Positions 1-64,000 of a stretch of DNA of 64,000 nt are shown here, one piece after another. The translations under genes and the position numbers were made by a program. Position 1 is the stretch's first letter. The number at the start of each line of letters is the position of its first letter. The DNA is from Bdellovibrionales bacterium. GTDB taxonomy: Bacteria; Bdellovibrionota; Bdellovibrionia; Bdellovibrionales; JAUICD01. The notes beneath the pieces are model-generated. The model was given only the letters and a program-made list of their open reading frames with translations. It had not been told where the DNA came from and searched no databases. Location of the stretch: positions 235,088 through 299,087 of the forward strand of contig CBDANC010000014.1 of NCBI GenBank assembly GCA_965197425.1, in the 5' to 3' direction.

Positions 1-569
1 AGAACATAAGACACAGCAGGATGGATCCATTGGTTTGTCTCTTCATTCCATCTGTAGTTAAACCCAAGGCTATCTGCTAACTTCTTTGCATTCTCACTAT
101 CTGAAGTTAAAAAATGCCAGTCTTTAGAATTTAATTTTTCTACTCCATACATATCCATATAATATTTCTTCTTGGTATTTGCCATAGTTGAATCATCTTT
201 AGATTCAAAACTTACTACTATAAAATCAAACTCCGAGCCAGGAGCCCACTCACTTTGCTTGAACATCTGCACCAACCCATTCAAATGATAGTTACAAAGC
301 CCAGGACAAGAGTAATAAACCATTACTAAAAACACAGGCTTAGTAGAGATCAAGTCTTTTAGTTTTATTTTTTGATTATCTTCGTTAATTAAATCGACAT
401 CTAAGGCTACATTCTCACCTAAATGCTCATTTACCTGAAGGCCTTTTACAGACTCTGGCGACTTGTCAGCTACCATCTGTTTTTTCCAAGGCAAATCTCC
501 ATGAGATAAAGGAGATAGTAATAAGGTTAGCACAAATACTCTAATATAAAGAGAACAGAATACCTTCAT
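1..569 (-). CDS. SCO1/SenC-family copper chaperone, partial (3' end runs off the window start)
   Basis: My translation of the minus strand from the ATG at 569 gives a signal peptide (MKVFCSLYIRVFVLTLLLSPLSHG), then a thioredoxin-like core with VYYSCPGLCNYHLNGL (CxxxC), as in SCO1/SenC. It has a 4-nt ATGA overlap with ORF 566..1096. Confidence 0.7.
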   Translation of the reverse strand, partial: MKVFCSLYIRVFVLTLLLSPLSHGDLPWKKQMVADKSPESVKGLQVNEHLGENVALDVDLINEDNQKIKLKDLISTKPVFLVMVYYSCPGLCNYHLNGLVQMFKQSEWAPGSEFDFIVVSFESKDDSTMANTKKKYYMDMYGVEKLNSKDWHFLTSDSENAKKLADSLGFNYRWNEETNQWIHPAVSYV

Positions 570-1096
570 ATACCCTCTTCATCCAAACTTTGCCATTCAT
601 CCACAGTGGAAGCTTTAGGGTTGGCAATTTCAGATCTGATATAATGAGTAAGGTTCCACCTTACTTGACTGGGTAAATACTCCAAACTATGAAATCTAGG
701 ATCCGAAACTCCATGGGTAAGGGCTTTATAAATTTCAACCTCTGAACTTCCATACTCACTCTGCAGAATCTTTACAAAAAAATCAGCTACATCACCTATA
801 GCATTTACCTCATAGAGTTGTTTGCCCTTTTCAACTGCACTGTCTGTGGCTGTTCGCCACAATTTGTCCCTATTAGCTTTGTCTTCTAAAGTGAAGGTAT
901 CGCCCCACTCATACTCCATATTGTCTATAGGACCTTGGTTTAACAAAAAAACCAATATAAAAAACAAAGCAACAAAACCTAAGGAAAATAACATAAATAA
1001 AACAGCCTTTGTGTTCTTAGGATTAGATAAATCCCTACCCTCTACCTGAGTGCCATTCAAGTTAGAGTTATTGCTGTTATTTTTACTATCTTCCAA
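566..1096 (-). CDS. membrane-anchored hypothetical protein; C-terminal region is cytochrome-c-like but lacks CXXCH
   Basis: 176-aa ORF with one TM helix (AVLFMLFSLGFVALFFILVFLL). GKQLYEVNAIGDVADFF ... LPSQVRWNLTHYIRS resembles class I cytochrome c spacing without heme-binding Cys/His. It is translationally coupled to the SCO1-like gene. Confidence 0.55.
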   Translation of the reverse strand: MEDSKNNSNNSNLNGTQVEGRDLSNPKNTKAVLFMLFSLGFVALFFILVFLLNQGPIDNMEYEWGDTFTLEDKANRDKLWRTATDSAVEKGKQLYEVNAIGDVADFFVKILQSEYGSSEVEIYKALTHGVSDPRFHSLEYLPSQVRWNLTHYIRSEIANPKASTVDEWQSLDEEGI

Positions 1097-1125
1097 GGCA
1101 AAACCCCTTACTGTATGATCATTAG

Positions 1126-1140
1126 AGCAATTTAATTGCT
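1126..1140. promoter_or_regulatory. perfect 15-bp palindrome AGCAATTTAATTGCT, candidate operator
   Basis: Read directly. It lies 30 bp upstream of the start of ORF 566..1096, in the divergent promoter region shared with dnaX. Confidence 0.25.
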
Positions 1141-1286
1141 AAGGAAACACATTGTCCATTGCAACATAACTTTTTCCAACCACAGCATAGAAGGGTTATT
1201 ATCATAGAACAAAACTATGTTATTTTTAGCCCAATAAGTAGATCAACTCACTTTATCAATTTATTTGAAAAAGTAAGCCTTTATAA

Positions 1287-1382
1287 GATATAGATAATCC
1301 CTACGGGATAAGTATAGATAACCCCTACGGGATAGGTATAGATAACCCCTACGGAGTAGGTATAGATAATCCCTCAAGAGAT
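1287..1382. repeat. four tandem 24-bp repeats (TATAGATAAYCCCTACGGGATARG), decaying from left to right
   Basis: TATAGATAA recurs at 1289, 1313, 1337 and 1361, an exact 24-bp period. Unit 1 contains the inverted repeat ATCCC-TAC-GGGAT; later units are progressively degenerate. Confidence 0.9.
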
Positions 1383-1437
1383 GGTCGGGTTTAAATGCGG
1401 AGGATAGGTTTTAAGTGACAATATCAAAACACAATTC

Positions 1438-1488
1438 ATATGGCAAAAACCTGGTAAAGCCAGATTCTTTGCCATATTCAATCAGTGT
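1438..1488 (+). promoter_or_regulatory. hairpin + TCAATCAGTG box, copy 1 (dnaX leader)
   Basis: A perfect 10-bp stem (ATATGGCAAA at 1438-1447 with TTTGCCATAT at 1468-1477) has an inner CTGG/CCAG stem. TCAATCAGTG follows immediately at 1478-1487, then TTTGGAGAAG (SD) and the ATG at 1504. Confidence 0.6.
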
Positions 1489-1503
1489 TTGGAGAAGATA
1501 ACA

Positions 1504-3081
1504 ATGAGTTATACACCGATTGCAGGCAAATGGAGACCACAAATTTTTCAAGAGGTAATAGGTCAGGAAACTACAACCACTACACTTATAAACTCGCTAA
1601 AATTTCAGAGAATACCACATGCTGTTTTGTTCACAGGTCCTAAAGGGGTAGGAAAAACCTCAATGGCACGCATACTGTCTAAAGCTATAAATTGCCAAAA
1701 CAAAGAAAATGAGTATACCCCATGTTGCCGGTGTCAGATGTGCAAAGAAATAGCTCATGGATCCAATATTGATGTTGTAGAAATCGATGGAGCTAGTAAT
1801 AGTGGTGTTGAGGCTGTACGGAGCTTAATTGATGGAGCTGGCTATAGCCCCTTTAAATGTAAATTTAAAATTTATATTATCGACGAAGTACATATGCTAT
1901 CAAATAGTGCTTTTAATGCTCTTTTAAAAATATTGGAAGAACCTCCTAAACATGTAAAATTCATCTTCGCCACAACTGAACACAAAAAAATACCTTTAAC
2001 CATACTATCTCGATGTTACAGATTTGATTTAAAAAAAATATCAACCAGTCAAATAGCAAAACATCTAGAATTTATATGTAAAAAAGAAAAAATAAAATTT
2101 GAAACAGAAGCAATTTCAAGAATTGCAAGAAGCTCAGACGGATCAATGAGAGATAGTCAAGTTGCCCTAGATCAAATTATTTCATTTTCAAAAGAAAACC
2201 TAACAGAAACCCTAGCAGAAGAAGTTCTGGGCCTTACAAATAAAAGTACTCTACTGAAGATACTGGACTGTTTGTTTAAAAGGAAAATTGACTCTAGTAT
2301 AATCAAAGAGATTTCAAATGGATCTCACAGTCCAAATGCATTCATAAATGACCTACTATTAGAACTAAGAAATTGTATTATGGTTAAAGAGTTTGGATCT
2401 AATAATATGTTAGACCTATCAGAGAGTGAAATCAGTAATTTATCAGATATAATTCAAAATACCTCAAGTGAAGATATACATATGCTATTTGATATGACAC
2501 TTAAAGGGGCTTCCGATTTAACTACATGCGAAAACCCACAAATTGTACTGGAGATGATCTTAATAAGAATGGCAAATGCCCCCAAAATAGAGGCTTTGTC
2601 AAATATAAATACTTATAACAAAACAGAGCCTGATAACGAAGTACCTATCCTTACAAAGGAAAACAGTAAAATCCCAAGTTTTCGAGGTTTTGTTGATTTT
2701 GTGGATAAAAAAGGTGAAGGCCACATAGCCTCTGTATTGGGAAATTGTAGATTTGATTCAATTAAAGATGACTTTTTTGTCATCAGTTTAGATAAAGACA
2801 AGCACTCTATGGAATTTCAAACTATAGATAAATATAAAAATGAAATCGAAAGCTTAATAGCAAGCTTTTATGGCAACAAGTTACAATTACAAGTAAGCGA
2901 AACTGACAAGGGAGATCACCTTTCCAAAACCCCAAATGAAGAAAAAAAAGAAGAGATTGTAAAAAAAAAAGATGAATTAAAAAAACAGGTGGAAAATGAG
3001 CCAGTAGTACAAGATTTTAAAAAAATATTTAATTCAGATATAAGAAATATTGTGTCAAATAAACCTAAAAAAGACAGGTAA
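1504..3081 (+). CDS. dnaX: DNA polymerase III subunit tau/gamma
   Basis: WRPQIFQEVIGQE, Walker A FTGPKGVGKTS, zinc module CQNKENEYTPCCRCQMC, and IIDEVHMLS. I prefer the ATG at 1504 with GGAG 9 nt upstream over the TTG at 1489 in the ORF track. Confidence 0.95.
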   Translation: MSYTPIAGKWRPQIFQEVIGQETTTTTLINSLKFQRIPHAVLFTGPKGVGKTSMARILSKAINCQNKENEYTPCCRCQMCKEIAHGSNIDVVEIDGASNSGVEAVRSLIDGAGYSPFKCKFKIYIIDEVHMLSNSAFNALLKILEEPPKHVKFIFATTEHKKIPLTILSRCYRFDLKKISTSQIAKHLEFICKKEKIKFETEAISRIARSSDGSMRDSQVALDQIISFSKENLTETLAEEVLGLTNKSTLLKILDCLFKRKIDSSIIKEISNGSHSPNAFINDLLLELRNCIMVKEFGSNNMLDLSESEISNLSDIIQNTSSEDIHMLFDMTLKGASDLTTCENPQIVLEMILIRMANAPKIEALSNINTYNKTEPDNEVPILTKENSKIPSFRGFVDFVDKKGEGHIASVLGNCRFDSIKDDFFVISLDKDKHSMEFQTIDKYKNEIESLIASFYGNKLQLQVSETDKGDHLSKTPNEEKKEEIVKKKDELKKQVENEPVVQDFKKIFNSDIRNIVSNKPKKDR

Positions 3082-3109
3082 CCTTCTTTTTCTAAAAACC
3101 GTGACGTAA

Positions 3110-3244
3110 CCTCTTTAGTGTTTAGGACATGTCATGTCAATTTTTCATTAACTAATAAACCTTTATTATTAACTAATAAACCTTTATTATTAGATAAGTT
3201 AGATAAGGTAGCCTCTTTAGTGTTTAGGATATGTCATGTCAATT
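3110..3244. repeat. 33-bp direct duplication of the recR ribosome-binding/start region, flanking short tandem repeats
   Basis: CCTCTTTAGTGTTTAGGAYATGTCATGTCAATT occurs at 3110-3142 and 3212-3244 with one mismatch. Between the copies are TTAACTAATAAACCTTTATTA x2 (3148-3189) and TTAGATAAG x2 (3190-3207). Confidence 0.9.
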
Positions 3245-3838
3245 ACTCCCTGTGTGGACAGATTAGTTAATGAGCTTTCTAAGCTTCCAGGAATTGGAGA
3301 AAAGAGTGCTCAAAGACTTTCTTATTTCATAATCAAAGCTGGCTCCAGTTTTACTTCAGGTTTACTAGAAGCATTGTCTGACATAGAAAATAAAATCAAA
3401 CCATGTCAGATGTGCTTTTCCTATACAGAAGAAAGGCAGGTATGCAAAATCTGTGATGATCCCAACAGATCAAATGATATAATTTGTGTGGTAAAAAACC
3501 CTTCTGACATATTAAAGATAGAATCGTCCGGGGTGTACAAAGGTAAATACCATGTTCTACAAGGTGTTTTAGATTCCTCAAATATGAAAGATGACTCTAT
3601 AAGAATTAAAGAACTCTTGGAGAGAATGGACAACATATCTGAGGTAATACTGGCTCTAGACACAGATTTTGCAGGAGATATGACATCTGCTTACATTGCA
3701 AAGCTACTTATGAAAAATAAAAGCAATGAACATCTAAAAATTACCAGAATCGCTAGAGGCATACCTTTTGGATCTGACATAGAGTACATAGATCAAAGAA
3801 CACTTAGTGGAGCATTAGAGAACAGGACTTCATTGTAA
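3236..3838 (+). CDS. recR: recombination protein RecR
   Basis: N-terminal LPGIGEKSAQRL helix-hairpin-helix, C4 zinc finger CQMCFSYTEERQVCKICDD, and a Toprim-like C-terminus. Sits in the dnaX-recR synteny. Confidence 0.93.
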   Translation: MSITPCVDRLVNELSKLPGIGEKSAQRLSYFIIKAGSSFTSGLLEALSDIENKIKPCQMCFSYTEERQVCKICDDPNRSNDIICVVKNPSDILKIESSGVYKGKYHVLQGVLDSSNMKDDSIRIKELLERMDNISEVILALDTDFAGDMTSAYIAKLLMKNKSNEHLKITRIARGIPFGSDIEYIDQRTLSGALENRTSL

Positions 3839-4422
3839 TGTCTTTCATCAATTATAACGCCAAGGAAATACACTGTAAGGTTGTTTACTATGGCCCATCT
3901 CTTGGAGGCAAAACAACAAATGTCCAATGGATCTATGAAAAAACAAGTGGCAATGAGAAAACCGATCTTATGACCATCAAAAATGAAGTGGATAGAACTG
4001 TGTTTTTTGATTTTTTACCACTATCTCTAGGTGAAATTAGAGGATTTAAAACCAGATTTCACTTATATTCTGTGCCAGGTCAAGTTGTGTATGATGCCAA
4101 TAGAAAACTTGTTATAAAAGGTTTAGATGGAGTGGTATTTGTAGCAGACTCTCAAAAAGATAGAATGGAAGAAAATTTACAATCTTTGAAAAACCTAGAA
4201 ACTAACTTAAAACAACAAGGTTATGATATCAACAACATTCCCATTGTATTTCAATACAACAAAAGAGATCTTCCAAACATAGCTTCTGTGTCAGAACTCA
4301 GAGCGGAGCTAAATAAAACCAATTCACACGACTTTGAGGCTGTAGCAAGCAAGGGAATAGGAGTATTTGAAACTTTAAAATCAATAACCAAAAGTATAAT
4401 AAATATATTAAAAGGAAACTAG
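3838..4422 (+). CDS. mglA: MglA-family Ras-like GTPase (motility/polarity regulator)
   Basis: MSFINYNAKEIHCKVVYYGPSLGGKTTN ... DRTVFFDFLPLSLGEIRGFKTRFHLYSVPGQV ... QYNKRDL is near-collinear with Myxococcus MglA as I recall it. It has a TAATG overlap with recR. Confidence 0.9.
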   Translation: MSFINYNAKEIHCKVVYYGPSLGGKTTNVQWIYEKTSGNEKTDLMTIKNEVDRTVFFDFLPLSLGEIRGFKTRFHLYSVPGQVVYDANRKLVIKGLDGVVFVADSQKDRMEENLQSLKNLETNLKQQGYDINNIPIVFQYNKRDLPNIASVSELRAELNKTNSHDFEAVASKGIGVFETLKSITKSIINILKGN

Positions 4423-4481
4423 CGACTTACTAGAACAGCGTTGGTTATATCAACTATTTTAAGTTTTAGATTTAGATTATT

Positions 4482-5415
4482 CTAGTGGGACAGTCTGTAG
4501 TCGTAACCTTCCATTTCATTTATAATCTCTTCTATACTATGTTTCTTCTCATCCAACTGCATAAGAAAATTATCTAATGCAACTCCTGCAAACAATGGTG
4601 ATCCTAGTACCAGAAGGAAATGTGGTATGTCTTTAAAAAAAATGTTGCAGAAATAACAAGGGCAACATAACATGCTAGAATAGTTCCAGCACAATGCAAT
4701 ATATTAAACACGGGTCTAGAATATATGTAGTCTGGATTATTCTGATCGATTCTTATTATTTGTCTTCCATTGTTATTTAAATATTCTGTTATAGGTGAAG
4801 GTATCTTAGTATTATCTGAGTCACTCAGTGCGGTTGATTCGTTCTTCTTAATTTCATGGTTTCTATAAGAAGTTATAACTTTTGAAAGTTTATAAGGATT
4901 TTCCAACAAAAGTTTTTGGTTTATCTTTTTTATATCTCTACTATATTCTTCTAGTAAATATACTACGGAATTATCCTCCATATTAGCTATGTCGTAGGGA
5001 GTTTGATCTAGCTCATTGGTAATCAATGGTTCAGCTCCAAGATCCAACAACAGATAAGCCAATTCAATGTTATCTACTTTTGCAGCTAAATGCAAAGCTG
5101 TGTCTCCATCATTTTGATTTTGCATATTTACTAATGTATTTATAATGTCATAATCTGGTTCAGTGTCTGTCTTAAAAAACTGTAGAAGGAAATGTAGTTC
5201 TTCTATATTACCCGCTCTCAAGCTCTCTCATACCATTTATCTTCCCACCGTGAAGGAAAGTATTTGGATGAGTCTTCGTCATTTGGTACCAATCGAATAT
5301 TATTGGTGTCTTTTTTACTTTCAAAAATTAATACATCTATACAATCATCTTCACTTGCAAAAGTAACTTGCACCATAAAGGTCAAGACAAAAAAGAGACT
5401 TAAAAATCTACTATT
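4482..5415 (-). pseudogene. decayed secreted ankyrin-repeat membrane protein, an inverted paralog of 5586..7151
   Basis: Three frame pieces. Piece 1 (5415-5218) reads NSRFLSLFFVLTFMVQVTFASEDDCID...WYERA*; it is homologous to the N-terminus of the 5586 protein (NRFLNLFFVFVFTVQISFANSESCTD) but has TAA where the start codon should be. Piece 2 is ORF 4604..5221 (ankyrin repeats plus TM1). Piece 3 is ORF 4482..4694 (FKDIPHFLLVLGSPLFAGVAL, matching FWKIPVSIILSPIVATLAVL of the paralog). The frameshifts lie near 5220 and in the A8 tract at 4635-4642. Confidence 0.75.
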
Positions 5416-5585
5416 TTACAATGAAAACTCCCCCACTAATTAACATAAAAAACAAATCAAAAGATCAGAACTGTGCAATGGATTTTTTACAACGGTGTTG
5501 CATTTATAATCAAATTACACTAGCCTAGCAAGACCATTTTGGGGGGTTTGAATTTACTTCACGATAAAAAATTTGCGGATATCTA

Positions 5586-7151
5586 ATGAATAGGTTTTTA
5601 AACTTGTTTTTTGTGTTTGTTTTTACTGTTCAAATTTCTTTTGCAAACAGTGAAAGTTGCACTGATGCATTGGAGTCTAATTCTAGCTCTGAGAGGCAAC
5701 TCTCTTCAAATCAATTCAATATTGATTTAGAAAGTATATGGAATGATGCTATGGAAAATGGTGATTTAAAAGGGATACATTTTCTCATACAGCTAATAGA
5801 CAGATCATCACTATCGGATTTAGATAAAGAACTTGCCAGCGAGTTACGCAACTTATTTAACAAAAAATATAGTGAAGGAAACACTATTTTGCACATGGCT
5901 GCCAAGCATGATGATATAGACATACTTTCCTTTATGATAGATCATGGTGCTGATATAACAAGTGAAAACGATTTAAATGAAACACCCTATGATGTAGCAA
6001 AATATTATGAAAACCAATTTTCTATAGATGCCCTGGAAACCGCTATGAACGAAATGCACGAAATTGGTACACTAGAACAAGAGAAGGGGAAAAATAAAGG
6101 GATTGTTCAAACATTTCAAGGTTCAGAACCAATATCCAAAGTAGATGGCCATCTAGAAAGCTATATAGAAGAACAAACCCAACTAGCAGAAAGTGTTAAA
6201 AATAGAATAATTCAACATATTAAAAATCGAGATTTAATGAGGCTTAAGTTTCTTTTTGAGTATTTAAGAAAGAATAACCTGGATATAATTCTCGAAAACA
6301 CAAAACATATTTATATAACCAAATCCTACAAAACAACTTTTCTAATAATGGCTGCCAGGTTGGATGATGTAGATATAGTTGAGTTCCTACTAGATGACAA
6401 ATATCAAAACACTGTCTTAGAAAAGGATAGTCTTGACAAGAGTGTTCTACATGTTGCAGCAAATAATGGTTCGGCAAGAATAACTGAGACTATTTTAGAC
6501 AGCATGGAAGATGAAGATACTTTATATAGTTTGGTTAGTTTAAAAGAAAAGAAAACAGGCAATACTGTATTGCATAATGTAGTTATCAATGATCAATTCA
6601 ATTTACTTTCCATTATGTTGAATAGGTTAAAAAGTGTTTTGACCGAAATTTCTTATAACAAACTTTTGCAAATAAGGAATAATGAATCAAAAACTGTAGA
6701 AGATCTTATGAGAGACAAAAAAATACCTTCTAAAATAATAATTGAATTGAACAACAAACCTATCAACATTCAGACCATGTATGCTGACTATAAGAGAGAA
6801 GAACGTGCTGCTAAGCAAATCGCTGAAGTAGATATAAAGGTGTTAAAGAGAAAACTTAATTATGAATTGAAGTTTAAAGGCAGAAAAGTGAGGCGAATTT
6901 TCCAATCCTTCAACAAAGTGGAGACTAAGCCTTTGTTCAGGTATTCTTTTTTTACAAACATTTTTTGGAAGATACCAGTATCTATTATCTTAAGCCCAAT
7001 TGTTGCAACACTTGCTGTTTTGGCGTCTCCCTGGCTAACATATTATCAATTTTTTTATCATCGTGTATCAAAGAACAATCGTACATATAAAATATCTGAT
7101 CTGGTAAAAATTAAGCCAGATCCACCTGATCTACTAAGTGATATCAACTAA
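5586..7151 (+). CDS. secreted/membrane-anchored ankyrin-repeat protein
   Basis: Signal peptide MNRFLNLFFVFVFTVQISFA; ankyrin motifs (GNTILHMAAKHDDIDILSFMIDHGADI, SVLHVAANNG, GNTVLHNVV); C-terminal hydrophobic hairpin. Confidence 0.85.
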   Translation: MNRFLNLFFVFVFTVQISFANSESCTDALESNSSSERQLSSNQFNIDLESIWNDAMENGDLKGIHFLIQLIDRSSLSDLDKELASELRNLFNKKYSEGNTILHMAAKHDDIDILSFMIDHGADITSENDLNETPYDVAKYYENQFSIDALETAMNEMHEIGTLEQEKGKNKGIVQTFQGSEPISKVDGHLESYIEEQTQLAESVKNRIIQHIKNRDLMRLKFLFEYLRKNNLDIILENTKHIYITKSYKTTFLIMAARLDDVDIVEFLLDDKYQNTVLEKDSLDKSVLHVAANNGSARITETILDSMEDEDTLYSLVSLKEKKTGNTVLHNVVINDQFNLLSIMLNRLKSVLTEISYNKLLQIRNNESKTVEDLMRDKKIPSKIIIELNNKPINIQTMYADYKREERAAKQIAEVDIKVLKRKLNYELKFKGRKVRRIFQSFNKVETKPLFRYSFFTNIFWKIPVSIILSPIVATLAVLASPWLTYYQFFYHRVSKNNRTYKISDLVKIKPDPPDLLSDIN

Positions 7152-7169
7152 AAAAGTGGCAAGCAGAAA

Positions 7170-9314
7170 TTATTTTGTCAGATTAGCACTTAATCTAGCA
7201 TATTTATTTTCTAAGAAGATTAAAATTTCTTTGGACACTTCTTTGTACATACCTTTACTCTCAAAATATCTTTCTATAGCATAGTCCATCGGGGTTTCTC
7301 CTTCTTTATCCTCAAAATAAATATCTGCACCACGTTCTATAAGCCATACTACAGCTTTATAATTTCTACTTGTTACTGCTAGATGAAGAGGGGTTCTGCC
7401 CAAAAGATTAGGTAAGTTGATCTGATCTCTGTCAAGAAGATTTAATATTGAAAGAGTTCTGTTTGTGTTTCCAATTCTTGCAGAAGCCCAGTGCATGATA
7501 CTTTCACCTTTGTTTGTTAATTTCTGTTTATCCACTTTAAACCTCAAAAGAGTTTTCACCATACCAACTACACTATGTCCTGCAGCATAATGAAGCGCAT
7601 TTGCACCCAAATTATTTGCTTTATTTAAGTCAGCACCTGCATTAACAAGCATATTAGTTATACTATCGCTATGTGTATTGTATCTTGCAGAAGCGAACCA
7701 ATGAACAACTGCCATACCATATCTATCATCTAAGTTAGGGTCTGCTCCGTTTTCTAATAACACTTTAATTATGGGAATAAATTGGTTATAAGCAGCCCAA
7801 CGAAGAGGTGTATCTCCAGAAGTATTTTTTGTGTTAACATCTGCTCCCATTTCTATCAATGTTTCTACAAAGTTTAATCTGTTATACCTAACAGCCATCT
7901 GTAATAAAGTATCTTCCTTATCATCATATTTAAAATCATCTGCTGAAACTATATTGTTACTGTTGAGTATTTGTTTGAACTTTCTAAAATTGTTACTCAT
8001 TATTGAATCAAAGAGTGTCTCTCCTACGGAAGGCCCGTATTTTTCCTTGTTATGATTCTCAATTAGGTCATATATAATCCAGTTACCATTTTCAGAGGCT
8101 ATTTCAAGTGCTGTTTTTCCGCTTTGATCTCTAACTCCTATATCAAGATCTTTGTTAGCTAAAAGTGCTCTTGCGGCTTCAATATTTCCTTTTTCTACAG
8201 CCAGGTGTAGTAAGGTGGTTTCAATTCTATCAGCTTTAACAAACACAGAGTTAAGATCGTCTAGTTCTTTTGATTGATTATCCAGCTCCAACCAATCATC
8301 CTTGTCCCTACTAACTGTTATGTCAGCACCGTTTATAGATAGTGCTCTTATTACTGCGTATTTTTTGTTGTTAAATGCAAGAGAAATAGCCGTGTCTCCT
8401 TCTTTGTTTACGGAATCTATATCAACTCCATAATCCATAAGAATAGCAACAATATTTGGGTTTAGTATTGTGACAGCACCTGATTTACTAGATATAGCAA
8501 GTGCATGAAATGGTGTGTTTCCGTTGGAATCAACTAGTTTTGCATCTATATCATTTTCCAACAAAAGTGTAATCATAGGGAGTATTTTTTTATTCGCTTT
8601 AGCTGTCCAATGTAGTGCTGTGGTTTTGTTACTACTTCCTCTTGAGTTGATAAAAGCTCCTCTGTCAATCAAAGTTTCTGCTGCTTCCATGTTTCCTTGG
8701 AAGGCAGCCAGTGACAGTGGTGTTTTAAAATGTTCCTGGCCAAGTCGTTTGAAACCAGCAACCTCCTCTATATCAGCTCCAGCGTCTAACAAAATGGTTA
8801 TAGCTTCAGGATTAAATTCTTTGTATTTTGATGGCTTAGAGGGAATAGATAAATGAAGAGGAGTTGATCCTTGAACAGTTCTAGCTTTGATGTCAGCATC
8901 ACTTTCTATGAGTAATCTTAAAATATCTAGGTTGACAGGAAAAGTATTTACTGCTTCATGAATAGCCTGAAAACCCAATTTATTTTTTAAATGTATGTTT
9001 GCTCCCTTGCTTATAAGAAACTCTACCATGTCTGTATTTCCAACTCTAACAGCAAGGTGAATAGGTCGATCTAGCATGATTCTATTTGTATCTATAACAT
9101 TTACATCTGCACCCATTTTTAATGCATTAATTACTTCGGTTAAGTCATCATTTTTTATAGTTGCAACTAATTTTTCATCTGATTCAGTCATTGACCTTAC
9201 TTTATAAGTTCTGTTTTTTGAAAGAGAACTTGCACAGTCATACTCCATCACAACAGAGGCTACAGACACTTCAACAAAAAAAATAAAATAAAGTATAAAA
9301 ACTTTATGATTCAT
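7170..9314 (-). CDS. large secreted ankyrin-repeat protein (714 aa, about 15 or more repeats)
   Basis: N-terminal signal-like segment VFILYFIFFVEVSVASV, then repeated TPLHLA/ALH..A...G..D.N motifs throughout. Confidence 0.9.
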   Translation of the reverse strand: MNHKVFILYFIFFVEVSVASVVMEYDCASSLSKNRTYKVRSMTESDEKLVATIKNDDLTEVINALKMGADVNVIDTNRIMLDRPIHLAVRVGNTDMVEFLISKGANIHLKNKLGFQAIHEAVNTFPVNLDILRLLIESDADIKARTVQGSTPLHLSIPSKPSKYKEFNPEAITILLDAGADIEEVAGFKRLGQEHFKTPLSLAAFQGNMEAAETLIDRGAFINSRGSSNKTTALHWTAKANKKILPMITLLLENDIDAKLVDSNGNTPFHALAISSKSGAVTILNPNIVAILMDYGVDIDSVNKEGDTAISLAFNNKKYAVIRALSINGADITVSRDKDDWLELDNQSKELDDLNSVFVKADRIETTLLHLAVEKGNIEAARALLANKDLDIGVRDQSGKTALEIASENGNWIIYDLIENHNKEKYGPSVGETLFDSIMSNNFRKFKQILNSNNIVSADDFKYDDKEDTLLQMAVRYNRLNFVETLIEMGADVNTKNTSGDTPLRWAAYNQFIPIIKVLLENGADPNLDDRYGMAVVHWFASARYNTHSDSITNMLVNAGADLNKANNLGANALHYAAGHSVVGMVKTLLRFKVDKQKLTNKGESIMHWASARIGNTNRTLSILNLLDRDQINLPNLLGRTPLHLAVTSRNYKAVVWLIERGADIYFEDKEGETPMDYAIERYFESKGMYKEVSKEILIFLENKYARLSANLTK

Positions 9315-9455
9315 AATAGTTTAAGGTTTTTTTCAAATCCCCAAGCTTAATACGCTAAGAGTAAAAGACGCCAACCAAATTGCGTTATACCACAATCATT
9401 TAGCTCATCATAATTCAGTTAGAACAAAACAGGTAAATAGTATTTTTTTTACCCT

Positions 9456-11996
9456 TTACTGAAGCATGCGTTTAGAATACTGTGCTCTTACACCACTAAT
9501 CTTGCTGGATCTAGCTTTGAATAAGTCTGTAACTTTATCCATATTTAAAGCACATACAAGTACATCATCAACATGCTCAACAGATACAAATTCCAAATCT
9601 TGTGCAACATCTGCTGGAATTTCTTTTAAATCTTTTTCATTATCTTTTGGATATATGATCTTTTTTATACCACCTCTATGAGCAGCCAGCACTTTTTGCT
9701 TAAGCCCACCGATTTCCAATACTCTACCTCTTAAAGTAATCTCACCTGTCATAGAAACATGTTGAGTCACTTTTATTTTTGTAAGCGCTGATACAATACT
9801 GGTAACGATAGCCACTCCAGCAGAAGGTCCATCTTTAGGTATGGCACCCTCTGGAACATGAACATGAACATCTATCTGTTGATAAAAATCTTTGTCCAAA
9901 CCAAACAACAAAGCTCTTGATCTTACGTAGCTCATTGAAGCTGTGCAAGACTCTCTCATTACATCACCCAGCTGACCTGTTATTGTAAGTTTTCCTGTTC
10001 CAGGTAACACACTAGCTTCTATCGATAAAAGGTCACCTCCTGTATCTGTCCATGCCATACCATTTGTAAGGCCTATCTCATTGCTACTTGCTTTTTTGTT
10101 GTGTTTAAATTTTTGTACACCTAATAATTTTTTAACCATCTCTTTTCCAATCACAAATGATTTAGATGAATCCTTTGGTTGTTTACCACTTCTATCTATC
10201 ATAATTTCTTTTGCAACCTTACGATATATAGTAGAAATTTGCCTGTCCAAACCCCTAACACCAGCCTCTCTGGTGTAATGTCTTATAATAGTTTTAATTG
10301 AATCACTTAAAAATTTGATTTTGTATTTGCTCAAACCATTAGACTTAAGCTGTTTAGGGATTAAGTATTTTTTTGCTATATGAAATTTCTCATTTTCTGT
10401 ATAACCTTCAACATGTATTAATTCCATTCTATCCAAAAGAGGTCCTGGTATATGATGAGTAGTGTTTGCAGTGGTCACAAACATAACCTTAGATAAATCA
10501 TAGTCTAGCTCCAAATAGTGATCTTGAAAAAAAGCATTCTGCTCTGGATCCAAAACCTCCAACAACGCACTAGAAGGATCGCCCCTAAAATCAGTACTCA
10601 TCTTATCTATTTCATCTAATAAAAATAATGGATTTGAAGTTTCTACCTTCTTAAAAGCTTGAATTATCTTGCCAGGCATAGCTCCTACATAAGTTTTCCT
10701 ATGCCCTCTGATCTCAGCCTCATCTCTTACGCCCCCAAGTGACACCCTTACAAAATTCTTGCCCATAGCCTTTGCTATAGACTGTCCAAGACTAGTTTTA
10801 CCAACCCCAGGAGGGCCTACCAAACATAGTATAGGGCCTTTTGCACCCACCTTTTTTGAATATTTGGTTTCACTAATTTTATCTTCACCACTTTTACTTT
10901 TACCATTTTCATGGATAGCATTTATATTTTTAGAAATGACATTTTTATTTTTTGTACTATCATTGTCCATACTTTCATTACTGATACATTCTACAGCTAG
11001 ATGTTCTAAAATACGTTCTTTGACTTTTTCCAAACCATAATGGTTTTGGTCTAAAGTTTTATGAGCATATGAAAGATTAGATTTATCTTTGGAATAGTTG
11101 TGCCAAGGCAAGGATATAACCCAATCAATATAATTTCTAATAACTGCAGACTCAGCACTAACAGGCGGCATTAGCTTTAGCTTTTTGATTTCTTTTTTAA
11201 CCTTAGTTCTAGCTTCCTTGCTCATTGGCTTTTTGTCTAACAGTTCTTCTAATTCTAAAATGTCAGAGTTAAAGTCGTCTCGTTCTCCTAACTCTTTTTG
11301 GATAGCTTGCATTTGCTCATTTAGGTAATACTCTTTTTGAGACCGTTCCATCTGTCTCTTAACCCTACTTCTTATCTTTTTTTCCACTTCTAATATCTCA
11401 ATTTCACTAGTCATCATACTAAGTAACTCTTCGAGCCTCAGGCCGGGATCAGAAGTTTCTAGGATTTTTTGTTTGTCCTCGATTTTTAAGTTGAGTTGCG
11501 CAGCTATAATATCAGCAAGCTCGCTTACATTTTCTATAGTAGTAACTCTCATCAACATTTCTGGAGGAATTCTTTTGTTTAACTTTACATAACTTTCAAA
11601 AGTATCTTTTACAGATCTAACCAGAGCTTTAGCCTCTAGAGAATTCTTTGGAGTTTCGTCTATTTTTTCCACACATACGGAAAGGAAAGGTTTTGTTTCA
11701 ATATATTCCTTTATTTTTACTCTACACTTGCCCTCTACTAACACTTTTACAGTTCCATCGGGTAATCTTAAAAGCTGTATGATAGTGCCGACAGTTCCAA
11801 CAGAGTAAATATCCTCAGGCCCTGGATTTTTTGTCTTGGCCTCCTTTTGAGCGGCTAACACAATATCAATACGCTTATTCATAGCATCTTCTAGAGCATT
11901 GATGCTTTTTTCTCTACCCACAAATAAGGGCATCATCATGTATGGAAAAACTACTAGGTCTCTTAATGGTAAAAGAGGTGTAACTTCTGACATCAA
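9456..11996 (-). CDS. lon: ATP-dependent Lon protease
   Basis: [21 protein letters not shown]-domain, Walker [10 protein letters not shown], and protease motif [17 protein letters not shown]. Adjacent to clpX-clpP. Confidence 0.97.
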
Positions 11997-12025
11997 TTTT
12001 CCTTAAATAAATTCTTAAGCATTTT

Positions 12026-13357
12026 CTAAGCGCTCTCTTCTTTAAGCTCTTCTTCCTCTTTTATAGTATCTTCTGCTTTGGTTTTTAATTTGCGAGATAC
12101 TTTGCTTTTCTTTTTTGTTTTTTTACTAGAGTCAAAAACAAGTTTTGGTTTAGCATGTTTGTTTACTACATTTTTGTCAATCACAACCTCTTTAACTTCT
12201 TCTTTAGAAGGTATCTCATACATTATATCCAGCATTGCCTCTTCTATGACACTCCTTAGACCCCTTGCACCAGTTTTTCTTTTTAGAGACTCCTCGGCGA
12301 TTGCCTTTAAAGCATCGTCTGTAAAAGTCAACTCTACATCCTCAAAGCTAAATAACTTTTTATACTGCTTTGTAAGAGCATTTTTCGGACTTACTAAAAT
12401 ACTTATCAATGCTTTTTCGTCCAAAGCATCTAATACAGCTAACACTGGCAATCTTCCTATGAACTCTGGTATTAAACCAAACTGAGTTAGATCATCTGGC
12501 TGAACATCAGACAATAATTGATTCATTTTTGAATCGCTTTTGTCAACATCTGCCGCAAGCCCCATAGTTCTACTAGATGTTCTGTTCTTGATTATTTTGT
12601 CCAAACCTACAAATGTACCCCCGCATATAAATAATATGTTTGAGGTATCAACCTGTATAAAATCTTGCTGCGGATGCTTTCTTCCACCTTTAGGGGGGAG
12701 GTTGGCCACAGTACCTTCTAAAATTTTTAACAGTGCTTGTTGAACTCCTTCACCACTAACATCTCTTGTTATAGAAGGGTTTTCTGACTTACGACTAATT
12801 TTATCTATCTCATCTATGTATATAACACCTCTCTGAGCTTTTTCCACATCATAGTTAGCAGATTGAAGCAAAGATAAAATAATGTTCTCTACATCTTCAC
12901 CAACATAGCCTGCCTCTGTAAGAGTGGTTGCATCAGCCATAGTAAATGGAACATTTAAAAGCCTTGCGATAGTCTGTGCAAGTAATGTTTTACCACTTCC
13001 AGTGGGACCTATCAAAAGCACATTACTCTTGGTTAACTCCACATCAGTTTTTTTGTTTTGTTTAGCATTATTGATTCTCTTGTAGTGATTGTGAACAGCA
13101 ACAGATAGTGCTTTTTTTGCATGATCTTGACTCACCACATAGTCACCTAAAAAAGATTTTATTTCATGGGGTTTTGGAACATTTAAACCAGGGGTAGTTT
13201 TACCATCCCCGTCTTCCATTACTATTTCATTACAAAGCTCTATACATTCATTGCATATATAAACTCCAGGTCCCGCAACAAGCTTACGCACCTCTTTTTG
13301 TGCTTTACTACAAAAGCTACAAGACAAATAACTGTATTTACCTTTTTTATCACTCAC
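12026..13357 (-). CDS. clpX: ATP-dependent Clp protease ATP-binding subunit ClpX
   Basis: Zinc finger [11 protein letters not shown]...CNECIELC, Walker [22 protein letters not shown]. Has a Lys-rich C-terminal tail. Confidence 0.97.
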
Positions 13358-13430
13358 GACTAATCGTTCCTTTCTGCTATCTCTTGTTTTCTATTCACCA
13401 TCATTAAAAATTATAACTGCTTTTTCTAAT

Positions 13431-14033
13431 TTACTTCTTTTTACTTCTGTTTTCTACTACTCTGTCTATAAGGCCAAAGCTCTCTGCTTCTTTAGAGCTA
13501 AAGAAAAAGTCTCGATCCATAGTTTTTTCTAAAACTTTAAATGATTTACTTGTATGCTTTTCATATATACTTGTTAATCTCTTTTTTGTCTCTAAAAGAT
13601 CTTTTGTGTGTATTTCAATATCACTAGCCTGTCCAGACATACCATCCCCTGCTACCAGTGGCTGGTGTATCATTATTTTTGAATTAGGAAGAGCATATCT
13701 CTTACCTTTTGTGCCAGAAGCCAAAAGCAAAGAAGCCATACTAGCTGCAAGCCCTGTACAATAAGTTGCAACATCACAACTTACAAACTGCATAATATCA
13801 TATATGCCCAGCCCAGCTGATACACTACCACCTGGAGAATTAACATATAACTGAATATCTTTTTCTGGATTTTCCATTTCCAAAAACAACATCTGAGCTA
13901 TTACAAGGTTTGCTATCTCGTCGTGTATAGGGGTACCTATAAAAATAATTCTGTCCTTAAGCAACCTTGAGTAGATATCATAACTTCTCTCTCCCTTAGA
14001 AGTCTGCTCAATTACAAATGGGATTGTTGGCAT
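13431..14033 (-). CDS. clpP: ATP-dependent Clp protease proteolytic subunit
   Basis: [33 protein letters not shown] (active-site Ser), MIHQP. Confidence 0.97.
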
Positions 14034-14477
14034 AACTCACCTTTATTTAAATGTCTCATTTAGATATATAATACTACGTATGTTCATATTCTATTATCTA
14101 AATATTGTATTCAACATATTATATTCAGCGTTTGATTATATGCGGTATCTAACGCTAGTTCCAAGTACTTATAATCGGCACTGTAAGAGTGTACCTTAAA
14201 GCCATTGTGAGTAAAAAAACCTATTAATAAAACTTAAAGACCGTTTTGTACTAAACCATAACATACACTGTACCTATGACAATAAGCTAGTGGGCCACAA
14301 CATCCACTTATAAGGTGCTAGATTTATAGGTCAGAAATATGTTTGATTTTCCTCCTTTGGCTATGATAGAACTTGGTTTCTGTATGTGTCATCCAAAATT
14401 TTTTAGTAAAAATTTTAGTAAAAAATAGTTTGTAAAAAACATAAACACCAAACGCAAAAGGTTAAGTGAGGGTCGCC

Positions 14478-15986
14478 ATGAAATGTAATATACCTAAAGT
14501 TCATCTGTCTGAAGCCAACGTAGACGCTAGAGACTTTGAAGTGCTGCTATGTCTAAATGACAATGACCGGGTTGTGGCAAAATGCCAGAACGAAGTTCAA
14601 GTATTGCTAGACGAGGCTGCAAAAAATGAAGCTTTTAGAGCCCTACCAGAGACTACTCTAACTCTCATAGGACATGGTGACAAAGCAAAAAATACATTAG
14701 CTGTGGGGCTTGGCTCAGAAAACAAGCTAACGGAGCTAGAATCTTTTAGAAGAATAGGTGCTATAGCTTATAGAGCACTTTTGCAACAAAAAGCAAAAAG
14801 TGTGGTGGTCGATTTTTCTTACTTTGATAAAAGTGGTTGGTCTAGAAATATGCATAAGTTTATCAGCAGTTTTTATGAAGGTTTCAGGCTTGCCAGTTAT
14901 AAATTTGCAGAATTCAGAGACTCAGAAGAAAACGAACATTATATAGAAGAATTACATATTGTAATAGATGACAAATACCATGATTCGACTAACCAAGCTA
15001 TAACCATCTCGGAAGGAATGTGCCATGGTGTAGAGACTGCTAGATGGTTAGGAGATAATCCAGGAAATAAAATAAACCCAGAAACCCTGAGTAACTTTGT
15101 AAAAGAAAAGTTTAAAAATACAGAGATCAAGGTAGATATATGGGAAAAAGATCGTCTAATAAAAGAAAAAATGGAGCTACTTTTAGGAGTAGGTCAAGGG
15201 AGTAGCATTCCTCCAAGGCTCATAGTAATGCAATACAAAAACTCTGACTCTCAACCTGTGTGCTTTGTTGGGAAAGGCATCACATTTGATTCTGGTGGTA
15301 TAAGCATAAAGCCCTCTTTACACATGGAGGAGATGAAATTTGATATGTGTGGAGCCGCTGATGTCATCGGTACTATATGTGCCTTGGAAAGAATAAAGGC
15401 CAAGGTGAATGTTATATGCATTGTTGCTACAGCAGAAAACTTACCAGGTCCTTCTGCCACAAAACCTGGAGATATCCACAAGGGTAGAAATGGGCTTCAT
15501 GTTGAAGTACAAAACACAGATGCTGAAGGTAGACTTGTGCTGGGTGATGCACTAACTTTGGCAAGTGAAAAGAAACCAAAATTTATAGTTGATGCTGCCA
15601 CACTAACAGGAGCTATGGTTATAGCTTTGGGTAAATTTCATGTAGGGTACTTTGCAAGGGATGAAAAACTAGCCGAATCAATACAACAAGCCTTAAAAGA
15701 CTCTGGAGAAAGCGCATGGAGATTGCCTTTGAGTGAGTCGCACAGAAAACTTATGAAGGGTGATTACTCCGATCTTAAAAACATAGCCGCTAGCAGAGAG
15801 TGTGGTAGCGCTCAAGGAGCTGCATTTCTGTCTTACTTTGTCCAAGAAGACATCCCTTGGGCACACTTTGACATAGCTGGTACAGCTTGGAATGTCGGCG
15901 AGGAGTACCCGTACTGCAATAAAAAAGGGGCTTCTGGAATAATGGTCAGAACTTTTTGTAGTTTAGCCATCAATGAACAAGCCTAA
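14478..15986 (+). CDS. pepA: leucyl aminopeptidase (M17)
   Basis: GKGITFDSGGISIKP, MKFDMCGAA, NTDAEGRLVLGDAL. I prefer the ATG at 14478 with GAGGG 5 nt upstream over the GTG at 14466. Confidence 0.92.
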   Translation: MKCNIPKVHLSEANVDARDFEVLLCLNDNDRVVAKCQNEVQVLLDEAAKNEAFRALPETTLTLIGHGDKAKNTLAVGLGSENKLTELESFRRIGAIAYRALLQQKAKSVVVDFSYFDKSGWSRNMHKFISSFYEGFRLASYKFAEFRDSEENEHYIEELHIVIDDKYHDSTNQAITISEGMCHGVETARWLGDNPGNKINPETLSNFVKEKFKNTEIKVDIWEKDRLIKEKMELLLGVGQGSSIPPRLIVMQYKNSDSQPVCFVGKGITFDSGGISIKPSLHMEEMKFDMCGAADVIGTICALERIKAKVNVICIVATAENLPGPSATKPGDIHKGRNGLHVEVQNTDAEGRLVLGDALTLASEKKPKFIVDAATLTGAMVIALGKFHVGYFARDEKLAESIQQALKDSGESAWRLPLSESHRKLMKGDYSDLKNIAASRECGSAQGAAFLSYFVQEDIPWAHFDIAGTAWNVGEEYPYCNKKGASGIMVRTFCSLAINEQA

Positions 15987-16004
15987 AAATAATATAAACT
16001 TAAA

Positions 16005-16037
16005 GTTAGAGTTAGAGTTAGAGTTAGAGTTAGAGTT
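16005..16037. repeat. hexanucleotide microsatellite (GTTAGA)x5 plus a partial unit
   Basis: Read directly, in the convergent spacer between pepA and ORF 16060..16713. Confidence 0.9.
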
Positions 16038-16059
16038 TTTTGTTGTAGGTTGTTTCTTT

Positions 16060-16713
16060 TTATAGACTAAAAGTCCATTTGAAAATGGTTTCTGGCTTAG
16101 GGCTTTCTATTTTTATAACTAAGTCATCTACATCATCAGTTGATGATACAAATACCAGTTCATATGCAATCCATGTGCTGGGCCAAAAATTTCCCAGAAA
16201 ACTAAACACCATTTTAGTACCTTGGTAATCTATAACTGTATCGACTACCTCATCAGGTAAAAGAGATTTTATTCTATCTTTTGGTATAACTAAACTTTGA
16301 ATATAATCTGGATCAGTTAGTGCACAATCTGCCTCAACATATAGATTTGGAATTTCGCCTGAAATTGCAACTCCTTCTGCATAAAATTGCATTTGTAGGG
16401 AAGAATAAACTTGGCAAGAATCAATATGATTTTGGTCATCGGATGTTAGTTTAAAAGCAGCAACATTTACGATTATTTCATTTGAGTCTGTTACTTCAAC
16501 AAAAGACTCTTCAACTATTCGCCTGCTAACAGCGTTTTTAAAAGCCTCGCCACTTAGATAGGAATAATCACCATCAAAATCCAAATCTATAGAAGCTATA
16601 TGCCTGTTCTGAACTTCTCCCTTCCCCAAAGACAAATACGAAATACATACAGAAGCTATTAATGCAAAAAAAATTATGCCATGAATTACTTTCATTGTGG
16701 ACGACACTAGCAT
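16060..16713 (-). CDS. hypothetical exported protein
   Basis: 217-aa ORF with an N-terminal hydrophobic segment (VIHGIIFFALIASVCISYL). I recognise no motif. Confidence 0.55.
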   Translation of the reverse strand: MLVSSTMKVIHGIIFFALIASVCISYLSLGKGEVQNRHIASIDLDFDGDYSYLSGEAFKNAVSRRIVEESFVEVTDSNEIIVNVAAFKLTSDDQNHIDSCQVYSSLQMQFYAEGVAISGEIPNLYVEADCALTDPDYIQSLVIPKDRIKSLLPDEVVDTVIDYQGTKMVFSFLGNFWPSTWIAYELVFVSSTDDVDDLVIKIESPKPETIFKWTFSL

Positions 16714-16780
16714 GTGTTATCCCCTTTGGGATAGTAAAATTTGTATGCTACTATAAATTCTGTAATATTTGGATTATTCA

Positions 16781-17197
16781 ATGTCTTATACCTTTGAAAA
16801 AATAGAAAATGATTTTTTGAAGCTCTCGTGGCAGGACAGGTACAAATACATCATTAGATTAGCAAAAGTACTCCCAGCACTAGACGAAAAATTTAAATCA
16901 AAGGATAACTTAGTAAAAGGGTGTCAATCGCAGGTCTGGCTTACTTGTGAACTAAAAAATCACAAATTACATTTTATGGCAGATAGTGATGCTTTAATAG
17001 TAAAAGGACTTATTGTAATAGCACTATCTATCTATAACCAAAAAACACCTCCTGAAATACTTAACACTTCAAATACCTTTATAGAAAAATTGGGTCTGAA
17101 CAAATACCTAACCCAAACCAGAACAGGCGGACTTGCAGCAATAATCAAACAAATAAAATTCTATGCGCTAGCCTACTCAGCTAAAATACAATTATAA
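16781..17197 (+). CDS. sufE: SufE/CsdE-family sulfur acceptor protein
   Basis: WQDRYKYIIRLAK, VKGCQSQVWL (conserved Cys), GLIVIALSIYNQKTPPEIL, LTQTRTGGL. The ATG at 16781 is preferred over the TTG at 16769. Confidence 0.85.
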   Translation: MSYTFEKIENDFLKLSWQDRYKYIIRLAKVLPALDEKFKSKDNLVKGCQSQVWLTCELKNHKLHFMADSDALIVKGLIVIALSIYNQKTPPEILNTSNTFIEKLGLNKYLTQTRTGGLAAIIKQIKFYALAYSAKIQL

Positions 17198-17393
17198 ATT
17201 ATATATTGGCTTACTCTTTACAAATTAATTGAAGTAAGATTGTCCATTTGCGATCTGGAAAAGAATCCAGTTTCTACAACATGTTTTTTAGAAAAATATA
17301 GAACTTTGGACAAAGGAAACCGAAAGAGAATACCTAGAAGGCAAAAGACGAAAGGGAAGAAAAAGAGCAACAGGAAGTAAAGGGAATATAAAA

Positions 17394-17942
17394 CTAGATT
17401 TGTAAATTGTTATGCTTTTGTTTGGCTATTTGTATATCTTCTAAGAGCTTTTGAAGTTTTTCTGATGCATCACTTTGAGCTTTCAAAATCTTCATCCACT
17501 TGTTGAAGTTTTTTAACTCCAACTTCATACCATTTAATACCTTTTTAGCGCCCTGAATAGAATACCTATCTCTATACAAAAGTTTCTTTATCAAAAACAC
17601 AATCTCAAAATCCTTTCTATTATACATTCTCTGATTATTAGAAGCCTTCTTGGGTTTAAGAGAAGAAAACTCTGATTCCCAATACCTTAAAATGTAAGGC
17701 TTAATACCAGCTAAAGAAGCAACCTCACCAATTTTAAATAACATCTTATCAGGTATATTTAGCAAATCTCTTTGCAGTTCATCATCAAAACGCTGTGCAA
17801 AGCCAGTATCAACTTCCAAACCAACACCAGATTGCTCATAAGCTGGATCATTTAACACCACTTCACTATCTAACGTTACCTCTCCATCAGACACTACCTC
17901 TCTATTGGGTATAGCTTCTCTATCTGGTGTTATTTCTTCCAT
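17394..17942 (-). CDS. MerR-family transcriptional regulator
   Basis: HTH motif MLFKIGEVASLAGIKPYILRYWESEF. Sits immediately downstream of ihfA in the pheST-ihfA-merR arrangement. Confidence 0.85.
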   Translation of the reverse strand: MEEITPDREAIPNREVVSDGEVTLDSEVVLNDPAYEQSGVGLEVDTGFAQRFDDELQRDLLNIPDKMLFKIGEVASLAGIKPYILRYWESEFSSLKPKKASNNQRMYNRKDFEIVFLIKKLLYRDRYSIQGAKKVLNGMKLELKNFNKWMKILKAQSDASEKLQKLLEDIQIAKQKHNNLQI

Positions 17943-17986
17943 AGAAGACCTCTTTTTATAAAAGCAGCAACTTGCTTAAAAATAAA

Positions 17987-18289
17987 TTATTCATTTAAGT
18001 CTGCTTTCAAAAGCTGACTTGGTTTAAAAGATAAAACTTTTCTAGCACTAATTTTAATGCGTTCTCCAGTTTGAGGGTTTCTACCCATCCTTTCTTTTTT
18101 TTGATTTACAGTAAAATTACCAAAACTAGATAACTTAATGTTGCCATCTTCTTTTAAAGATTTTTTAAGAAGATCAAACACTGTCTCAACCATCTTAGCA
18201 CTGTCTTTTTTTGAAAACCCAATCTTAGAATAAATTTTTTCTACCAAACATGCCTTGGTAACTGTACGAACAGAATCAGACATAAGCAC
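17987..18289 (-). CDS. ihfA: integration host factor subunit alpha
   Basis: GFGNF-type core (LSSFGNFTVNQKKERMGRNPQTGERIKISARKVLSFKPS); synteny after pheT. Confidence 0.9.
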   Translation of the reverse strand: MLMSDSVRTVTKACLVEKIYSKIGFSKKDSAKMVETVFDLLKKSLKEDGNIKLSSFGNFTVNQKKERMGRNPQTGERIKISARKVLSFKPSQLLKADLNE

Positions 18290-18309
18290 CTCTTTTAGAA
18301 TAAGTTAAG

Positions 18310-20733
18310 CTATCTTAATTTTGCCGAGAATTTAAGTCCCACTGCATTAACAACTCTGTCTTGAATAGAATTTATATCCGCATCTTTAAGACTTTTTTTG
18401 CTACTCTGATAAACACATCTTATACCCAATGCCACTTTGCCAGCTTCCATACCACCAGGATAAATATCAAATGGGTACACCTTAATTAAAACAGGCCCTG
18501 CTTGTTTTTTTATTGTTTTAATTAAATCTGATATTTTTATATCCTGACTTACAATCAAAGAAATATCCCTTTCTATTCTTGGATACTTTGAAAAAGGTTT
18601 AATGGTATGTTTTTTAGGTAGTTTTTCAAAAAGTTTATCTAAAGAAATTTCACCTACAACACACTCTAAGAGTTCAAACTCACTTTTAATCTTTGGATGC
18701 ACTTCTCCCAAATACCCAGCAGACTTATTTCCTAAAACTAACCTACCACCCCTTACACCATTGATATAATCAGGCACTCCATCTTGCCATTCGAAAGATA
18801 CAAAAAAACTTTTTAATATATTTTCCAGATCACTTTTTACATCTAAAATTAACGGTGTTTTGTTATCAGTCAAAAGCGACCTCTTGCTACCCCACGCCAC
18901 TATACCTAATCGAAACTCTTCTCTATATTTAAATTCTTCTTCACAAACTTTCTCTGATTTATAAAACACAGGACCTACCTCAAACAACCTTCCAAAAGAT
19001 TCTCCATGCCTTGCGTTATGAGACATTGTCTTTATCAAACCTGACACAAGCCCTCTTCTCATGACATCTAAATCTTGGCTTAAGGGATTAATTAACTTAA
19101 CAGCTTCATTGGTAGTGCTAAGACCACACTCCAAAATACTATCCACCTTACCCAACAATTTGGACTCCAAACAACCATCAGTAAAAGCATAATTTATTAT
19201 CTGATTATATCCTTGAGATTTAACCAAGGTCTTTAATTTTTTGCTCAACGTATAAAAAGGAGCATGTTTTCTCAAGCTGTTAGATATAAAAGGTTTTTTA
19301 GAGGGTATCTTCGAAAATCCATCCAACCTAACATATTCTTCAATAAGATCTTCTTTTAACAAAAGATCCGATCTATGTATTGACGGAATAACCTCTAAAC
19401 TCCCCCCCACTTTTCCACCACTACCACTTACCTTACAACCTATTAGACCAAAATATTTTTTCATACTATCTATATCAACCAAATAACCAAGCCTTGAAGA
19501 GACTTGCTCTTTTGATATCGATATAGCCTTAGTCTGTTCTTTTGGACTAGGATAGTTATCAATATAACAAGTGGCTACACCACCTGTAATATCACAAATA
19601 AGTTTTGCAGCTCTTTTTATTGCAAGCTCTGGCATAAAAGCTTCCACACCCTTTGAAAATCTATATGAAGAGTCTGTCTCTATACCAATTCTCCTAGATG
19701 TTTTTCTCACCGGCTCTTTTAAAAAACAAGCAGCCTCAATAAATATGTCCTTAGTATCCTCTGTAACCTTAGAGCTTTCTCCCCCTATGATACCAGCAAG
19801 AGCAATAACCCCAGACTCATCTCTAATAGTAAGATCACCGGAGGTTAATTTAATCTGACTGCCATCTAGAGCTTGGAATTTGTCATTCGAGCAAGCCTCC
19901 TTAACAGTTATTTTTTTATTTATGTTGTTTACATCAAATGCATGTAAAGGCTGCCCTAGTTCCAACATAATAAAATTAGTTATGTCCACAACATTATTAA
20001 CTGCATTGATATTAACAGCCTTTAAATAATTTTTTATATGATGGGGACTTTCTTTTATTTCCACCCCTTTTACCAACAGGCCAATATACCTAGGACATAA
20101 ATCAGATCTTATATCAACATGAATAGAGCTTTTTTTTAAATCAAGTATATCTACAGCCTCAGGATCTTTTATAGGAAGCTTTAAGATAGAAGCAATTTCT
20201 CTAGCAAGCCCAAAGTGGTTTAAAGCATCTGGTCTATTTGAACCTATGCTAACATCTAAAATAGAATCCTTTTTGTAATAGTCATCAAACAGCGTTCCAT
20301 CACATGGGGCATTTTTTTCTAACACCATAATACCATCAGCTTCATCTGATATACTTAGCTCTGATTCAGAACAGATCATTCCACAAGACTCCACACCTCT
20401 TATTTTAGATTTCTTTATCTTTACACCACAAGGAAGTCTTGCTCCGGGAAGAGCAACTACCACTCTATCATTTTTTTTAAAATTTTTACCTCCACAAACT
20501 ATTTGATGTGTAACATCACTCCCTACACTAACCTGACATAATAAAAGTTTGTCAGCATTTGGATGACTGATTACATCCAGCACAGTTCCTAGTACAACTT
20601 TATCTAAAGGAATATCTTTTTCTAGAGACTCTACTTCAAAACCACATCTTGTAAGTCTGTCTGATAGTTGAGGAACACTCACAACACTTTTAAAGTCTAC
20701 ATATTCGCTAAGCCAGTTAGTAGAAAATCTCAT
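18310..20733 (-). CDS. pheT: phenylalanine--tRNA ligase beta subunit
   Basis: 807 aa. MRFSTNWLSEYV start, tRNA-binding domain, B3/4 and B5 regions; 4-nt overlap with pheS. Confidence 0.96.
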   Translation of the reverse strand: MRFSTNWLSEYVDFKSVVSVPQLSDRLTRCGFEVESLEKDIPLDKVVLGTVLDVISHPNADKLLLCQVSVGSDVTHQIVCGGKNFKKNDRVVVALPGARLPCGVKIKKSKIRGVESCGMICSESELSISDEADGIMVLEKNAPCDGTLFDDYYKKDSILDVSIGSNRPDALNHFGLAREIASILKLPIKDPEAVDILDLKKSSIHVDIRSDLCPRYIGLLVKGVEIKESPHHIKNYLKAVNINAVNNVVDITNFIMLELGQPLHAFDVNNINKKITVKEACSNDKFQALDGSQIKLTSGDLTIRDESGVIALAGIIGGESSKVTEDTKDIFIEAACFLKEPVRKTSRRIGIETDSSYRFSKGVEAFMPELAIKRAAKLICDITGGVATCYIDNYPSPKEQTKAISISKEQVSSRLGYLVDIDSMKKYFGLIGCKVSGSGGKVGGSLEVIPSIHRSDLLLKEDLIEEYVRLDGFSKIPSKKPFISNSLRKHAPFYTLSKKLKTLVKSQGYNQIINYAFTDGCLESKLLGKVDSILECGLSTTNEAVKLINPLSQDLDVMRRGLVSGLIKTMSHNARHGESFGRLFEVGPVFYKSEKVCEEEFKYREEFRLGIVAWGSKRSLLTDNKTPLILDVKSDLENILKSFFVSFEWQDGVPDYINGVRGGRLVLGNKSAGYLGEVHPKIKSEFELLECVVGEISLDKLFEKLPKKHTIKPFSKYPRIERDISLIVSQDIKISDLIKTIKKQAGPVLIKVYPFDIYPGGMEAGKVALGIRCVYQSSKKSLKDADINSIQDRVVNAVGLKFSAKLR

Positions 20734-21746
20734 AGTTGCCTCAAGAATCTAAGATCATTTTCAAAAAACAATCTGATGTCCTCTATTTTATATTTTATTA
20801 TAGCCATACGCTCTATACCCATACCAAAAGCAAAACCCTGCCATTTTTCAGGATCAATTCCTGAAATTTTAAGTACATTTGGATGAACCAAACCACAACC
20901 AGCAATTTCCATCCATCCTGTGTGCGCACACATACTACAGCCTTTTTTGTTGCAGAGTATACATGTACAATCAACCTCAGCAGATGGCTCTGTAAATGGG
21001 AAAAAACTTGGTCTAAACCTAATCTCTACATCACCAAAAAATTCTTTTGCAAAAAAATCCAAGGAACCTTTTAGATCTGCCATGGAAACATTTTTATCTA
21101 TCAATAGCCCCTCTACTTGGTGAAACATAGGGCTGTGGGATATATCACTATCGCATCTAAACACACTCCCTGGACCTAACACACTAATAGGTAGAGTTTC
21201 TTCTCTCATAGTCCTTACCTGTATAGGACTTGTATGTGGTCTTAGGGAAAAGTTGTGATCTATGTAAAAAGTATCCTGCATGTCTCTGGCAGGATGATCC
21301 TTCGGAATATTTAAAGCTTCGAAGTTATTTTCATCTGAATCAATACACGGGCCAGTTCTTACATAAAATCCAAGCCTTGAAAAAATATCTATAATTTCAT
21401 CCATAATAGTATCTATTGGATGTAGTGAACCCAAAGATGGTGTGATAACTCCAGGTAACCCCAAATCTATTGGTTTCTTTAATTCCTCTAAAAGAGCTAC
21501 ATCTGCTAATTTTTTTTTACATTCTTGATATAGGCTTTCTAGCTTATTTTTAGTTTTATTTAAAACTGACCCTATATGCTTTTTTTGATCGGCATCTGGA
21601 ATACTGCCAATGCTTTTCATCAACAAGGAAAGTTCACCCTTTCTACCCAAAAATTGAACCCTGGCTTGTTCCAACGACGATATGTCTTCTGCCTTTTTGA
21701 AAGTTTGGGAGGCCAAGTTTTCTAAATTGTGTATCTGTTTTTCCAC
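20730..21746 (-). CDS. pheS: phenylalanine--tRNA ligase alpha subunit
   Basis: HPARDMQDTFY, FRCDSDISHSPMFHQVEG, GFAFGMGIERMAIIKY. The start is uncertain. I prefer the GTG at 21746 (VEKQIHNLENL...ARVQFLGRKGELS), which matches usual PheS N-terminal length; the ORF track extends to 21824. Confidence 0.93.
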   Translation of the reverse strand: MEKQIHNLENLASQTFKKAEDISSLEQARVQFLGRKGELSLLMKSIGSIPDADQKKHIGSVLNKTKNKLESLYQECKKKLADVALLEELKKPIDLGLPGVITPSLGSLHPIDTIMDEIIDIFSRLGFYVRTGPCIDSDENNFEALNIPKDHPARDMQDTFYIDHNFSLRPHTSPIQVRTMREETLPISVLGPGSVFRCDSDISHSPMFHQVEGLLIDKNVSMADLKGSLDFFAKEFFGDVEIRFRPSFFPFTEPSAEVDCTCILCNKKGCSMCAHTGWMEIAGCGLVHPNVLKISGIDPEKWQGFAFGMGIERMAIIKYKIEDIRLFFENDLRFLRQL

Positions 21747-21810
21747 GGTGTGAATATAAAATAGTTTTAAATTGTAAGCAAAGGTATTATTGTAAGCCAA
21801 AAAACAATTT

Positions 21811-21831
21811 ATTGCCAGATTCAATCAGTGT
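21811..21831 (+). promoter_or_regulatory. TCAATCAGTG box, copy 2 (trmH-like leader)
   Basis: GCCAGATTCAATCAGTGTTGGAAAGAG, with the box at 21821-21830, 14 nt before the ATG at 21845. Shares the CCAGATTC flank with copy 1. The upstream stem is only imperfect (GGTATTATTGT / ACAATTTATTGCC). Confidence 0.5.
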
Positions 21832-21844
21832 TGGAAAGAGCTTA

Positions 21845-22564
21845 ATGAAATTAATAACTAGTACTAAAAATGAACAATTTAAGCTTCTCAAATCTCTTTT
21901 GACATCAAAAGGTGTGAAGAAAAACAACCTATGTATGGTAATGGGAAGGCAACACCCAAAAAGCAAAATAGAGCTGGAAATTCTTCCAAAGGATTGGTCA
22001 GATGCTTCCAAATCTACAAATCAAATTTTTCTTACTAAAGAGCTATTTAATAAGCTAGACATTCTAGGGACACATCATCCAATTTCAGTTATAAAAACTC
22101 CAAAATTACCCAAATGGAACGAACAAGATAAGTTGGAAGGGAAAGAAGTATTAATTCCACTTAAAGATCCTACAAACTTAGGCAGCGTCATACGGTCATG
22201 TGTAGCATTCGACATGGATAAAATCATTCTGTTGAATGGAGTAGCAAACCCATTTTTACCCAAAGTTATAAAGACCTCAAACTATGCGGTGCTTAACAAA
22301 AAAATATTTGTAGGCCCAAAAGCAGAAGATATTAAAAGTTACATAGCTCTTAACTCAAACAAAGGCATAGACATAAAAAGCTTTAAATGGCCTAAAAAGG
22401 GAAGACTTATGATAGGAGAAGAAAGAGGCCTTGTCGTAAACAAACTTGCCTTGGATAAATCTGATCAAGTCAAACATGTTAATATACCAATGGCTAAAGG
22501 CTTTGATTCATTAAACTCTTCTGTGGCTGCTAGTATTGCAATGTATAGCTGGAAAAATTCGTAG
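21845..22564 (+). CDS. SpoU/TrmH-family RNA 2'-O-methyltransferase
   Basis: DPTNLGSVIRSCVAFDMDKIILL, IGEERGLV, VNIPMAKGFDSLNSSVAASIAMYSW. ATG at 21845, in frame with the ORF-track start. Confidence 0.78.
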   Translation: MKLITSTKNEQFKLLKSLLTSKGVKKNNLCMVMGRQHPKSKIELEILPKDWSDASKSTNQIFLTKELFNKLDILGTHHPISVIKTPKLPKWNEQDKLEGKEVLIPLKDPTNLGSVIRSCVAFDMDKIILLNGVANPFLPKVIKTSNYAVLNKKIFVGPKAEDIKSYIALNSNKGIDIKSFKWPKKGRLMIGEERGLVVNKLALDKSDQVKHVNIPMAKGFDSLNSSVAASIAMYSWKNS

Positions 22565-22587
22565 TTTTAGAATTACAAAAGAAAGAC

Positions 22588-23310
22588 TTATTGCCTGTTT
22601 TGTCTCTTTTTTTCTGCTTTATATCTTTTAGCCGCTGCTTTAGATCTACTTTTTACTTTTCTTCTTTTGTTTTTCAATGCCGTTTTGCTGGCTGAGGCTT
22701 TACGCAGAGCTTTTTCGGTTTGTTGTCTTTGCTTGTGTGCTTTAATTTCCCAATCAGTAGCATCTTTTTCAGATTTTTTTACCTTTTGCCTTAAAGCACT
22801 TACTTCTCTTTTAGATTTTGCAATATCTTGTTTTCTGTTTTTTATGTCTTTTTTATAATTAGCTATTTGTTTTTCTACAGATCGTTTATCTTTCTCCAAT
22901 TCACTCTTAGTATTCAAAGAAGCTTTAAGGGCATCTTCCGCACTCTGCAACTGTTCCTTGTGATTCTTTTCTTTAAGCTCTAAAGCACTAATAATCTCTT
23001 CTAATCTTGTGATCTCTTTATTTGCTTTGAAAGTTTTGTCCTTAGCAATATTATATTTTTTCTTTACTCTATTTATGACTGCTTTAGTTCTTCTTTCTAC
23101 AGATTCTCTTTTCTTCTTTGTATTGCTAAGTTTTATTTGAGTTTGTCTCTCTTCTCTATCTGCTTCACGAGCCTCTTCTTCTGCTAACCTAGCTTCTTCC
23201 TCCAATTCATCCACATCCACTTCTTCAAATTCCAGGTGAATATCATCTTCAATCTGAGCATAGGAATAACCAGGGGCAACCATTAATAGTGTAATAAATA
23301 AACACTTCAT
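22588..23310 (-). CDS. secreted, highly charged coiled-coil protein
   Basis: Signal peptide MKCLFITLLMVAPGYSYAQ, then about 220 aa of K/E/R-rich heptad-like sequence. Confidence 0.7.
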   Translation of the reverse strand: MKCLFITLLMVAPGYSYAQIEDDIHLEFEEVDVDELEEEARLAEEEAREADREERQTQIKLSNTKKKRESVERRTKAVINRVKKKYNIAKDKTFKANKEITRLEEIISALELKEKNHKEQLQSAEDALKASLNTKSELEKDKRSVEKQIANYKKDIKNRKQDIAKSKREVSALRQKVKKSEKDATDWEIKAHKQRQQTEKALRKASASKTALKNKRRKVKSRSKAAAKRYKAEKKRQNRQ

Positions 23311-23426
23311 CTTAAGTCTAGGTTCGGAATTTAATAGACAAAGCTTAAGTTTATCAGAGCCTAATGTGCCTAATTTCTAAATTACAACTAGACTTTGATA
23401 CTAAAAGGATGCTTAAACAGTGGGGC

Positions 23427-24089
23427 ATGTTTAATGTAGCTCAAAGCTGGAAGCCCATTTTACAAAGTGAGTTTGAAAAATCCTACTGGCAAACCTTAAC
23501 TGGGTTTTTAGAAAAAGAGTATTTGAATAATACAATATTTCCGCCAAAACCACAGGTATTTAGATCGATGGGCTTAGCTCCTTTTAACAGCATAAAGGTA
23601 GTTATAATAGGCCAAGACCCATATCATGGAGAAGGCCAGGCCAATGGCCTTTGTTTTTCTGTGAACAAAAAAGTAACCCTTCCTCCTTCTCTAAAAAATA
23701 TTTTTAAGGAACTACAAGATGACTTGGGAATTTTGAACACCTCAGGAGATTTATCTAATTGGGCCAGTCAGGGGGTTTTGCTCTTAAATTCAACCTTAAC
23801 CGTTAAAAAGGGATTGGCTGGGTCACACCAACTGAAAGGATGGGAGCAGTTTACAGACCATATAATAAAGAAAGTAAGCAGTAAGCTTAATAATATTGTG
23901 TTTATTCTATGGGGTTCTTATGCAATTAAAAAAGGAGAAGTAATAGATAAAACCAAGCACTTTTGTTTAAGTTCAGCACATCCCTCTCCATTTTCTGCAA
24001 ATAGAGGTTTTTTTGGTTCAAAACCATTTTCTAAAACCAACATATACCTAAGGAAGCACAATTTAAATATGATAGATTGGAGTACCTAA
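23427..24089 (+). CDS. ung: uracil-DNA glycosylase
   Basis: KVVIIGQDPYHGEGQANGLCFSV, GVLLLNSTLTV, SSAHPSPFSA. The ATG at 23427 (MFNVAQSW) fits Ung N-terminal length. Confidence 0.93.
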   Translation: MFNVAQSWKPILQSEFEKSYWQTLTGFLEKEYLNNTIFPPKPQVFRSMGLAPFNSIKVVIIGQDPYHGEGQANGLCFSVNKKVTLPPSLKNIFKELQDDLGILNTSGDLSNWASQGVLLLNSTLTVKKGLAGSHQLKGWEQFTDHIIKKVSSKLNNIVFILWGSYAIKKGEVIDKTKHFCLSSAHPSPFSANRGFFGSKPFSKTNIYLRKHNLNMIDWST

Positions 24090-24124
24090 AGAAACACTAC
24101 ATAACTACCGACTACGTTTACGCT

Positions 24125-25591
24125 ATGTTCTCTTATAAGAATGCCTGTTTATTTGCTATAATTGTATTGCTTACAGCACAAACTTCATGGACACAAGATA
24201 ATGATAATGCAGATATTCAAAACGACGGGCTGAATCCAGAATCAAGGGCATGTAGAGCTTCTTACGAAACCTACAGTCGTGCAAGAGAAGCCAGAAATAG
24301 AGCCTGCCCTTCAGAAAACCTAACTAGTTGTGAACAAAAGATATCGGAATGCACAGAAATGCTAGAAAATATTTTTCCAGCAACAACTTCAGGAAGAATT
24401 AATACTAATCAAGTTGAAAGTTTTGAAGAGGCTTGTCCTGGAGTTCTGGGTTCATTCAGTGGACGTAGAGGTGGAATAAAACAAAGAATGGATAGGCTAC
24501 TTCAAGAACGAAAAGAAAACATCGACAATGCAAAAAAAGATTATGACAAAGTTAAGCAAAGAAGAGAAGCAAAAATTAAAAAGCTAGAAGAAAAGCTAGA
24601 CAAATTGACAAACGGCACACCAACCGAAGGTGACAAAGAAAAATCACTGAGTGAAATGTCAATAGGTGAGCTAGATGCAAAAGCCTCAGAATTAACTAAC
24701 AGTAATAGAGAGATGGAGCAAAAAACAGTGGAATATATGGAGGCTCTTAATGGAGAAAACGGAATACTAAAAAAATTAAACGACGCAAGGAAAAACATAG
24801 CTACTGCTAGAAGAGCTTATAGAGACGTTGAGCAAAGACTAGTTATACAATGTGACGAGACAGTAGAAGGGGAATTAGCTACATTTGATAGACGATTTAG
24901 AGCCAGAAGATCAAATCAAAGCAGAAGGGCAATAAGGGCGAGAGAAAAGCGTAAATTATATGCCAGATGCATGGCACGAAAAGCAAACACAATTGCACTA
25001 TCAAATGCAAGAGAAGATTATACACAAACACTAAATACTCTCCAACAAGAGATAAATAGGCTACAAACTTCGCTTCAAGACAGAGAACAACAATATCAAA
25101 TGGAATTACAAGAGGTCGAACAAAATAAACGAAGAAGGCTTCTAGAAATACAGCAAGAAAAACAAAGAAGAATTTCAGAGTTATCTAACATAACAAAGGA
25201 ACTTGCAGAGGTTAAGTCTCCAAGTAGAGAAGAAGAGAGATTAGGCAGAGAACTAGAAGAAGCATCTGAAGCGTTAGATGAACAAACAACCACCATTGAA
25301 AACTTAGAATTACGCCTAGGAGGTGTAATCTCTAATGAAGATCCTAATACCGAGCTACTAGCAGACATCTACACAGATCAAAAGTTTGAATCTGCAAAAC
25401 AAATTGCTCTGGATGAATGTTGTATTCCAAATTCCAGTAATGGTGAACCAACAATATCATATATAAAATCGCAGAGTATTAGTGGTGTATCGGGAGCAAG
25501 TAATTTCTGCAGAACAACAACTACACCAAATCCTGATGCAGGAAATGGAGGATCTCCTCCTCCCTCCGAAACAGAGGCAGTGCCAAACTGA
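24125..25591 (+). CDS. secreted coiled-coil protein with Cys-containing termini
   Basis: Signal peptide MFSYKNACLFAIIVLLTAQTSWTQ (ATG at 24125, in frame with the track ORF), a long E/K/R/Q-rich central region, and a Pro/Gly-rich tail. Confidence 0.7.
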   Translation: MFSYKNACLFAIIVLLTAQTSWTQDNDNADIQNDGLNPESRACRASYETYSRAREARNRACPSENLTSCEQKISECTEMLENIFPATTSGRINTNQVESFEEACPGVLGSFSGRRGGIKQRMDRLLQERKENIDNAKKDYDKVKQRREAKIKKLEEKLDKLTNGTPTEGDKEKSLSEMSIGELDAKASELTNSNREMEQKTVEYMEALNGENGILKKLNDARKNIATARRAYRDVEQRLVIQCDETVEGELATFDRRFRARRSNQSRRAIRAREKRKLYARCMARKANTIALSNAREDYTQTLNTLQQEINRLQTSLQDREQQYQMELQEVEQNKRRRLLEIQQEKQRRISELSNITKELAEVKSPSREEERLGRELEEASEALDEQTTTIENLELRLGGVISNEDPNTELLADIYTDQKFESAKQIALDECCIPNSSNGEPTISYIKSQSISGVSGASNFCRTTTTPNPDAGNGGSPPPSETEAVPN

Positions 25592-25671
25592 TAAAACAAA
25601 TATTTTTACAGGACATTTCTACTGGATAGCAGATGTGTCAAAACGTAATTCATCCATCAAAAATAGAACAA

Positions 25672-25702
25672 GTCCCATTGTTTGCTGGGACTCAATCAGT
25701 GC
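25672..25702 (+). promoter_or_regulatory. hairpin + TCAATCAGTG box, copy 4
   Basis: GTCCCA (25672-25677) ttgtttgc TGGGAC (25686-25691), followed immediately by TCAATCAGTG at 25692-25701. Lies inside a 240-bp spacer. Confidence 0.55.
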
Positions 25703-25831
25703 TGAGGAAGACCTTGAGAAACTTAGATCAGCATCGTGTTCCAGAGCTGGGCAACCATCAATTATCGAATATCCCTGATTGCCCGACTGCCTGCTCAGAT
25801 ACTAAATCTATACTTTAGTTCAGTAAAATAA

Positions 25832-26728
25832 ATGACACCTTATAGGTTACAATCTTACTCTATGAAGTCTTTTGTGCTGCTGATATTGATCTTGTTCCAA
25901 ACAACAAATGCCATAGGCTCTATGGGAAATCACAAGATAGAATCCTCTCTAATATTTGATCTACCCATAGAGTACAACCCACATGTTCAAAAGTGGATAA
26001 ACTACTTTCAAAATTCCGGTAGAAAGCATTTTTCCAAATGGCTTGAACGACATAAAAGTGTAGTACCTAGAATACAAGACATCTTAGAAACACATGGTCT
26101 TCCAAGAGATCTGGTTTACATGGCCATGATTGAAAGTGGTTTTTCACCCTATGCCAAATCACATAAAGATGCTGTAGGTCCGTGGCAATTTATAAAACCC
26201 ACCGCAGAACGCTTTGGTTTAAAAGTAAACTCATGGATTGATGAAAGAAAGGATATTGATAAAAGCACAATAGCTGCTACCAGATACCTAAAATATCTCT
26301 ATGGAATGTTTGGCTCTTGGTACCTAGTAGCTGCTGCATATAATACAGGAGAAAATAGAGTACATAGAGCAATAATAAAGCACAAAACCAAAAACTTTTG
26401 GGAACTTATCAAAAATAACGCCCTTCACAGCGAAACAACAAATTATGTTCCAAAACTAATAGCAGCCATGTTAATTGCAAAAGCCCCAGGGCTCTATGGC
26501 TTTAGACAAATAAACTACAAAAATCCAACCCTGTTTGCATATTTTAGCTTCCCAGGTGGAACAAATATCAAAAGCTTAAGTAAATACCTAAATGTAAACT
26601 CAGAGGTTATAACAGGTCTAAACCCTGAACTAAACTTAACTACAATCCCAAGCTTTGTTAGATCACATAAAATCAAGATACCCCTACACTCAATGAACAG
26701 AGCACAGGAGTATATCAAAACTCTATAA
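25832..26728 (+). CDS. lytic transglycosylase (SLT domain, MltD-like)
   Basis: MIESGFSPYAKSHKDAVGPWQF, AAYNTGENRV. The start is ambiguous: 25832, or 25862 (MKSFVLLILILF signal peptide). Confidence 0.8.
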   Translation: MTPYRLQSYSMKSFVLLILILFQTTNAIGSMGNHKIESSLIFDLPIEYNPHVQKWINYFQNSGRKHFSKWLERHKSVVPRIQDILETHGLPRDLVYMAMIESGFSPYAKSHKDAVGPWQFIKPTAERFGLKVNSWIDERKDIDKSTIAATRYLKYLYGMFGSWYLVAAAYNTGENRVHRAIIKHKTKNFWELIKNNALHSETTNYVPKLIAAMLIAKAPGLYGFRQINYKNPTLFAYFSFPGGTNIKSLSKYLNVNSEVITGLNPELNLTTIPSFVRSHKIKIPLHSMNRAQEYIKTL

Positions 26729-27703
26729 ACAATTTTTTAACCAAGAAAGGAAGTTTAATCTTCTTTTGGATATGTCAAAGTGTCCGCCTTCAAATTCCTC
26801 ATAGTGTAATTTAAAATTGTGTTCTTTTAAAATTTGCCAAATACGGTATGTACCAAACCCAAGGGAAAATTCATCAGACTTACCACACTCTAAAAAAACT
26901 GACTTTAATGTCTTTAAATTTTCTTTTCTTTTTTCTAAAAAAACTACTGGATCATGCTCTTTCCACTTATCCCAAATTTCTTTCTTTAAAATTCCTGTAT
27001 TGAGATCAACTGGAAGCTCTATTTTAGTCTTTGGACAATAACAAGCAGACATTGCCACAGTTTCTATTGCAGACATATCCTTTACTTCACCCCTTTGTAT
27101 AAGGTTGAGGGTTTCATCCAATCCAGTTTTTTTGATAAAAGCACAAGCTTTATAGATTGAGGGCAAATAACAGGTCTCAAAAAAAGAGTCCGGTGCTATA
27201 GCTCCCACATGTTTAAAAATAGAATGTTTGCTTGCAAGCTGTAAAGCCCCATAGCCTCCACTTGATCCTCCAAAAATTGCCCACAAATTATGGTCATCAC
27301 AAAATTCTGAGGATATTATGGGGGATAGCTCTTCTACTATATGATCTTCATATCTACCCACAATAGGACTATTTAAAAATTGACTTCCTCCTAAAGAAGA
27401 CGAAGCATCCACAAAAACATAGACCGCTTGTGGAATGTTTTCAAAGTTACTGTCTATCATTTGAGGAAAATTATCTTCGTTCATCCATTTAATATTAAAG
27501 TAACCAGGACCTGTGGATGAAAATCCTGATAGAATAAAAACCACAGGACATTTATCCTTTTTGTTCTTCGGAACAAGTAAGATATGTCTTTTTGTAGAAG
27601 GGTCATTTAAATGATTATCTACCAACACCTTACTTTCTAGCTCAAGGGTCTGTATTTCAAAATGTCCCAAATCAATATAATTAAAGCCTTTTGTAATTTT
27701 CAT
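26723..27703 (-). CDS. putative esterase (alpha/beta hydrolase, enterochelin-esterase-like family)
   Basis: FGGSSGGYGAL nucleophile-elbow-like motif. I prefer the ATG at 27703 (MKITKGFNY), preceded by AAGAGG. Confidence 0.6.
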   Translation of the reverse strand: MKITKGFNYIDLGHFEIQTLELESKVLVDNHLNDPSTKRHILLVPKNKKDKCPVVFILSGFSSTGPGYFNIKWMNEDNFPQMIDSNFENIPQAVYVFVDASSSLGGSQFLNSPIVGRYEDHIVEELSPIISSEFCDDHNLWAIFGGSSGGYGALQLASKHSIFKHVGAIAPDSFFETCYLPSIYKACAFIKKTGLDETLNLIQRGEVKDMSAIETVAMSACYCPKTKIELPVDLNTGILKKEIWDKWKEHDPVVFLEKRKENLKTLKSVFLECGKSDEFSLGFGTYRIWQILKEHNFKLHYEEFEGGHFDISKRRLNFLSWLKNCL

Positions 27704-27896
27704 ATTTTTACCTCTTAATTTTGCCGTCAACACTATGAAAGATATAATGATATCACAAATTTTGGTTGATGTATGGTACCTTAGGCTTTATGAAACTGTA
27801 TGCAGTTGAAGTAACTGTGCCGGAACGTAGGACCACTGAAAAAACGAACAAGTCCGTTTATTTCATTGGCCTCTCAGTGTTGTTGAACGTAATTCG

Positions 27897-27944
27897 CCTG
27901 ACAAAAAAGCAACAAGTCACTTTTTGGTCAGGCTCAATCAGTGT
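27897..27944 (+). promoter_or_regulatory. hairpin + TCAATCAGTG box, copy 3 (speA leader)
   Basis: CCTGACAAAAA (27897-27907) pairs with TTTTTGGTCAGG (27921-27932, one bulge). The box lies at 27934-27943 and the ATG at 27950. A degenerate box, CTCTCAGTGT, lies at 27871-27880. Confidence 0.6.
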
Positions 27945-27949
27945 GGGTT

Positions 27950-29836
27950 ATGGAAAAAAAAGATAAATGGACAACCCTAGACTCTAAATCCCTATACGGA
28001 ATAGATGCGTGGGGTACCGGGTATTTTGATATCAATGAGAGTGGCAACTTGACAATTACCCCTAAAAAGCTAGCCCATGTTGATATGAAAAAGCTAGTAG
28101 ATGAGTTAAAAGAAAGAGGTATCCGCATCCCAATTTTACTTAGAATAATGAATATTGTAGAAGACAGAATTAATTTAATAAACTCCTGTTTTAAAAGAGC
28201 AATAAATAGCTATGGATACGAGAACAAATACCGTGGCGTCTATCCTATAAAAGTAAATCAACAAAAGCATCTAATAGAAAAAATTTTAGACATAGGCCAT
28301 AACTACGATATGGGGCTTGAATGTGGAAGCAAACCAGAACTACTAGTAGCACTAGCTATGATGAGCAAAAAACAATCTTTGTTAGTATGCAATGGATTTA
28401 AAGATTATGAATACATAGAAACAGCAATTCTCTCTACAAAGCTTGGATTTGAAACAATAATTGTAGTAGAGAGAATTTCTGAGCTAGATTTGGTCATTGA
28501 AATAGCTGAAAATTTAAAGATCAAACCTTTGATAGGAGTAAGGGTAAGGCTGGAATCTCCAAGCGCTGGAAAATGGCAACAAACCACAGGAGTGGGATCA
28601 AAATTTGGATTAGATGCTACTGGATTGGTGGAATGTGTATCCAAATTAAAGGATCACAATTTATTATCTCAGTTTAACCTACTACATTTTCATATAGGCT
28701 CACAGATACCATCTATTTATGCGATTAAAGCTGCACTTAAAGAAGGTGCTAGATTTTACACTGAGCTATCTAAGATGGGAGCCAGTTTGAAATACTTGGA
28801 TGTAGGGGGAGGGCTTGGTGTTGACTACGATGGCACCGGTACCTCAGACTCTTCTGCTAATTATAGAGAGCAAGAGTATGCAAACGATGTTATATCTATT
28901 ATTCAAAGTGAATGTGACGAAAGAAATGTTCCACATCCTGTGATCATTTCAGAATCTGGTAGATCACTCACAGCTCATCATTCGGTTTTGGTATTTGATA
29001 TATTAGGTGCATCTAAAAAACACCTCGCCCACGATATTACTATCGATTCAAAACACCCTCCTATAATACATGAATTAAAGGAAACTTTGGAACAGTTGTC
29101 TGAGAATAAAAATTTGTCTGAATTTTTTAATGACCTAAGACAGTATAGAACAGATGTCTCGCAGCTATTTACCTATGGGGTATTAAATCTAGAACACAAG
29201 TGTGTAGCAGAAGGTTTTATAAAATCTATTAGCATAAAATTAATGGAACTTGCTAAGAAAAAAAATCTGAAGAATATCATATCTTCAATAGAAAAAGATT
29301 TGGTCTCTGTATACTTTGCTAATTTTAGTGTGTTTCAGTCAGTACCAGATATTTGGGCTATAAAGCATGTATTTCCAGTTCTACCTATCCAGAGATTGGA
29401 TGAAGAACCAAACAACCAGACTATATTAGCAGATATCACTTGTGACTGTGATGGAAAAGTTGATTCATTTATACAAAATGGAGTTCACTCCCCTACATTA
29501 AAACTTCACGATTTAACAGATGACACATACTATGTTGGAATTTTTCTGATAGGTGCTTATCAAGAAATTTTAGGTGATCTCCATAACCTGTTCGGTAATA
29601 CAGATGCAGTATCAATATCAATAGATAACAGTGGTTATCATGTAGAAGAAGTGGAATCTGGGGATACAGTTGGAGAAATACTAAGCTATATTCAGTACAA
29701 CAGATCAGAATTAGTACAAAGAATGAGACAAGCAACAGAAAAAGGCATAAAGGAAAAATTAATTAGTGGTTCTGATGCAAAACTTTTAATGAGACATTAT
29801 GAAGATGGTCTGTCCGGTTACTCATATCTAGAATAA
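27950..29836 (+). CDS. speA: biosynthetic arginine decarboxylase
   Basis: YGIDAWGTGYFDINESGN, YPIKVNQQKH, HFHIGSQ, GGGLGVDYDG. ATG at 27950, in frame with the track start. Confidence 0.93.
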   Translation: MEKKDKWTTLDSKSLYGIDAWGTGYFDINESGNLTITPKKLAHVDMKKLVDELKERGIRIPILLRIMNIVEDRINLINSCFKRAINSYGYENKYRGVYPIKVNQQKHLIEKILDIGHNYDMGLECGSKPELLVALAMMSKKQSLLVCNGFKDYEYIETAILSTKLGFETIIVVERISELDLVIEIAENLKIKPLIGVRVRLESPSAGKWQQTTGVGSKFGLDATGLVECVSKLKDHNLLSQFNLLHFHIGSQIPSIYAIKAALKEGARFYTELSKMGASLKYLDVGGGLGVDYDGTGTSDSSANYREQEYANDVISIIQSECDERNVPHPVIISESGRSLTAHHSVLVFDILGASKKHLAHDITIDSKHPPIIHELKETLEQLSENKNLSEFFNDLRQYRTDVSQLFTYGVLNLEHKCVAEGFIKSISIKLMELAKKKNLKNIISSIEKDLVSVYFANFSVFQSVPDIWAIKHVFPVLPIQRLDEEPNNQTILADITCDCDGKVDSFIQNGVHSPTLKLHDLTDDTYYVGIFLIGAYQEILGDLHNLFGNTDAVSISIDNSGYHVEEVESGDTVGEILSYIQYNRSELVQRMRQATEKGIKEKLISGSDAKLLMRHYEDGLSGYSYLE

Positions 29837-29929
29837 TACCGAAAAATACACCATATTATACTAACAAAGTATTGCTAATACTTTGGCTGAAGTGATAGCA
29901 TTTTATAGAACTCAAATAGGATATAATAT

Positions 29930-31180
29930 ATGTCACTTGCCATTATTATAATAGCTCTATTATTTTTTGTAGGTCATGCTTTAAAATGGTTCTTTGCAGT
30001 AACAAAAGTACCTGATCTTCTAATCCTTTTAGGTATTGGTTTCGCAATAAAGATCTTCTTCAAAGATAACCTAGATGCCTTACAGGGAATTGGGCCAACA
30101 CTCTCTACTATGGCCTTGATTGTGGTTTTGTATGGTGGTGGTCTATCTTTGAGAGCAAAAGATTTGTTGACCTCAAGTCTTCCTGCACTGGGCTTATCTA
30201 TTGTGGGATTTTTTGCAACTTTCTCGTTTGCTTTCATAACAGCCATATTATGTGGCCAAGGAATTAACACTGCCCTACTACTTGGTGCTGCTATAGGCAG
30301 TACTTCCTCCGCTATAGTGATACCAATCGTAAAACAGCTTAGTATATCTAATAATACTAAGGTGATCTTGTCGTTAGAATCTGCCTTTACTGATGTTTTA
30401 GCGATCGTGATCTTTTTAGTTTTGTTGGACGGAGCAACTATGGAAGGTGGTTTTGATATAAACAAACTTATCATGGGAATTGGACCGAATACTCTATTAG
30501 CTACTGGTTTTGGTGTTGGATTAGGAATTGTTTGGTCGTTTATAAAATGTAAGTTTGATTTTATATCTGATATAAACTTTTCTGGAGAAGCTTGGGCAAT
30601 GCTATGTTACGGCTTTATGGAAGTTATGAATTATAATGGAGCTATTGGAGTTTTAGCACTAGGGTTTACTTTGGCAAACCTTGACCTTTCACCTAAATTT
30701 TTCCGAAAAATATTAAGCAGAAATCCTGTTAGTAAAATGGATATGCACCTTCTAGATGAGGTTACTTTTTTATTAAAGACAGCATTTTTTGTTTTTTTAG
30801 GAACTCAAGTGCAGTTTAATAATCTACTCTACATAATAATTGCACTCTTTCTGAGTGTGGGAATTTTTGTAATAAGATATTTTGCAGTAGGATTTATGAT
30901 GAACAAGGATAAATACTCCAGAATTGATGCCATGGTTATAACTGCCATGGGCCCTAGGGGGTTGGCATGTGCTGTGTTGGCAACCCTACCGCTTCAAAGA
31001 GGCCTGACCGAGTCAGGAGAGTGGCTTCAAAATATAATCTTTGGCCTAATCCCTATTACTATAGTTTTTACAGCTATTCTGGTAATTTTATCTGAAAGAG
31101 AAAGGTTCAGAAAAATGCTCGATAAATTCTTTATGAAATATAGCAATAACACTATGCCTGAAACACATCAAAACTACTAG
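29930..31180 (+). CDS. cation:proton antiporter (Na+/H+ exchanger family)
   Basis: 416 aa with about 11 predicted hydrophobic helices; LESAFTDVLAIVIF-type motif. Confidence 0.72.
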   Translation: MSLAIIIIALLFFVGHALKWFFAVTKVPDLLILLGIGFAIKIFFKDNLDALQGIGPTLSTMALIVVLYGGGLSLRAKDLLTSSLPALGLSIVGFFATFSFAFITAILCGQGINTALLLGAAIGSTSSAIVIPIVKQLSISNNTKVILSLESAFTDVLAIVIFLVLLDGATMEGGFDINKLIMGIGPNTLLATGFGVGLGIVWSFIKCKFDFISDINFSGEAWAMLCYGFMEVMNYNGAIGVLALGFTLANLDLSPKFFRKILSRNPVSKMDMHLLDEVTFLLKTAFFVFLGTQVQFNNLLYIIIALFLSVGIFVIRYFAVGFMMNKDKYSRIDAMVITAMGPRGLACAVLATLPLQRGLTESGEWLQNIIFGLIPITIVFTAILVILSERERFRKMLDKFFMKYSNNTMPETHQNY

Positions 31181-31269
31181 GCCACCTCTTTTGTACCTAA
31201 AGAGGCTTCCTTGATTACTTCAAAATTCTGTTGTAGGGTGACAAGAAGTTATATGCAAGAGGATAAGAT

Positions 31270-31464
31270 ATGACACCTAGTATTCCACAAATTTTAATAG
31301 TTTTAGCCATAATTCTCATTATCTTTGGCCCTAAGAAAATACCAGGAATCGGAAAAGCCCTAGGCCAAGCTATAAGAGGATTTAAAAAAGGCATAACTGG
31401 AGAAGCGGAAGAAAAAGAAGAAAAGGAAGAAAAGGAAGAAAAAGAAGAAGACAATAAAAACTAA
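31270..31464 (+). CDS. tatA: twin-arginine translocase subunit TatA/E
   Basis: IPQILIVLAIILIIFGPKKIPGIGKALGQAIRGFKKG, with an acidic EEKEEK tail. Confidence 0.9.
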   Translation: MTPSIPQILIVLAIILIIFGPKKIPGIGKALGQAIRGFKKGITGEAEEKEEKEEKEEKEEDNKN

Positions 31465-32315
31465 TTGCCTATATTAAAGTTAAATGGCTCGCCCCAATCT
31501 CCCGCTGGACTGCCGATACTCTCTCCATCAATTGATATAGATGTAATCCCTGCATTGTTTGTTACAAGTTCTATATTACTTCCTGTTATCGAAACCCTTT
31601 CACCTGTCTGTAAAGTTCTATTTACAGACTCAGCTCCATTTACAGAATAACTAATCTCCAGACCATCCAGAGCAACTATCTCAACAGTTCTTTCTATATT
31701 AGCTATAGCAGTTGTTGTAGTTGGCATAGTTGTGGTGGTTGTAGTTATTGTGGTAGTTGTAGTTGGTATAGTTGTATCGGAAACATCGATAGAAATACCT
31801 TCGTCTTCATTTAAAGTGTCGTCATCAATATCATCTGTACCTAAAACACTTGTAATAGTAGGAGAAATGGCAGGAGCGCTGGCCTCCTTACTATATTTAT
31901 CAAACATTTGTTTTAAAAATATAAAGACCAAAACCAATACCAAAGTAGCAACAACAATTAAAACTTTTAAAGTGGTACTGTTTAATTTGTATTTTAAAAT
32001 ATTTTTATAGATCATCTTAAAAATACTTAGGCTGTTGCCTTTTGTTGGAGATTCTATGTTTTTCTTAGGCTCATGTTTTGAAGATCCCATCTCTGAATCA
32101 AACCTACTTAGTATTTTTTTTGAATCTAAATTTAAGCATCTGGCATAAGCACGTACAAAACCTCTAAGATAGGGTTTAGGCGGAAGTTTGGCTAAGTCAC
32201 ATTCCTCTATAGCCTTTAGAGTTGACGAACTTATTTTAGTTATACTAGCTATTTCAGAAAGAGAAATTTTCTGTTTTTCTCTTTCCTTTTTTAGTAAATC
32301 AATTGTCTTTTTCAT
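31461..32315 (-). CDS. rodZ: RodZ-like cytoskeleton protein (HTH + TM + Thr-rich linker + C-terminal beta domain)
   Basis: ISLSEIASITKISSSTLKAIE, LPPKPYLRGFVRAYARCL, one TM, and the linker TTTTTITTTTTTMPTTTT. Synteny with the pilF-like gene and ndk. Confidence 0.75.
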   Translation of the reverse strand: MKKTIDLLKKEREKQKISLSEIASITKISSSTLKAIEECDLAKLPPKPYLRGFVRAYARCLNLDSKKILSRFDSEMGSSKHEPKKNIESPTKGNSLSIFKMIYKNILKYKLNSTTLKVLIVVATLVLVLVFIFLKQMFDKYSKEASAPAISPTITSVLGTDDIDDDTLNEDEGISIDVSDTTIPTTTTTITTTTTTMPTTTTAIANIERTVEIVALDGLEISYSVNGAESVNRTLQTGERVSITGSNIELVTNNAGITSISIDGESIGSPAGDWGEPFNFNIGN

Positions 32316-32322
32316 AAAGCGC

Positions 32323-33090
32323 CTAAAAAGTTTTAGTTTTGTTCTTTTTCTTATTAGATTTTGATTTCATCCGATTTAGAATTTTTGCACTAGCTTTCCT
32401 GTGTTTGCTATTAGGGTAGTTTTTAATTAGGTTTCTTAAAAATCTTCTGGATGCTCTATTGTTGCCAGACTTATAATAGCTTAAACCTCCATAGTACAAA
32501 GCATCATCAAATACACTACACATGCTAATGTACAAATCAATGGAACGAGAGGTTTCTTTAAAGTTTTTAATATTATATTGTGCAATGGCATAGTTATACC
32601 AAGCAGGACAGTACTTATTATTTAGCTCTATTGCCTTTCTAAATTCTAATATTGCCTTATCCAGTTTTCCTTGCCTATAGTGCATGAGACCTAGATAATC
32701 ATGTGCCTGCTCAGGTAAACGAAATTTCAGATCATCCACGACCTCTTTCAGTAACGAATGAGCTAGCTTATATTTTTTCACCTCTATGTAAGTTCTAGCA
32801 AGGTTACTTTTAGCAGCTGAATAATCAGGATTTAACTTGATAGCTTTCTTCAAAAAGACTATGGACTGACGGTATCTTTTCCTGTGGTAACAAACAACTC
32901 CCAGGTTGTTGTATATTTCTGGGTTATCAGGGTCTAGAGTTTTGGCGTTTTGAAGTTCCCTATAAGCTTCTGGATAGTTTCTTACTTGTAGAAAACCAAT
33001 TCCTATTTGTGTATGAATTTCTGATAAATTTTTTGTGCTAACAGTACTACAACCTGTTAGCATAAAAAATAAAATCAGCTTTTTCACCAT
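32323..33090 (-). CDS. TPR lipoprotein, PilF/PilW-like
   Basis: MVKKLILFFMLTGCS lipobox (start at 33090 preferred), then multiple TPR units (AYRELQNAKTLDPDNPEIYNNLGVVCY ...). Confidence 0.6.
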   Translation of the reverse strand: MVKKLILFFMLTGCSTVSTKNLSEIHTQIGIGFLQVRNYPEAYRELQNAKTLDPDNPEIYNNLGVVCYHRKRYRQSIVFLKKAIKLNPDYSAAKSNLARTYIEVKKYKLAHSLLKEVVDDLKFRLPEQAHDYLGLMHYRQGKLDKAILEFRKAIELNNKYCPAWYNYAIAQYNIKNFKETSRSIDLYISMCSVFDDALYYGGLSYYKSGNNRASRRFLRNLIKNYPNSKHRKASAKILNRMKSKSNKKKNKTKTF

Positions 33091-33109
33091 AATACCTCTA
33101 GAAATAAAA

Positions 33110-33511
33110 TCAATTAAAGAAAAAATCAATCTCCCTTTTTGCACTTGTCAAGCTATCGCTTCCATGAACGGCGTTTTTACCAATACTTTCCCCAAATAGT
33201 TTTCTTATAGTGCCGTTAGCTGCTTTACCTGGATCTGTATCTCCCATAATATCTCTATTTTTCTTCACAGCATTTTCCCCCCTCAAAACCATAAGCATTA
33301 CTGGAGCTAAGGTAACAAATTCTACCAATTCTCCGTAAAATGGCCTTGCTTTATGCTCTTCATAGAAAGTTTCACAAGTTTTTTTGTCCAGATGTTCCAT
33401 CCTAGCAGCCACAACTCTTAAGCCATTTTCTTCAAATTTATTTATAATAGCACCAATATTATTCATGGCATTTGGCTTAATCATACTAAATGTTTCTTCC
33501 ACTTCTTGCAT
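33110..33511 (-). CDS. ndk: nucleoside-diphosphate kinase
   Basis: ETFSMIKPNA, NAVHGSDS. Confidence 0.95.
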   Translation of the reverse strand: MQEVEETFSMIKPNAMNNIGAIINKFEENGLRVVAARMEHLDKKTCETFYEEHKARPFYGELVEFVTLAPVMLMVLRGENAVKKNRDIMGDTDPGKAANGTIRKLFGESIGKNAVHGSDSLTSAKREIDFFFN

Positions 33512-33550
33512 CTCCTGTTTACCACTCTCATTTTCTACTCTTATACTAAA

Positions 33551-34417
33551 CTAAATCACATCCTTTAGAGTTTGGCCAAGTAAAGCAGGGCTTTTTGCAA
33601 TATGGCAACCCGCACTTTTTAATGCTTCGAATTTATCTTGGGCAAGTCCCTTTCCACCACTTACAATAGCACCAGCATGACCCATTGTCTTACCAGCTGG
33701 AGCAGATATACCAGCTATAAATGCCACGACTGGTTTTTTTACTTCCGATTTTATAAAACTAGCAGCTTCTTCTTCAGCACTCCCTCCAATTTCACCTATC
33801 ATAATAATTGCTTCAGTACCCTTGTCAGCATTAAACATCTCTAGTACATCAATAAAATTGGTGCCATTTATTGGATCTCCACCAATTCCAACACAAGTTG
33901 ACTGACCCATTCCAACATTAGAAACCTGCCATACAGCTTCATATGTCAGAGTACCAGATCTTGATAAAATACCAATCTTACCAGGAGAATGAATTGCTCC
34001 AGGCATTATGCCAATTTTGCACTCACCAGGAGTAATTACACCGGGACAATTTGGGCCTACTAATCTAGTATTTTTTCCCTTTAAAAAATTCTTAACCCTG
34101 GCCATGTCCATAACAGGAATACCCTCTGTTATACAAACCACAAGTTCAATCCCAGCATCACAAGCTTCCATAATTGCATCTGCAGCAAAAGGAGGTGGTA
34201 CATAGATCATACTGGCAGTTGCTTTGGTTTTTTTCACCGCTTCATAAACCGTATTAAATACTGGAAGCCCTAAATGAGTAGTTCCTCCCTTTTTAGGAGT
34301 GACACCACCTACTAATTTTGTACCATAATCTAAAGCACCTTTTGAATGGAAAGTTCCATGATTACCAGTAAATCCCTGACAAATAACCTTTGTATTTTTA
34401 TCAACTAATATAGACAC
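33551..34417 (-). CDS. sucD: succinate--CoA ligase subunit alpha
   Basis: [31 protein letters not shown]. Confidence 0.97.
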
Positions 34418-35583
34418 TATTTTTCTCCCAAAGCCTTTACAACCCTCAAAGCTGCGTCTTCTAAATCTGTAGCTGCTATTATCTTCAAACCACTTTCATT
34501 TAATAATTTTTTCCCCTCTTCGACATTGTTACCCTCAAGCCTTACAACAAGTGGGACGGTTAACTTCAAAGCCTTGCTCGCAGCAATAATTCCGTTGGCA
34601 ATGATGTCACATTTCATAATGCCACCAAAGATATTTACCAAAATTGCTTTTACATTTTTGTCCTGCAAAATTAACTTAAAGCCTTGTTCAACTTTTTTGC
34701 TGTCAGCACCACCACCTACATCTAAAAAATTAGCAGGATTACCTCCATGAAGTTTTATAATATCCATAGTACCCATAGCCAGACCTGCACCATTCACAAG
34801 ACACCCAATGTTTCCATCCAACTTAATGAAAGCTAAGCCATGTTTGCTTGCCTCTAACTCTGTGGGATCCTCTTCAGTCACATCTCTTAATTCAGAAATA
34901 TCCTTGTGCCTGTACAGAGCATTGGAATCAAAGCTCATCTTGGCATCCAATGCTATAATTTTGTTAGAAGAATTTAAAACTAGAGGATTTATCTCTAAAA
35001 GTGAGCAGTCTTTTTGGACAAAAAGATCATACAAACTCATAAAACACTTAGCAGCCTCGTTTATTGCAACATTTGGAATACCTATAAGAAAAGCTACTTT
35101 TCTGGCTTGAAAAGGGCAGATTCCAACATTTATATCTATGTCTATTGTATGGATCAAATCAGGAGTATTACTGGATACATCCTCTATATCCATCCCTCCT
35201 TCAGAAGAAGCGATCAGACTAATACCATCATTTTCTCTGTTTATTACAAATCCTATATAAAATTCTTTTTTAATATCGCAACCCAATTCTATAAGAACAT
35301 GGTTTACCTTTTTCCCTTCTTTAGAGGTTTGATGTGTTACCAAATTCATGCCCAATATTTCTTTTGATACATCATAGACTTCTTGAAGTGACTTAGCGAT
35401 TTTTACTCCACCACCTTTTCCTCTGCCACCTGCATGAATTTGAGCTTTTACAACCCACACATCACCTCCGATTTCCTCCGCTATTTTTTTTGACTCATCA
35501 GGCGAGTTTGAGACTTTTCCAGACAATGTAGGTATACCAAATTGCTTTAATAGTCCCTTTGCTTGATATTCATGTATATTCAT
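34417..35583 (-). CDS. sucC: succinate--CoA ligase subunit beta
   Basis: [45 protein letters not shown]. Confidence 0.97.
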
Positions 35584-35599
35584 AATTAATCCTGTAATT

Positions 35600-36538
35600 T
35601 TAGTTTAGTTTTGAAATTAAATCTTTAACCGTATCGATCGATCGGTTTAGATTTTCAAGCTCTTCTTTGTTTAGGTCGATTTCTACTACCTCTTCGAGCC
35701 CATTTTTGCCCAGCTTACACAAGACACCTAAAAAAATTCCATTAACTCCATATTCACCCTCTAGATAAGCAGCACATGGTAAAATTCGTTTTTGATCTTT
35801 TAAGATAGCTTCTGCCATTTGAACTGCACTAGCAGAAGGGGCATAGTAGGCAGATCCAGTTTTTAATAAACCAACAATCTCAGCCCCACCTTTTCTGGTC
35901 CTCTCTACCAACGAATCAACTGTTTTGCTATCTAAATACTCTAAAAGAGGTACACCTCCTATCGAACAGTGTCTAGGCATAGGAACCATTGTATCTCCAT
36001 GCCCTCCCAACACAAATGCCTGTACATCCTTTACAGATACATTGGCTTCCATAGATATGAAACTTCTAAACCTTGCACTATCTAAAACACCAGCCATTCC
36101 TATTATTCTGTTTCTAGTAAAACCCAACTCTTGCTTAGCAACATAGGCCATTGCATCCAACGGATTGGAAACAACTATCACCATACAATCAGGACTATAT
36201 TCTTTAATACCCTTACAAACATCCTTCATTATTTGAGCATTTTTCTTTAATAGATCATCTCTTGTCATACCAGGTTTTCTTGCAAGGCCTGCAGTAATGA
36301 TCACAACATTAGATCCTTCAGTATCTTTGTAATCTTTAGTCCCTTCTACCACCGCATCAAAACCACAAACTGGAGATGATTCAAATAAATCCAAGGCTTT
36401 GCCCTTAGCAGAACCCTCATCTATATCCAATAAAACTATGTCCCCTAACTCTTTTTGACTGGCCCAATGAGCGCAAGTCGAGCCAACAAAACCACTTCCA
36501 ACTATGGTTATCTTCTTTCTAGTGTTGTCAAAACCCAA
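35600..36538 (-). CDS. mdh: malate dehydrogenase (LDH-like family)
   Basis: [35 protein letters not shown]. Apparent TTG start. Confidence 0.93.
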
Positions 36539-36850
36539 ATTTTAACCCCAAATTGTTCCTAAAAAGCTATTTCAAAAAGGCATATTAGTAAAGACATTGT
36601 CCATGCCACCTGCTGTCATTAAGTTTAATTGTTTCAATAAAAAGAATAGGTTATCTAAGCAGAGCACGGTCTAACATCATCGAAAGATGATCACCAAACA
36701 TAGCAAAAATGATCTCTTAACTGTATATTTTATTCTGTAGAGTTTACTGAAACTGGTATTTTTTATTATTAAAAATTTTAATACCTTCTATACATCAAGA
36801 TTATAAGTTTTTTAACAGATCTGTTGCACAAAAACGTCATGCTTCGAATA

Positions 36851-36885
36851 AAAGAGGCAAGCCTTTCAAAGCTTGCCTCTTTTTT
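36851..36885 (-). terminator. rho-independent terminator (perfect 12-bp stem, T-runs on both strands)
   Basis: AAAGAGGCAAGC (36851-36862), loop CTTTCAAA, GCTTGCCTCTTT (36871-36882). Lies 18 nt past the stop of the H1-like gene. Confidence 0.8.
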
Positions 36886-36902
36886 AGAAAACTACTTTAA
36901 AC

Positions 36903-37262
36903 TTACTTCTTCTTTCTTCTTACTTTTCTTTTTGTAGCCTTTCTTTTTGTAGTTCTTCTCTTTGTAGCTTTTCTCTTCGTGACTTTCCTCTTTGTAGCTT
37001 TCCTCTTCGTGGCTTTCCGTTTTGTAGCCTTTTTCTTCGTCTTTCTCTTAGCTACTTTTCTTTTGGCTGTTTTTCTTTTTGTAGCCTTTCTTTTTGTAGT
37101 TCTTCTCTTTGTAGCCTTTCTTTTTGTAGTTCTTCTCTTTGTAGCTTTTCTCTTTGTTGTTTTTCTTTTAGCTACTTTTCTTCTTGTAACTTTTTTCTTC
37201 GTCTTTCTCTTCGTGGCTTTCCTTGCCGTAGCTTTCTTCTTCGTTTTTCTTCTTACTGCCAT
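36903..37262 (-). CDS. lysine/arginine-repeat histone-H1/Hc-like DNA-binding protein
   Basis: 119 aa made almost only of K/R/T/A/V (KRKATKRKTTKRKATKRR...). GGAGGG SD upstream. Contains three exact copies of a 30-nt unit. Confidence 0.8.
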   Translation of the reverse strand: MAVRRKTKKKATARKATKRKTKKKVTRRKVAKRKTTKRKATKRRTTKRKATKRRTTKRKATKRKTAKRKVAKRKTKKKATKRKATKRKATKRKVTKRKATKRRTTKRKATKRKVRRKKK

Positions 37263-37414
37263 AGTTATCCCTCCTGGTAGGCTTTTACGGTGTAATTGAA
37301 CTTCGTACTCTCATATTTAAGAATACCTGTATGCAATTGATCGTCAACTAAAAGTTGTGTTTTTTTCTAATTTTTTTTATATTTTCTAGATCGAGAATAA
37401 GTTTTTGGAGTTTT

Positions 37415-38216
37415 ATGACATTCTTGGAAGCAATATTTGTGTTTTTTGGTATGGTAACTATCGTTCGTAATGTTTATGTCCTATTGTTAACTCACTACAA
37501 ATACCATAATAATGTAAAGTATTTTGCATTGTCGGTACTATTTTTGATTTTATCGGTATTATTTGCTCTAGAAAAAGGCTTTGTCCTGTTTTCTATACTT
37601 GTTGCTTTTTCTTTTATACTTCCACCATTGTCTAGGTATTTATCAGAAAATAAAACCAAAACAATGTTTGTGAATTGTTTGGATATCATTATTTTGAAAA
37701 TGAAATCTGGACAATCTTTCTTCCAATGCCTTCAAAGAAGCATGCTCCAATAGCGATCCATTTATAAAGCAAAAACTTTTGAATATATGGAATATCTTAG
37801 GAATATTGGGACTATAGTAAGAGTTTGAATTTAAAAGGTTTTGATAAAGAGGTGGTATTTGAGGTTTCGTAGTATTATGAACTCATCCTCACATTATTTA
37901 AACCAACTATCTGGATTTCGAGATGAACTTAGGCTCAGAATAAGATTTCAGAATAAAACTAACAAAATGTCCCTTCAAACTCGCATGCAAAGTGTTGTTT
38001 TGATTCATTATATATATAGTAATTTCAATTATAGTTTCCAATGCATATGGTTTTGATGTGGTTAAACCCTGGTTAGTTGTATCCTTACCTCTAATGTCAG
38101 TAGGTATTTATTGGTTGGTTTCTATACCTAGGAGGTTTAAATTGGAAAATTTAGCTCCACCAATGAGTTGTATTATTGTGTATCGAAAAAGCGTTTTTTG
38201 GAGGGTAAAACCCTAA
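37415..38216 (+). pseudogene. degenerate TadB-like (T2SS-F domain) inner-membrane platform gene
   Basis: One frame reads LDIIILKMKSGQSFFQCLQRSMLQ*(TAG 37751)RSIYKAKTFEYMEYLRNIGTIVRV*(TGA 37826)I*(TAA 37832)...NQLSGFRDELRLRIRFQNKTNKMSLQTRMQSVVL. The hydrophobic C-terminus FIIYIVISIIVSNAYGFDVVKPWLVVSLPLMSVGIYWLV then continues in another frame from 38004. Confidence 0.55.
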
Positions 38217-38566
38217 AAACTGGGCTCAGGGAATATATCGAGCATTCAGATGACAGTTTTAAAGATGAAATTCAAGAGTTATTAAAGAACTTTATGATAG
38301 GTGAGAAAGCCCACAATCATAGGTCAAAGAGTATATATAGAACTGCTGTTAAAGAATTAATTTGGTCTGGTTTGAATGGAAACAGCATTGGAAAAGAACT
38401 TAGTGCATTAAAAGAAGAAACAGAATTAGCCTGTAAAGTAGAGTTGGATTCATTTATTGAATCCATACCTTTTAGATCTATGATTCCCCTATTACTCTTT
38501 CAATTCCCTTCGTTTTTACTTATTTTGATGGGCCCACTTATCACCAAAATATCGGAGTCATTATGA
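38168..38566 (+). CDS. short T2SS-F-domain protein (TadC-like C-terminal module only)
   Basis: ELSALKEETELACKVELDSFIESIPFRSMIPLLLFQFPSFLLILMGPLI matches the conserved end of TadB/TadC/GspF domains. It lacks the usual N-terminal TM region. Confidence 0.5.
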   Translation: MYYCVSKKRFLEGKTLKTGLREYIEHSDDSFKDEIQELLKNFMIGEKAHNHRSKSIYRTAVKELIWSGLNGNSIGKELSALKEETELACKVELDSFIESIPFRSMIPLLLFQFPSFLLILMGPLITKISESL

Positions 38567-38958
38567 TATTATCAGTAATAATTGCCCTATCTTTGGAAGG
38601 ACATATATATAATGACATAATCAAAACTAAATCCAAAGAAGAGCTAGGCAGTCTGATAGAAGTATTAGAAAAAGGCAACCTTTATAAAACAGGCTGTATT
38701 GCGGAATTAGCAAAAAATCAATTTCCAACAAATTGTATACATTTTTTAAAGATAATAGAATCATCCAAATATAAAGACAAACTTGGAACTAAAAAAGCCA
38801 AAAGTGAAATAAAAAGCTACTGTGCTAAAAAAGACCTTGTTTTTAAGCTTGAAGGTGGTTCAGATTTAGATGACAGTTTTAAAAAAGAATATCCAAAATG
38901 TTTTGAAAGGTACTCCGAAAAGCTAATGGATATTAAATACAAAAAATCAAAGAACTAA
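38563..38958 (+). CDS. hypothetical Cys-containing small protein
   Basis: 131-aa ORF. ATGA overlap with the previous ORF and abuts uppP. No recognised motif. Confidence 0.5.
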   Translation: MILSVIIALSLEGHIYNDIIKTKSKEELGSLIEVLEKGNLYKTGCIAELAKNQFPTNCIHFLKIIESSKYKDKLGTKKAKSEIKSYCAKKDLVFKLEGGSDLDDSFKKEYPKCFERYSEKLMDIKYKKSKN

Positions 38959-39784
38959 TGTATCCTGACATATTAAAATCCATTTTATTAGGTATAATTC
39001 AAGGAATAACTGAGTTTTTACCAATATCTAGCTCCGGACATCTAACACTAGCACAACATTTTTTGGGTATTTATAAAGAAACAATACAATTTGATATAGT
39101 TGTGCATTTTGCAACTTTGTTGTCGGTATTTACGGTTATGAGAGGAGTTTTAATAAAGCTTTTTTATCTCATATTAGAAGATATAAAGAGTCGAAACTTT
39201 ACTGGTACTGGCCTCCTGCTTTTATATAAAATCATTGTGGCAACAATCCCTGTTGGCTTAGTTGGTGTGTTTTTTAGAGGTAATATAGAATCTCTTTTTA
39301 ACAATCTTACTGTAGTGGCTTTAGCATTTTGCTTTACTGGAATATTATTGCTGTCCACAAAAATTTATGAAAACATTCGAATTCCGTAGATGCCGGAGAT
39401 ATTGAAGATATTAAGGACATAAACTTTATGCAAAGCTTTATTGTTGGGATTTTTCAAATGATAGCCATTATACCTGGTGTTAGTAGATCTGGGACTTCTA
39501 TTGTCGGTGGAATGATGACCAAGATGAGTAATTTAACTAGTGTTTATTTTAGCTTCATTATATCAATACCTGCAATTTTAGGGGCTACGGTGTTAGAAAT
39601 AAAAAAAATGGCCATATCACCATCTGATGTAGACATTTGGTTTTTAGCCGCTGGATTTTTAGCAGCATATATATCTGGTGTTGTGGGTTTGACACTAGTG
39701 GTGAAAATTGCAAAAAACAAAAAACTATTCTACTTTACACCTTACCTTGTTATCTTGGGGCTGATATTATTGATATTTTTTTAA
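38958..39784 (+). pseudogene. uppP: undecaprenyl-diphosphatase UppP/BacA, split by a frameshift near 39380-39390
   Basis: The N-terminal ORF 38958..39389 has GIIQGITEFLPISSSGHL. The C-terminal ORF carries IPGVSRSGTSIVGG in a different frame that is already open from 39389 (DAGDIEDIKDINFMQSF...). Together they are collinear with full-length UppP. Confidence 0.75.
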
Positions 39785-39809
39785 AATTCTGAAATAAAAA
39801 AGGTGAATC

Positions 39810-40946
39810 ATGGAGAAGTTTGAAACTAGAGCTATTAGAAATGCACAAAACCCTGACTCTACTAGTGGTGCAATTGTAACACCTATAACTCTATCCACTA
39901 CATATGTTCAACAATCTCCTGGCGTTCATAAAGGTTATGATTATTCTAGAAGTGGCAATCCAACCAGAAAAGCTTATGAAGATTGCTTAGCAAGTTTAGA
40001 GTCTGGACAATATGGATTTTCATTTGCTTCTGGTTGTTCTGCACTAACTACAATCCTACATTTGCTAAAAACAGGAGATCATTTAATAGCAGTAGACGAT
40101 ATATATGGTGGAACCTTTAGAATTTTTGAAAAAGTCATAAAAAATAATGGTATTTCAACTACATTTTGTGATCTAACAAATCCAGAAAATTTGTTAAATG
40201 CATTAACAGATAAAACCAAAATGATTTGGGTTGAAACTCCAACTAATCCACAACTAAAGCTTGTCGATATTAAAAAAATATCCCAACTAAAACCAAAAGA
40301 AGTGCTACTTGGAGTGGATAATACTTTTATGAGCCCCTTTTTCCAAAGACCTTTAGAGGTGGGCGCTGACATATCCTATAACTCAACTTCCAAATATATC
40401 TCCGGTCATAATGATGTAATAGGTGGCTTCGCCACGGTAAATAACCAGGATTTAGCTGACAAAATTGCTTTTTTACAAAATGCCATAGGTGCCGTGCCAT
40501 CAGTATTCGACTGCTATATGTGTCTTAGGAGTTTGAAAACTTTAGCCGTTAGGATGAAACAACACGAGAAAAACGCCCTTACAGTAGCGTCTTTTTTGGA
40601 AAATCACCCTAAAATAGAAAAGGCCTATTATCCAGGACTTAAAAGCCACCCACAACATGAATTGGCAAAACAACAAATGGATGGATTCTCAGGAATGATT
40701 AGCTTTCTATTAAAATCAAGCAATGTAACTAAGTTTCTAGAAGAATTAAACCTGTTTTATTTAGCAGAAAGCCTAGGAAGCGTAATATCTCTGGTGGATC
40801 ACCCAGCTACTATGACGCATGCCAGTATGCCTATTGAAGCACGAAGATCTTTAGGAATTTTGGATAATTTAATTCGTTTGAGTGTAGGTATAGAAGATGC
40901 TCAGGATTTAACCGACGATCTAGATCGTGCTCTACAAATATCTTAA
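39810..40946 (+). CDS. Cys/Met-metabolism PLP-dependent enzyme (cystathionine gamma-lyase / beta-lyase / gamma-synthase family)
   Basis: YDYSRSGNPTR, VDNTFMSPFFQRPLEVGADISYNSTSKYISGH (PLP Lys), ESLGSVISLVDHPATMTH. Confidence 0.88.
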   Translation: MEKFETRAIRNAQNPDSTSGAIVTPITLSTTYVQQSPGVHKGYDYSRSGNPTRKAYEDCLASLESGQYGFSFASGCSALTTILHLLKTGDHLIAVDDIYGGTFRIFEKVIKNNGISTTFCDLTNPENLLNALTDKTKMIWVETPTNPQLKLVDIKKISQLKPKEVLLGVDNTFMSPFFQRPLEVGADISYNSTSKYISGHNDVIGGFATVNNQDLADKIAFLQNAIGAVPSVFDCYMCLRSLKTLAVRMKQHEKNALTVASFLENHPKIEKAYYPGLKSHPQHELAKQQMDGFSGMISFLLKSSNVTKFLEELNLFYLAESLGSVISLVDHPATMTHASMPIEARRSLGILDNLIRLSVGIEDAQDLTDDLDRALQIS

Positions 40947-41085
40947 GCCAAAAATGATATATAAAAGAGTTTATAAATAGTTTGTATATACTGGTTTGCA
41001 TATATTAGAAGTTTTGTACTGTCCTATATATAGGGTATTTTGTTATGACTGTTGTTATGCAGATTTTCATGGTCAGCATCAAAAT

Positions 41086-41161
<76 letters not shown>

Positions 41162-41177
41162 CACACACCACACAACA

Positions 41178-41945
41178 TCAACAATCAGCAGGAGCTCCAC
41201 TTAGCAGTGCCTCAGGCAAATTGTCATCAGGAGGGGTCAAGAAGTAAACCCCCAACACAGCTTTGACAAATGCTTTGTCTATATAAGAAAACTTTAAATC
41301 ACCGTCCACAAGAAAGTTCATTTTATTCCCAACTAATTGCAGTGACACCTTCTGCCCTTTTTTTATGTCCATAAAAACCGTATCAAGACCAGAAGTTTTA
41401 TGCATCTGTTCAACATCTGAAATCCCCTGTTCTTCTAAACCACGCTTCCATTCCCATGAATCACGAAGCGAATCTTTATCAACATCTCTTACAAAATACA
41501 TGTCTATCTGTTTATAAGAATCAGAGTTTATTAACTGATATGGATCAAAAGAAGAATCATTTGTATAAAAGGCAGCTATATAAACATCCACAGTTAAACC
41601 AAATTTTCTGGCCTGTCTTAACCCCACTCCCTTTAGATTGAGAGTAGCACCATCTACCCTTAAGTCATTAGGCATATCAGGCACATCAGCTTCACACAAT
41701 TTGTCAGTGCTACCAGCTACATTTGTACTGAGAATACTACTAATGGAACGATCTGCATCGTCATCATTTGGACCACAAATTAAATGGCTATAATTGGACG
41801 ATATTATCATTATTCCCACAGCACTGCACAAAATAACCGCAGAGAAAAAACATGTCACAAGCAAGAACATGCGGCCTGTAAAAAAACTTTTACATACATT
41901 TTTATCACTTTTCTTTTCTGAAAACATCATACCCAAATCCCCCAC
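41178..41945 (-). CDS. membrane-anchored chalcone-isomerase-like family protein
   Basis: N-terminal TM segment, then LNLKGVGLRQARKFGLTVDVYIAAFY, typical of bacterial CHI-like proteins. Confidence 0.5.
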   Translation of the reverse strand: MGDLGMMFSEKKSDKNVCKSFFTGRMFLLVTCFFSAVILCSAVGIMIISSNYSHLICGPNDDDADRSISSILSTNVAGSTDKLCEADVPDMPNDLRVDGATLNLKGVGLRQARKFGLTVDVYIAAFYTNDSSFDPYQLINSDSYKQIDMYFVRDVDKDSLRDSWEWKRGLEEQGISDVEQMHKTSGLDTVFMDIKKGQKVSLQLVGNKMNFLVDGDLKFSYIDKAFVKAVLGVYFLTPPDDNLPEALLSGAPADC

Positions 41946-42118
41946 TAAAAACCTTAGCTAGCTTGTATTTGAAACACAAAACATATGTGTATCAGTACAC
42001 ATAATTGGTTTTTATAGCATTTATAACATCAGTATATTAAACAATATGGAGTAATTCTATAGAACAAGCAAATATGTTGAATTTTTTACTAACAAGCTGT
42101 TTAAAAGTATTAAAAATA

Positions 42119-42523
42119 TTACTGCGAAATAACGGACATTGCTACCTTGTTTACGCCTGCTTTTTTCAATGAATCCATCACTGAAATAACAACACCATGG
42201 GAAACATTTTTATCAGCAGATATCACGGCGTATATTTCCAAGTCCCCTTCCACTAAATTGTGAACCTTATAGACTAAGTCATCAGTATTTGTACCTTCAC
42301 CGTTTAACAACACAACACCATTTGGATCTATTGAGATATTCAAAGTTGATTTAGCTATTTCCTCTCCTGTACCAGCCTTTGGAAGTTCAATCATAATTGA
42401 AGGTGATATTATCAATGAAGAAGTAAGCATAAAAATTATAAGAACAACTAAAATAATATCTACAAAGGGAGTTACATTGATTGTGGATATTGGTTCATCA
42501 TCCTGATCTAGGCTAGATGCCAA
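42119..42523 (-). CDS. ExbD/TolR-family protein
   Basis: INVTPFVDIILVVLIIFML, with a periplasmic domain ending VVISADKNVSHGVVISVMD. Confidence 0.85.
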   Translation of the reverse strand: MASSLDQDDEPISTINVTPFVDIILVVLIIFMLTSSLIISPSIMIELPKAGTGEEIAKSTLNISIDPNGVVLLNGEGTNTDDLVYKVHNLVEGDLEIYAVISADKNVSHGVVISVMDSLKKAGVNKVAMSVISQ

Positions 42524-42524
42524 A

Positions 42525-43199
42525 TCAACCTCCTGTGTTGTCTTTTACTTTTTTTTGTACGGAAAATTTCTTTTGATAATGATACACTACACAAAATTCT
42601 TTTAAAGCATCCAGACTACTTAAAATATATTTTACTTTTTTTTGAAAAATATTGAAGGCAATAACCGCAGGTATTGCAACAAATAATCCTACTGCAGTTG
42701 CTACTAAGGCTTCTGCTATTCCACTCATAACTGCTTGAGTACTAGACATTGATCCTTCTGCTTGTGCCAAACCTAAATCCTTAAAAGCCTTCATAATTCC
42801 CAACACTGTACCCAAAAGACCAATAAAAGGTGCGTTGGATCCTATGGTTGCAAGTGCAGACAAACCTCTTTCAAAAATAGACTTATTGGTCAATATAAAT
42901 GAATCAAAGGCTTCCCTTATCCCGTCTGGATTTATCTGATCACTAAGAACAATATTGAGTGCTTTTGAATGAAGTGTGTCTTCTGATTTTAAAGAATCTA
43001 AAACATCAAAACTTTTATAGCGAAGTATGTCTCTAATTCTTTCATTCATCCTTTCGCTGTCTTTCCTTAAACTTCGTAGTGTCATTACTCTCTCAATCAT
43101 GACAGCTACACTGTAAATGGACATAACTATTAGCAAATACAGGATTGCCTCCGCACCTCCATTTGCTACTACAAAAAATTTTTCAGTAAGATTAAACAT
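42525..43199 (-). CDS. MotA/TolQ/ExbB proton-channel protein
   Basis: LATIGSNAPFIGLLGTVLGIMKAF, AEALVATAVGLFVAIPAVIAFN. Confidence 0.88.
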   Translation of the reverse strand: MFNLTEKFFVVANGGAEAILYLLIVMSIYSVAVMIERVMTLRSLRKDSERMNERIRDILRYKSFDVLDSLKSEDTLHSKALNIVLSDQINPDGIREAFDSFILTNKSIFERGLSALATIGSNAPFIGLLGTVLGIMKAFKDLGLAQAEGSMSSTQAVMSGIAEALVATAVGLFVAIPAVIAFNIFQKKVKYILSSLDALKEFCVVYHYQKKFSVQKKVKDNTGG

Positions 43200-43288
43200 G
43201 AAAGCTATAGACTCCTGAACCCAAAAATAACATAGTTTAATTTAAGAATGTACAGTTTAAATCTTAAATATATTAAGCTAAACTAAAG

Positions 43289-45061
43289 ATGCATTTGAAG
43301 ATTTTAAAATACATACTATTAACTATATTGCTGACTCAGTCTTCATGTGTGTTTATAAACAAAACCCCATATCCTTCTGTGCTTATAATTGCAATTGACT
43401 CTCTAAAACATGACGACATCTCATGTTCAAGCGTAGATGAAACTAGGCTTTTGTACGGGTTTTATGGATTATGCCAAAACTCATTTAAATTTAACAATGC
43501 TATTACAACTAGTGTGTTATCCGCTCCTGCAATGGCATCTATATTGACAGCTATGTACCCTTATAAACATGGACTAATCCACAACGGAAATCAATTTTTG
43601 TCAGCAGAAGTTGAAACCATACCAGAGCTTTTGATTTCAAAAGGAATCAAAACTAGTTTTTTTTCAGGAGGAGCTCCTATTTGGAGAAAGTTAGGGTTAG
43701 CTCAGGGATTTGAAGTATTTAATGATTACATATCTATTAGCAACGACAGAGTGTTCAGAAAAGCATCTGAAAATGTAAGTCTTTTTCTTTCATGGCTACA
43801 AAACATTAACACAAGCTTTTTTTCTGTACTCTATTTTCCTGATCTACAATTTCCTGATAATTTTAATCAAGCAAGAGAAGAGCATATAGCTTATAGATTG
43901 GAAGAAATTGACGAAGCCTTAGGAAATTTACAAAAAAACTTACAGGAGTTAAACAGATGGAATAACACAATTGTTATACTAGTTGGACTAAACGGTAGAA
44001 CAAAACTAAAACGACCAAATGAACTAGAGCCACTCAAACTTTTTGTTGATAATTTTAAAGTGGCTCTTTTTGTAAAGCCACAATCCAAAAGAAAAGATCG
44101 GGGAGTAAATATATATGTAGAAGATAATGTAAATCTCATTGATTTAGGAAGTTATATTCTACAAGCTTACAATATCACCAATACAAGAGAAGAGCTATTT
44201 CATGAACCAATAGACATAAAAAAAATGTTTGATAATAAAACCATACACCCAACAAAAAAAAGAAAACTTCTAATAGAATCTGCTTGGGGATATTGGAAGT
44301 TAGATGGAAAAACAAGATTTGGACTATTAGAGCAAGAAAAACTAACCCTAAACCAATCTAAAAATTCACAATATGATATTTGGATAGATCGAATGCAAAG
44401 ATCACCAGTGGATAGTGAAAGGTATGAAAGTTATAAAGCTTTAAAGTCTGATTTGGATATGTTTTTGTCAAGCAATGGGCTAGAACAATTTGTATATCCT
44501 GATAACAACATAATTCAAAAATATATGATTGCCTCTGAAATTTTTAAAGATGGGAAAATACTATCAGAACTTGAAGCATATTCCTATGGCAATCCAGAAG
44601 ACATTGAGGCTAAAAATTGGATAGCTTATTGGGCACTAAAACTAAAAAACTGGGAGCTTCTTTTAAGAATGTCTAAAGAGCTTAAACAACCAATATGGCA
44701 TCATGTGGCTTTAACACATTTAAATAGACCGACTAACATTGAAGATCCTTGTTGGGATTTATTAAATTCAGAAAGACAAACAGAGACCAGCTGTAAGGAC
44801 ATAAAGTTTTCAAACTTTGCTTTTTGGATCAAACATGATAAACAAAAATCAACATTAGCCACATATTACAAAAGTATCTTTATAAAGATGTACAAAAAAC
44901 ATATTATTCATGAGAAAATTGCAAGGCTTAATTGGTATAACTATAATATATGGAATGTAGAAAGCACAGGGTACTTAAGACCTTTTTTAGTTGATCTGGT
45001 ACTTTCACTGCCAGAGTATAGAGAATATAGATTGCAAATTTTAGATCACTTAAAACCCTAA
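43289..45061 (+). CDS. alkaline-phosphatase-superfamily protein (type I phosphodiesterase/NPP-like N-domain) with a long C-terminal extension
   Basis: Signal peptide; VLIIAIDSLKHDD and SAPAMASILTAMYPYKHGL resemble the NPP motif (T/S)xPxxxSIxTGxYPxxHG. The 300-aa C-terminal region is unassigned. Confidence 0.6.
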   Translation: MHLKILKYILLTILLTQSSCVFINKTPYPSVLIIAIDSLKHDDISCSSVDETRLLYGFYGLCQNSFKFNNAITTSVLSAPAMASILTAMYPYKHGLIHNGNQFLSAEVETIPELLISKGIKTSFFSGGAPIWRKLGLAQGFEVFNDYISISNDRVFRKASENVSLFLSWLQNINTSFFSVLYFPDLQFPDNFNQAREEHIAYRLEEIDEALGNLQKNLQELNRWNNTIVILVGLNGRTKLKRPNELEPLKLFVDNFKVALFVKPQSKRKDRGVNIYVEDNVNLIDLGSYILQAYNITNTREELFHEPIDIKKMFDNKTIHPTKKRKLLIESAWGYWKLDGKTRFGLLEQEKLTLNQSKNSQYDIWIDRMQRSPVDSERYESYKALKSDLDMFLSSNGLEQFVYPDNNIIQKYMIASEIFKDGKILSELEAYSYGNPEDIEAKNWIAYWALKLKNWELLLRMSKELKQPIWHHVALTHLNRPTNIEDPCWDLLNSERQTETSCKDIKFSNFAFWIKHDKQKSTLATYYKSIFIKMYKKHIIHEKIARLNWYNYNIWNVESTGYLRPFLVDLVLSLPEYREYRLQILDHLKP

Positions 45062-45165
45062 AGGTCTTCCGAACGAGGCAAAAAATAAGGAGGCTTCGCC
45101 TACTTTTTTTTGACGAGTGGTTGTTCCCTGGTAGACCTCACAGCTGATCCATCCTTACATAGCAA

Positions 45166-45840
45166 TCAAAATTCAACTACTCCAAGCCAAAAAGGATTTT
45201 CACCATCTGAAGATAAAATTTTACTAGCATTATCCAAGGTAACCTTTGAAAGGTCTAAATCCATTAGTTGTGGATCAAAATAATTTCCCAACAATAAAAT
45301 TAATTTATCATTTGAAATCCCTTTAATACTACCTGGAATTACATATTCATTAGCATTTAATCCAACCAATTCCAATGGAAGTGGTACTGTCTTATCTTTA
45401 TTTTGGGATTGTACAGATAGAGGAACACATGTTTGGAGTGGAAAAGATCTGTCGTCTTTATAAAGAATTAAACAAAATCCTTTTGTTGAAAACCAGATAA
45501 GCTCATTTTTAGATCTCGCCATGACAAATGTTTCCACTCCACAGCTATATTCATTTTCATTGAATTCTGAATATATTCTTTGTGAGGCTAAAATTATTGA
45601 CATTCTTATGTTGTTTGCCTCCGTAGATAAAGTAGGAATACGAGGAAAAGGGCTGGTAGCACCACTGTCTGCACAAGCTCCCCCGTAATAGTCTACAACA
45701 GAATTTATAAAAGCTTCAGATGCTCCGTTATCACCCCAAACATTACTAACAATAATTAAATTTAACTTCTCATCTAAAAAGACTGTTGGCTTTGGAAGCT
45801 TTACTTTATTTCCTATAAAAGATCGATATTCTATTTTCAT
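45166..45840 (-). CDS. hypothetical protein, possibly a degenerate SpoIIE/PP2C-like fold (weak)
   Basis: Last gene of the FHA operon, with a 4-nt overlap. LIIVSNVWGDNGASEAF ... ELIWFSTKGFCLILYKDD ... DKLILLLGNYFD follow the spacing of PP2C/SpoIIE blocks but lack the usual metal-binding Asp pattern. Confidence 0.6.
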   Translation of the reverse strand: MKIEYRSFIGNKVKLPKPTVFLDEKLNLIIVSNVWGDNGASEAFINSVVDYYGGACADSGATSPFPRIPTLSTEANNIRMSIILASQRIYSEFNENEYSCGVETFVMARSKNELIWFSTKGFCLILYKDDRSFPLQTCVPLSVQSQNKDKTVPLPLELVGLNANEYVIPGSIKGISNDKLILLLGNYFDPQLMDLDLSKVTLDNASKILSSDGENPFWLGVVEF

Positions 45841-47813
45841 AAACCATATTTTTTTAATTTTATTTTAGCTTTTTTCATATACTCACCATCGGGTATATCC
45901 ATTGTTGTAATTTGTTTCCACTTGCCTTTAGCCGATTCTAAATTGCCCATATTCTCTTCCAAAATAGCATCTTGAAATAGTGCTCTGGTTTTCTTTCGCA
46001 ACTCTGCAGTATAACTTGTTATCTTTTCTCTGGATTCTTGATGATTTGGATCTAGATATAAATTCTTTCTTAGATTCAAAATAGCTCTTTTGTAATTTCC
46101 TGTCCTTGCGCTACTATTTGCATTTCTAATATTGGCCTTAATTGTATTACCAATCGAAGATTTTATTTTAGATATTTCTACTTTTGATTTTGCTTTAAGA
46201 TTTTTAGGATCTAAGTAGCTAGAATTTATATGCTTATTATAGGCATCTATAGCATCTAACAATCTGTTTCTTGAATGCAAGTTTTTTGCTTTCTTATATA
46301 AATTTTCACCCATTCTTATACTTACAGCCCGTCTGTTTCTAGAAGCCTCTTGAGATTTTTTATCAGCAATATTTTTGTCTACCTTCTGAAGAATAATCTG
46401 CATTCTTGCATTGTCAGGATCGATAGACGCTACTTCTTCTAGACAACTTTGAACCCCTGATTTATTCAATGACCCCTCAGATAATTTTTCACATCTAACT
46501 AAAATAGACTCAACTTTCTGTTTAAGCATATTTTGTTCTTTTTCCATTTTGACGATTTCTTCTTGTTGCTTCAAGGTTTCAATAGCGCTCAAACTTAAAT
46601 TTTCAATCATTTTAGAATCTTTATAGCCAGGAATCAAATCGTGTATTTTTTGGATCTCTGAAAGAGCAATATTATACTTACTATCCTTATACATCTTATT
46701 GGCCAGTGCGTAGCTATTTATAACAAGCTGTTTTTGCATATCAGTCAGTATATCGAATGGAGTCTTGGTAACTTGACTCTGATTTACAGCTGCAACAGAT
46801 CTATCTTGAGTTTTTGATTTTTCTTCACCTTCCATCAAATAGAACACCACTATTAATATGATAACTGAAGCAACAATTAATACTTTTTTATTTTGTTTAG
46901 GTTTTTGCACTGGAATTCTCACAGCTCCGCCTGCCCCTGATCCATCTGAATATTCATCCATAAAATCAGAAGAACCCGGTGCAATAGCTACAAGCTGCTT
47001 TTCAATGTTTGAATCTTTAAGCTCGAATTGAATGTTTAAAAATTTAACTCTAATCAAACTTCCAGAAACTAATTCAACTTCCCTATTGGGAGTTAAATTT
47101 ACCCCATTTACATTAGTTCCATGAGAACTATTAAGATCAGTTATGTAGTATTTTGAATTATCCTTTCTAACTTCAAAATGCTGATTGTTTAAATATTGAG
47201 AATTTATCTTTACATCACAATTATCTGTTTTCCCAAATATCCATTTGTCGCCATCAAGCTCAACAGTCTTTTTTATCTCTCCAATACTTATGGTTATAAA
47301 TGGTTTTATACTGAAAGAATCCAACTCTAGTTCTTGCGTGACTTCTTCTTTTGACTCCTCTTCTTGATAAAGCTCTTCTTCTTGACAAGATTCTTTCGTA
47401 TGCTGTTCTTGTGATTCTAAAACAGGCTCATTATTTTCATCTTCGCATAAAGATTTTTCTTCATCTAAAGGTAATTCAGATTCTATAGACGACTCCGTCA
47501 TGACACTTTCGTTGGAGGTACTTGCTTCAACTATAAGTTTATATTTGTTTAAGTTAATTTCATAATTTGATTCAGGAATAATAACTTCTTTAACCGTATT
47601 TCCTTCATCATCTTCTAGGCAATCAAACCTAGACTTACAAACAACTTTCCAAGATCCATCTTCAAAAGAAAAAACTAGGTGTTCTCTTGAAATGGAATTT
47701 TCATCTATAACCATATTACAAGATTCTTGTCTTCCAACGGATATAGACTCATCTTCAGTCATATCAACTGATTTTAAGAGTTTGTTTTTTAAATATAAGC
47801 TTAGCTTTCTCAC
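45837..47813 (-). CDS. membrane protein with two cytoplasmic FHA domains, one TM and a C-terminal TPR/coiled-coil region
   Basis: FHA1: SVGRQESCNMVIDENSISREHLVF. FHA2: WIFGKTDNCDVKINSQYLNNQHFEV...DLNSSHGTNVNGV. TM: VLIVASVIILIVVFYLM. The C-terminal half is TPR-like. Confidence 0.8.
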   Translation of the reverse strand: MRKLSLYLKNKLLKSVDMTEDESISVGRQESCNMVIDENSISREHLVFSFEDGSWKVVCKSRFDCLEDDEGNTVKEVIIPESNYEINLNKYKLIVEASTSNESVMTESSIESELPLDEEKSLCEDENNEPVLESQEQHTKESCQEEELYQEEESKEEVTQELELDSFSIKPFITISIGEIKKTVELDGDKWIFGKTDNCDVKINSQYLNNQHFEVRKDNSKYYITDLNSSHGTNVNGVNLTPNREVELVSGSLIRVKFLNIQFELKDSNIEKQLVAIAPGSSDFMDEYSDGSGAGGAVRIPVQKPKQNKKVLIVASVIILIVVFYLMEGEEKSKTQDRSVAAVNQSQVTKTPFDILTDMQKQLVINSYALANKMYKDSKYNIALSEIQKIHDLIPGYKDSKMIENLSLSAIETLKQQEEIVKMEKEQNMLKQKVESILVRCEKLSEGSLNKSGVQSCLEEVASIDPDNARMQIILQKVDKNIADKKSQEASRNRRAVSIRMGENLYKKAKNLHSRNRLLDAIDAYNKHINSSYLDPKNLKAKSKVEISKIKSSIGNTIKANIRNANSSARTGNYKRAILNLRKNLYLDPNHQESREKITSYTAELRKKTRALFQDAILEENMGNLESAKGKWKQITTMDIPDGEYMKKAKIKLKKYGL

Positions 47814-48707
47814 CTAAAACTCTCCCTGGGCTCTTAGCAATAGATTTATCTCTTCTAATCTTGTTCTAGCTTCTTTTGCAAGAGCTCTATTGTTGTTACC
47901 AGTCAATATCAATATTTGTCTATATGCAGATATGGCTCTACTATATTGTCCTTTTTCGTAATAATCATTTGCTTCAGAAAGCGTAGACTGTATCAAATAA
48001 TCAAGCTTTGTTCTAGACTGCATTAAATATCTTTTTGCTAGCACATGATTTGGAAACAATGCCAACGCACCATTAAAATAATCTATTGATCTTACAAAAT
48101 TCTGCTCTCTATAATCTCTAAAGCCTTGAATAAATAAAGCCTGCGCTTCTTTATATTCCAGAGTATTCTTTTTGGTTTTAACCAATGATCTATAATGTTC
48201 TGAAGCTCTCTCTTCTATCGAAGCTAATCCTCTTTCGCTTTCATCTATCACATTGGTACTAGTGATAGCAGTACTTTTATCTTCTCCAGATAATAAAAGA
48301 TAAAAGAGCCCTGCTATCACAAAAATCACAGTATAGAACATTGCCTTTGAGTTGCCTTTTCTATTAGGCATAGAAATGCCTTTATAGCCTGCTATATTAG
48401 ATGTTTTGCTTAAGGCAGATTTGTTAACAAGTTTAAGGTTGGTGTTTCCCAGTTGAATTATAGACTCTGGTTCTAATATAGCATGGCTAGTATCTACACC
48501 ATTTACTACAATTTTATTTGCTGGACTTATTTTTTTTATATTAACGCTTCCAGGCTTTATATTTAAAATTGCGTGTTTTCTGGAAACCTTCACATCATTT
48601 AATATGATGTCATTAAATTTAGCTCTTCCAATTAACACAGAACTAGAGACAAGTTTGTACTCAACTCCTTTATCTTTTCCATTCATTATTTTGATAAAGT
48701 AACTCAC
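47814..48707 (-). CDS. FHA-domain membrane protein with a C-terminal TPR region
   Basis: VLIGRAKFNDIILNDVKVSRKHAIL...NKIVVNGV; TM MFYTVIFVIAGLFYLLL; TPR-like YYEKGQYSRAISAYRQIL. Confidence 0.82.
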   Translation of the reverse strand: MSYFIKIMNGKDKGVEYKLVSSSVLIGRAKFNDIILNDVKVSRKHAILNIKPGSVNIKKISPANKIVVNGVDTSHAILEPESIIQLGNTNLKLVNKSALSKTSNIAGYKGISMPNRKGNSKAMFYTVIFVIAGLFYLLLSGEDKSTAITSTNVIDESERGLASIEERASEHYRSLVKTKKNTLEYKEAQALFIQGFRDYREQNFVRSIDYFNGALALFPNHVLAKRYLMQSRTKLDYLIQSTLSEANDYYEKGQYSRAISAYRQILILTGNNNRALAKEARTRLEEINLLLRAQGEF

Positions 48708-50245
48708 AAGCTTTCCTCAAATTCTTTACTTATAGTAATAACAAAATATTTAATTGCCTCAGTTCCACCTATAGCAACTATCTTAATGTTATATTCTATA
48801 GAACTAAATTCTAACTTATTATTAAATATCTGTTCAGGAGATTCTTCAGATTGACTTATTAAATCCTTAACATTCAACAAAAGCGACTGATCATTAATCT
48901 CATCAATACTTTGATTTACCAAAATGCCATCATTTGCACCTATCAGATTTTCACAAGTTTGATTTATAGCAACAATAACACGGCTGTTGTCTATAATCAT
49001 CGTTGGCGTTTCTGTGGAGTTAACCAAATTATTTGCCTCATCTACTGGTAATAAACTAAATGATTGACCTACATCTTTATCTTCTTCGCTAATTCTAGAA
49101 AGGGAAGAATTAATGTTGGTGATCAATTTTTGTAGAATTGGAAAGTTGAAGTTATGCGAAACTTGTTTTTCACCATCTTTAAGAGCGCGATCTAACTGTT
49201 GATTTATATCAACAATTGGCTTTTCTACAAGGCTCATCAACATGACAAATAATACAAAACCAAGAACTATTGCAAAAGCTAGTACTTGAACTACAAGCCT
49301 TATTACATCATCCATTTGAAAAACCTTTCTTCCCATATCATAGATAATAATTGCAAAAGAGCTGACAGACAGAGTTCCTGTATTAGGGTTCAGCTGTTGT
49401 ACTGGTATACTCACGCCTATTGTGGAGCTGTTTAGCACTTCTAATGTTGAGCTATTATTCCTTCTTGCTTTGTGAACAAAAGGAAGATCAGGATCAGTTC
49501 CACTGAGTTTACTTGGTGCTATTACATGACCATCAGTTGCGCTAATAATAAGAGCTTCTTTTACACCTTCAGATCTTGTTTCTTCTATGGAAAAAGAATT
49601 TTGTAGCCCCTTGGAACTAGCATTTTTAAACCTATTTGCTAATCGCTGTCCAATGTCATTAGCTCTAAGCAAACTTTCTTGTTGAATACGTTCTTTGGAT
49701 ATGTTGATCATTGGTATTGCAGACAAAACTGTTACCATAACAACATAACAAGCTATAAAACATCCAATCACCCACTTAAATTCTCCCCACTCAGCAATTT
49801 TGTAAATTCCCTGCATAAAAATGTTTTCTAAAGATGCCTTTAAACCGGTTGGCTTTAGTGTTGAGGATTCCTTTGATTCAAAATTTTCATCATTTGAAAA
49901 TTCTTCAGAGTAAGATTGATTTGGCATTTCATTTGATATTTGACTATCTTGTCTAATTGGGGTTCTGGCAAATTCTAAAACGGTTTGATGAACTGATATC
50001 TTATCCCCAGCTTTTATATTGGATCGTTTTATTAAAACTCCATTTACGAAAGTACCATTTCTAGAGCCTAGATCTGCTATGAAAGCTGTATCAGATTTTA
50101 CAACTACCTGGAAATGTTTCCTGGACATCGATTTTGATTGAATTTGTATATCACTATCCTGCCCACGGCCCACTGTATTTGCTCCTTCTTTTAAAGCAAA
50201 ACGCTCTCCTAAGTTTGGACCACTTATAATTTTAATTTCCCACAT
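48704..50245 (-). CDS. FHA-domain sensor-like protein (FHA, TM, extracytoplasmic domain, TM, HAMP, PAS-like; no catalytic output domain)
   Basis: NTVGRGQDSDIQIQSKSMSRKHFQV...DLGSRNGTFVNGV; two TM segments; HAMP-like EKPIVDINQQL...FNFPILQKLITNINSSLSRI; PAS-like TPTMIIDNSRVIVAINQTCENLIG. The start is either the ATG at 50245 (MWEIKI) or the one at 50260. Confidence 0.8.
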   Translation of the reverse strand: MWEIKIISGPNLGERFALKEGANTVGRGQDSDIQIQSKSMSRKHFQVVVKSDTAFIADLGSRNGTFVNGVLIKRSNIKAGDKISVHQTVLEFARTPIRQDSQISNEMPNQSYSEEFSNDENFESKESSTLKPTGLKASLENIFMQGIYKIAEWGEFKWVIGCFIACYVVMVTVLSAIPMINISKERIQQESLLRANDIGQRLANRFKNASSKGLQNSFSIEETRSEGVKEALIISATDGHVIAPSKLSGTDPDLPFVHKARRNNSSTLEVLNSSTIGVSIPVQQLNPNTGTLSVSSFAIIIYDMGRKVFQMDDVIRLVVQVLAFAIVLGFVLFVMLMSLVEKPIVDINQQLDRALKDGEKQVSHNFNFPILQKLITNINSSLSRISEEDKDVGQSFSLLPVDEANNLVNSTETPTMIIDNSRVIVAINQTCENLIGANDGILVNQSIDEINDQSLLLNVKDLISQSEESPEQIFNNKLEFSSIEYNIKIVAIGGTEAIKYFVITISKEFEESL

Positions 50246-50564
50246 AGAGCTTATCTCCAACAGAAATCTTATCAGACATTCCTACATTCATTTCAAAAAC
50301 GGATGAAGTCCCTATGATTGGCCACACAACACGCCAAGGTTTTAAATTTTTATGAATTTTTTTAACCAAAAGAAAGTCATTTACGAATACTACATCTATG
50401 GGAATTCTCATAAAAAATGTATGGATACTATTGCACTTTTGAATCCATAAAATAAAATCCAGTTTGTTAATTCCTAAAAGCCCTCTAACTCTGGATTTTA
50501 AATTACTAGCTTCAACTAGTTTTTCTGTTATGACTAAATTGGTATTTAAGTTTTTTAAAGTCAT
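50232..50564 (-). CDS. DUF192-family protein
   Basis: RVRGLLG, IHTFFMRIPIDVVFVN, SSVFEMNVG...GDKL. This matches the DUF192 pattern as I recall it. Confidence 0.7.
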   Translation of the reverse strand: MTLKNLNTNLVITEKLVEASNLKSRVRGLLGINKLDFILWIQKCNSIHTFFMRIPIDVVFVNDFLLVKKIHKNLKPWRVVWPIIGTSSVFEMNVGMSDKISVGDKLYVGN

Positions 50565-50567
50565 CTT

Positions 50568-51467
50568 CTATCCGCCACCAGAAATAAATTGCAGAATAAC
50601 AGGGCCAAATACCATAATAAATACAGCTGGTAAGATAAACATCATAAGAGGTAAAAGTATTAGCTGAGATGCTCTAGCACCTGCTTTCTCTGCTCTAAGA
50701 AGTCGCTCAAGTCTCATTTGAATGGATTGTTGCTTTAAAACTTCACCAACACTGGAACCACTTGCTTCTGCATCAACTACAACAACCACAAAACTTGTAA
50801 CCTCTGAAATGTTTAACCTATCTGCCATCGCTCTTAAAGCTTCCGAACGCGAAGAACCTATTTTTATATCTTTTAAAACTACACGCAGTTCATCAGCTAA
50901 AACTGAGTTTTCTGCCTTATCTACAACCCTTTCAATTGCAGTTATAAAATCCATACCTGCTGCTTGAGTTGAAAGTGCCAAGAGATCTATGAAAAAAGGA
51001 AGGTCATTTATTATTTGTTTAGCCTTTTTCTTTTTAGCAGAGTCAACATGTAACTTGGGAAAATAAAATCCAAGAAGCCCTAATCCCATTATCACCACAG
51101 GGCTATATCCAAGCTCTAAAGTAAAGTTAAGAAGCACCAAAAGCATGGGAAACAATAGTCCCCATAGTATTTGCATTCCTATAAATTCATCTTCATTTAA
51201 TTCCCCAGATAGTCCTGCAGACATTATATTTTTTTTAATGCTTTGACGGTATTTTTTAAGCTCTACCTTTTTTACCAACGAAAGACAAAACTTATGAACT
51301 ATTGGACGAGATATTTCTATAAACTTAGACTTGGATTTATCGGGTTCATCTCCACTTGTCCAGGACAGATCATCTACACTACCATCACCTGAAATAAACA
51401 CATTAGATATGAGATAGATGCTAAGGCCTATCATTAACAGACCACCTAGCAGCATTAACTCTCCCAC
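50568..51467 (-). CDS. TadC/TadB-like type II secretion system F-domain platform protein
   Basis: INDLPFFIDLLALSTQAAGMDFITAIERV, ELRVVLKDIKIGSSRSEALRAMADR, RAEKAGARASQLILLPLMMFILPAVFIMVFGPV. Confidence 0.85.
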   Translation of the reverse strand: MGELMLLGGLLMIGLSIYLISNVFISGDGSVDDLSWTSGDEPDKSKSKFIEISRPIVHKFCLSLVKKVELKKYRQSIKKNIMSAGLSGELNEDEFIGMQILWGLLFPMLLVLLNFTLELGYSPVVIMGLGLLGFYFPKLHVDSAKKKKAKQIINDLPFFIDLLALSTQAAGMDFITAIERVVDKAENSVLADELRVVLKDIKIGSSRSEALRAMADRLNISEVTSFVVVVVDAEASGSSVGEVLKQQSIQMRLERLLRAEKAGARASQLILLPLMMFILPAVFIMVFGPVILQFISGGG

Positions 51468-51655
51468 TTTAATCCCCCACCTTAGAAATCAAAAATAACT
51501 TTAAAAATACACACCTATATCGCAATCTGATCGGATTTTTAGACCAAAATCATAAGCAATTTTAGCTCTTAACCTAGACTTTTGTATTAAGGGTAAGCTT
51601 GTAATTTTAGAGTATAATTAAATTGTTAGCTTAAGGGTGTTGTTTTGATAGTTGT

Positions 51656-52315
51656 TTATGATCCCAAATAGGTCAATGTGAATGTATCTACAAAGTGATT
51701 TTTTTGATCTAACACTTGAATGACTATTTCGCTTTCGGGTCTTAAAGACTCCTCAATTCTCATGTTAGTTCCGAAGTAAAAAAAGCTCTCAATGTCAGGG
51801 TTTGCCGAGTATAAAAATCCAATTTTAGAGTTTCTAATTACTTCTACACCGTCGATTGTCATTACATATTCTATATAATAATCATTATAATCTAAAATAT
51901 TATTAGGTCGATTACGACGAGATGTCTGTATTAGAAACTGATCTCCCAATGGTACTGTGGTGATTTTTTCACACACTTCTTCTTCAGTTAAGTGAGAGTA
52001 ACCTCTGTACTGAGGAACCAAATAGCTCATTATTGTAGGAGAACGATCCTTTATAAATGAAATCATAAGGTTTAGAGATTCACAGCTTTGTTGAGAGCTA
52101 CTATCACCAGGAAGTTCTGAGTTAATTATATCTACCCATTCAGACACTATTTCTGGAGTAAAGTACTTAATCCTTGTTTTTCCATCCACACCGGTAGCCT
52201 CTTTGTGGCTCAACAAGAAAGTTTATCCTACATCGTTGTAGGGAATGTAAAAGAAGTCTCTATAGTCACAACCTACTAAGATAAATAGACATAACAAAAA
52301 AATTATCTTTTTCAT
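51656..52315 (-). pseudogene. lipoprotein gene interrupted by an in-frame TAA at codon 31
   Basis: The ATG at 52315 gives MKKIIFLLCLFILVGCDYRDFFYIPYNDVG, then TAA (52225-52223). The same frame continues as TFLLSHKEATG... (track ORF 51656..52216). Confidence 0.6.
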
Positions 52316-52524
52316 GAAACCCTCAATTATGAAATTCTCTGCTATAGAATATACGGCCTGATTGTAGCATAATTGGCTATTTTAAAAATATATCAATATT
52401 ATAAAACGGCCATTTTTATAATATTTTTATTTGCTTAATGCAGGTTTTTACCTATTCCAGAGAAAGAGGGTTCCCGTCATACTTAGTGATATTCCCAAAG
52501 CCCATATTATGTTAGTTTATTTTC

Positions 52525-53490
52525 GTGTCAAACTATCTATGGCTGATAATGCCACCAGAAATTTCTCATAAACTTGCACCATATGCTCTAAAAATTTTAA
52601 GTTTTTTTAGACAAAATCAGGATTACCACTGGAACGAAACTTCCTTTAAACATCTAAAATTTAAAAATCCCTTAGGGATCGCAGGGGGGGTAGATAAGAA
52701 CGCAAAAAACATAAAACATTGGCCAAAGTTTGGAACCGGATTTTTAGAAATAGGGACTATAACACTTAATCCACAAAAACAAAATCCAGGTAAAGTTTTA
52801 CTTAGAAAAAATAAAAGTCTATGGAATCATCTAGGGTTTCCAAATGATGGAGCAGAAAAAATAATCAAAAGTCTAGAGCATAAACCAGACATCCCTCTGT
52901 TTGTAAACATAGGAAAAAATAGAAATACACCAAACGAAACTGCTAAATCAGAGTACAAAAAACTAGCTTATAAGTTTTTAAATTTTGCAGATGCATTTGT
53001 GATAAATGTATCAAGTCCTAACACAAAAAATTTAAGAAATTTACTAGACCCAAATCATCTAAAACTAATTCTTTTAGAAATAAAAAATGTAATCTCATCT
53101 AAAAACCCCAAACCAATCATACTAGTCAAACTAAGCCCTGATATGGAAGATAAAGAGTTATACTCAATACTAGATATTGATATTACAGATGGATGGATAC
53201 TTACAAACACAACCTTAAGTAACTCACCTCCTTTTCCTGCTGGTTTTGGTGGAGTGTCTGGCCAAATGCTAAAATCCAAATCAATAAACATGCTAAAAAA
53301 AACCGTAACTTACTTGGGAGATAAAAAGAAAGATAAACTAATAATATCATCAGGAGGAGTTATGTCACCTGAGGATGTGCTGGAAAGATGGAAGATAGGA
53401 GCAAATTTAGTACAAGTTTACTCAGGTCTTGTATTTTATGGACTGAACTTTTTCAAAGATACCATGGATATCTACGAAAGCCAAAGCTAG
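52525..53490 (+). CDS. pyrD: dihydroorotate dehydrogenase (quinone), class 2
   Basis: LKFKNPLGIAGGVDKN, FLEIGTIT, NVSSPNT, GGVSG, SSGGV. Confidence 0.9.
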   Translation: MSNYLWLIMPPEISHKLAPYALKILSFFRQNQDYHWNETSFKHLKFKNPLGIAGGVDKNAKNIKHWPKFGTGFLEIGTITLNPQKQNPGKVLLRKNKSLWNHLGFPNDGAEKIIKSLEHKPDIPLFVNIGKNRNTPNETAKSEYKKLAYKFLNFADAFVINVSSPNTKNLRNLLDPNHLKLILLEIKNVISSKNPKPIILVKLSPDMEDKELYSILDIDITDGWILTNTTLSNSPPFPAGFGGVSGQMLKSKSINMLKKTVTYLGDKKKDKLIISSGGVMSPEDVLERWKIGANLVQVYSGLVFYGLNFFKDTMDIYESQS

Positions 53491-54641
53491 TCCTCTTTGC
53501 TTAAAAGCTCGATGTAATTTTCATAAATAAAAGTTTTATTTTTATATCTTCCCGTCAGTTCCTTTACTATAGCTAGTTCTTCCAAAGTTCTTAGAGATCG
53601 CAAAATGGTTTGCACCGAACATCTTGTACTCTCTACAATATGCTTTGTATCAGATATAGGGTTCTTTTTTATATAGCTGAATGTGTTTAAAACTCCAACG
53701 GTACCCTTCTTTGCATCCTTAATCTTTTTTTCATCCTGCTCAAAGAGTGTTACAACACTTTGAGCCGTATGAGATGCTTGTTTGGAAGTTTCATAAATTC
53801 CAGTTAGAAAAAATTTAATCCATTCTTCCCAATCTCCTGTCATACGTACTTCATTAAGTAAATAATAATATCTATCTCTGTTAATCTTAAAAAATAAGCT
53901 CAAGTAAAGTATAGGATCCTTTAAAAACCCTGCCACACAGAGCATGAAAATAATAAGCAACCTTCCCAATCTTCCGTTTCCATCTAAAAATGGATGTATA
54001 AACTCAAATTGTACATGAGCTATTGCCACCTTTACCAAAACTGGAAGCGGTGTAGTATTGTCATTCAAAAATTTTTCAAATTCCCCAAAACACTCAGCTA
54101 TATTCTCCGGAGGTGGAGGAACAAATTTTGCATTTCCTGGTCTTAGTCCTCCTATCCAATTTTGTGAAGTTCTAAATTCTCCAGGTATTTTTTTTTCTCC
54201 ACGCCCACCTGAAAGGAGTATTTTGTGAATTTCACAAAGTAATCTTCTGGATAGTGGTAGTTCATTTATTTTCTCCAAGCCGTATTCAAGCGCAGATACA
54301 TAATTGGAAACTTCTATGTTATCGTCAGTCATATTTTTTTTACCCAAATTTTTTTCAAACATAAGTAATTCAGATAAAGTAGATTGGGTACCTTCAATTT
54401 GTGAAGATAGTACTGCCTCTCTTTTAGAAAACATGGTTATAAAAAGCGAAGTGTCAGGAAGGTTTGTCCTTATGGCATTTAACTCACCTATGGAAACACT
54501 TGCCTTATCCAACAGATCATAAAATCCCCACACCTCGATCGGAGGAGTTGGAGGTAACGGGTTTGGAACAAAACATCTATAATTTTCCTCACCTGTTAGC
54601 CTTTTAATATAGCTACCAGTTGTTCGCCTAATTCTGCTCAT
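53487..54641 (-). CDS. Fic-family protein (AMPylase-type, with N-terminal inhibitory helix and C-terminal winged-HTH-like region)
   Basis: Fic motif HPFLDGNGRLGRLL; inhibitory motif SSQIEG ([ST]xxxE[GN]); C-terminus RSLRTLEELAIVKELTGRYKNKTFIY. Confidence 0.88.
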   Translation of the reverse strand: MSRIRRTTGSYIKRLTGEENYRCFVPNPLPPTPPIEVWGFYDLLDKASVSIGELNAIRTNLPDTSLFITMFSKREAVLSSQIEGTQSTLSELLMFEKNLGKKNMTDDNIEVSNYVSALEYGLEKINELPLSRRLLCEIHKILLSGGRGEKKIPGEFRTSQNWIGGLRPGNAKFVPPPPENIAECFGEFEKFLNDNTTPLPVLVKVAIAHVQFEFIHPFLDGNGRLGRLLIIFMLCVAGFLKDPILYLSLFFKINRDRYYYLLNEVRMTGDWEEWIKFFLTGIYETSKQASHTAQSVVTLFEQDEKKIKDAKKGTVGVLNTFSYIKKNPISDTKHIVESTRCSVQTILRSLRTLEELAIVKELTGRYKNKTFIYENYIELLSKED

Positions 54642-54648
54642 AATTTCT

Positions 54649-54823
54649 ATAATTCCAAAATTTCAATTTTTTGGAAGTTTAAACAAAGTAACTCACATTT
54701 TTGGAAGTTGCAAGACTTATAATTCCAAAATTTCAATTTTTTGGAAGTTTAAACAAAGTAACTCACATTTTTGGAAGTTGCAAGACTTATAATTCCAAAA
54801 TTTCAATTTTTTGGAAGTTTAAA
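54649..54823. repeat. 70-bp tandem repeat, 2 full copies + 35 bp, immediately upstream of the Fic start
   Basis: Units begin at 54649, 54719 and 54789; the two full copies appear identical by eye. Each unit contains the inverted repeat TTCCAAAA-n8-TTTTGGAA plus a further TTTTGGAAG. Confidence 0.92.
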
Positions 54824-54861
54824 AATTTTGGGATAAACACCTTAAAAATCAATAGGTTAGG

Positions 54862-57369
54862 CTATTTTTTACTTATCAAGCCATAAGGCATGTCGTCTCT
54901 GTTAGTTGGCTTATGTCCCACATATTCCTCTTCTGAGAAGTCGTCTACCTGAATTGCATCTAATCTTGCTTCTATTGCTTTTTGAAGATCATCGTGTTCA
55001 TATTGACTTATTATATCTTTTGACAAAGCTTCTTTCAAAGCAAACTTCACAGACTGTTTATCCAACTTTTTTTCTCTCATTGCTCGTTTAATTTTTTTCT
55101 CAATTTTGTGAGTAGTTAAAACTAAATTGAATGCATTATCTCCTCTTGCCAGTGGTTCTTGCTTATCTGTTGGAATATAAATACCTTTTGTAAGATTATC
55201 TCTGACATTAGATTTTGTATTAAGCACACTTTCTACAACTTCACTAACCAGTTTATCGTCTACCCCACGAGTTAATACATTAAAGTTGTTCCACATACGA
55301 ACAACACATACCACCAATCTAAGAGGATTAAGCCTACCAATATCTAAGTTTTTAAAGATACCATCAAATGCGGTCTGAATATTATAAAAACTTTGTTTTA
55401 AAGAGTAATGTACTAGAGGTAAATCTGGAGTTCTCTTATGTTCTGCTTCATAGCGTCTCAAAACAGCCGTTGCCATATAAAGATTAGATAATACATCTGC
55501 AAACCTACCTGTGAGCATTTCTTTTTTCTTCAATGCTCCTCCATACAAAGCCATCACCACATCTGTCATCAACGCAAAACAGGCTACACTCCATGACAAT
55601 CTTCTGAAGTATTTTGATACACTACTATCCCCTTGATATGAAACAAAAACTCCTCTGGTTAAACTTAAAACAACACATCTAAATACATTGGTGATCACAT
55701 GTTTGATGTGACCAAAAAATGCTCTATCAAATTCTTTAAGGTTATCTTGCATTATAGAATTAACAACTTTGAAGGCAAAAGGGTGAGCTCTCAAAGCTCC
55801 TTGACCAAAAATCATCAAAGTTCTAGTTAAAATATTTGCTCCTTCAACTGTTATCCCTATTGGGGCTGTTAAATAATAATCAACAATTAAATTTCTTTTT
55901 CCCTTAGAAATACCACTACCACCTAGTATATCCATAGAGTGATTGATAACCTGTCTACTAAGTTCTGTTGTGATATATTTTGAAATAGCTGTTATCACAG
56001 GAGGTTTTACACCGCTGTCTAATGCTCCAGTAGTAAAACATCTTACAGCTTCCAACATATAACAACTACCTAAAATTTTTGCCAGTGGCTCTTTAACTCC
56101 ATCAAAAGAACTTATCGAAATTCCAAATTGATTTCTATTAACAGCATGAGCTGTTACATATCTAGATAATAATTTAATAGTTCCCACGCTCTGGGAAGGT
56201 AGCGAGATGCCTCTTCCTGCTGACAAACTTTCCATCAACATGTTCCAACCTATGCCACAACCCTTTTCTTCTCCAATCACATCTTCTATCGAAATAACAA
56301 CATCTTTGCCCTGAGTAGGACAGTTATAAAAAGGTACTCCCAAAGGATCATGCCTTCTTCCAAGAGTAATACCCTCCTTATCAGTGGAAACTAAAGCACA
56401 AGTAATACCAATATCCTCTTTTCCTGTTTCCAATAAGTTATCAGGATCCCTTAACCTAAATGCCACACCCATTACAGTTGATATTGCAGCTAAGGTGATC
56501 CAACGTTTATTCCAATTCAACCTAATTTTTAATTTTCCATTTTCTTTAAATAAAACTCCTTCCGCTTGAATTGAAGCCGCATCACTGCCTGCCTCTGGCT
56601 CTGTCAATGCAAAACAAGGTATATCTTCACCACTAGCGAGTCTGGGCAAATAATAATCTTGTTGTTTCTTAGTACCATAGTGAATTAACAATTCCGCAGG
56701 GCCTAAAGAATTGGGAACCATAACTGTTACTGTTACTGGAGTCGATCTTGAGTTAAGCTTCATAATAACAGCACTATGTGCAAAAGCTGAAAAGCCTAAA
56801 CCACCAAAATCTTTTGGAACAATCATTCCAAAAAACTTTTCTTTCTTCAAAAACTTCCACACATTCTCAGGTATTCTTCTCTTAGAGTAGATATCAAAGT
56901 TGCAAATCATTTTACATAACTCTTCAACTGGGCCATTTAAAAAAGCCTCTTCCTCTTCTGTAAGTTTGGGGTAATTTTCGTTCATCAATTTTCTGCCATT
57001 AACTTTGCCAGAAAAATATTGCTTATCTAACCACAAAGCTCCAGCTTCTAAAGCTTCACTCTCTGTTCTAGAGATACTAGGTACAAGTTTTAGCAATTTC
57101 ATCAACTTCATAACAAGTCTCGAAATCACATTTCTTCTAAAGGGAGTAATAAGAATACTTAAACAAATCAAAGTATAAATAATAAGAGTAATGGGCAATA
57201 CATTAAAACCAAGCATTACAAAAAAGCCAGCTGTAAACCATAAGATAAATGGGGCCTTAAAGTAGCCCATAAAAATTGCTAAAATAAAAAAAGCAGCATA
57301 TAACCAAACACCAAAACCATAGCCAAAAAACCCCCATAACGGGCCAAAAACATTCCAAACAACTTCCAT
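54862..57369 (-). CDS. fadE: large membrane-anchored acyl-CoA dehydrogenase (FadE-like)
   Basis: 835 aa. N-terminal TM helices, ACAD core (CFALTEPEAGSDAAS, GITVEGANILTR), and a long C-terminal domain as in FadE. Confidence 0.82.
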   Translation of the reverse strand: MEVVWNVFGPLWGFFGYGFGVWLYAAFFILAIFMGYFKAPFILWFTAGFFVMLGFNVLPITLIIYTLICLSILITPFRRNVISRLVMKLMKLLKLVPSISRTESEALEAGALWLDKQYFSGKVNGRKLMNENYPKLTEEEEAFLNGPVEELCKMICNFDIYSKRRIPENVWKFLKKEKFFGMIVPKDFGGLGFSAFAHSAVIMKLNSRSTPVTVTVMVPNSLGPAELLIHYGTKKQQDYYLPRLASGEDIPCFALTEPEAGSDAASIQAEGVLFKENGKLKIRLNWNKRWITLAAISTVMGVAFRLRDPDNLLETGKEDIGITCALVSTDKEGITLGRRHDPLGVPFYNCPTQGKDVVISIEDVIGEEKGCGIGWNMLMESLSAGRGISLPSQSVGTIKLLSRYVTAHAVNRNQFGISISSFDGVKEPLAKILGSCYMLEAVRCFTTGALDSGVKPPVITAISKYITTELSRQVINHSMDILGGSGISKGKRNLIVDYYLTAPIGITVEGANILTRTLMIFGQGALRAHPFAFKVVNSIMQDNLKEFDRAFFGHIKHVITNVFRCVVLSLTRGVFVSYQGDSSVSKYFRRLSWSVACFALMTDVVMALYGGALKKKEMLTGRFADVLSNLYMATAVLRRYEAEHKRTPDLPLVHYSLKQSFYNIQTAFDGIFKNLDIGRLNPLRLVVCVVRMWNNFNVLTRGVDDKLVSEVVESVLNTKSNVRDNLTKGIYIPTDKQEPLARGDNAFNLVLTTHKIEKKIKRAMREKKLDKQSVKFALKEALSKDIISQYEHDDLQKAIEARLDAIQVDDFSEEEYVGHKPTNRDDMPYGLISKK

Positions 57370-57450
57370 TTATCCTCCGTTAACACTGACAAATTACTTC
57401 AGTTTATTCATATTTATTCTTATTTCACAACTTATACTGAAGCAAAGCTA

Positions 57451-58911
57451 TTATTCTTTTAGTTTCATAGTAGGAAACAATATCACATCCCTGATAGATG
57501 GCATATCAGTAACCAGCATAACAAGTCTATCAATACCCAACCCCACACCACCTGTAGGAGGCATACCTAAATCTATTGCATGTACAAAACTTTTATCCAT
57601 TGGGTGATGGTCCCCGCCTTGCAACCTGATTTCCTCCTGAGCTTTTAATCTTTTAAATTGCTCTTCTGGATCATTTAACTCTGTGTACGCATTACCTAGT
57701 TCCATTTTTGCCACAACGGGCTCAAACCTTTCCACTCTATTTGGTTTGCTTCTGTGCATTTTTGTAAGAGGAGATATCTCCACAGGATAATCCATAACAA
57801 TTGTAGGTTGCCAAAGTTGATCCTCAACCACTAACTCGAATAAGTCCATGATCATTTCCCCTCTAGAAACCTTACTTTCTAGAGAAGTGCCATGCTTTTT
57901 ACACTCCAAAAACAAATCTTGATCTGATATTTTGCTTAAGTCAACATCTCCATACTCCAATATACCATCATCAATACTAAGCCTCTTCCAAGGGGTATTA
58001 AAGTCTATCTCTTTTCCTTGGTAAGTTATTTTGCTTGTACCATGAATAGATTTTACAACAAACAAAACAAGTTCCTCAAATTGTTTCATTTGATAAAGAT
58101 AATCGGTGTAAGCTTCGTACCATTCTACTGTGGTAAACTCTGGATTATGTTGCCTGTCTATACCTTCATTTCTAAAACTTTTACCAAGATCATAAACTTT
58201 ATCAAAACCTCCCACGATCAATTTTTTTAAAAAAATTTCCGGAGAAATTTTCATATATAAATCCATGCTCAGAGCATTGTGCTTTGTTACAAACGGTTTT
58301 GCAGCAGCACCACCGTATACCGACTGCAACATCGGTGTTTCCACTTCTATAAATCCTCTGTCATCCAAAAATTTTCTTATTAAACTAATAACCTTAGACC
58401 TTATCTTAAAGACTTCTTTTACCTTTGGCTCTGATATTAAGTGTAGATATCTAGATCTATACTTTATCTCCATGTCTGTAATTCCATGAAATTTTTCTGG
58501 AAGTGGCTCTAGTGTTTTGCACAAAATTTTAAACTTTCTACAGTGAATACTAAGTTCGCCCTTTTTTGTTTTAAAAACAAAGCCTTCGACCCCTACTATG
58601 TCCCCTATATCTAAATGTTCAAAACAAGATTTTTCTTCACTAGATAATTCTTCTAATTTCAAGTAACACTGAAAAGAAGAGTCGTCTTGAATGTTAAAAA
58701 ATGAAGCCTTACCCATCGACCTTTTGGTCATCACTCTTCCAGCCAAAACAAAAGATGTATCTTTTAGCTTTTCTCCTATTTCAAGAGATTTATATTTTTC
58801 TATAAGTTCACTGGAATATACAGTTCTCTCAAATGAGTGAGGGTAAGCATCAACTTTTTTTCTAAGTGCGTTTAACTTCTTTTTCTTTTCTTGTCTTAGA
58901 GGGTTTTCCAT
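57451..58911 (-). CDS. lysS: lysine--tRNA ligase (class II)
   Basis: GRVMTKRSMGKASFFNIQD, FRNEGIDRQHNPEFTTVEWY, GLGIDRLVMLVT. Confidence 0.96.
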   Translation of the reverse strand: MENPLRQEKKKKLNALRKKVDAYPHSFERTVYSSELIEKYKSLEIGEKLKDTSFVLAGRVMTKRSMGKASFFNIQDDSSFQCYLKLEELSSEEKSCFEHLDIGDIVGVEGFVFKTKKGELSIHCRKFKILCKTLEPLPEKFHGITDMEIKYRSRYLHLISEPKVKEVFKIRSKVISLIRKFLDDRGFIEVETPMLQSVYGGAAAKPFVTKHNALSMDLYMKISPEIFLKKLIVGGFDKVYDLGKSFRNEGIDRQHNPEFTTVEWYEAYTDYLYQMKQFEELVLFVVKSIHGTSKITYQGKEIDFNTPWKRLSIDDGILEYGDVDLSKISDQDLFLECKKHGTSLESKVSRGEMIMDLFELVVEDQLWQPTIVMDYPVEISPLTKMHRSKPNRVERFEPVVAKMELGNAYTELNDPEEQFKRLKAQEEIRLQGGDHHPMDKSFVHAIDLGMPPTGGVGLGIDRLVMLVTDMPSIRDVILFPTMKLKE

Positions 58912-59771
58912 TAACTATGATCACTATATATGGATATTATTTTATCTAATAAATCTATTGCTTTACTTTTTTCTCTTTGAAATGAATTCCTGCCAACTAT
59001 GCTGCCAAAACTTCCGCCCTTCGCAAGAAGACGAACTTCATCTAATAATTCTTTTGTGTCTTTAGCAGGACCACCAGAAAAAATCACAATACGCTTTTTA
59101 TTAAAGGCAGCCTCTAGTACTTTTCCTACAGCGTCACTTAGATTGCTTGTGTCAGTAGGTGGTTTCACCTTAATTATATTTGCTCCAAGTTGTGCTGCTA
59201 TGTGAGCAGCATAAGCTATGGTCTCTAAGTTAGTTTCTTTCCCTTTCAACTGTTCCCCTCTAGGATAACTCCAAATCACCACAGCTAATCCAACTTTTTT
59301 TGCTTCTCGACTTAACTTTGCAATTTCCTCATACATTTGTTTTTTGTGTTTACTACCAGGATAAATAGTAAATCCAATGGCAACACATCCAAGCCTAAGT
59401 GCATGATCAATGCCAGATGTAATTGCAGGTATTGGATCATCACTTTTATACAAACTCTCTGCATTGTTTACTTTTAAAATCAGGGGAATCTCACCAGCAT
59501 AATCTCTAGCACCTGACTCTATAAATCCCAGAGGAGCTGCATATGCATTGCATCCAGCTTCGATAGCAAATTCGAAGTGGTAATTAGGATCATAGGCGCA
59601 TGGATTTTTGTCAAAGCTCTTAAGTGGTCCGTGTTCAAAACCCTGATCTACAGGTAGGATAACCAGCTTGCCTGTGCCTGCTAATTTCCCATGGTTAAGC
59701 ATCCTGGATAAATTTGCTATTACTCCAGGACAGTCGGCAGAATAGAAATTGAGAATATCACTTGTACTCAC
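58911..59771 (-). CDS. fbaB: class I fructose-bisphosphate aldolase (DhnA/FbaB type)
   Basis: GKLAGTGKLVILPVDQGFEHGP, AIEAGCNAYAAPLG, GANIIKVKPP. Collinear with the core of E. coli FbaB as I recall it. Confidence 0.78.
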   Translation of the reverse strand: MSTSDILNFYSADCPGVIANLSRMLNHGKLAGTGKLVILPVDQGFEHGPLKSFDKNPCAYDPNYHFEFAIEAGCNAYAAPLGFIESGARDYAGEIPLILKVNNAESLYKSDDPIPAITSGIDHALRLGCVAIGFTIYPGSKHKKQMYEEIAKLSREAKKVGLAVVIWSYPRGEQLKGKETNLETIAYAAHIAAQLGANIIKVKPPTDTSNLSDAVGKVLEAAFNKKRIVIFSGGPAKDTKELLDEVRLLAKGGSFGSIVGRNSFQREKSKAIDLLDKIISIYSDHS

Positions 59772-59874
59772 TTAATAACCCATTGAATCTTGAACCTAGC
59801 AAAGTATTGAATATTGCGGTGTATAAGTCAAACATCATCTTGTCGCACGCTCAAATTGAGATTAGATTCTGGCA

Positions 59875-60528
59875 ATGGCTTTTATTGTATTTGAAGGACT
59901 GGATGGATCAGGAAAAAGCACATTAATTCAAGCTTTAGGAAAAGATCTAAAAAAACATGGCGTGGACTACCTTATAACGGAAGAGCCGGGAGGTAGCCTG
60001 GTAGGGAACCAAATAAGAGCAGTTCTTTTGGATAAAAAAAATAAATCTCTCTGTTCCAAAACAGAACTGTTATTATACCAATCAATAAGAGCCCAACATG
60101 TAGATAGTGTAATTAAACCTGCCATTCAACAAGGCAAGTGGGTCATTTGTGATAGGTTCACAGCAAGTTCCATTGCATTTCAATCTTCTGGAAGAGGAAT
60201 AGATCTAGCCTGCGTTGAGTATCTAAATAACTTCTCAACCGACAACCTAAAACCTGAATTAACAGTCCTATTAGATATAGAACCTAAAGAAAGCAAAGCT
60301 AGACTTAATAAACGAAAAAATCAAGTTGGACAAGAAAAAGACAGGTTTGAAATTGAAGATTTAAAATTTCATATCAAGGTAAGAAACTCTTATTTAAAAC
60401 AATCTAAGAGCAATCCAAACTGGTTGATACTTGATGGAAAAAACTCAACAGAAATAAACCAAAATAAAATCAAAAACGCTTTGCTAACAAAGGGCTGGTT
60501 AAAGAACTTGAGTGGAGATTGTATATGA
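59875..60528 (+). CDS. tmk: thymidylate kinase
   Basis: FIVFEGLDGSGKST, DRFTASSIAFQ. Confidence 0.93.
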   Translation: MAFIVFEGLDGSGKSTLIQALGKDLKKHGVDYLITEEPGGSLVGNQIRAVLLDKKNKSLCSKTELLLYQSIRAQHVDSVIKPAIQQGKWVICDRFTASSIAFQSSGRGIDLACVEYLNNFSTDNLKPELTVLLDIEPKESKARLNKRKNQVGQEKDRFEIEDLKFHIKVRNSYLKQSKSNPNWLILDGKNSTEINQNKIKNALLTKGWLKNLSGDCI

Positions 60529-61349
60529 CATCCGGGAAGCTGGACATTCAATCGATACCAAATTCATTAGCTATCGTTGGAAAAAATGAGAGTTTAAATT
60601 TTAAGATAGCACAAAAGTTTGCACAAAAACTTTTGTGCGAAAAGAACATGGGTGATTGCAACTGTGGGCCATGTGTTAGAGTGGCAAAAAATATAAGCGA
60701 AAGTGTTTTAATAGTTAAGCCTGAGAATGAATCTATAAAAATAGCAGGCGCTAAGGAGATAATTAATTTTATAAAACTCACACCTATTAACAAAGCAAAC
60801 ATTGTTATAATTAAAAATGCAAATCTGATGAATAAAGAAGCCTCTAATCATCTGCTTAAAGCAATAGAAGAACCAACTTCTCGTCAATATTTTATGTTAC
60901 TAGCTCCAGAAGAAGGAACCTTTTTATCAACTATAAGAAGTCGTGTACAAGTATTTAGAGCAGATACAATGGACAACTCATCAAACAACTTTGACTTAGA
61001 TAAGGAAAACCTAAGCTTAGATGATCCGGCATTCGAAAAATCCTTAAATATGTTAGATGCCATTATAAAAAATAGTGTAGTAAGTGTTGGAAAAATAAAA
61101 ATTAAGGACAAAAAAGAAGCACTCTTAATATGTTATTTTATAAGAGAGTTTTTAAGGGATTTGGCTATAGCCAATTATAATAAAACATTAATAAAATACC
61201 CTGACATAATCAAAAAATATAACTCCATTAAGTTAGATAGAATAAATCGTATGTTTGATTGCTCTTCTAAAATGATCCAACACTTAAAAGGCAATGTGGA
61301 CAAAAATATTATTTTTGAACAAATGGCACTGAAGGGAAGTATCAAATGA
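60519..61349 (+). CDS. holB: DNA polymerase III subunit delta-prime
   Basis: NHLLKAIEEPTSRQYFMLLA, STIRSRVQVFR; tmk-holB synteny. Confidence 0.8.
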   Translation: MYMTSGKLDIQSIPNSLAIVGKNESLNFKIAQKFAQKLLCEKNMGDCNCGPCVRVAKNISESVLIVKPENESIKIAGAKEIINFIKLTPINKANIVIIKNANLMNKEASNHLLKAIEEPTSRQYFMLLAPEEGTFLSTIRSRVQVFRADTMDNSSNNFDLDKENLSLDDPAFEKSLNMLDAIIKNSVVSVGKIKIKDKKEALLICYFIREFLRDLAIANYNKTLIKYPDIIKKYNSIKLDRINRMFDCSSKMIQHLKGNVDKNIIFEQMALKGSIK

Positions 61350-61427
61350 CACATAGAAAGCTGGGTAATCACCAGGCCTTGAAAGTAGGCATAGCCCCCT
61401 TATTTTTGCCTCATTCGGAAGATCTTT

Positions 61428-62189
61428 ATGAGTTGGATTGATATTCATTGCCACTTAGATATGTTAGAGGATCCACAACAAGCTATTTTGGAAGCCAAAG
61501 AATGTGGAGTAACACATATGATAACTATCTCCACTACACCAGCTACTCAAAAAAAAGTTCTGGAATTTTCCAAAAAATATTTTCCAAATGTATTTTGTAC
61601 TTTTGGAATACATCCACACGATGCTAAAGACTTTGATATAGAAGTAAAAAAATATATTTTAGAAAATGCTCATGTAAAAAACTGTGTTGCAATAGGTGAA
61701 ATAGGGTTGGACTATTACTATAACTACTCTGAGCAGTCAGTACAAAAACAAGTTTTTTTGGAACAACTAGAAATGGCACAAGAACTAGATCTTCCTGTTC
61801 AAATACATACACGGGATGCAGAAAAAGATACCATTGATATTTTAAAAAAAATTAAGCCCAAGGGAGTTATACATTGTTTCACTGGAACACAGTGGTTAGC
61901 AGATGAGGCTCTATCACTGGGAATGAATATTTCATTTAGTGGAATTGTAACATTCAAAAACGCAAAACAATTAGTTGATGTTGCAAAAAATACTCCAATA
62001 GACAGAATGCACATTGAAACCGACGCACCTTTTTTAGCTCCTGTACCTGTAAGAGGCAAAAAAAATACTCCTGCCTATGTAGGCCATGTAGGTAAGTTTT
62101 TAGCAGATTTAAAGGGAATAGAAGCAGAAGAGTTTAAACAACAAATGTATAAAAATGCTCTTGCTGTTTTTACAAAACTTAATGGTTAA
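61428..62189 (+). CDS. tatD: TatD-family metal-dependent hydrolase/DNase
   Basis: WIDIHCHLD, AIGEIGLDYYY, PVQIHTRDA, HCFTG, ETDAPFL. Confidence 0.9.
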   Translation: MSWIDIHCHLDMLEDPQQAILEAKECGVTHMITISTTPATQKKVLEFSKKYFPNVFCTFGIHPHDAKDFDIEVKKYILENAHVKNCVAIGEIGLDYYYNYSEQSVQKQVFLEQLEMAQELDLPVQIHTRDAEKDTIDILKKIKPKGVIHCFTGTQWLADEALSLGMNISFSGIVTFKNAKQLVDVAKNTPIDRMHIETDAPFLAPVPVRGKKNTPAYVGHVGKFLADLKGIEAEEFKQQMYKNALAVFTKLNG

Positions 62190-62435
62190 TTTAACAGATC
62201 ATGCCCAATCTAAGGCATTTTGTCCTTTGTTGTCTATAGCATTAAGATCCGCATGAAATTGTTTGGGCAAAGTTTTTGATATACAGCAACCTTTACAACA
62301 AACCCATTATATAGCTATTTAATGATAAAACTATCTTTGTTCAGAGACTTAGAAAGATAAATTTTTTGCAACTAAAAAATTGTGTTGCTTATCACATATT
62401 TGCAAGTAAAATAAGAAACAAATAAAGGAGTTTTT

Positions 62436-63821
62436 ATGCCTCATAGGTCTTTTTCGTTTTTGTTGGTCTACCTGTTACCATTAAGTATATCTTGTGCAAG
62501 TTTAGGTAAAACAAAGCAAGGTGTTCATTTTTCTAATTTATCCACAAGAAAGATGGCTTCCATCAAAGTTAAAAATAAACCTATTTTTAACAACATAGTC
62601 AGCAAGGATCTGAATAGAGCTCAAAAGCTGACAACCTTAAACAAACTTTTAAACAATCCTTTTACTAAAACTTTTGCCAATGATGATACGAACAGGGGCA
62701 GGAAATTAAAGTACACTGCTACTCCTAGCGATGATCTCCTTGTTACAGCGGCACAGGAAGGTGATTTAAACAGGGTCCGTGAGTTGATTGAAACTGGAGA
62801 TCATGCTGATAAATATGATGAAGCTCTTATTGCGGCAGTAGCAAATGAGCATTTAGAAGTTATGAGTGAATTAATCAAAGCTGGAGCAGATCCCAATGCG
62901 ACAAATTCAGATGGTTTTACTGCTCTTATGATCGCATCTGTTAGTAATCGTTTAGACATAGTTAGAGAATTGATTAAAGCAGGTGCTGATGTCGATTTCA
63001 GTACGACCATAAATGATGGGAATTTACGCAATGTCAGCGTTCTTATGATTGCATCCAATAATGGAAGTTTAGGAGTAGTTCGAGAGTTAGTAGCTTCTGA
63101 TGTAAGTGTTCATGCAACAGATTCAGATGGGGACACTGCTATTATATATGCCATATTGAAGGACCAACTAGAAGTAGTCAGGGAGCTAATAGAGGCTGGA
63201 GCAGATTTGAGCGATAGAAATTCAAATGGCTTTACTGCTCTCATAGTAGCATCAATAGAGGGACATTTAGAAATAATAAGAGAGCTGATTAAAGCAGGTG
63301 CAGAAATTGATGCAGCAGATTCAGATGGATTTAACTCCCTCATGGCAGCAGCAATGATTGGACACTTAGAGGTTGTTCGAGAATTAATTAAGGCCGGAGC
63401 AAATGTTCATGCAACTGACACTGACGCAGACACTGCTTTGGTATATGCAATAATAGGCGATGGGAATTTAGAAGTAGTAAGAGAACTTATTAAAGAAGGT
63501 GTCGATGTCAATGCAGCAAGTTTGTTGAGCCTTATAACCCCCTTAATGAGAGCAACATTTGCAGGACACTTAGAGGTTGTTCGAGAATTAATTAAGGCCG
63601 GAGCAAATGTTCATGCAACTGATGATGATGGAGACACTGCCATTATATATGCAGCACTCGGTATGGAATTAGAGTTGGCTCGTGAGCTATGTAGGAATGG
63701 AGCTGTTTTCAATTACAGTATATCTCAAACAGCAATTGGGTATGGAGTACCGCAGAGTTTCATTGAAGAAATGTTTCGCGTATGCGACACAAGAATTGCT
63801 AGGAGGAGGTCAAGCTTCTAA
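62436..63821 (+). CDS. ankyrin-repeat lipoprotein
   Basis: Lipobox LPLSISC, AAGGAG SD, and about 10 ankyrin repeats of the consensus GHLEVVRELIKAGA.V.A.D.DG.TAL. Confidence 0.88.
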   Translation: MPHRSFSFLLVYLLPLSISCASLGKTKQGVHFSNLSTRKMASIKVKNKPIFNNIVSKDLNRAQKLTTLNKLLNNPFTKTFANDDTNRGRKLKYTATPSDDLLVTAAQEGDLNRVRELIETGDHADKYDEALIAAVANEHLEVMSELIKAGADPNATNSDGFTALMIASVSNRLDIVRELIKAGADVDFSTTINDGNLRNVSVLMIASNNGSLGVVRELVASDVSVHATDSDGDTAIIYAILKDQLEVVRELIEAGADLSDRNSNGFTALIVASIEGHLEIIRELIKAGAEIDAADSDGFNSLMAAAMIGHLEVVRELIKAGANVHATDTDADTALVYAIIGDGNLEVVRELIKEGVDVNAASLLSLITPLMRATFAGHLEVVRELIKAGANVHATDDDGDTAIIYAALGMELELARELCRNGAVFNYSISQTAIGYGVPQSFIEEMFRVCDTRIARRRSSF

Positions 63822-64000
63822 GCTACCAGAAACATAAAATTTATTTATTTTTAACCTTGGTACAAGAACTAATGGAAACAAGTGTGACATTAGTTCACAA
63901 AACTTTGAATCATTTAAGTTCGTTAAAAATTTAATAGTGTTACCAATTATAGTGGGCAAAAGCTTTGTTAGCTTCACTCATTCTGTGAACATCATCTCTT

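Follow-up and report, generated by a model that had tools for sequence, protein, structure and literature searches.

We analyzed a stretch of 64,000 nucleotides of DNA, hereafter called the window, which comes from an AT-rich genome (~34% GC) and shows a negative GC skew on the + strand throughout. The homologues of its DnaX and SpeA proteins place the window in Bdellovibrionota. The features under study lie in the first 28 kb, and concern the genes dnaX (ATG 1504), trmH (SpoU; ATG 21845), and speA (ATG 27950), as well as the spacer between an MscS-porin-like gene (stop 25591) and a lytic-transglycosylase gene (ATG 25862). For comparison, we used the syntenic DNA of the nearest relatives available, namely L001 and L003, which lie on one 35.6-kb contig (DnaX 76% and SpeA 89% identity), L004 (SpeA 85%), L005 (SpeA 82%), and L002 (DnaX 65%).

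The window contains several other unusual arrangements. The spacer between dnaX and recR measures 154 nt, versus 40 nt in L001. The ribosome-binding region and first codons of recR are duplicated here, the 37-nt segment 3106–3142 matching 3208–3244 at 95%, and a perfect 21-nt tandem repeat of 2.2 units (3147–3192) lies between the duplicates; the whole resembles an insertion accompanied by a long target duplication. Three ankyrin-repeat ORFs (205, 521, and 714 aa) occupy positions 4604–9314 between an Arf-like GTPase gene and lon, a site taken up in L001 by one unrelated gene of 267 aa. It is unusual for free-living bacteria to have ankyrin proteins, and these ORFs may hint at interaction with a eukaryotic host. 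An array with 15-, 30-, and 147-nt periodicity (36923–37253) is located inside overlapping ORFs (36903–37262 on the minus strand and 36979–37299 on the plus strand), and a Pfam scan of the minus-strand ORF returned no match. The undecaprenyl-diphosphatase gene (BacA/UppP, 38958–39784) is broken into two ORFs, one matching profile positions 2–131 and the other 148–257; this could represent a pseudogene, a frameshift, or an assembly error. Additionally, a 70-nt unit present 2.5 times with 100% identity (54648–54823), between a Fic-domain gene and an acyl-CoA dehydrogenase gene, looks like a very recent tandem duplication.

The exact 10-mer TCAATCAGTG occurs four times in the 64-kb window, starting at positions 1478, 21821, 25692, and 27934, each time on the + strand. 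An earlier note, made from the sequence alone, had regarded this recurrence as non-random, and the counts bear it out: dinucleotide-preserving shuffles contain 0.19 exact copies on average, and four or more were reached in none of 100 shuffles. Variants with one mismatch stay at chance level, with 7 observed and 5.4 expected. Also as previously described, three of the boxes lie 6–16 nt ahead of a start codon, the gap being 16 nt for dnaX, 14 nt for trmH, and 6 nt for speA. Two strings that had been listed as looser relatives of the box were dropped: the one at ung lies at or inside the conserved ung start and is not a member, and the one at recR constitutes the native leader of that gene, which two relatives conserve. 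A recurrence of TCAATCAGTG by chance, for which the small sample is the sole point in favor, has next to no probability; it is refuted by the shuffle counts together with the leave-one-out profiles described below, which detect similarity in the flanks independently of the box. We also rejected a DNA uptake sequence or strand-skewed architectural oligomer, as there are only four copies, all of them intergenic and all within a longer repeat.

This longer repeat is a unit of about 62 nt, of which TCAATCAGTG forms the 3′ end. Specifically, the unit begins with a 5′ box, (A)AACGTAATTC, followed by a 7-bp variable outer stem, an A-run, a AACAAGTC loop, a T-run that pairs with the A-run, the return stem, and, directly after the stem, the 3′ box in the form yTCAATCAGTG. 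Alignment of the sites gives units of equal length in copies 1, 3, and 4, and copies 3 and 4 have the apical region (G/C)AACAAGTC(C/A). By using a profile HMM and a covariance model (CM), we found five copies within the window, all intergenic, all on the + strand, and all in the first 28 kb. They comprise three full units (at dnaX, in the spacer before the lytic-transglycosylase gene, and at speA), one degenerate tandem unit, and one 3′ fragment (at trmH), as listed here together with a neighboring block upstream of speA.

1424–1487, + strand: copy 1, full unit in the dnaX leader; 5′ box AAAACACAATTC at 1426–1437, hairpin at 1438–1477, TCAATCAGTG at 1478–1487.
21805–21842, + strand: copy 2, 3′ fragment in the trmH (SpoU) leader; box at 21821–21830, then GGAAAGAG and ATG 21845.
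25638–25701, + strand: copy 3, full-length unit; 5′ box at 25640–25651, residual 7-bp stem 25671–25677 / 25686–25692, box at 25692–25701.
27766–27794, + strand: promoter-like block of speA (TTGATG, 17 nt, TATGAA), upstream of the insertion and not part of the repeat.
27820–27879, + strand: copy 5, degenerate unit; 5′ GGAACGTAGG, hairpin at 27829–27872 with loop AACAAGTC, degenerate box CCTCTCAGTG at 27870–27879; CM score 45 bits.
27882–27943, + strand: copy 4, full unit in the speA leader; 5′ box GAACGTAATTC at 27885–27895, hairpin at 27896–27933, box at 27934–27943.

Copy 1 is followed by GGAG (1491–1494) and then by the dnaX start codon. Copy 2 contains TTGCCAGATTCAATCAGTGTT, identical to copy 1 at 19 of 20 positions, and was found by models built without it (nhmmer E = 0.0018; CM E = 0.003). 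Copy 3 occupies the spacer between the MscS-porin-like and lytic-transglycosylase genes, while copy 5, whose 3′ end reads CTCTCAGTG, stands in direct tandem upstream of copy 4. When each copy was left out of the profile in turn, copies 3 and 4 were still detected after deletion of the box columns (E = 3e-4 each), and the recovery of copy 1 was weak (E = 0.04) and occurred only with the box kept. Copies 3, 4, and 5 therefore group into a clear subfamily, from which copies 1 and 2 stand apart as a more distant one. The profile also matched weakly, through the hairpin portion of the repeat, at 50288–50324 (AAAAACGGATGAAGTCCCTATGATTGGCC, E = 0.014–0.26), inside a minus-strand ORF of the FHA/T2SS-F cluster; this match is probably due to chance, and could otherwise be an old decayed copy. 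As to the origin of the variable stem arms, the local flanks contained no informative matches.

Folding of copies 1, 3, and 4 supports the earlier observation that three of the boxes abut a stem of variable sequence. The hairpin of copy 1 consists of 17 bp with two bulges (1438–1477; −20.6 kcal/mol, z = −6.4) and that of copy 4 of 7+6 bp (27896–27933), namely a 7-bp outer stem and a 6-bp A:U inner stem closed by the loop CAACAAGTCA; both abut the box. The 7-bp hairpin of copy 3 (25671–25692) overlaps the first T of the box, and folding of copy 2 gave no significant hairpin (z = 0.07). The outer stems differ between copies (ATATGGC, GCCTGAC, and AGGACCA). When the copy 4 hairpin was imposed on the alignment of four sequences, 74% of the cells were paired, a value that none of 500 shuffles reached, and 6 of the 13 pairs were altered on both sides, a count reached in 3 of 500 shuffles. 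Over the whole structure test, the observed values were reached by 0–5 of 500 shuffles, and every slid control was lower. These results agree with the description of a conserved box beside a varying stem, and lend modest support, at a depth of four sequences, to a stem that is kept as structure and not as sequence. Such a test needs an explicit structure: the consensus that RNAalifold alone derived from the four copies was not meaningful (−0.4 kcal/mol). Every pair in copies 4 and 5 is Watson–Crick and none is G-U; the fold is therefore equally good as DNA on either strand, and RNA is not singled out.

By comparison with the window, the corresponding dnaX, trmH, and speA sites of the closest available relatives are empty, and the flanks and promoter blocks are conserved. 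At dnaX, copy 1 is part of an insertion of ~118 nt (about 1383–1496) relative to L001; where L001 reads ...GATATAATTCAATTAAGAGAAAATAACAATG, the window has extra bases between the conserved upstream block and ...ATAACAATG. Further upstream lies a 24-nt tandem array of ATAAGTATAGATAACCCCTACGGG (1283–1374; 3.8 copies, 91% matches), of which L001 has ~1.5 units. This array overlaps the inferred dnaX −10 element (GATAAT, 1365–1370), and its TAGATAA cores could be protein-binding iterons. At trmH, the window and L003 are nearly base-for-base identical up to GTAAGCYAAAAAA, after which the window carries 36–38 extra nucleotides, consisting of copy 2 and GGAAAGAG, before the ATG. At speA, copies 5 and 4 constitute an insertion of ~125 nt relative to L003, L004, and L005. 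The block upstream of this insertion, TTGATG, 17 nt, TAT(T/G)AA, is common to all four genomes (the window, L003, L004, and L005), and its consensus and conservation suggest a promoter. The distance from its −10-like hexamer to the speA ATG is 7–8 nt in L004 and L005, 27 nt in L003, and ~155 nt in the window. Empty sites within conserved flanks indicate, by alignment of the orthologous regions, that the copies at dnaX, trmH, and speA were gained in the lineage of the window, as insertions into very short or absent leaders. Judged from the conserved promoter-like blocks rather than from mapped starts, these three copies would lie inside the transcribed leader.

The covariance model detected no copy in 98 kb of the relatives. 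A related hairpin occurs at L003 7920–7960, with an identical GAACAAGTCC loop but with TCATTAACC in place of the box; it occupies the counterpart of the spacer that holds copy 3, but is placed differently with respect to a flanking segment common to both. The hairpin family thus predates the split, and the box-bearing form multiplied only in the lineage of the window. We also searched with a 20-base structured pattern that fits three of the five copies, and obtained 28 matches in GTDB representative genomes and 37 in JGI metagenomes, neither of which includes the source genome. We attribute these matches to chance because each locus has a single one and none exceeds 16 bits against the element profile; the genomes that are named belong to unrelated taxa.

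The placement of three boxes near the starts of + strand genes, as described earlier, holds for dnaX, trmH, and speA; copy 3 stands away from any start codon. The box of copy 3 is 160 nt away from the lytic-transglycosylase ATG at 25862, and a conserved promoter block lies between the two; this ATG comes 9 nt after a conserved TACAAT. A 33-codon TTG ORF at 25714–25815 (LRNLDQHRVPELGNHQLSNIPDCPTACSDTKSIL) begins 7 nt after the GAGGAAGA of copy 3, but it was rejected as the reason for this copy, as L003 does not conserve it and has TTT in place of the TTG. Divergent spacers in the relatives are only 62–236 nt long and hold two promoters. Several of the partner genes look leaderless, such as pheS (21746, minus strand), which has TATATT 6 nt before its GTG. 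A −10-like hexamer is found 6–9 nt before the start of pheS, of the lytic-transglycosylase (SLT) gene at 25862, and of speA in L004 (~10037) and L005 (9320), a spacing that suggests leaderless mRNAs. In L004, the called speA start (10001) falls inside the promoter block, and the leaderless reading takes the ATG further downstream, which is the one in alignment with the other genomes. An SD-like motif is present in only about half of the 70 called genes of the relatives.

The relatives have their own repeat families at the same intergenic spots, namely the trmH leader, the region upstream of dnaX, and the MscS-like/SLT spacer. These include the following.

L004, 16824–17136: three 126-nt units in the trmH leader.
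L002, 7596–8013: units of ~125 nt before dnaX, two clear and a probable third by eye.
L005, about 7130–7230: the relative's own hairpin/tandem repeat.

The repeats of L002 and L004 have the motif TCAAGGTAGACTATAAAAGAATT in common. Because different repeats are found at the same spots, insertions appear to be generally permitted in this clade between the −10 element and the start codon. The sense orientation of the copies represents four independent events, and the probability that all four are sense is p ~0.06, which is not compelling; this orientation is equally explained by a replication-strand bias, given that all copies lie on one strand with uniform GC skew.

Taken together, these findings make it likely that the hairpin and the box are a unit of a short, non-coding, lineage-specific palindromic dispersed repeat of the REP/MITE kind, which would be co-transcribed within leaders. 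We favor this reading because the similarity extends far beyond the 10-mer, because the five copies include a degenerate tandem and a 3′ fragment, and because the orthologous sites at dnaX (L001), trmH (L003), and speA (L003–L005) are empty, the boxless L003 hairpin being the only relative of the element in those 98 kb. It is further favored by the placement of copy 3 away from any gene start, by a hairpin that keeps its columns while its sequence varies, by the relatives' own repeats, which show spacers to be general landing sites, by the lack of a fitting Rfam family, and by the presence of all copies on one strand with uniformly negative GC skew. Mobility would follow from the presence or absence of the element at orthologous sites, with only five copies known, all from the window.

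Some observations count against this reading. Among the window ORFs scanned with Pfam, there is no transposase or RAYT, and no clean target-site duplication was found, although a possible AGA(A)GAT occurs at the dnaX insertion, and the boundaries of the element are fuzzy with so few copies. Convincing terminal inverted repeats are also absent: AACGTAATTC and CACTGATTGA, the reverse complement of the box, align only with gaps (AC.G.A.TT), and the inverted repeat of the element is internal, in the stem, and not terminal. A GTG, the other candidate for a target-site duplication, stands 4–10 nt before the 5′ box in copies 1, 3, and 5, and GTG also ends every box. Three of the four exact boxes are 6–16 nt from a start codon, and copies 1–3 run into a purine-rich SD-like stretch, which in the case of copy 2 is absent from the native trmH leader. 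Moreover, conservation of the box at 10 of 10 positions in four copies beside dissimilar stems is unusual for a recently spread selfish repeat, and would fit a host-level function. The earlier note held that its proposal would fail if the copies were the ends of a dispersed repeat or MITE with no link to gene starts. The repeat and the empty sites largely bring about that situation; three of the four exact copies do remain at gene starts, a placement that can be explained by the tolerance of insertions in compact divergent promoter regions.

If the element is indeed a dispersed repeat, a strict box beside a structure-only stem could reflect a copying requirement, in which a trans-acting enzyme would recognize the folded single strand together with the adjacent single-stranded sequence. 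By analogy, this enzyme may resemble the HUH/Y1 transposases that act on REP or on IS200/IS605 ends. Palindrome-driven template switching might then change both stem arms together. The sense placement in leaders would simply mark where an insertion is tolerated, that is, in divergent intergenic regions of 60–120 nt that are packed with back-to-back promoters and whose partner genes are leaderless. Such insertions would lengthen the leaders from 0–30 nt to about 50–150 nt, and any effect on the translation or mRNA stability of dnaX, trmH, and speA would be a by-product, with the repeat itself presumably neutral to the host.

The earlier note had leaned towards an RNA-level element. What stands of that proposal is that the box is non-random, adjoins a stem, and in three cases lies in a leader before the ribosome-binding region; its weakness is that the orthologous leaders lack the element. 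Formulated as a host cis-regulatory RNA, in which the leader hairpin and the single-stranded box are bound or processed by a protein, an sRNA, or an RNase so that translation or stability is coordinated across a small regulon including dnaX, trmH, and speA, it draws on the exactness of the box in four copies, on a stem that varies with its pairing kept, on three sense copies within leaders at 6–16 nt from the start, and on the GGAG, GGAAAGAG, or GAGGAAGA that follows copies 1–3. In an alternative fold, the purine stretch could pair with the box or with the U-rich 3′ arm, at a consensus energy of only −0.4 kcal/mol. We nevertheless consider this reading unlikely, as the nearest relatives, with short leaders or none at all, lack the element at these genes, and as copy 3 sits 160 nt from the start and upstream of a promoter block, copy 5 is a degenerate tandem duplicate, and copy 2 is without a hairpin. 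The three genes are functionally unrelated, and no G-U pairs mark the RNA strand, so the DNA fold is equal on both strands. Rfam gave no match either: at gathering thresholds only tRNA-Phe was found in the window, and in permissive scans of the element regions no match overlapped the hairpin, one weak opposite-strand match far below threshold touching the box. The motif had not been recognized as a known one in the earlier note, which called for such a scan. On the evidence of the orthologous leaders, the box is not a conserved operator of dnaX, trmH, and speA, and a regulatory role of the repeat is possible but unsupported.

Two further readings concern translation initiation. The element could be a portable leader cassette with its own ribosome-binding stretch, retained because it turns leaderless or SD-poor genes into SD-led ones with a 5′ hairpin. 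The relatives have no SD at trmH, a weak SD at dnaX, and leaderless-type speA starts (L004 and L005); the segment inserted at trmH includes GGAAAGAG, and copy 3 carries GAGGAAGA with no conserved gene after it, which suggests that the purine stretch belongs to the element. However, copy 4 provides speA with only a poor TGGG where L003 has AAGAGG, the purine stretch at dnaX may be a duplicated native leader (AAGAGA in L001 versus GGAGAAGA in the window), and the sample amounts to three genes, which leaves the cassette decidedly improbable. Scarcely better placed, and in our view still quite improbable, is a structure-recognized mobile module aimed, in the sense orientation, at the interval between the transcription start site (TSS) and the start codon, delivering a hairpin, a docking box, and a purine stretch to leaderless or SD-poor genes. 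If true, it would imply recombination or targeting on a folded strand in the manner of attC or HUH systems, which is undescribed for leader regions. A DNA-level signal, whether a promoter or alternative-sigma element, a transcription-factor operator, or a terminator, is very unlikely. The hairpin is an inverted repeat and thus operator-like, and copies 1 and 3 contain a sigma-70-like match and one terminator-like match, both on the minus strand; but the promoter-like blocks lie upstream of the insertions and are present in relatives without the element, a common operator is excluded by the variability of the arms, the stem lacks a following U-tract on the + strand, and the 20 promoter-like matches in the region equal the shuffle level (21.2 expected). 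An intrinsic terminator was rejected, since no call covers a whole element on the + strand and copy 3 scores on the minus strand only; the sole + strand call inside an element is the apical 5-bp stem of copy 1 (1451–1463), which is without a clean T-tract. A sigma-54 or ECF reading was likewise rejected from the sequence.

If the dispersed-repeat reading is right, the window contributes a further palindromic repeat family, specific to one lineage and found in an uncultured, AT-rich Bdellovibrionota genome, and the leaders of essential genes (dnaX and speA) would have been lengthened five- to ten-fold over a short evolutionary distance. The repeat would be useful for annotation and for the interpretation of 5′ UTRs in a clade where many genes look leaderless. 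Should targeting of the TSS-to-start interval or docking at the box prove true, the element would illustrate how mobile DNA can rewire translation initiation in nature.

Among known systems, 5′-UTR hairpins such as RNA thermometers and translational operators likewise place a sense-strand stem-loop directly upstream of the ribosome-binding site, but the present element is not conserved with its genes, appears inserted, and matches no curated family. Integron attC sites resemble it in being recognized as a folded single strand, with structure kept, stem sequence free, and short boxes at both ends. Unlike attC, the R″/R′ core sites (RYYYAAC / GTTRRRY) are not consistently present here, and the neighbors are core housekeeping genes in conserved synteny, with no cassette array. 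No integrase was found among the scanned window ORFs, nor in the Pfam tables of the syntenic relative loci for the remaining genes, and an attC site was rejected on these grounds. The ends of IS200/IS605 elements combine a subterminal hairpin with a short conserved single-stranded cleavage or guide sequence, and their strand orientation is tied to replication; however, there is no tnpA or tnpB nearby, the hairpin here is variable whereas IS ends keep theirs, and the element is far shorter than any IS. Correia elements of Neisseria and ERIC/IRU elements of enterobacteria are also small non-autonomous repeats that are polymorphic between related genomes and often near gene starts. Their hairpins are transcribed within mRNAs and can alter processing and stability. 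They are 100–160 bp long with clear terminal inverted repeats, and with a TA duplication in Correia, compared with ~62 nt and no convincing terminal inverted repeat or target-site duplication here.

In our literature search, the 10-mer and its complement appeared only in papers that seem unrelated by their titles, mostly eukaryotic or biomedical, and nothing was found on REP-like repeats in Bdellovibrio or on leaderless genes in Bdellovibrionota. The element is like a MITE in its presence or absence at the orthologous dnaX, trmH, and speA sites (L001 and L003–L005) and in its five copies within the window, and differs in lacking terminal inverted repeats. It differs from the REP/BIME/REPIN sequences, which are served by RAYT, a Y1 HUH transposase, and number tens to hundreds in a genome, in having no GTAG/GTGG head at the 5′ foot of the palindrome; the conserved flank reads TCAATCAGTG, or CACTGATTGA on the opposite strand, and stem sequences vary from copy to copy. 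Additionally, the copies here form a direct tandem and not inverted pairs, they lie in 5′ leaders whereas REP sequences are usually at 3′ ends, and no RAYT/Y1 transposase is encoded by the window ORFs scanned. Yet the resemblance to this group is extensive: both are short, extragenic imperfect palindromes with a conserved single-stranded sequence at the foot of the stem, the hairpin being present in copies 1, 4, and 5 and partly in copy 3, and both are dispersed, sometimes clustered, non-coding, and often co-transcribed with their neighbors, as would be the case for the leader copies here. The feature is thus best explained as a lineage-restricted addition to the known class of small palindromic dispersed repeats, and not as a new regulatory motif.

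Follow-up and report, generated by a model that had tools for sequence, protein, structure and literature searches.

Layout of the operon and its surroundings

Six tightly coupled genes, here g1 to g6, span positions 45166-51467 of the 64-kb stretch of DNA that was analysed as a whole (the window; Table 1). The ORF list reproduced exactly the coordinates and junctions of the original prediction, namely a 3-nt gap between g1 and g2, a 14-nt overlap of g3 with g2 when g3 is started at 50245, a 4-nt overlap of g3 and g4, abutment of g4 and g5, and a 4-nt overlap of g5 and g6. The open frame of g3 is 48704-50260, and the ATG at 50245 is its likely true start as it agrees with a 513-aa database protein (P0001); the database version of g1 (P0121) starts four codons downstream of the window's ORF start. 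To judge from the frames, which overlap or abut, g1 is co-transcribed with the DUF192 gene, the three genes for FHA membrane proteins and the PP2C-fold gene.

Table 1. The operon and its downstream neighbours, in window positions
Feature	Positions	Strand	Description
g1	50568-51467	-	TadC/KilH-type inner-membrane platform protein, single T2SSF domain, 299 aa
g2	50232-50564	-	DUF192 protein, 110 aa
g3	48704-50245	-	FHA-TM-periplasmic alpha/beta-TM-HAMP-like helices-PAS-like, without enzymatic output, 513 aa
g3 FHA domain	49958-50248	-	canonical phosphothreonine-type; model residues 5-101
g4	47814-48707	-	FHA-TM-periplasmic TPR, 297 aa; ortholog of Bd0473
g5	45837-47813	-	FHA-acidic linker-FHA-TM-long periplasmic helical/TPR-like domain, 658 aa; ortholog of Bd0474
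g6	45166-45840	-	cytoplasmic PP2C-fold pseudophosphatase, 224 aa; ortholog of Bd0475
sulfatase/phosphodiesterase-like	43289-45061	+	membrane-anchored, 590 aa; Pfam Sulfatase 1e-13; convergent to operon
ExbB	42525-43199	-	Pfam MotA_ExbB 2e-33; 43% identical to L083 copy
ExbD	42119-42523	-	Pfam ExbD 2e-27; 45% identical to L083 copy

A sulfatase-like gene lies just downstream of g6 in 11 related loci (L003-L005, L007, L009-L012, L015, L016 and L083), the window protein being 31% identical to the L083 copy, and from gene order it is part of a conserved synteny block; ExbB and ExbD have the same position in L083 as in the window. Neither the window's ORFs of at least 100 aa nor six-frame motif scans of it yielded a kinase, TadA, secretin, prepilin peptidase, Flp or canonical PP2C, and so the absences originally noted (Ser/Thr kinase and the four Tad components) held. 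There is no kinase in any retrieved flank of the related loci either, and no Ser/Thr kinase or phosphorylated target has been identified in the window or in the publications on the system that are drawn on here.

The encoded proteins

Profile search bore out the identities proposed for the first two products. g1 matches Pfam T2SSF (7e-19), has at least three TM helices by hydropathy, is 57% identical to Bdellovibrio sp. P0237, the first gene of a Bd0470-type operon, and has homologs carrying the JGI name 'tight adherence protein C'; it is the TadC/KilH platform subunit. g2 matches Pfam DUF192 (5e-10) and shares 49% identity with its L083 counterpart; neither a signal peptide nor a TM helix is predicted for it, and the family as a whole lacks a hydrophobic N-terminus.

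In g3 an FHA domain (Pfam 2e-17) is followed by two TM helices, both placed after it by hydropathy. The AF2 model (pLDDT 80.7) has the predicted order FHA, disordered linker, TM, periplasmic alpha/beta domain, TM, two helices and PAS-like domain. Its top Foldseek match is a WalK sensor kinase model (E 3e-15), with matches at ~1e-10 to the FHA domains of FhaA, GarA, OdhI and DgcB. The FHA domain superposes on phosphothreonine-binding FHA domains, that of B. bacteriovorus DgcB among them, with a TM-score (normalised to the target) of 0.92 to the Rv0020c domain (PDB 3po8), and its GR, SxxH and SxNG residues are invariant in 31/31 homologs. The proposed HAMP- and PAS-like parts stand as folds, in the model and the WalK match, but Pfam HAMP and PAS profiles gave no match.

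The other two FHA proteins are bitopic. g4 matches Pfam FHA (5e-11), Yop-YscD_cpl (4e-19) and TPR_2 (3e-8), and hydropathy places its single TM at residues 122-140, after the FHA domain, in which GR and the SxxH Ser are present in 28/28 and the His in 24/28. g5 matches Pfam FHA (8e-22) in two stretches, with a single TM at residues 311-329, after both domains. Gly, Arg and His of its first FHA domain are kept in all 24 relatives and the SxxH Ser in 22; the second is canonical in 22/24, while in the window R195K, S209N and N231H have removed the Arg/Ser/Asn phosphothreonine triad, which was lost independently in L002. As had been claimed, the FHA domains of g3, g4 and g5 are thus N-terminal to their TM anchors, and the four FHA domains of these three inner-membrane proteins face the cytoplasm. 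The FHA domains score about equally with the Pfam model of the YscD cytoplasmic domain, which does not bind phosphate groups.

For g6 there is no match in Pfam or NCBIfam. Its AF2 model (pLDDT 74, pTM 0.77) nevertheless finds only PPM phosphatases in the top 50 Foldseek matches from the PDB, tPphA being best (E 1.8e-10, TM 0.65) and PppA being among the matches; the family profile reaches PDB tPphA at E 0.002, and hhalign aligns g6 with real PP2Cs at E 4e-4. Every metal-binding Asp motif is substituted. g6 is therefore a PP2C fold that is catalytically dead, and the degenerate PP2C/SpoIIE-like protein of the original prediction is upheld along with its other domain calls, including that of a sensor without output. 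The sixth protein has a history: those of L023, L031 and L026 retain NED, DGFGG, TDG and D[ND]xT motifs, and those of L031 and L026 exceed the Pfam PP2C threshold, whereas Bdellovibrio-type ones have none of these motifs and no Pfam match. By these motifs it is PP2C-like in distant, basal lineages but has become a pseudophosphatase in the clade of Bdellovibrio type. The apparently active enzyme of the basal lineages implies a cycle of phosphorylation in the ancestor at least; the dead g6, together with the lost triad of g5, indicates that part of the window's module, at least, works without phosphate chemistry.

Are the FHA proteins then purely structural, a ring or alignment layer like SctD/PrgH, or stand-ins for TadD/RcpB, acting independently of phosphate in a clade with no kinase-phosphatase signalling? 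Besides the dead g6, a g5 retained despite its lost triad, and the missing kinase, this could draw on the Yop-YscD_cpl scores, which equal or exceed those of FHA for g4 and are near them for g3, on the PrgH-like annotation of MXAN_4649, adjoining Myxococcus KilH (Seef 2021 eLife, PMC8460266), and on the binding of another envelope protein by the periplasmic TPR domain of Bd0474 (PMC12034629). We nevertheless think it unlikely. The Gly-Arg, the SxxH Ser and, in g3, the Asn-Gly are invariant in three of the four domains at phylum-level divergence, which would be difficult to account for if no ligand were bound; with NCBIfam SctD the scores reach just 25-27 bits, well short of the cutoff of 86; and there is the apparently active PP2C in the operon of basal lineages. 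The structural and phospho-reading explanations are not mutually exclusive.

A tadC locus and its relation to other tad genes

The operon is the ortholog of the B. bacteriovorus Bd0470-Bd0475 'tadC locus', here from a divergent Bdellovibrio-like bacterium. Comparison with Bdellovibrio sp. L083 gives nine genes in the same order and orientation (g1-g6, sulfatase-like, ExbB, ExbD), each 29-57% identical to its positional partner, and the DivIVA-to-Maf genes upstream in L083 count out to Bd0464-Bd0469, so that TadC is Bd0470, in agreement with the table of Duncan (PMC6561027). The B. bacteriovorus locus shares six genes in the same order, from TadC to a PP2C-like protein of ~225 aa that lacks catalytic motifs in both, similar protein lengths, and the downstream convergent sulfatase-like gene followed by ExbB and ExbD. 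It differs in that protein identity is only 29-57%, an orphan 186-aa ORF takes the place of Maf upstream in the window, the window's g4 is ~85 aa shorter, and the second FHA domain of its g5 lacks the phosphothreonine-binding residues.

The system is accordingly already described, and in that sense not the uncharacterised FHA-gated envelope module that had been entertained. Tn-seq finds each of the six genes essential for predation, with predation fitness of 0.002-0.03 (Duncan 2019 mBio, PMC6561027, supplement); a Bd0470 transposon mutant does not attach to prey, and a Bd0474 mutant attaches but neither kills nor rounds it (PMC6561027). tadC lies away from the main tad locus and is separate from tadB, and TadC-mCherry is at the invasive pole with RomR (2026 preprint, bioRxiv 10.64898/2026.07.08.737194). 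The architecture of Bd0474 has been reported, as has its interaction with the TPR protein Bd0075, bound via the periplasmic domain of Bd0474 and confirmed by two-hybrid assay; for Bd0473-Bd0475 there is a prediction (AF-Multimer ipTM 0.60; Abulude 2025, PMC12034629). These functional data are all from B. bacteriovorus, with the 29-57% identity given above.

The hedged alternative, that the operon is kin to the FHA-bearing Tad loci of Bdellovibrio and Kil loci of Myxococcus but has diverged or been split, proved right. Bd0470 and KilH are reciprocal-best-hit orthologs, and two FHA proteins lie beside KilH: the genes immediately before it code for an FHA+TPR protein and an FHA protein. The Kil system (PMC8460266) is likewise split over several loci, FHA-rich and devoted to contact-dependent predation. 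Unlike the window, KilH adjoins KilG (TadB), and the genes listed for the Kil clusters include neither a DUF192 nor a PP2C-like gene; the KilF ATPase has an N-terminal FHA domain, whereas related Bdellovibrionota loci fuse the ATPase to TadZ.

Is the arrangement conserved? Among 32 related loci, drawn from Bdellovibrionota MAG lineages, the g1-g5 order is kept in all, wherever the contig reaches that far, with DUF192 second throughout, and is thus far beyond chance. In L018, L019 and L026 the cluster continues, without a change of strand, into TadE-like genes and those for RcpC, a secretin and a TadZ-TadA fusion, to which L026 adds a Peptidase_A24 (tadV) gene. Contiguity in three distant lineages implies that the window holds one half, since detached, of a single ancestral Tad locus that included FHA genes, and that its 'lone TadC' arose by splitting and is not a free-standing platform; for the window's own organism this is read from 64 kb of its DNA. 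A trivially split tad locus, the outcome that the original prediction held against itself, is therefore half right: split, but not trivially, as the FHA/PP2C module is integral and conserved in a non-canonical Tad system. Canonical tad/cpa loci (Aggregatibacter, Caulobacter) share the single-T2SSF platform protein and the genes adjoining the operon's distant relatives (TadE-like, rcpC, rcpA, tadZ/tadA, and tadV in one), but have no FHA, DUF192 or PP2C genes, and the window's tadC is without flp, tadV, rcpCAB, tadZ, tadA, tadB and tadD-G.

A separate envelope-signalling module of FHA/PP2C genes, merely sharing the tadC transcript and with output in, e.g., gliding, cell-wall remodelling or c-di-GMP signalling, would suit the differing phenotypes of Bd0474 and tadC mutants, the one confirmed partner, Bd0075, not being a Tad protein (a further partner, Bd0475, is only predicted), and the ExbB/ExbD-type genes conserved nearby. 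It is highly improbable given the unchanged order of overlapping or abutting frames, from TadC through DUF192 to the FHA genes, throughout the 32 loci, their embedding among other tad genes in three, and the FHA neighbours of KilH and FHA domain of the Kil ATPase itself.

A proposed phosphothreonine-reading scaffold on the Tad platform

We consider it probable, with some room for doubt, that the operon is the 'tadC locus' of Bdellovibrionota, a half that has come away from a predatory Tad pilus cluster of Kil type, and that its FHA proteins form a phospho-dependent scaffold around TadB/TadC. Its role is likely that of a phosphothreonine-reading inner-membrane scaffold and sensor controlling the Tad platform, reading being indicated by the invariant or near-invariant GR, SxxH and NG residues of g3, g4 and the first FHA domain of g5. 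g3 would be a sensor of histidine-kinase style, with periplasmic domain, HAMP-like helices and PAS-like domain, bearing a canonical phosphothreonine-binding FHA domain in place of the kinase. The periplasmic TPR or helical arms of g4 and g5 would reach envelope partners while their cytoplasmic FHA domains dock Thr-phosphorylated ones, candidates being the TadZ-TadA motor, platform loops or the FHA proteins' own linkers. Together they may set when and where the Tad machine is activated after prey contact, with a kinase presumably encoded elsewhere. The sixth protein would ancestrally have been the PP2C eraser of the circuit and, its catalytic Asp lost in Bdellovibrio and the window's clade, most likely was kept as binding partner or regulator of FHA proteins.

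Such gating would resemble that of type VI secretion by FHA proteins. In the P. aeruginosa TagQRST-PpkA-Fha1-PppA pathway, too, genes for FHA and PP2C-fold proteins accompany those of an envelope machine activated by contact, and an envelope signal leads to an FHA scaffold being recruited in a phospho-dependent way. The analogy is one of mechanism only: the window's locus has no Hanks kinase, its FHA proteins are membrane-anchored with periplasmic domains, its PP2C-fold protein is inactive and the machine is a Tad pilus. In the actinobacterial fhaA-fhaB-pstP-rodA-pbpA-pknA-pknB cluster FHA proteins, one membrane-anchored, and a PP2C are also encoded beside an envelope machine, but kinases and active phosphatase are present there and it serves cell-wall growth; the best partial NCBIfam matches, FhaB/FipA, score only 32-58 bits where the cutoff is 125.

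Does the window's lineage still use the module to invade bacterial prey? Four ankyrin-repeat proteins and one Fic protein within 64 kb, low GC, relatives with 64-100% identical g3 proteins on small genomes or contigs (the chromosome-scale ones only 1.6-2.6 Mb), the triad lost from g5 here and in L002, and the orphan ORF replacing Maf might suggest repurposing towards a eukaryotic host or a non-predatory lifestyle. We regard that as very unlikely, since the six genes remain intact, their tight coupling persists and the family-invariant residues are otherwise kept, and for molecular mechanism it is compatible with the scaffold.

The operon of the window is, then, a further case of an already published predation system, from a divergent Bdellovibrio-like bacterium, and what is added here is the core gene order in 32 loci, the contiguity with tad genes in three lineages and the PP2C history of the sixth gene.

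The operon and its counterpart in Bdellovibrio

The six minus-strand genes, g1 to g6, lie where the original prediction had placed them, junctions included, and its T2SS-F, DUF192 and FHA assignments for g1-g5 are borne out by Pfam (see table). Of the junctions, g1 and g2 are 3 nt apart, g2 and g3 overlap by 14 nt and g3 and g4 by 4 nt, g4 and g5 abut, and g5 and g6 again overlap by 4 nt. Alignment of 36 homologs puts the start of g3 at the ATG at 50245, in agreement with the 513-aa database version of the protein (P0001). Since a scan for promoters and terminators around the operon gave sites no more numerous than in shuffled sequence, the transcript boundaries are those of gene spacing only. 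An ORF on the same strand, 188 nt upstream of tadC (g1), occupies the position that a divergent Maf gene has in relatives; it was left out of the operon because it has neither a domain match nor a homolog in any related locus.

Positions of the operon genes and other features, in the window unless a related locus is named
Feature	Locus	Position	Strand	Support or content
g1, TadC/KilH-type, single T2SSF	window	50568-51467	-	Pfam T2SSF 7e-19
g2, DUF192	window	50232-50564	-	Pfam DUF192 5e-10
g3, FHA sensor-like (ORF)	window	48704-50260	-	Pfam FHA 2e-17
g4, FHA and TPR_2	window	47814-48707	-	Pfam
g5, two FHA stretches	window	45837-47813	-	Pfam FHA 8e-22
g6, 224 aa, predicted PP2C fold	window	45166-45840	-	no Pfam or NCBIfam match
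186-aa ORF	window	51656-52216	-	no domain match
Sulfatase/phosphodiesterase-like, membrane-anchored	window	43289-45061	+	
ExbB/ExbD pair	window	42119-43199	-	
Small Ras/Arf-like GTPase, 194 aa	window	3838-4422	+	
Ankyrin-repeat protein	window	4604-5221	-	
Ankyrin-repeat protein	window	5586-7151	+	
Ankyrin-repeat protein	window	7170-9314	-	
Ankyrin-repeat protein	window	62436-63821	+	
Fic/DOC protein	window	53487-54641	-	
BacA/UppP, first ORF	window	38958-39389	+	profile positions 2-131
BacA/UppP, second ORF	window	39428-39784	+	profile positions 148-257
Transposase genes	L001	3776-5011		
Transposase genes	L002	2328-6015		
tad genes	L026	12012-17779		Peptidase_A24 5.5e-12, two small ORFs, RcpC 1e-20, secretin 1e-13, TadZ-TadA fusion
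tad genes	L019	7707-13001		TadE-like gene, RcpC, secretin, TadZ-TadA fusion
tad genes	L018	17009-21605		TadE-like gene, RcpC, secretin, TadZ-TadA fusion

How widely is this arrangement kept? Full-length homologs of g3 number about 96 among the matches listed, and every named one comes from Bdellovibrionota MAGs; it is by homologs alone that the sequence searches assign the organism to Bdellovibrionota. Conservation of gene order, proposed earlier as a check, held: T2SSF, DUF192, FHA, FHA and FHA-FHA follow one another in the 32 Bdellovibrionota loci fetched, L001-L031 and L083, wherever the contig reaches far enough. The pattern used for scanning the genome collection was the FHA motif only, and of the 80 loci listed about 50 belong to other phyla and have FHA proteins unrelated to these. 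B. bacteriovorus, absent among the matches listed from that scan, was reached via a TadC search, which led to a Bdellovibrio sp. chromosome locus (L083) whose TadC, P0237, is 57% identical to g1 over the full length. The order there is Maf (divergent), T2SSF (302 aa), DUF192 (115), FHA (556), FHA/TPR (380), FHA-FHA/TPR (680), a 227-aa protein, a convergent sulfatase-like protein of 603 aa, ExbB and ExbD. The nine genes at 42119-51467 of the window are arranged in the same way, and each best matches its positional partner (29-57% identity; 31% for g6). Because the upstream genes of L083, from DivIVA to Maf, count to Bd0464-Bd0469 in Duncan's table, the operon corresponds to Bd0470-Bd0475 of B. 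bacteriovorus. With TadC first, the same gene order and spacing and a PP2C-like sixth gene of about 225 aa, the window operon agrees with Bd0470-Bd0475 in every testable feature and is its ortholog. No new system comes with it: the literature has the locus already (Duncan et al., PMC6561027; Abulude et al. 2025, PMC12034629; bioRxiv 10.64898/2026.07.08.737194), so that the uncharacterised module suggested earlier is at any rate not an undescribed one.

At least 11 Bdellovibrio-type loci have the sulfatase-like gene after the operon; in the window and L083, and probably in three further fetched loci (L007, L010, L012), an ExbB/ExbD pair is next to it. In a passage of the Tn-seq table of Duncan et al., the entry after Bd0475 is Bd0874. 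In L001 and L002, the nearest relatives on chromosome-scale contigs, several transposase genes (Transposase_mut, IS66, ISL3, DDE_Tnp_1) flank the operon, which suggests active rearrangement around it in this lineage.

The predation requirement of the operon has been demonstrated for B. bacteriovorus only (Duncan et al., PMC6561027). There, a transposon mutant of tadC (Bd0470) shows no attachment, killing or rounding of prey, and a Bd0474 mutant attaches yet neither kills nor rounds it. In the supplementary tables of that paper, predation fitness is 0.002-0.03 for all six genes, Bd0471 is entered as an uncharacterised conserved protein, Bd0472-0474 as FHA proteins, and Bd0475 with a fold match to a serine-phosphatase or stage II sporulation phosphatase. 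According to Abulude et al. (2025, PMC12034629), Bd0470-Bd0475 is a single operon, Bd0474 has two cytoplasmic FHA domains and an extracytoplasmic TPR domain and binds, in a two-hybrid assay, the TPR domain of predation-essential Bd0075, and a contact between Bd0473 and Bd0475 is predicted (ipTM 0.60). The 2026 preprint (bioRxiv 10.64898/2026.07.08.737194) finds tadC apart from tadB and the main locus, beside FHA/TPR/PAS proteins, places TadC with RomR at the invasive pole, and names the link of the Tad machine to the neighbouring signalling proteins as its authors' future work.

The remainder of the window is housekeeping, its ORFs of at least 100 aa outside the operon being unrelated to Tad. 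A kinase, TadA, secretin, prepilin peptidase and canonical PP2C were all absent among window ORFs of at least 100 aa, and six-frame motif scans of the window gave no Flp, Hanks-kinase (HRDxKxxN), TadA Walker A or DGxGG motif, and thus no kinase or Flp pilin hidden in its small ORFs; the predicted absence of the kinase and of the other Tad components is upheld. The gene directly after recR encodes a small Ras/Arf-like GTPase, perhaps similar to MglA, which together with RomR organises the invasive pole of B. bacteriovorus, the site of TadC. BacA/UppP is split into two ORFs, which could reflect a frameshift, a pseudogene or misassembly. The window also encodes four ankyrin-repeat proteins and one Fic/DOC protein, genome GC is 32-38%, and the chromosome-scale contigs of close relatives are of only 1.6-2.6 Mb. 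For a Bdellovibrio-like organism the ankyrin-repeat and Fic proteins and small genomes are unusual, and they hint at interaction with eukaryotic cells.

The FHA proteins and DUF192

By hydropathy there are two TM helices in g3, one in g4 and one in g5, all C-terminal to the FHA domains and with basic residues just before them; the FHA domains should therefore be cytoplasmic and N-terminal to their anchors, as had been predicted. All three proteins exceed the Pfam FHA cutoff of 20.7 bits (63.7 for g3, 43.2 for g4 and 78 for g5, the last matching twice). In g3, Gly-Arg, Ser-x-x-His and Ser-x-Asn-Gly are invariant in 31 of 31 sequences, and its FHA domain in the AF2 model can be superposed on FHA domains that bind phosphothreonine, the one of B. 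bacteriovorus DgcB among them. Gly-Arg and the Ser of SxxH are kept in all 28 g4 sequences; the first FHA domain of g5 retains Gly-Arg and His in 24 of 24, its Asn-Gly loop being degenerate. In the window, g4 and this first g5 domain both show Gly-Arg and a complete SxxH. The second is canonical in 22 of 24 relatives and has Lys195, Asn209 and His231 for Arg, Ser and Asn in the window; of the closest fetched relatives, L001 and L003 are canonical there, and L002 has degenerated independently. Judged by these alignments, in three of the four domains the residues for phosphothreonine binding appear to be under strong constraint.

Could the FHA folds nonetheless be purely structural, like those of SctD? 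NCBIfam SctD, whose cutoff is 86 bits, does give matches, but these score 24.8 and 27.3 bits and are confined to the N-terminal FHA-like part. A purely structural role is the main rival reading and the less probable one, as the ligand-binding residues are invariant and basal lineages carry an active-looking PP2C. Identification with T3SS SctD, T6SS TagH, GltG or FhaB was rejected, the NCBIfam matches covering the FHA domain only and falling far below cutoff.

The AF2 model of g3 (pLDDT 80.7) runs from the FHA domain (residues 5-101) through a disordered linker (104-137) and a long TM helix to a predicted periplasmic alpha/beta domain (233-308), a TM helix, two helices at the HAMP position and a PAS-like domain (405-512). 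Foldseek matches it best, at E 3e-15 over 383 columns, to the WalK histidine kinase in its sensor part (TM-sensor-TM-HAMP-PAS). At E up to 0.1 neither the HAMP nor the PAS profile of Pfam matches g3, and these two are therefore fold-level calls: of the HAMP-PAS-like architecture first proposed for g3, the WalK-like fold and secondary structure stand, but Pfam recognises neither domain. The DUF192 family of g2 has no hydrophobic N-terminus. The searchable literature assigns DUF192 no function, and a search of PDB sequences gave no functional lead, only 3m7a at E 0.21.

The sixth protein: a PP2C fold and its motifs

Direct Pfam and NCBIfam searches with g6 gave no match and a word-indexed homolog search found six relatives only; its link to PP2C is drawn from a family profile, a structure model and profile-profile comparison. 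Among PDB sequences, the 19-member family profile finds the PP2C phosphatase tPphA (E 0.002). With the AF2 model (pLDDT 74, pTM 0.77) the top 50 Foldseek matches are all PPM phosphatases, tPphA having E 1.8e-10 and TM 0.65, and PstP, the T6SS regulator PppA, RsbX, SpoIIE and the inactive RssB PP2C domain are also matched. Profile-profile alignment with five real PP2Cs from unrelated loci gives E 4e-4. The predicted fold of g6 is the PP2C alpha-beta sandwich.

Is it still an enzyme? A joint alignment shows replacement of all the metal-binding motifs (NED, DGxGG, VGDS, SDG and DNxT), both in the window and throughout the Bdellovibrio-type clade, L083 included; window g6 has KPT, SNVWG, LLGN and NPFW at the RxxxED, DGxGG, xxDG and DN positions, and no metal-binding Asp motif is conserved across the 19-member clade. 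Pfam PP2C, SpoIIE and PP2C_2 match none of the sixth proteins of the window, L083, L003 and L002. An active PP2C was rejected for g6, its metal-binding aspartates being replaced and the Pfam gathering score not reached. The first description, of a degenerate PP2C/SpoIIE-like protein lacking the catalytic Asp set, proved apt both for the fold found by Foldseek and for the replaced motifs. In the distant loci L023, L031 and L026 a homolog of g6 follows g5 (hmmsearch 8e-13 to 3.5e-7), and its products keep NED/CED, DGFGG, TDG and D[ND]xT; those of L031 (29.0 bits) and L026 (31.1 bits) pass the Pfam PP2C gathering score of 20.3. Other distant position-6 proteins have sub-threshold Pfam PP2C/SpoIIE matches, and those of L017, L018, L019 and L020 are intermediate in motif state. 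In the Bdellovibrio-type clade, L083 among it, the phosphatase thus appears to have become a pseudoenzyme by decay.

Active-looking and dead position-6 proteins have in common an alpha1-alpha2 insert (g6 residues 58-79) that is absent from ordinary PP2Cs. It is present in the window, L017, L019, L023, L026 and L031 with the consensus D-x-[ED]-[AV]-T-x-P-F ... L ... A-N, the Asp and Thr invariant and the Phe at Thr +3 conserved (D58 and T62-S-P-F65 in the window). A Thr with Phe at +3 might serve as an FHA docking motif. That g6 is a pseudophosphatase turned from eraser into ligand or regulator, with its exposed insert loop, once phosphorylated, as the docking site for one of the FHA domains of the operon, is a speculation more probably wrong than right by a wide measure; the AF-Multimer pairing of Bd0475 with Bd0473 is adduced for it. 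If true, the module would be a self-contained phospho-switch gating the predatory Tad platform, possibly retuned for another target cell in this ankyrin-rich, small-genome lineage.

Ties to Tad and Kil systems

Canonical Tad loci have contiguous flp, tadV, rcpC/A/B, tadZ, tadA, tadB, tadC and tadD-G, whereas the window has tadC alone; with all the other tad genes missing from 64 kb, it was not taken for a canonical tad locus. In the T6SS threonine phosphorylation pathway the PpkA kinase is encoded with FHA and PP2C genes, but the window has no Hanks-type kinase. That pathway was discarded too: the window has no Pkinase match and no HRDxKxxN, and Pkinase is not one of the top 25 families to which the 132 proteins flanking the locus in 13 relatives belong.

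Seef et al. (2021, PMC8460266) put the Tad system of Bdellovibrio together with the Kil system of Myxococcus, and in their supplements Bd0470 is the reciprocal-best-hit ortholog of KilH. Two FHA proteins, one FHA+TPR and the other PrgH-like, come directly before KilH (MXAN_4648/4649), KilD is FHA+TPR, and the ATPase KilF has an FHA domain (same source). The original prediction had drawn such a parallel with Bdellovibrio Tad and Myxococcus Kil loci that contain FHA proteins, and it is correct. KilH is flanked by FHA proteins and g1 is followed by three. The differences are that the window operon has DUF192 and a PP2C-fold gene, and that KilF carries its FHA domain N-terminally whereas the ATPase of three distant lineages (L018, L019, L026) is fused to TadZ, with no FHA domain, and the window has no ATPase. 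The operon probably works in the manner of the Kil-type Tad systems, to which it is tied by descent.

In those three lineages, an Oligoflexia MAG (L026) and two divergent 'Bdellovibrionales' MAGs (L018, L019), tad genes follow the cluster on the same strand. The two small ORFs of L026 are mutually homologous, one matching Pfam TadE weakly (8e-4, below threshold). The fusion gene begins with a ParA/MinD-type TadZ domain, whose C-terminal continuation in L026 resembles by eye the N-terminal region of a TadA-type ATPase, and corresponds to the TadZA hybrid, itself atypical, that B. bacteriovorus is described as having. As tadV (Peptidase_A24) follows its cluster, L026 has its own prepilin peptidase; B. 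bacteriovorus reportedly has none. In the Bdellovibrio-type clade, by contrast, housekeeping genes flank the operon, and so the thought that orthologs might always sit inside canonical tad operons is right for contiguity with tad genes in three loci and wrong for that clade. A single ancestral locus with FHA/PP2C and Tad genes, split later, would be the parsimonious reading.

What, then, might the module do? The operon encodes a TadC platform subunit, membrane proteins with cytoplasmic FHA and periplasmic TPR or helical domains, and a PP2C-fold protein. We infer that around the TadB/TadC platform the FHA proteins would make up a scaffold and sensor that depends on phosphothreonine, with g3, sensor-kinase-like in architecture and without a kinase, as the input element, g4 and g5 as bitopic links to partners in the envelope, for example the Bd0075 ortholog, and g6 as a former eraser, now a non-catalytic partner. 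As tadC and Bd0474 mutants differ in phenotype class, it would fit for g5 to act after attachment, when the machine turns to remodelling and entering the prey. Bacterial predators cannot hold, breach or enter prey without the Tad/Kil machine. On the comparative reading the FHA/PP2C module would have belonged to the Tad cluster from the outset and across the phylum, and would not be a chance neighbour, and ancestral contiguity, phosphatase decay and constrained FHA residues would make signalling control of the predatory Tad machine more directly testable.
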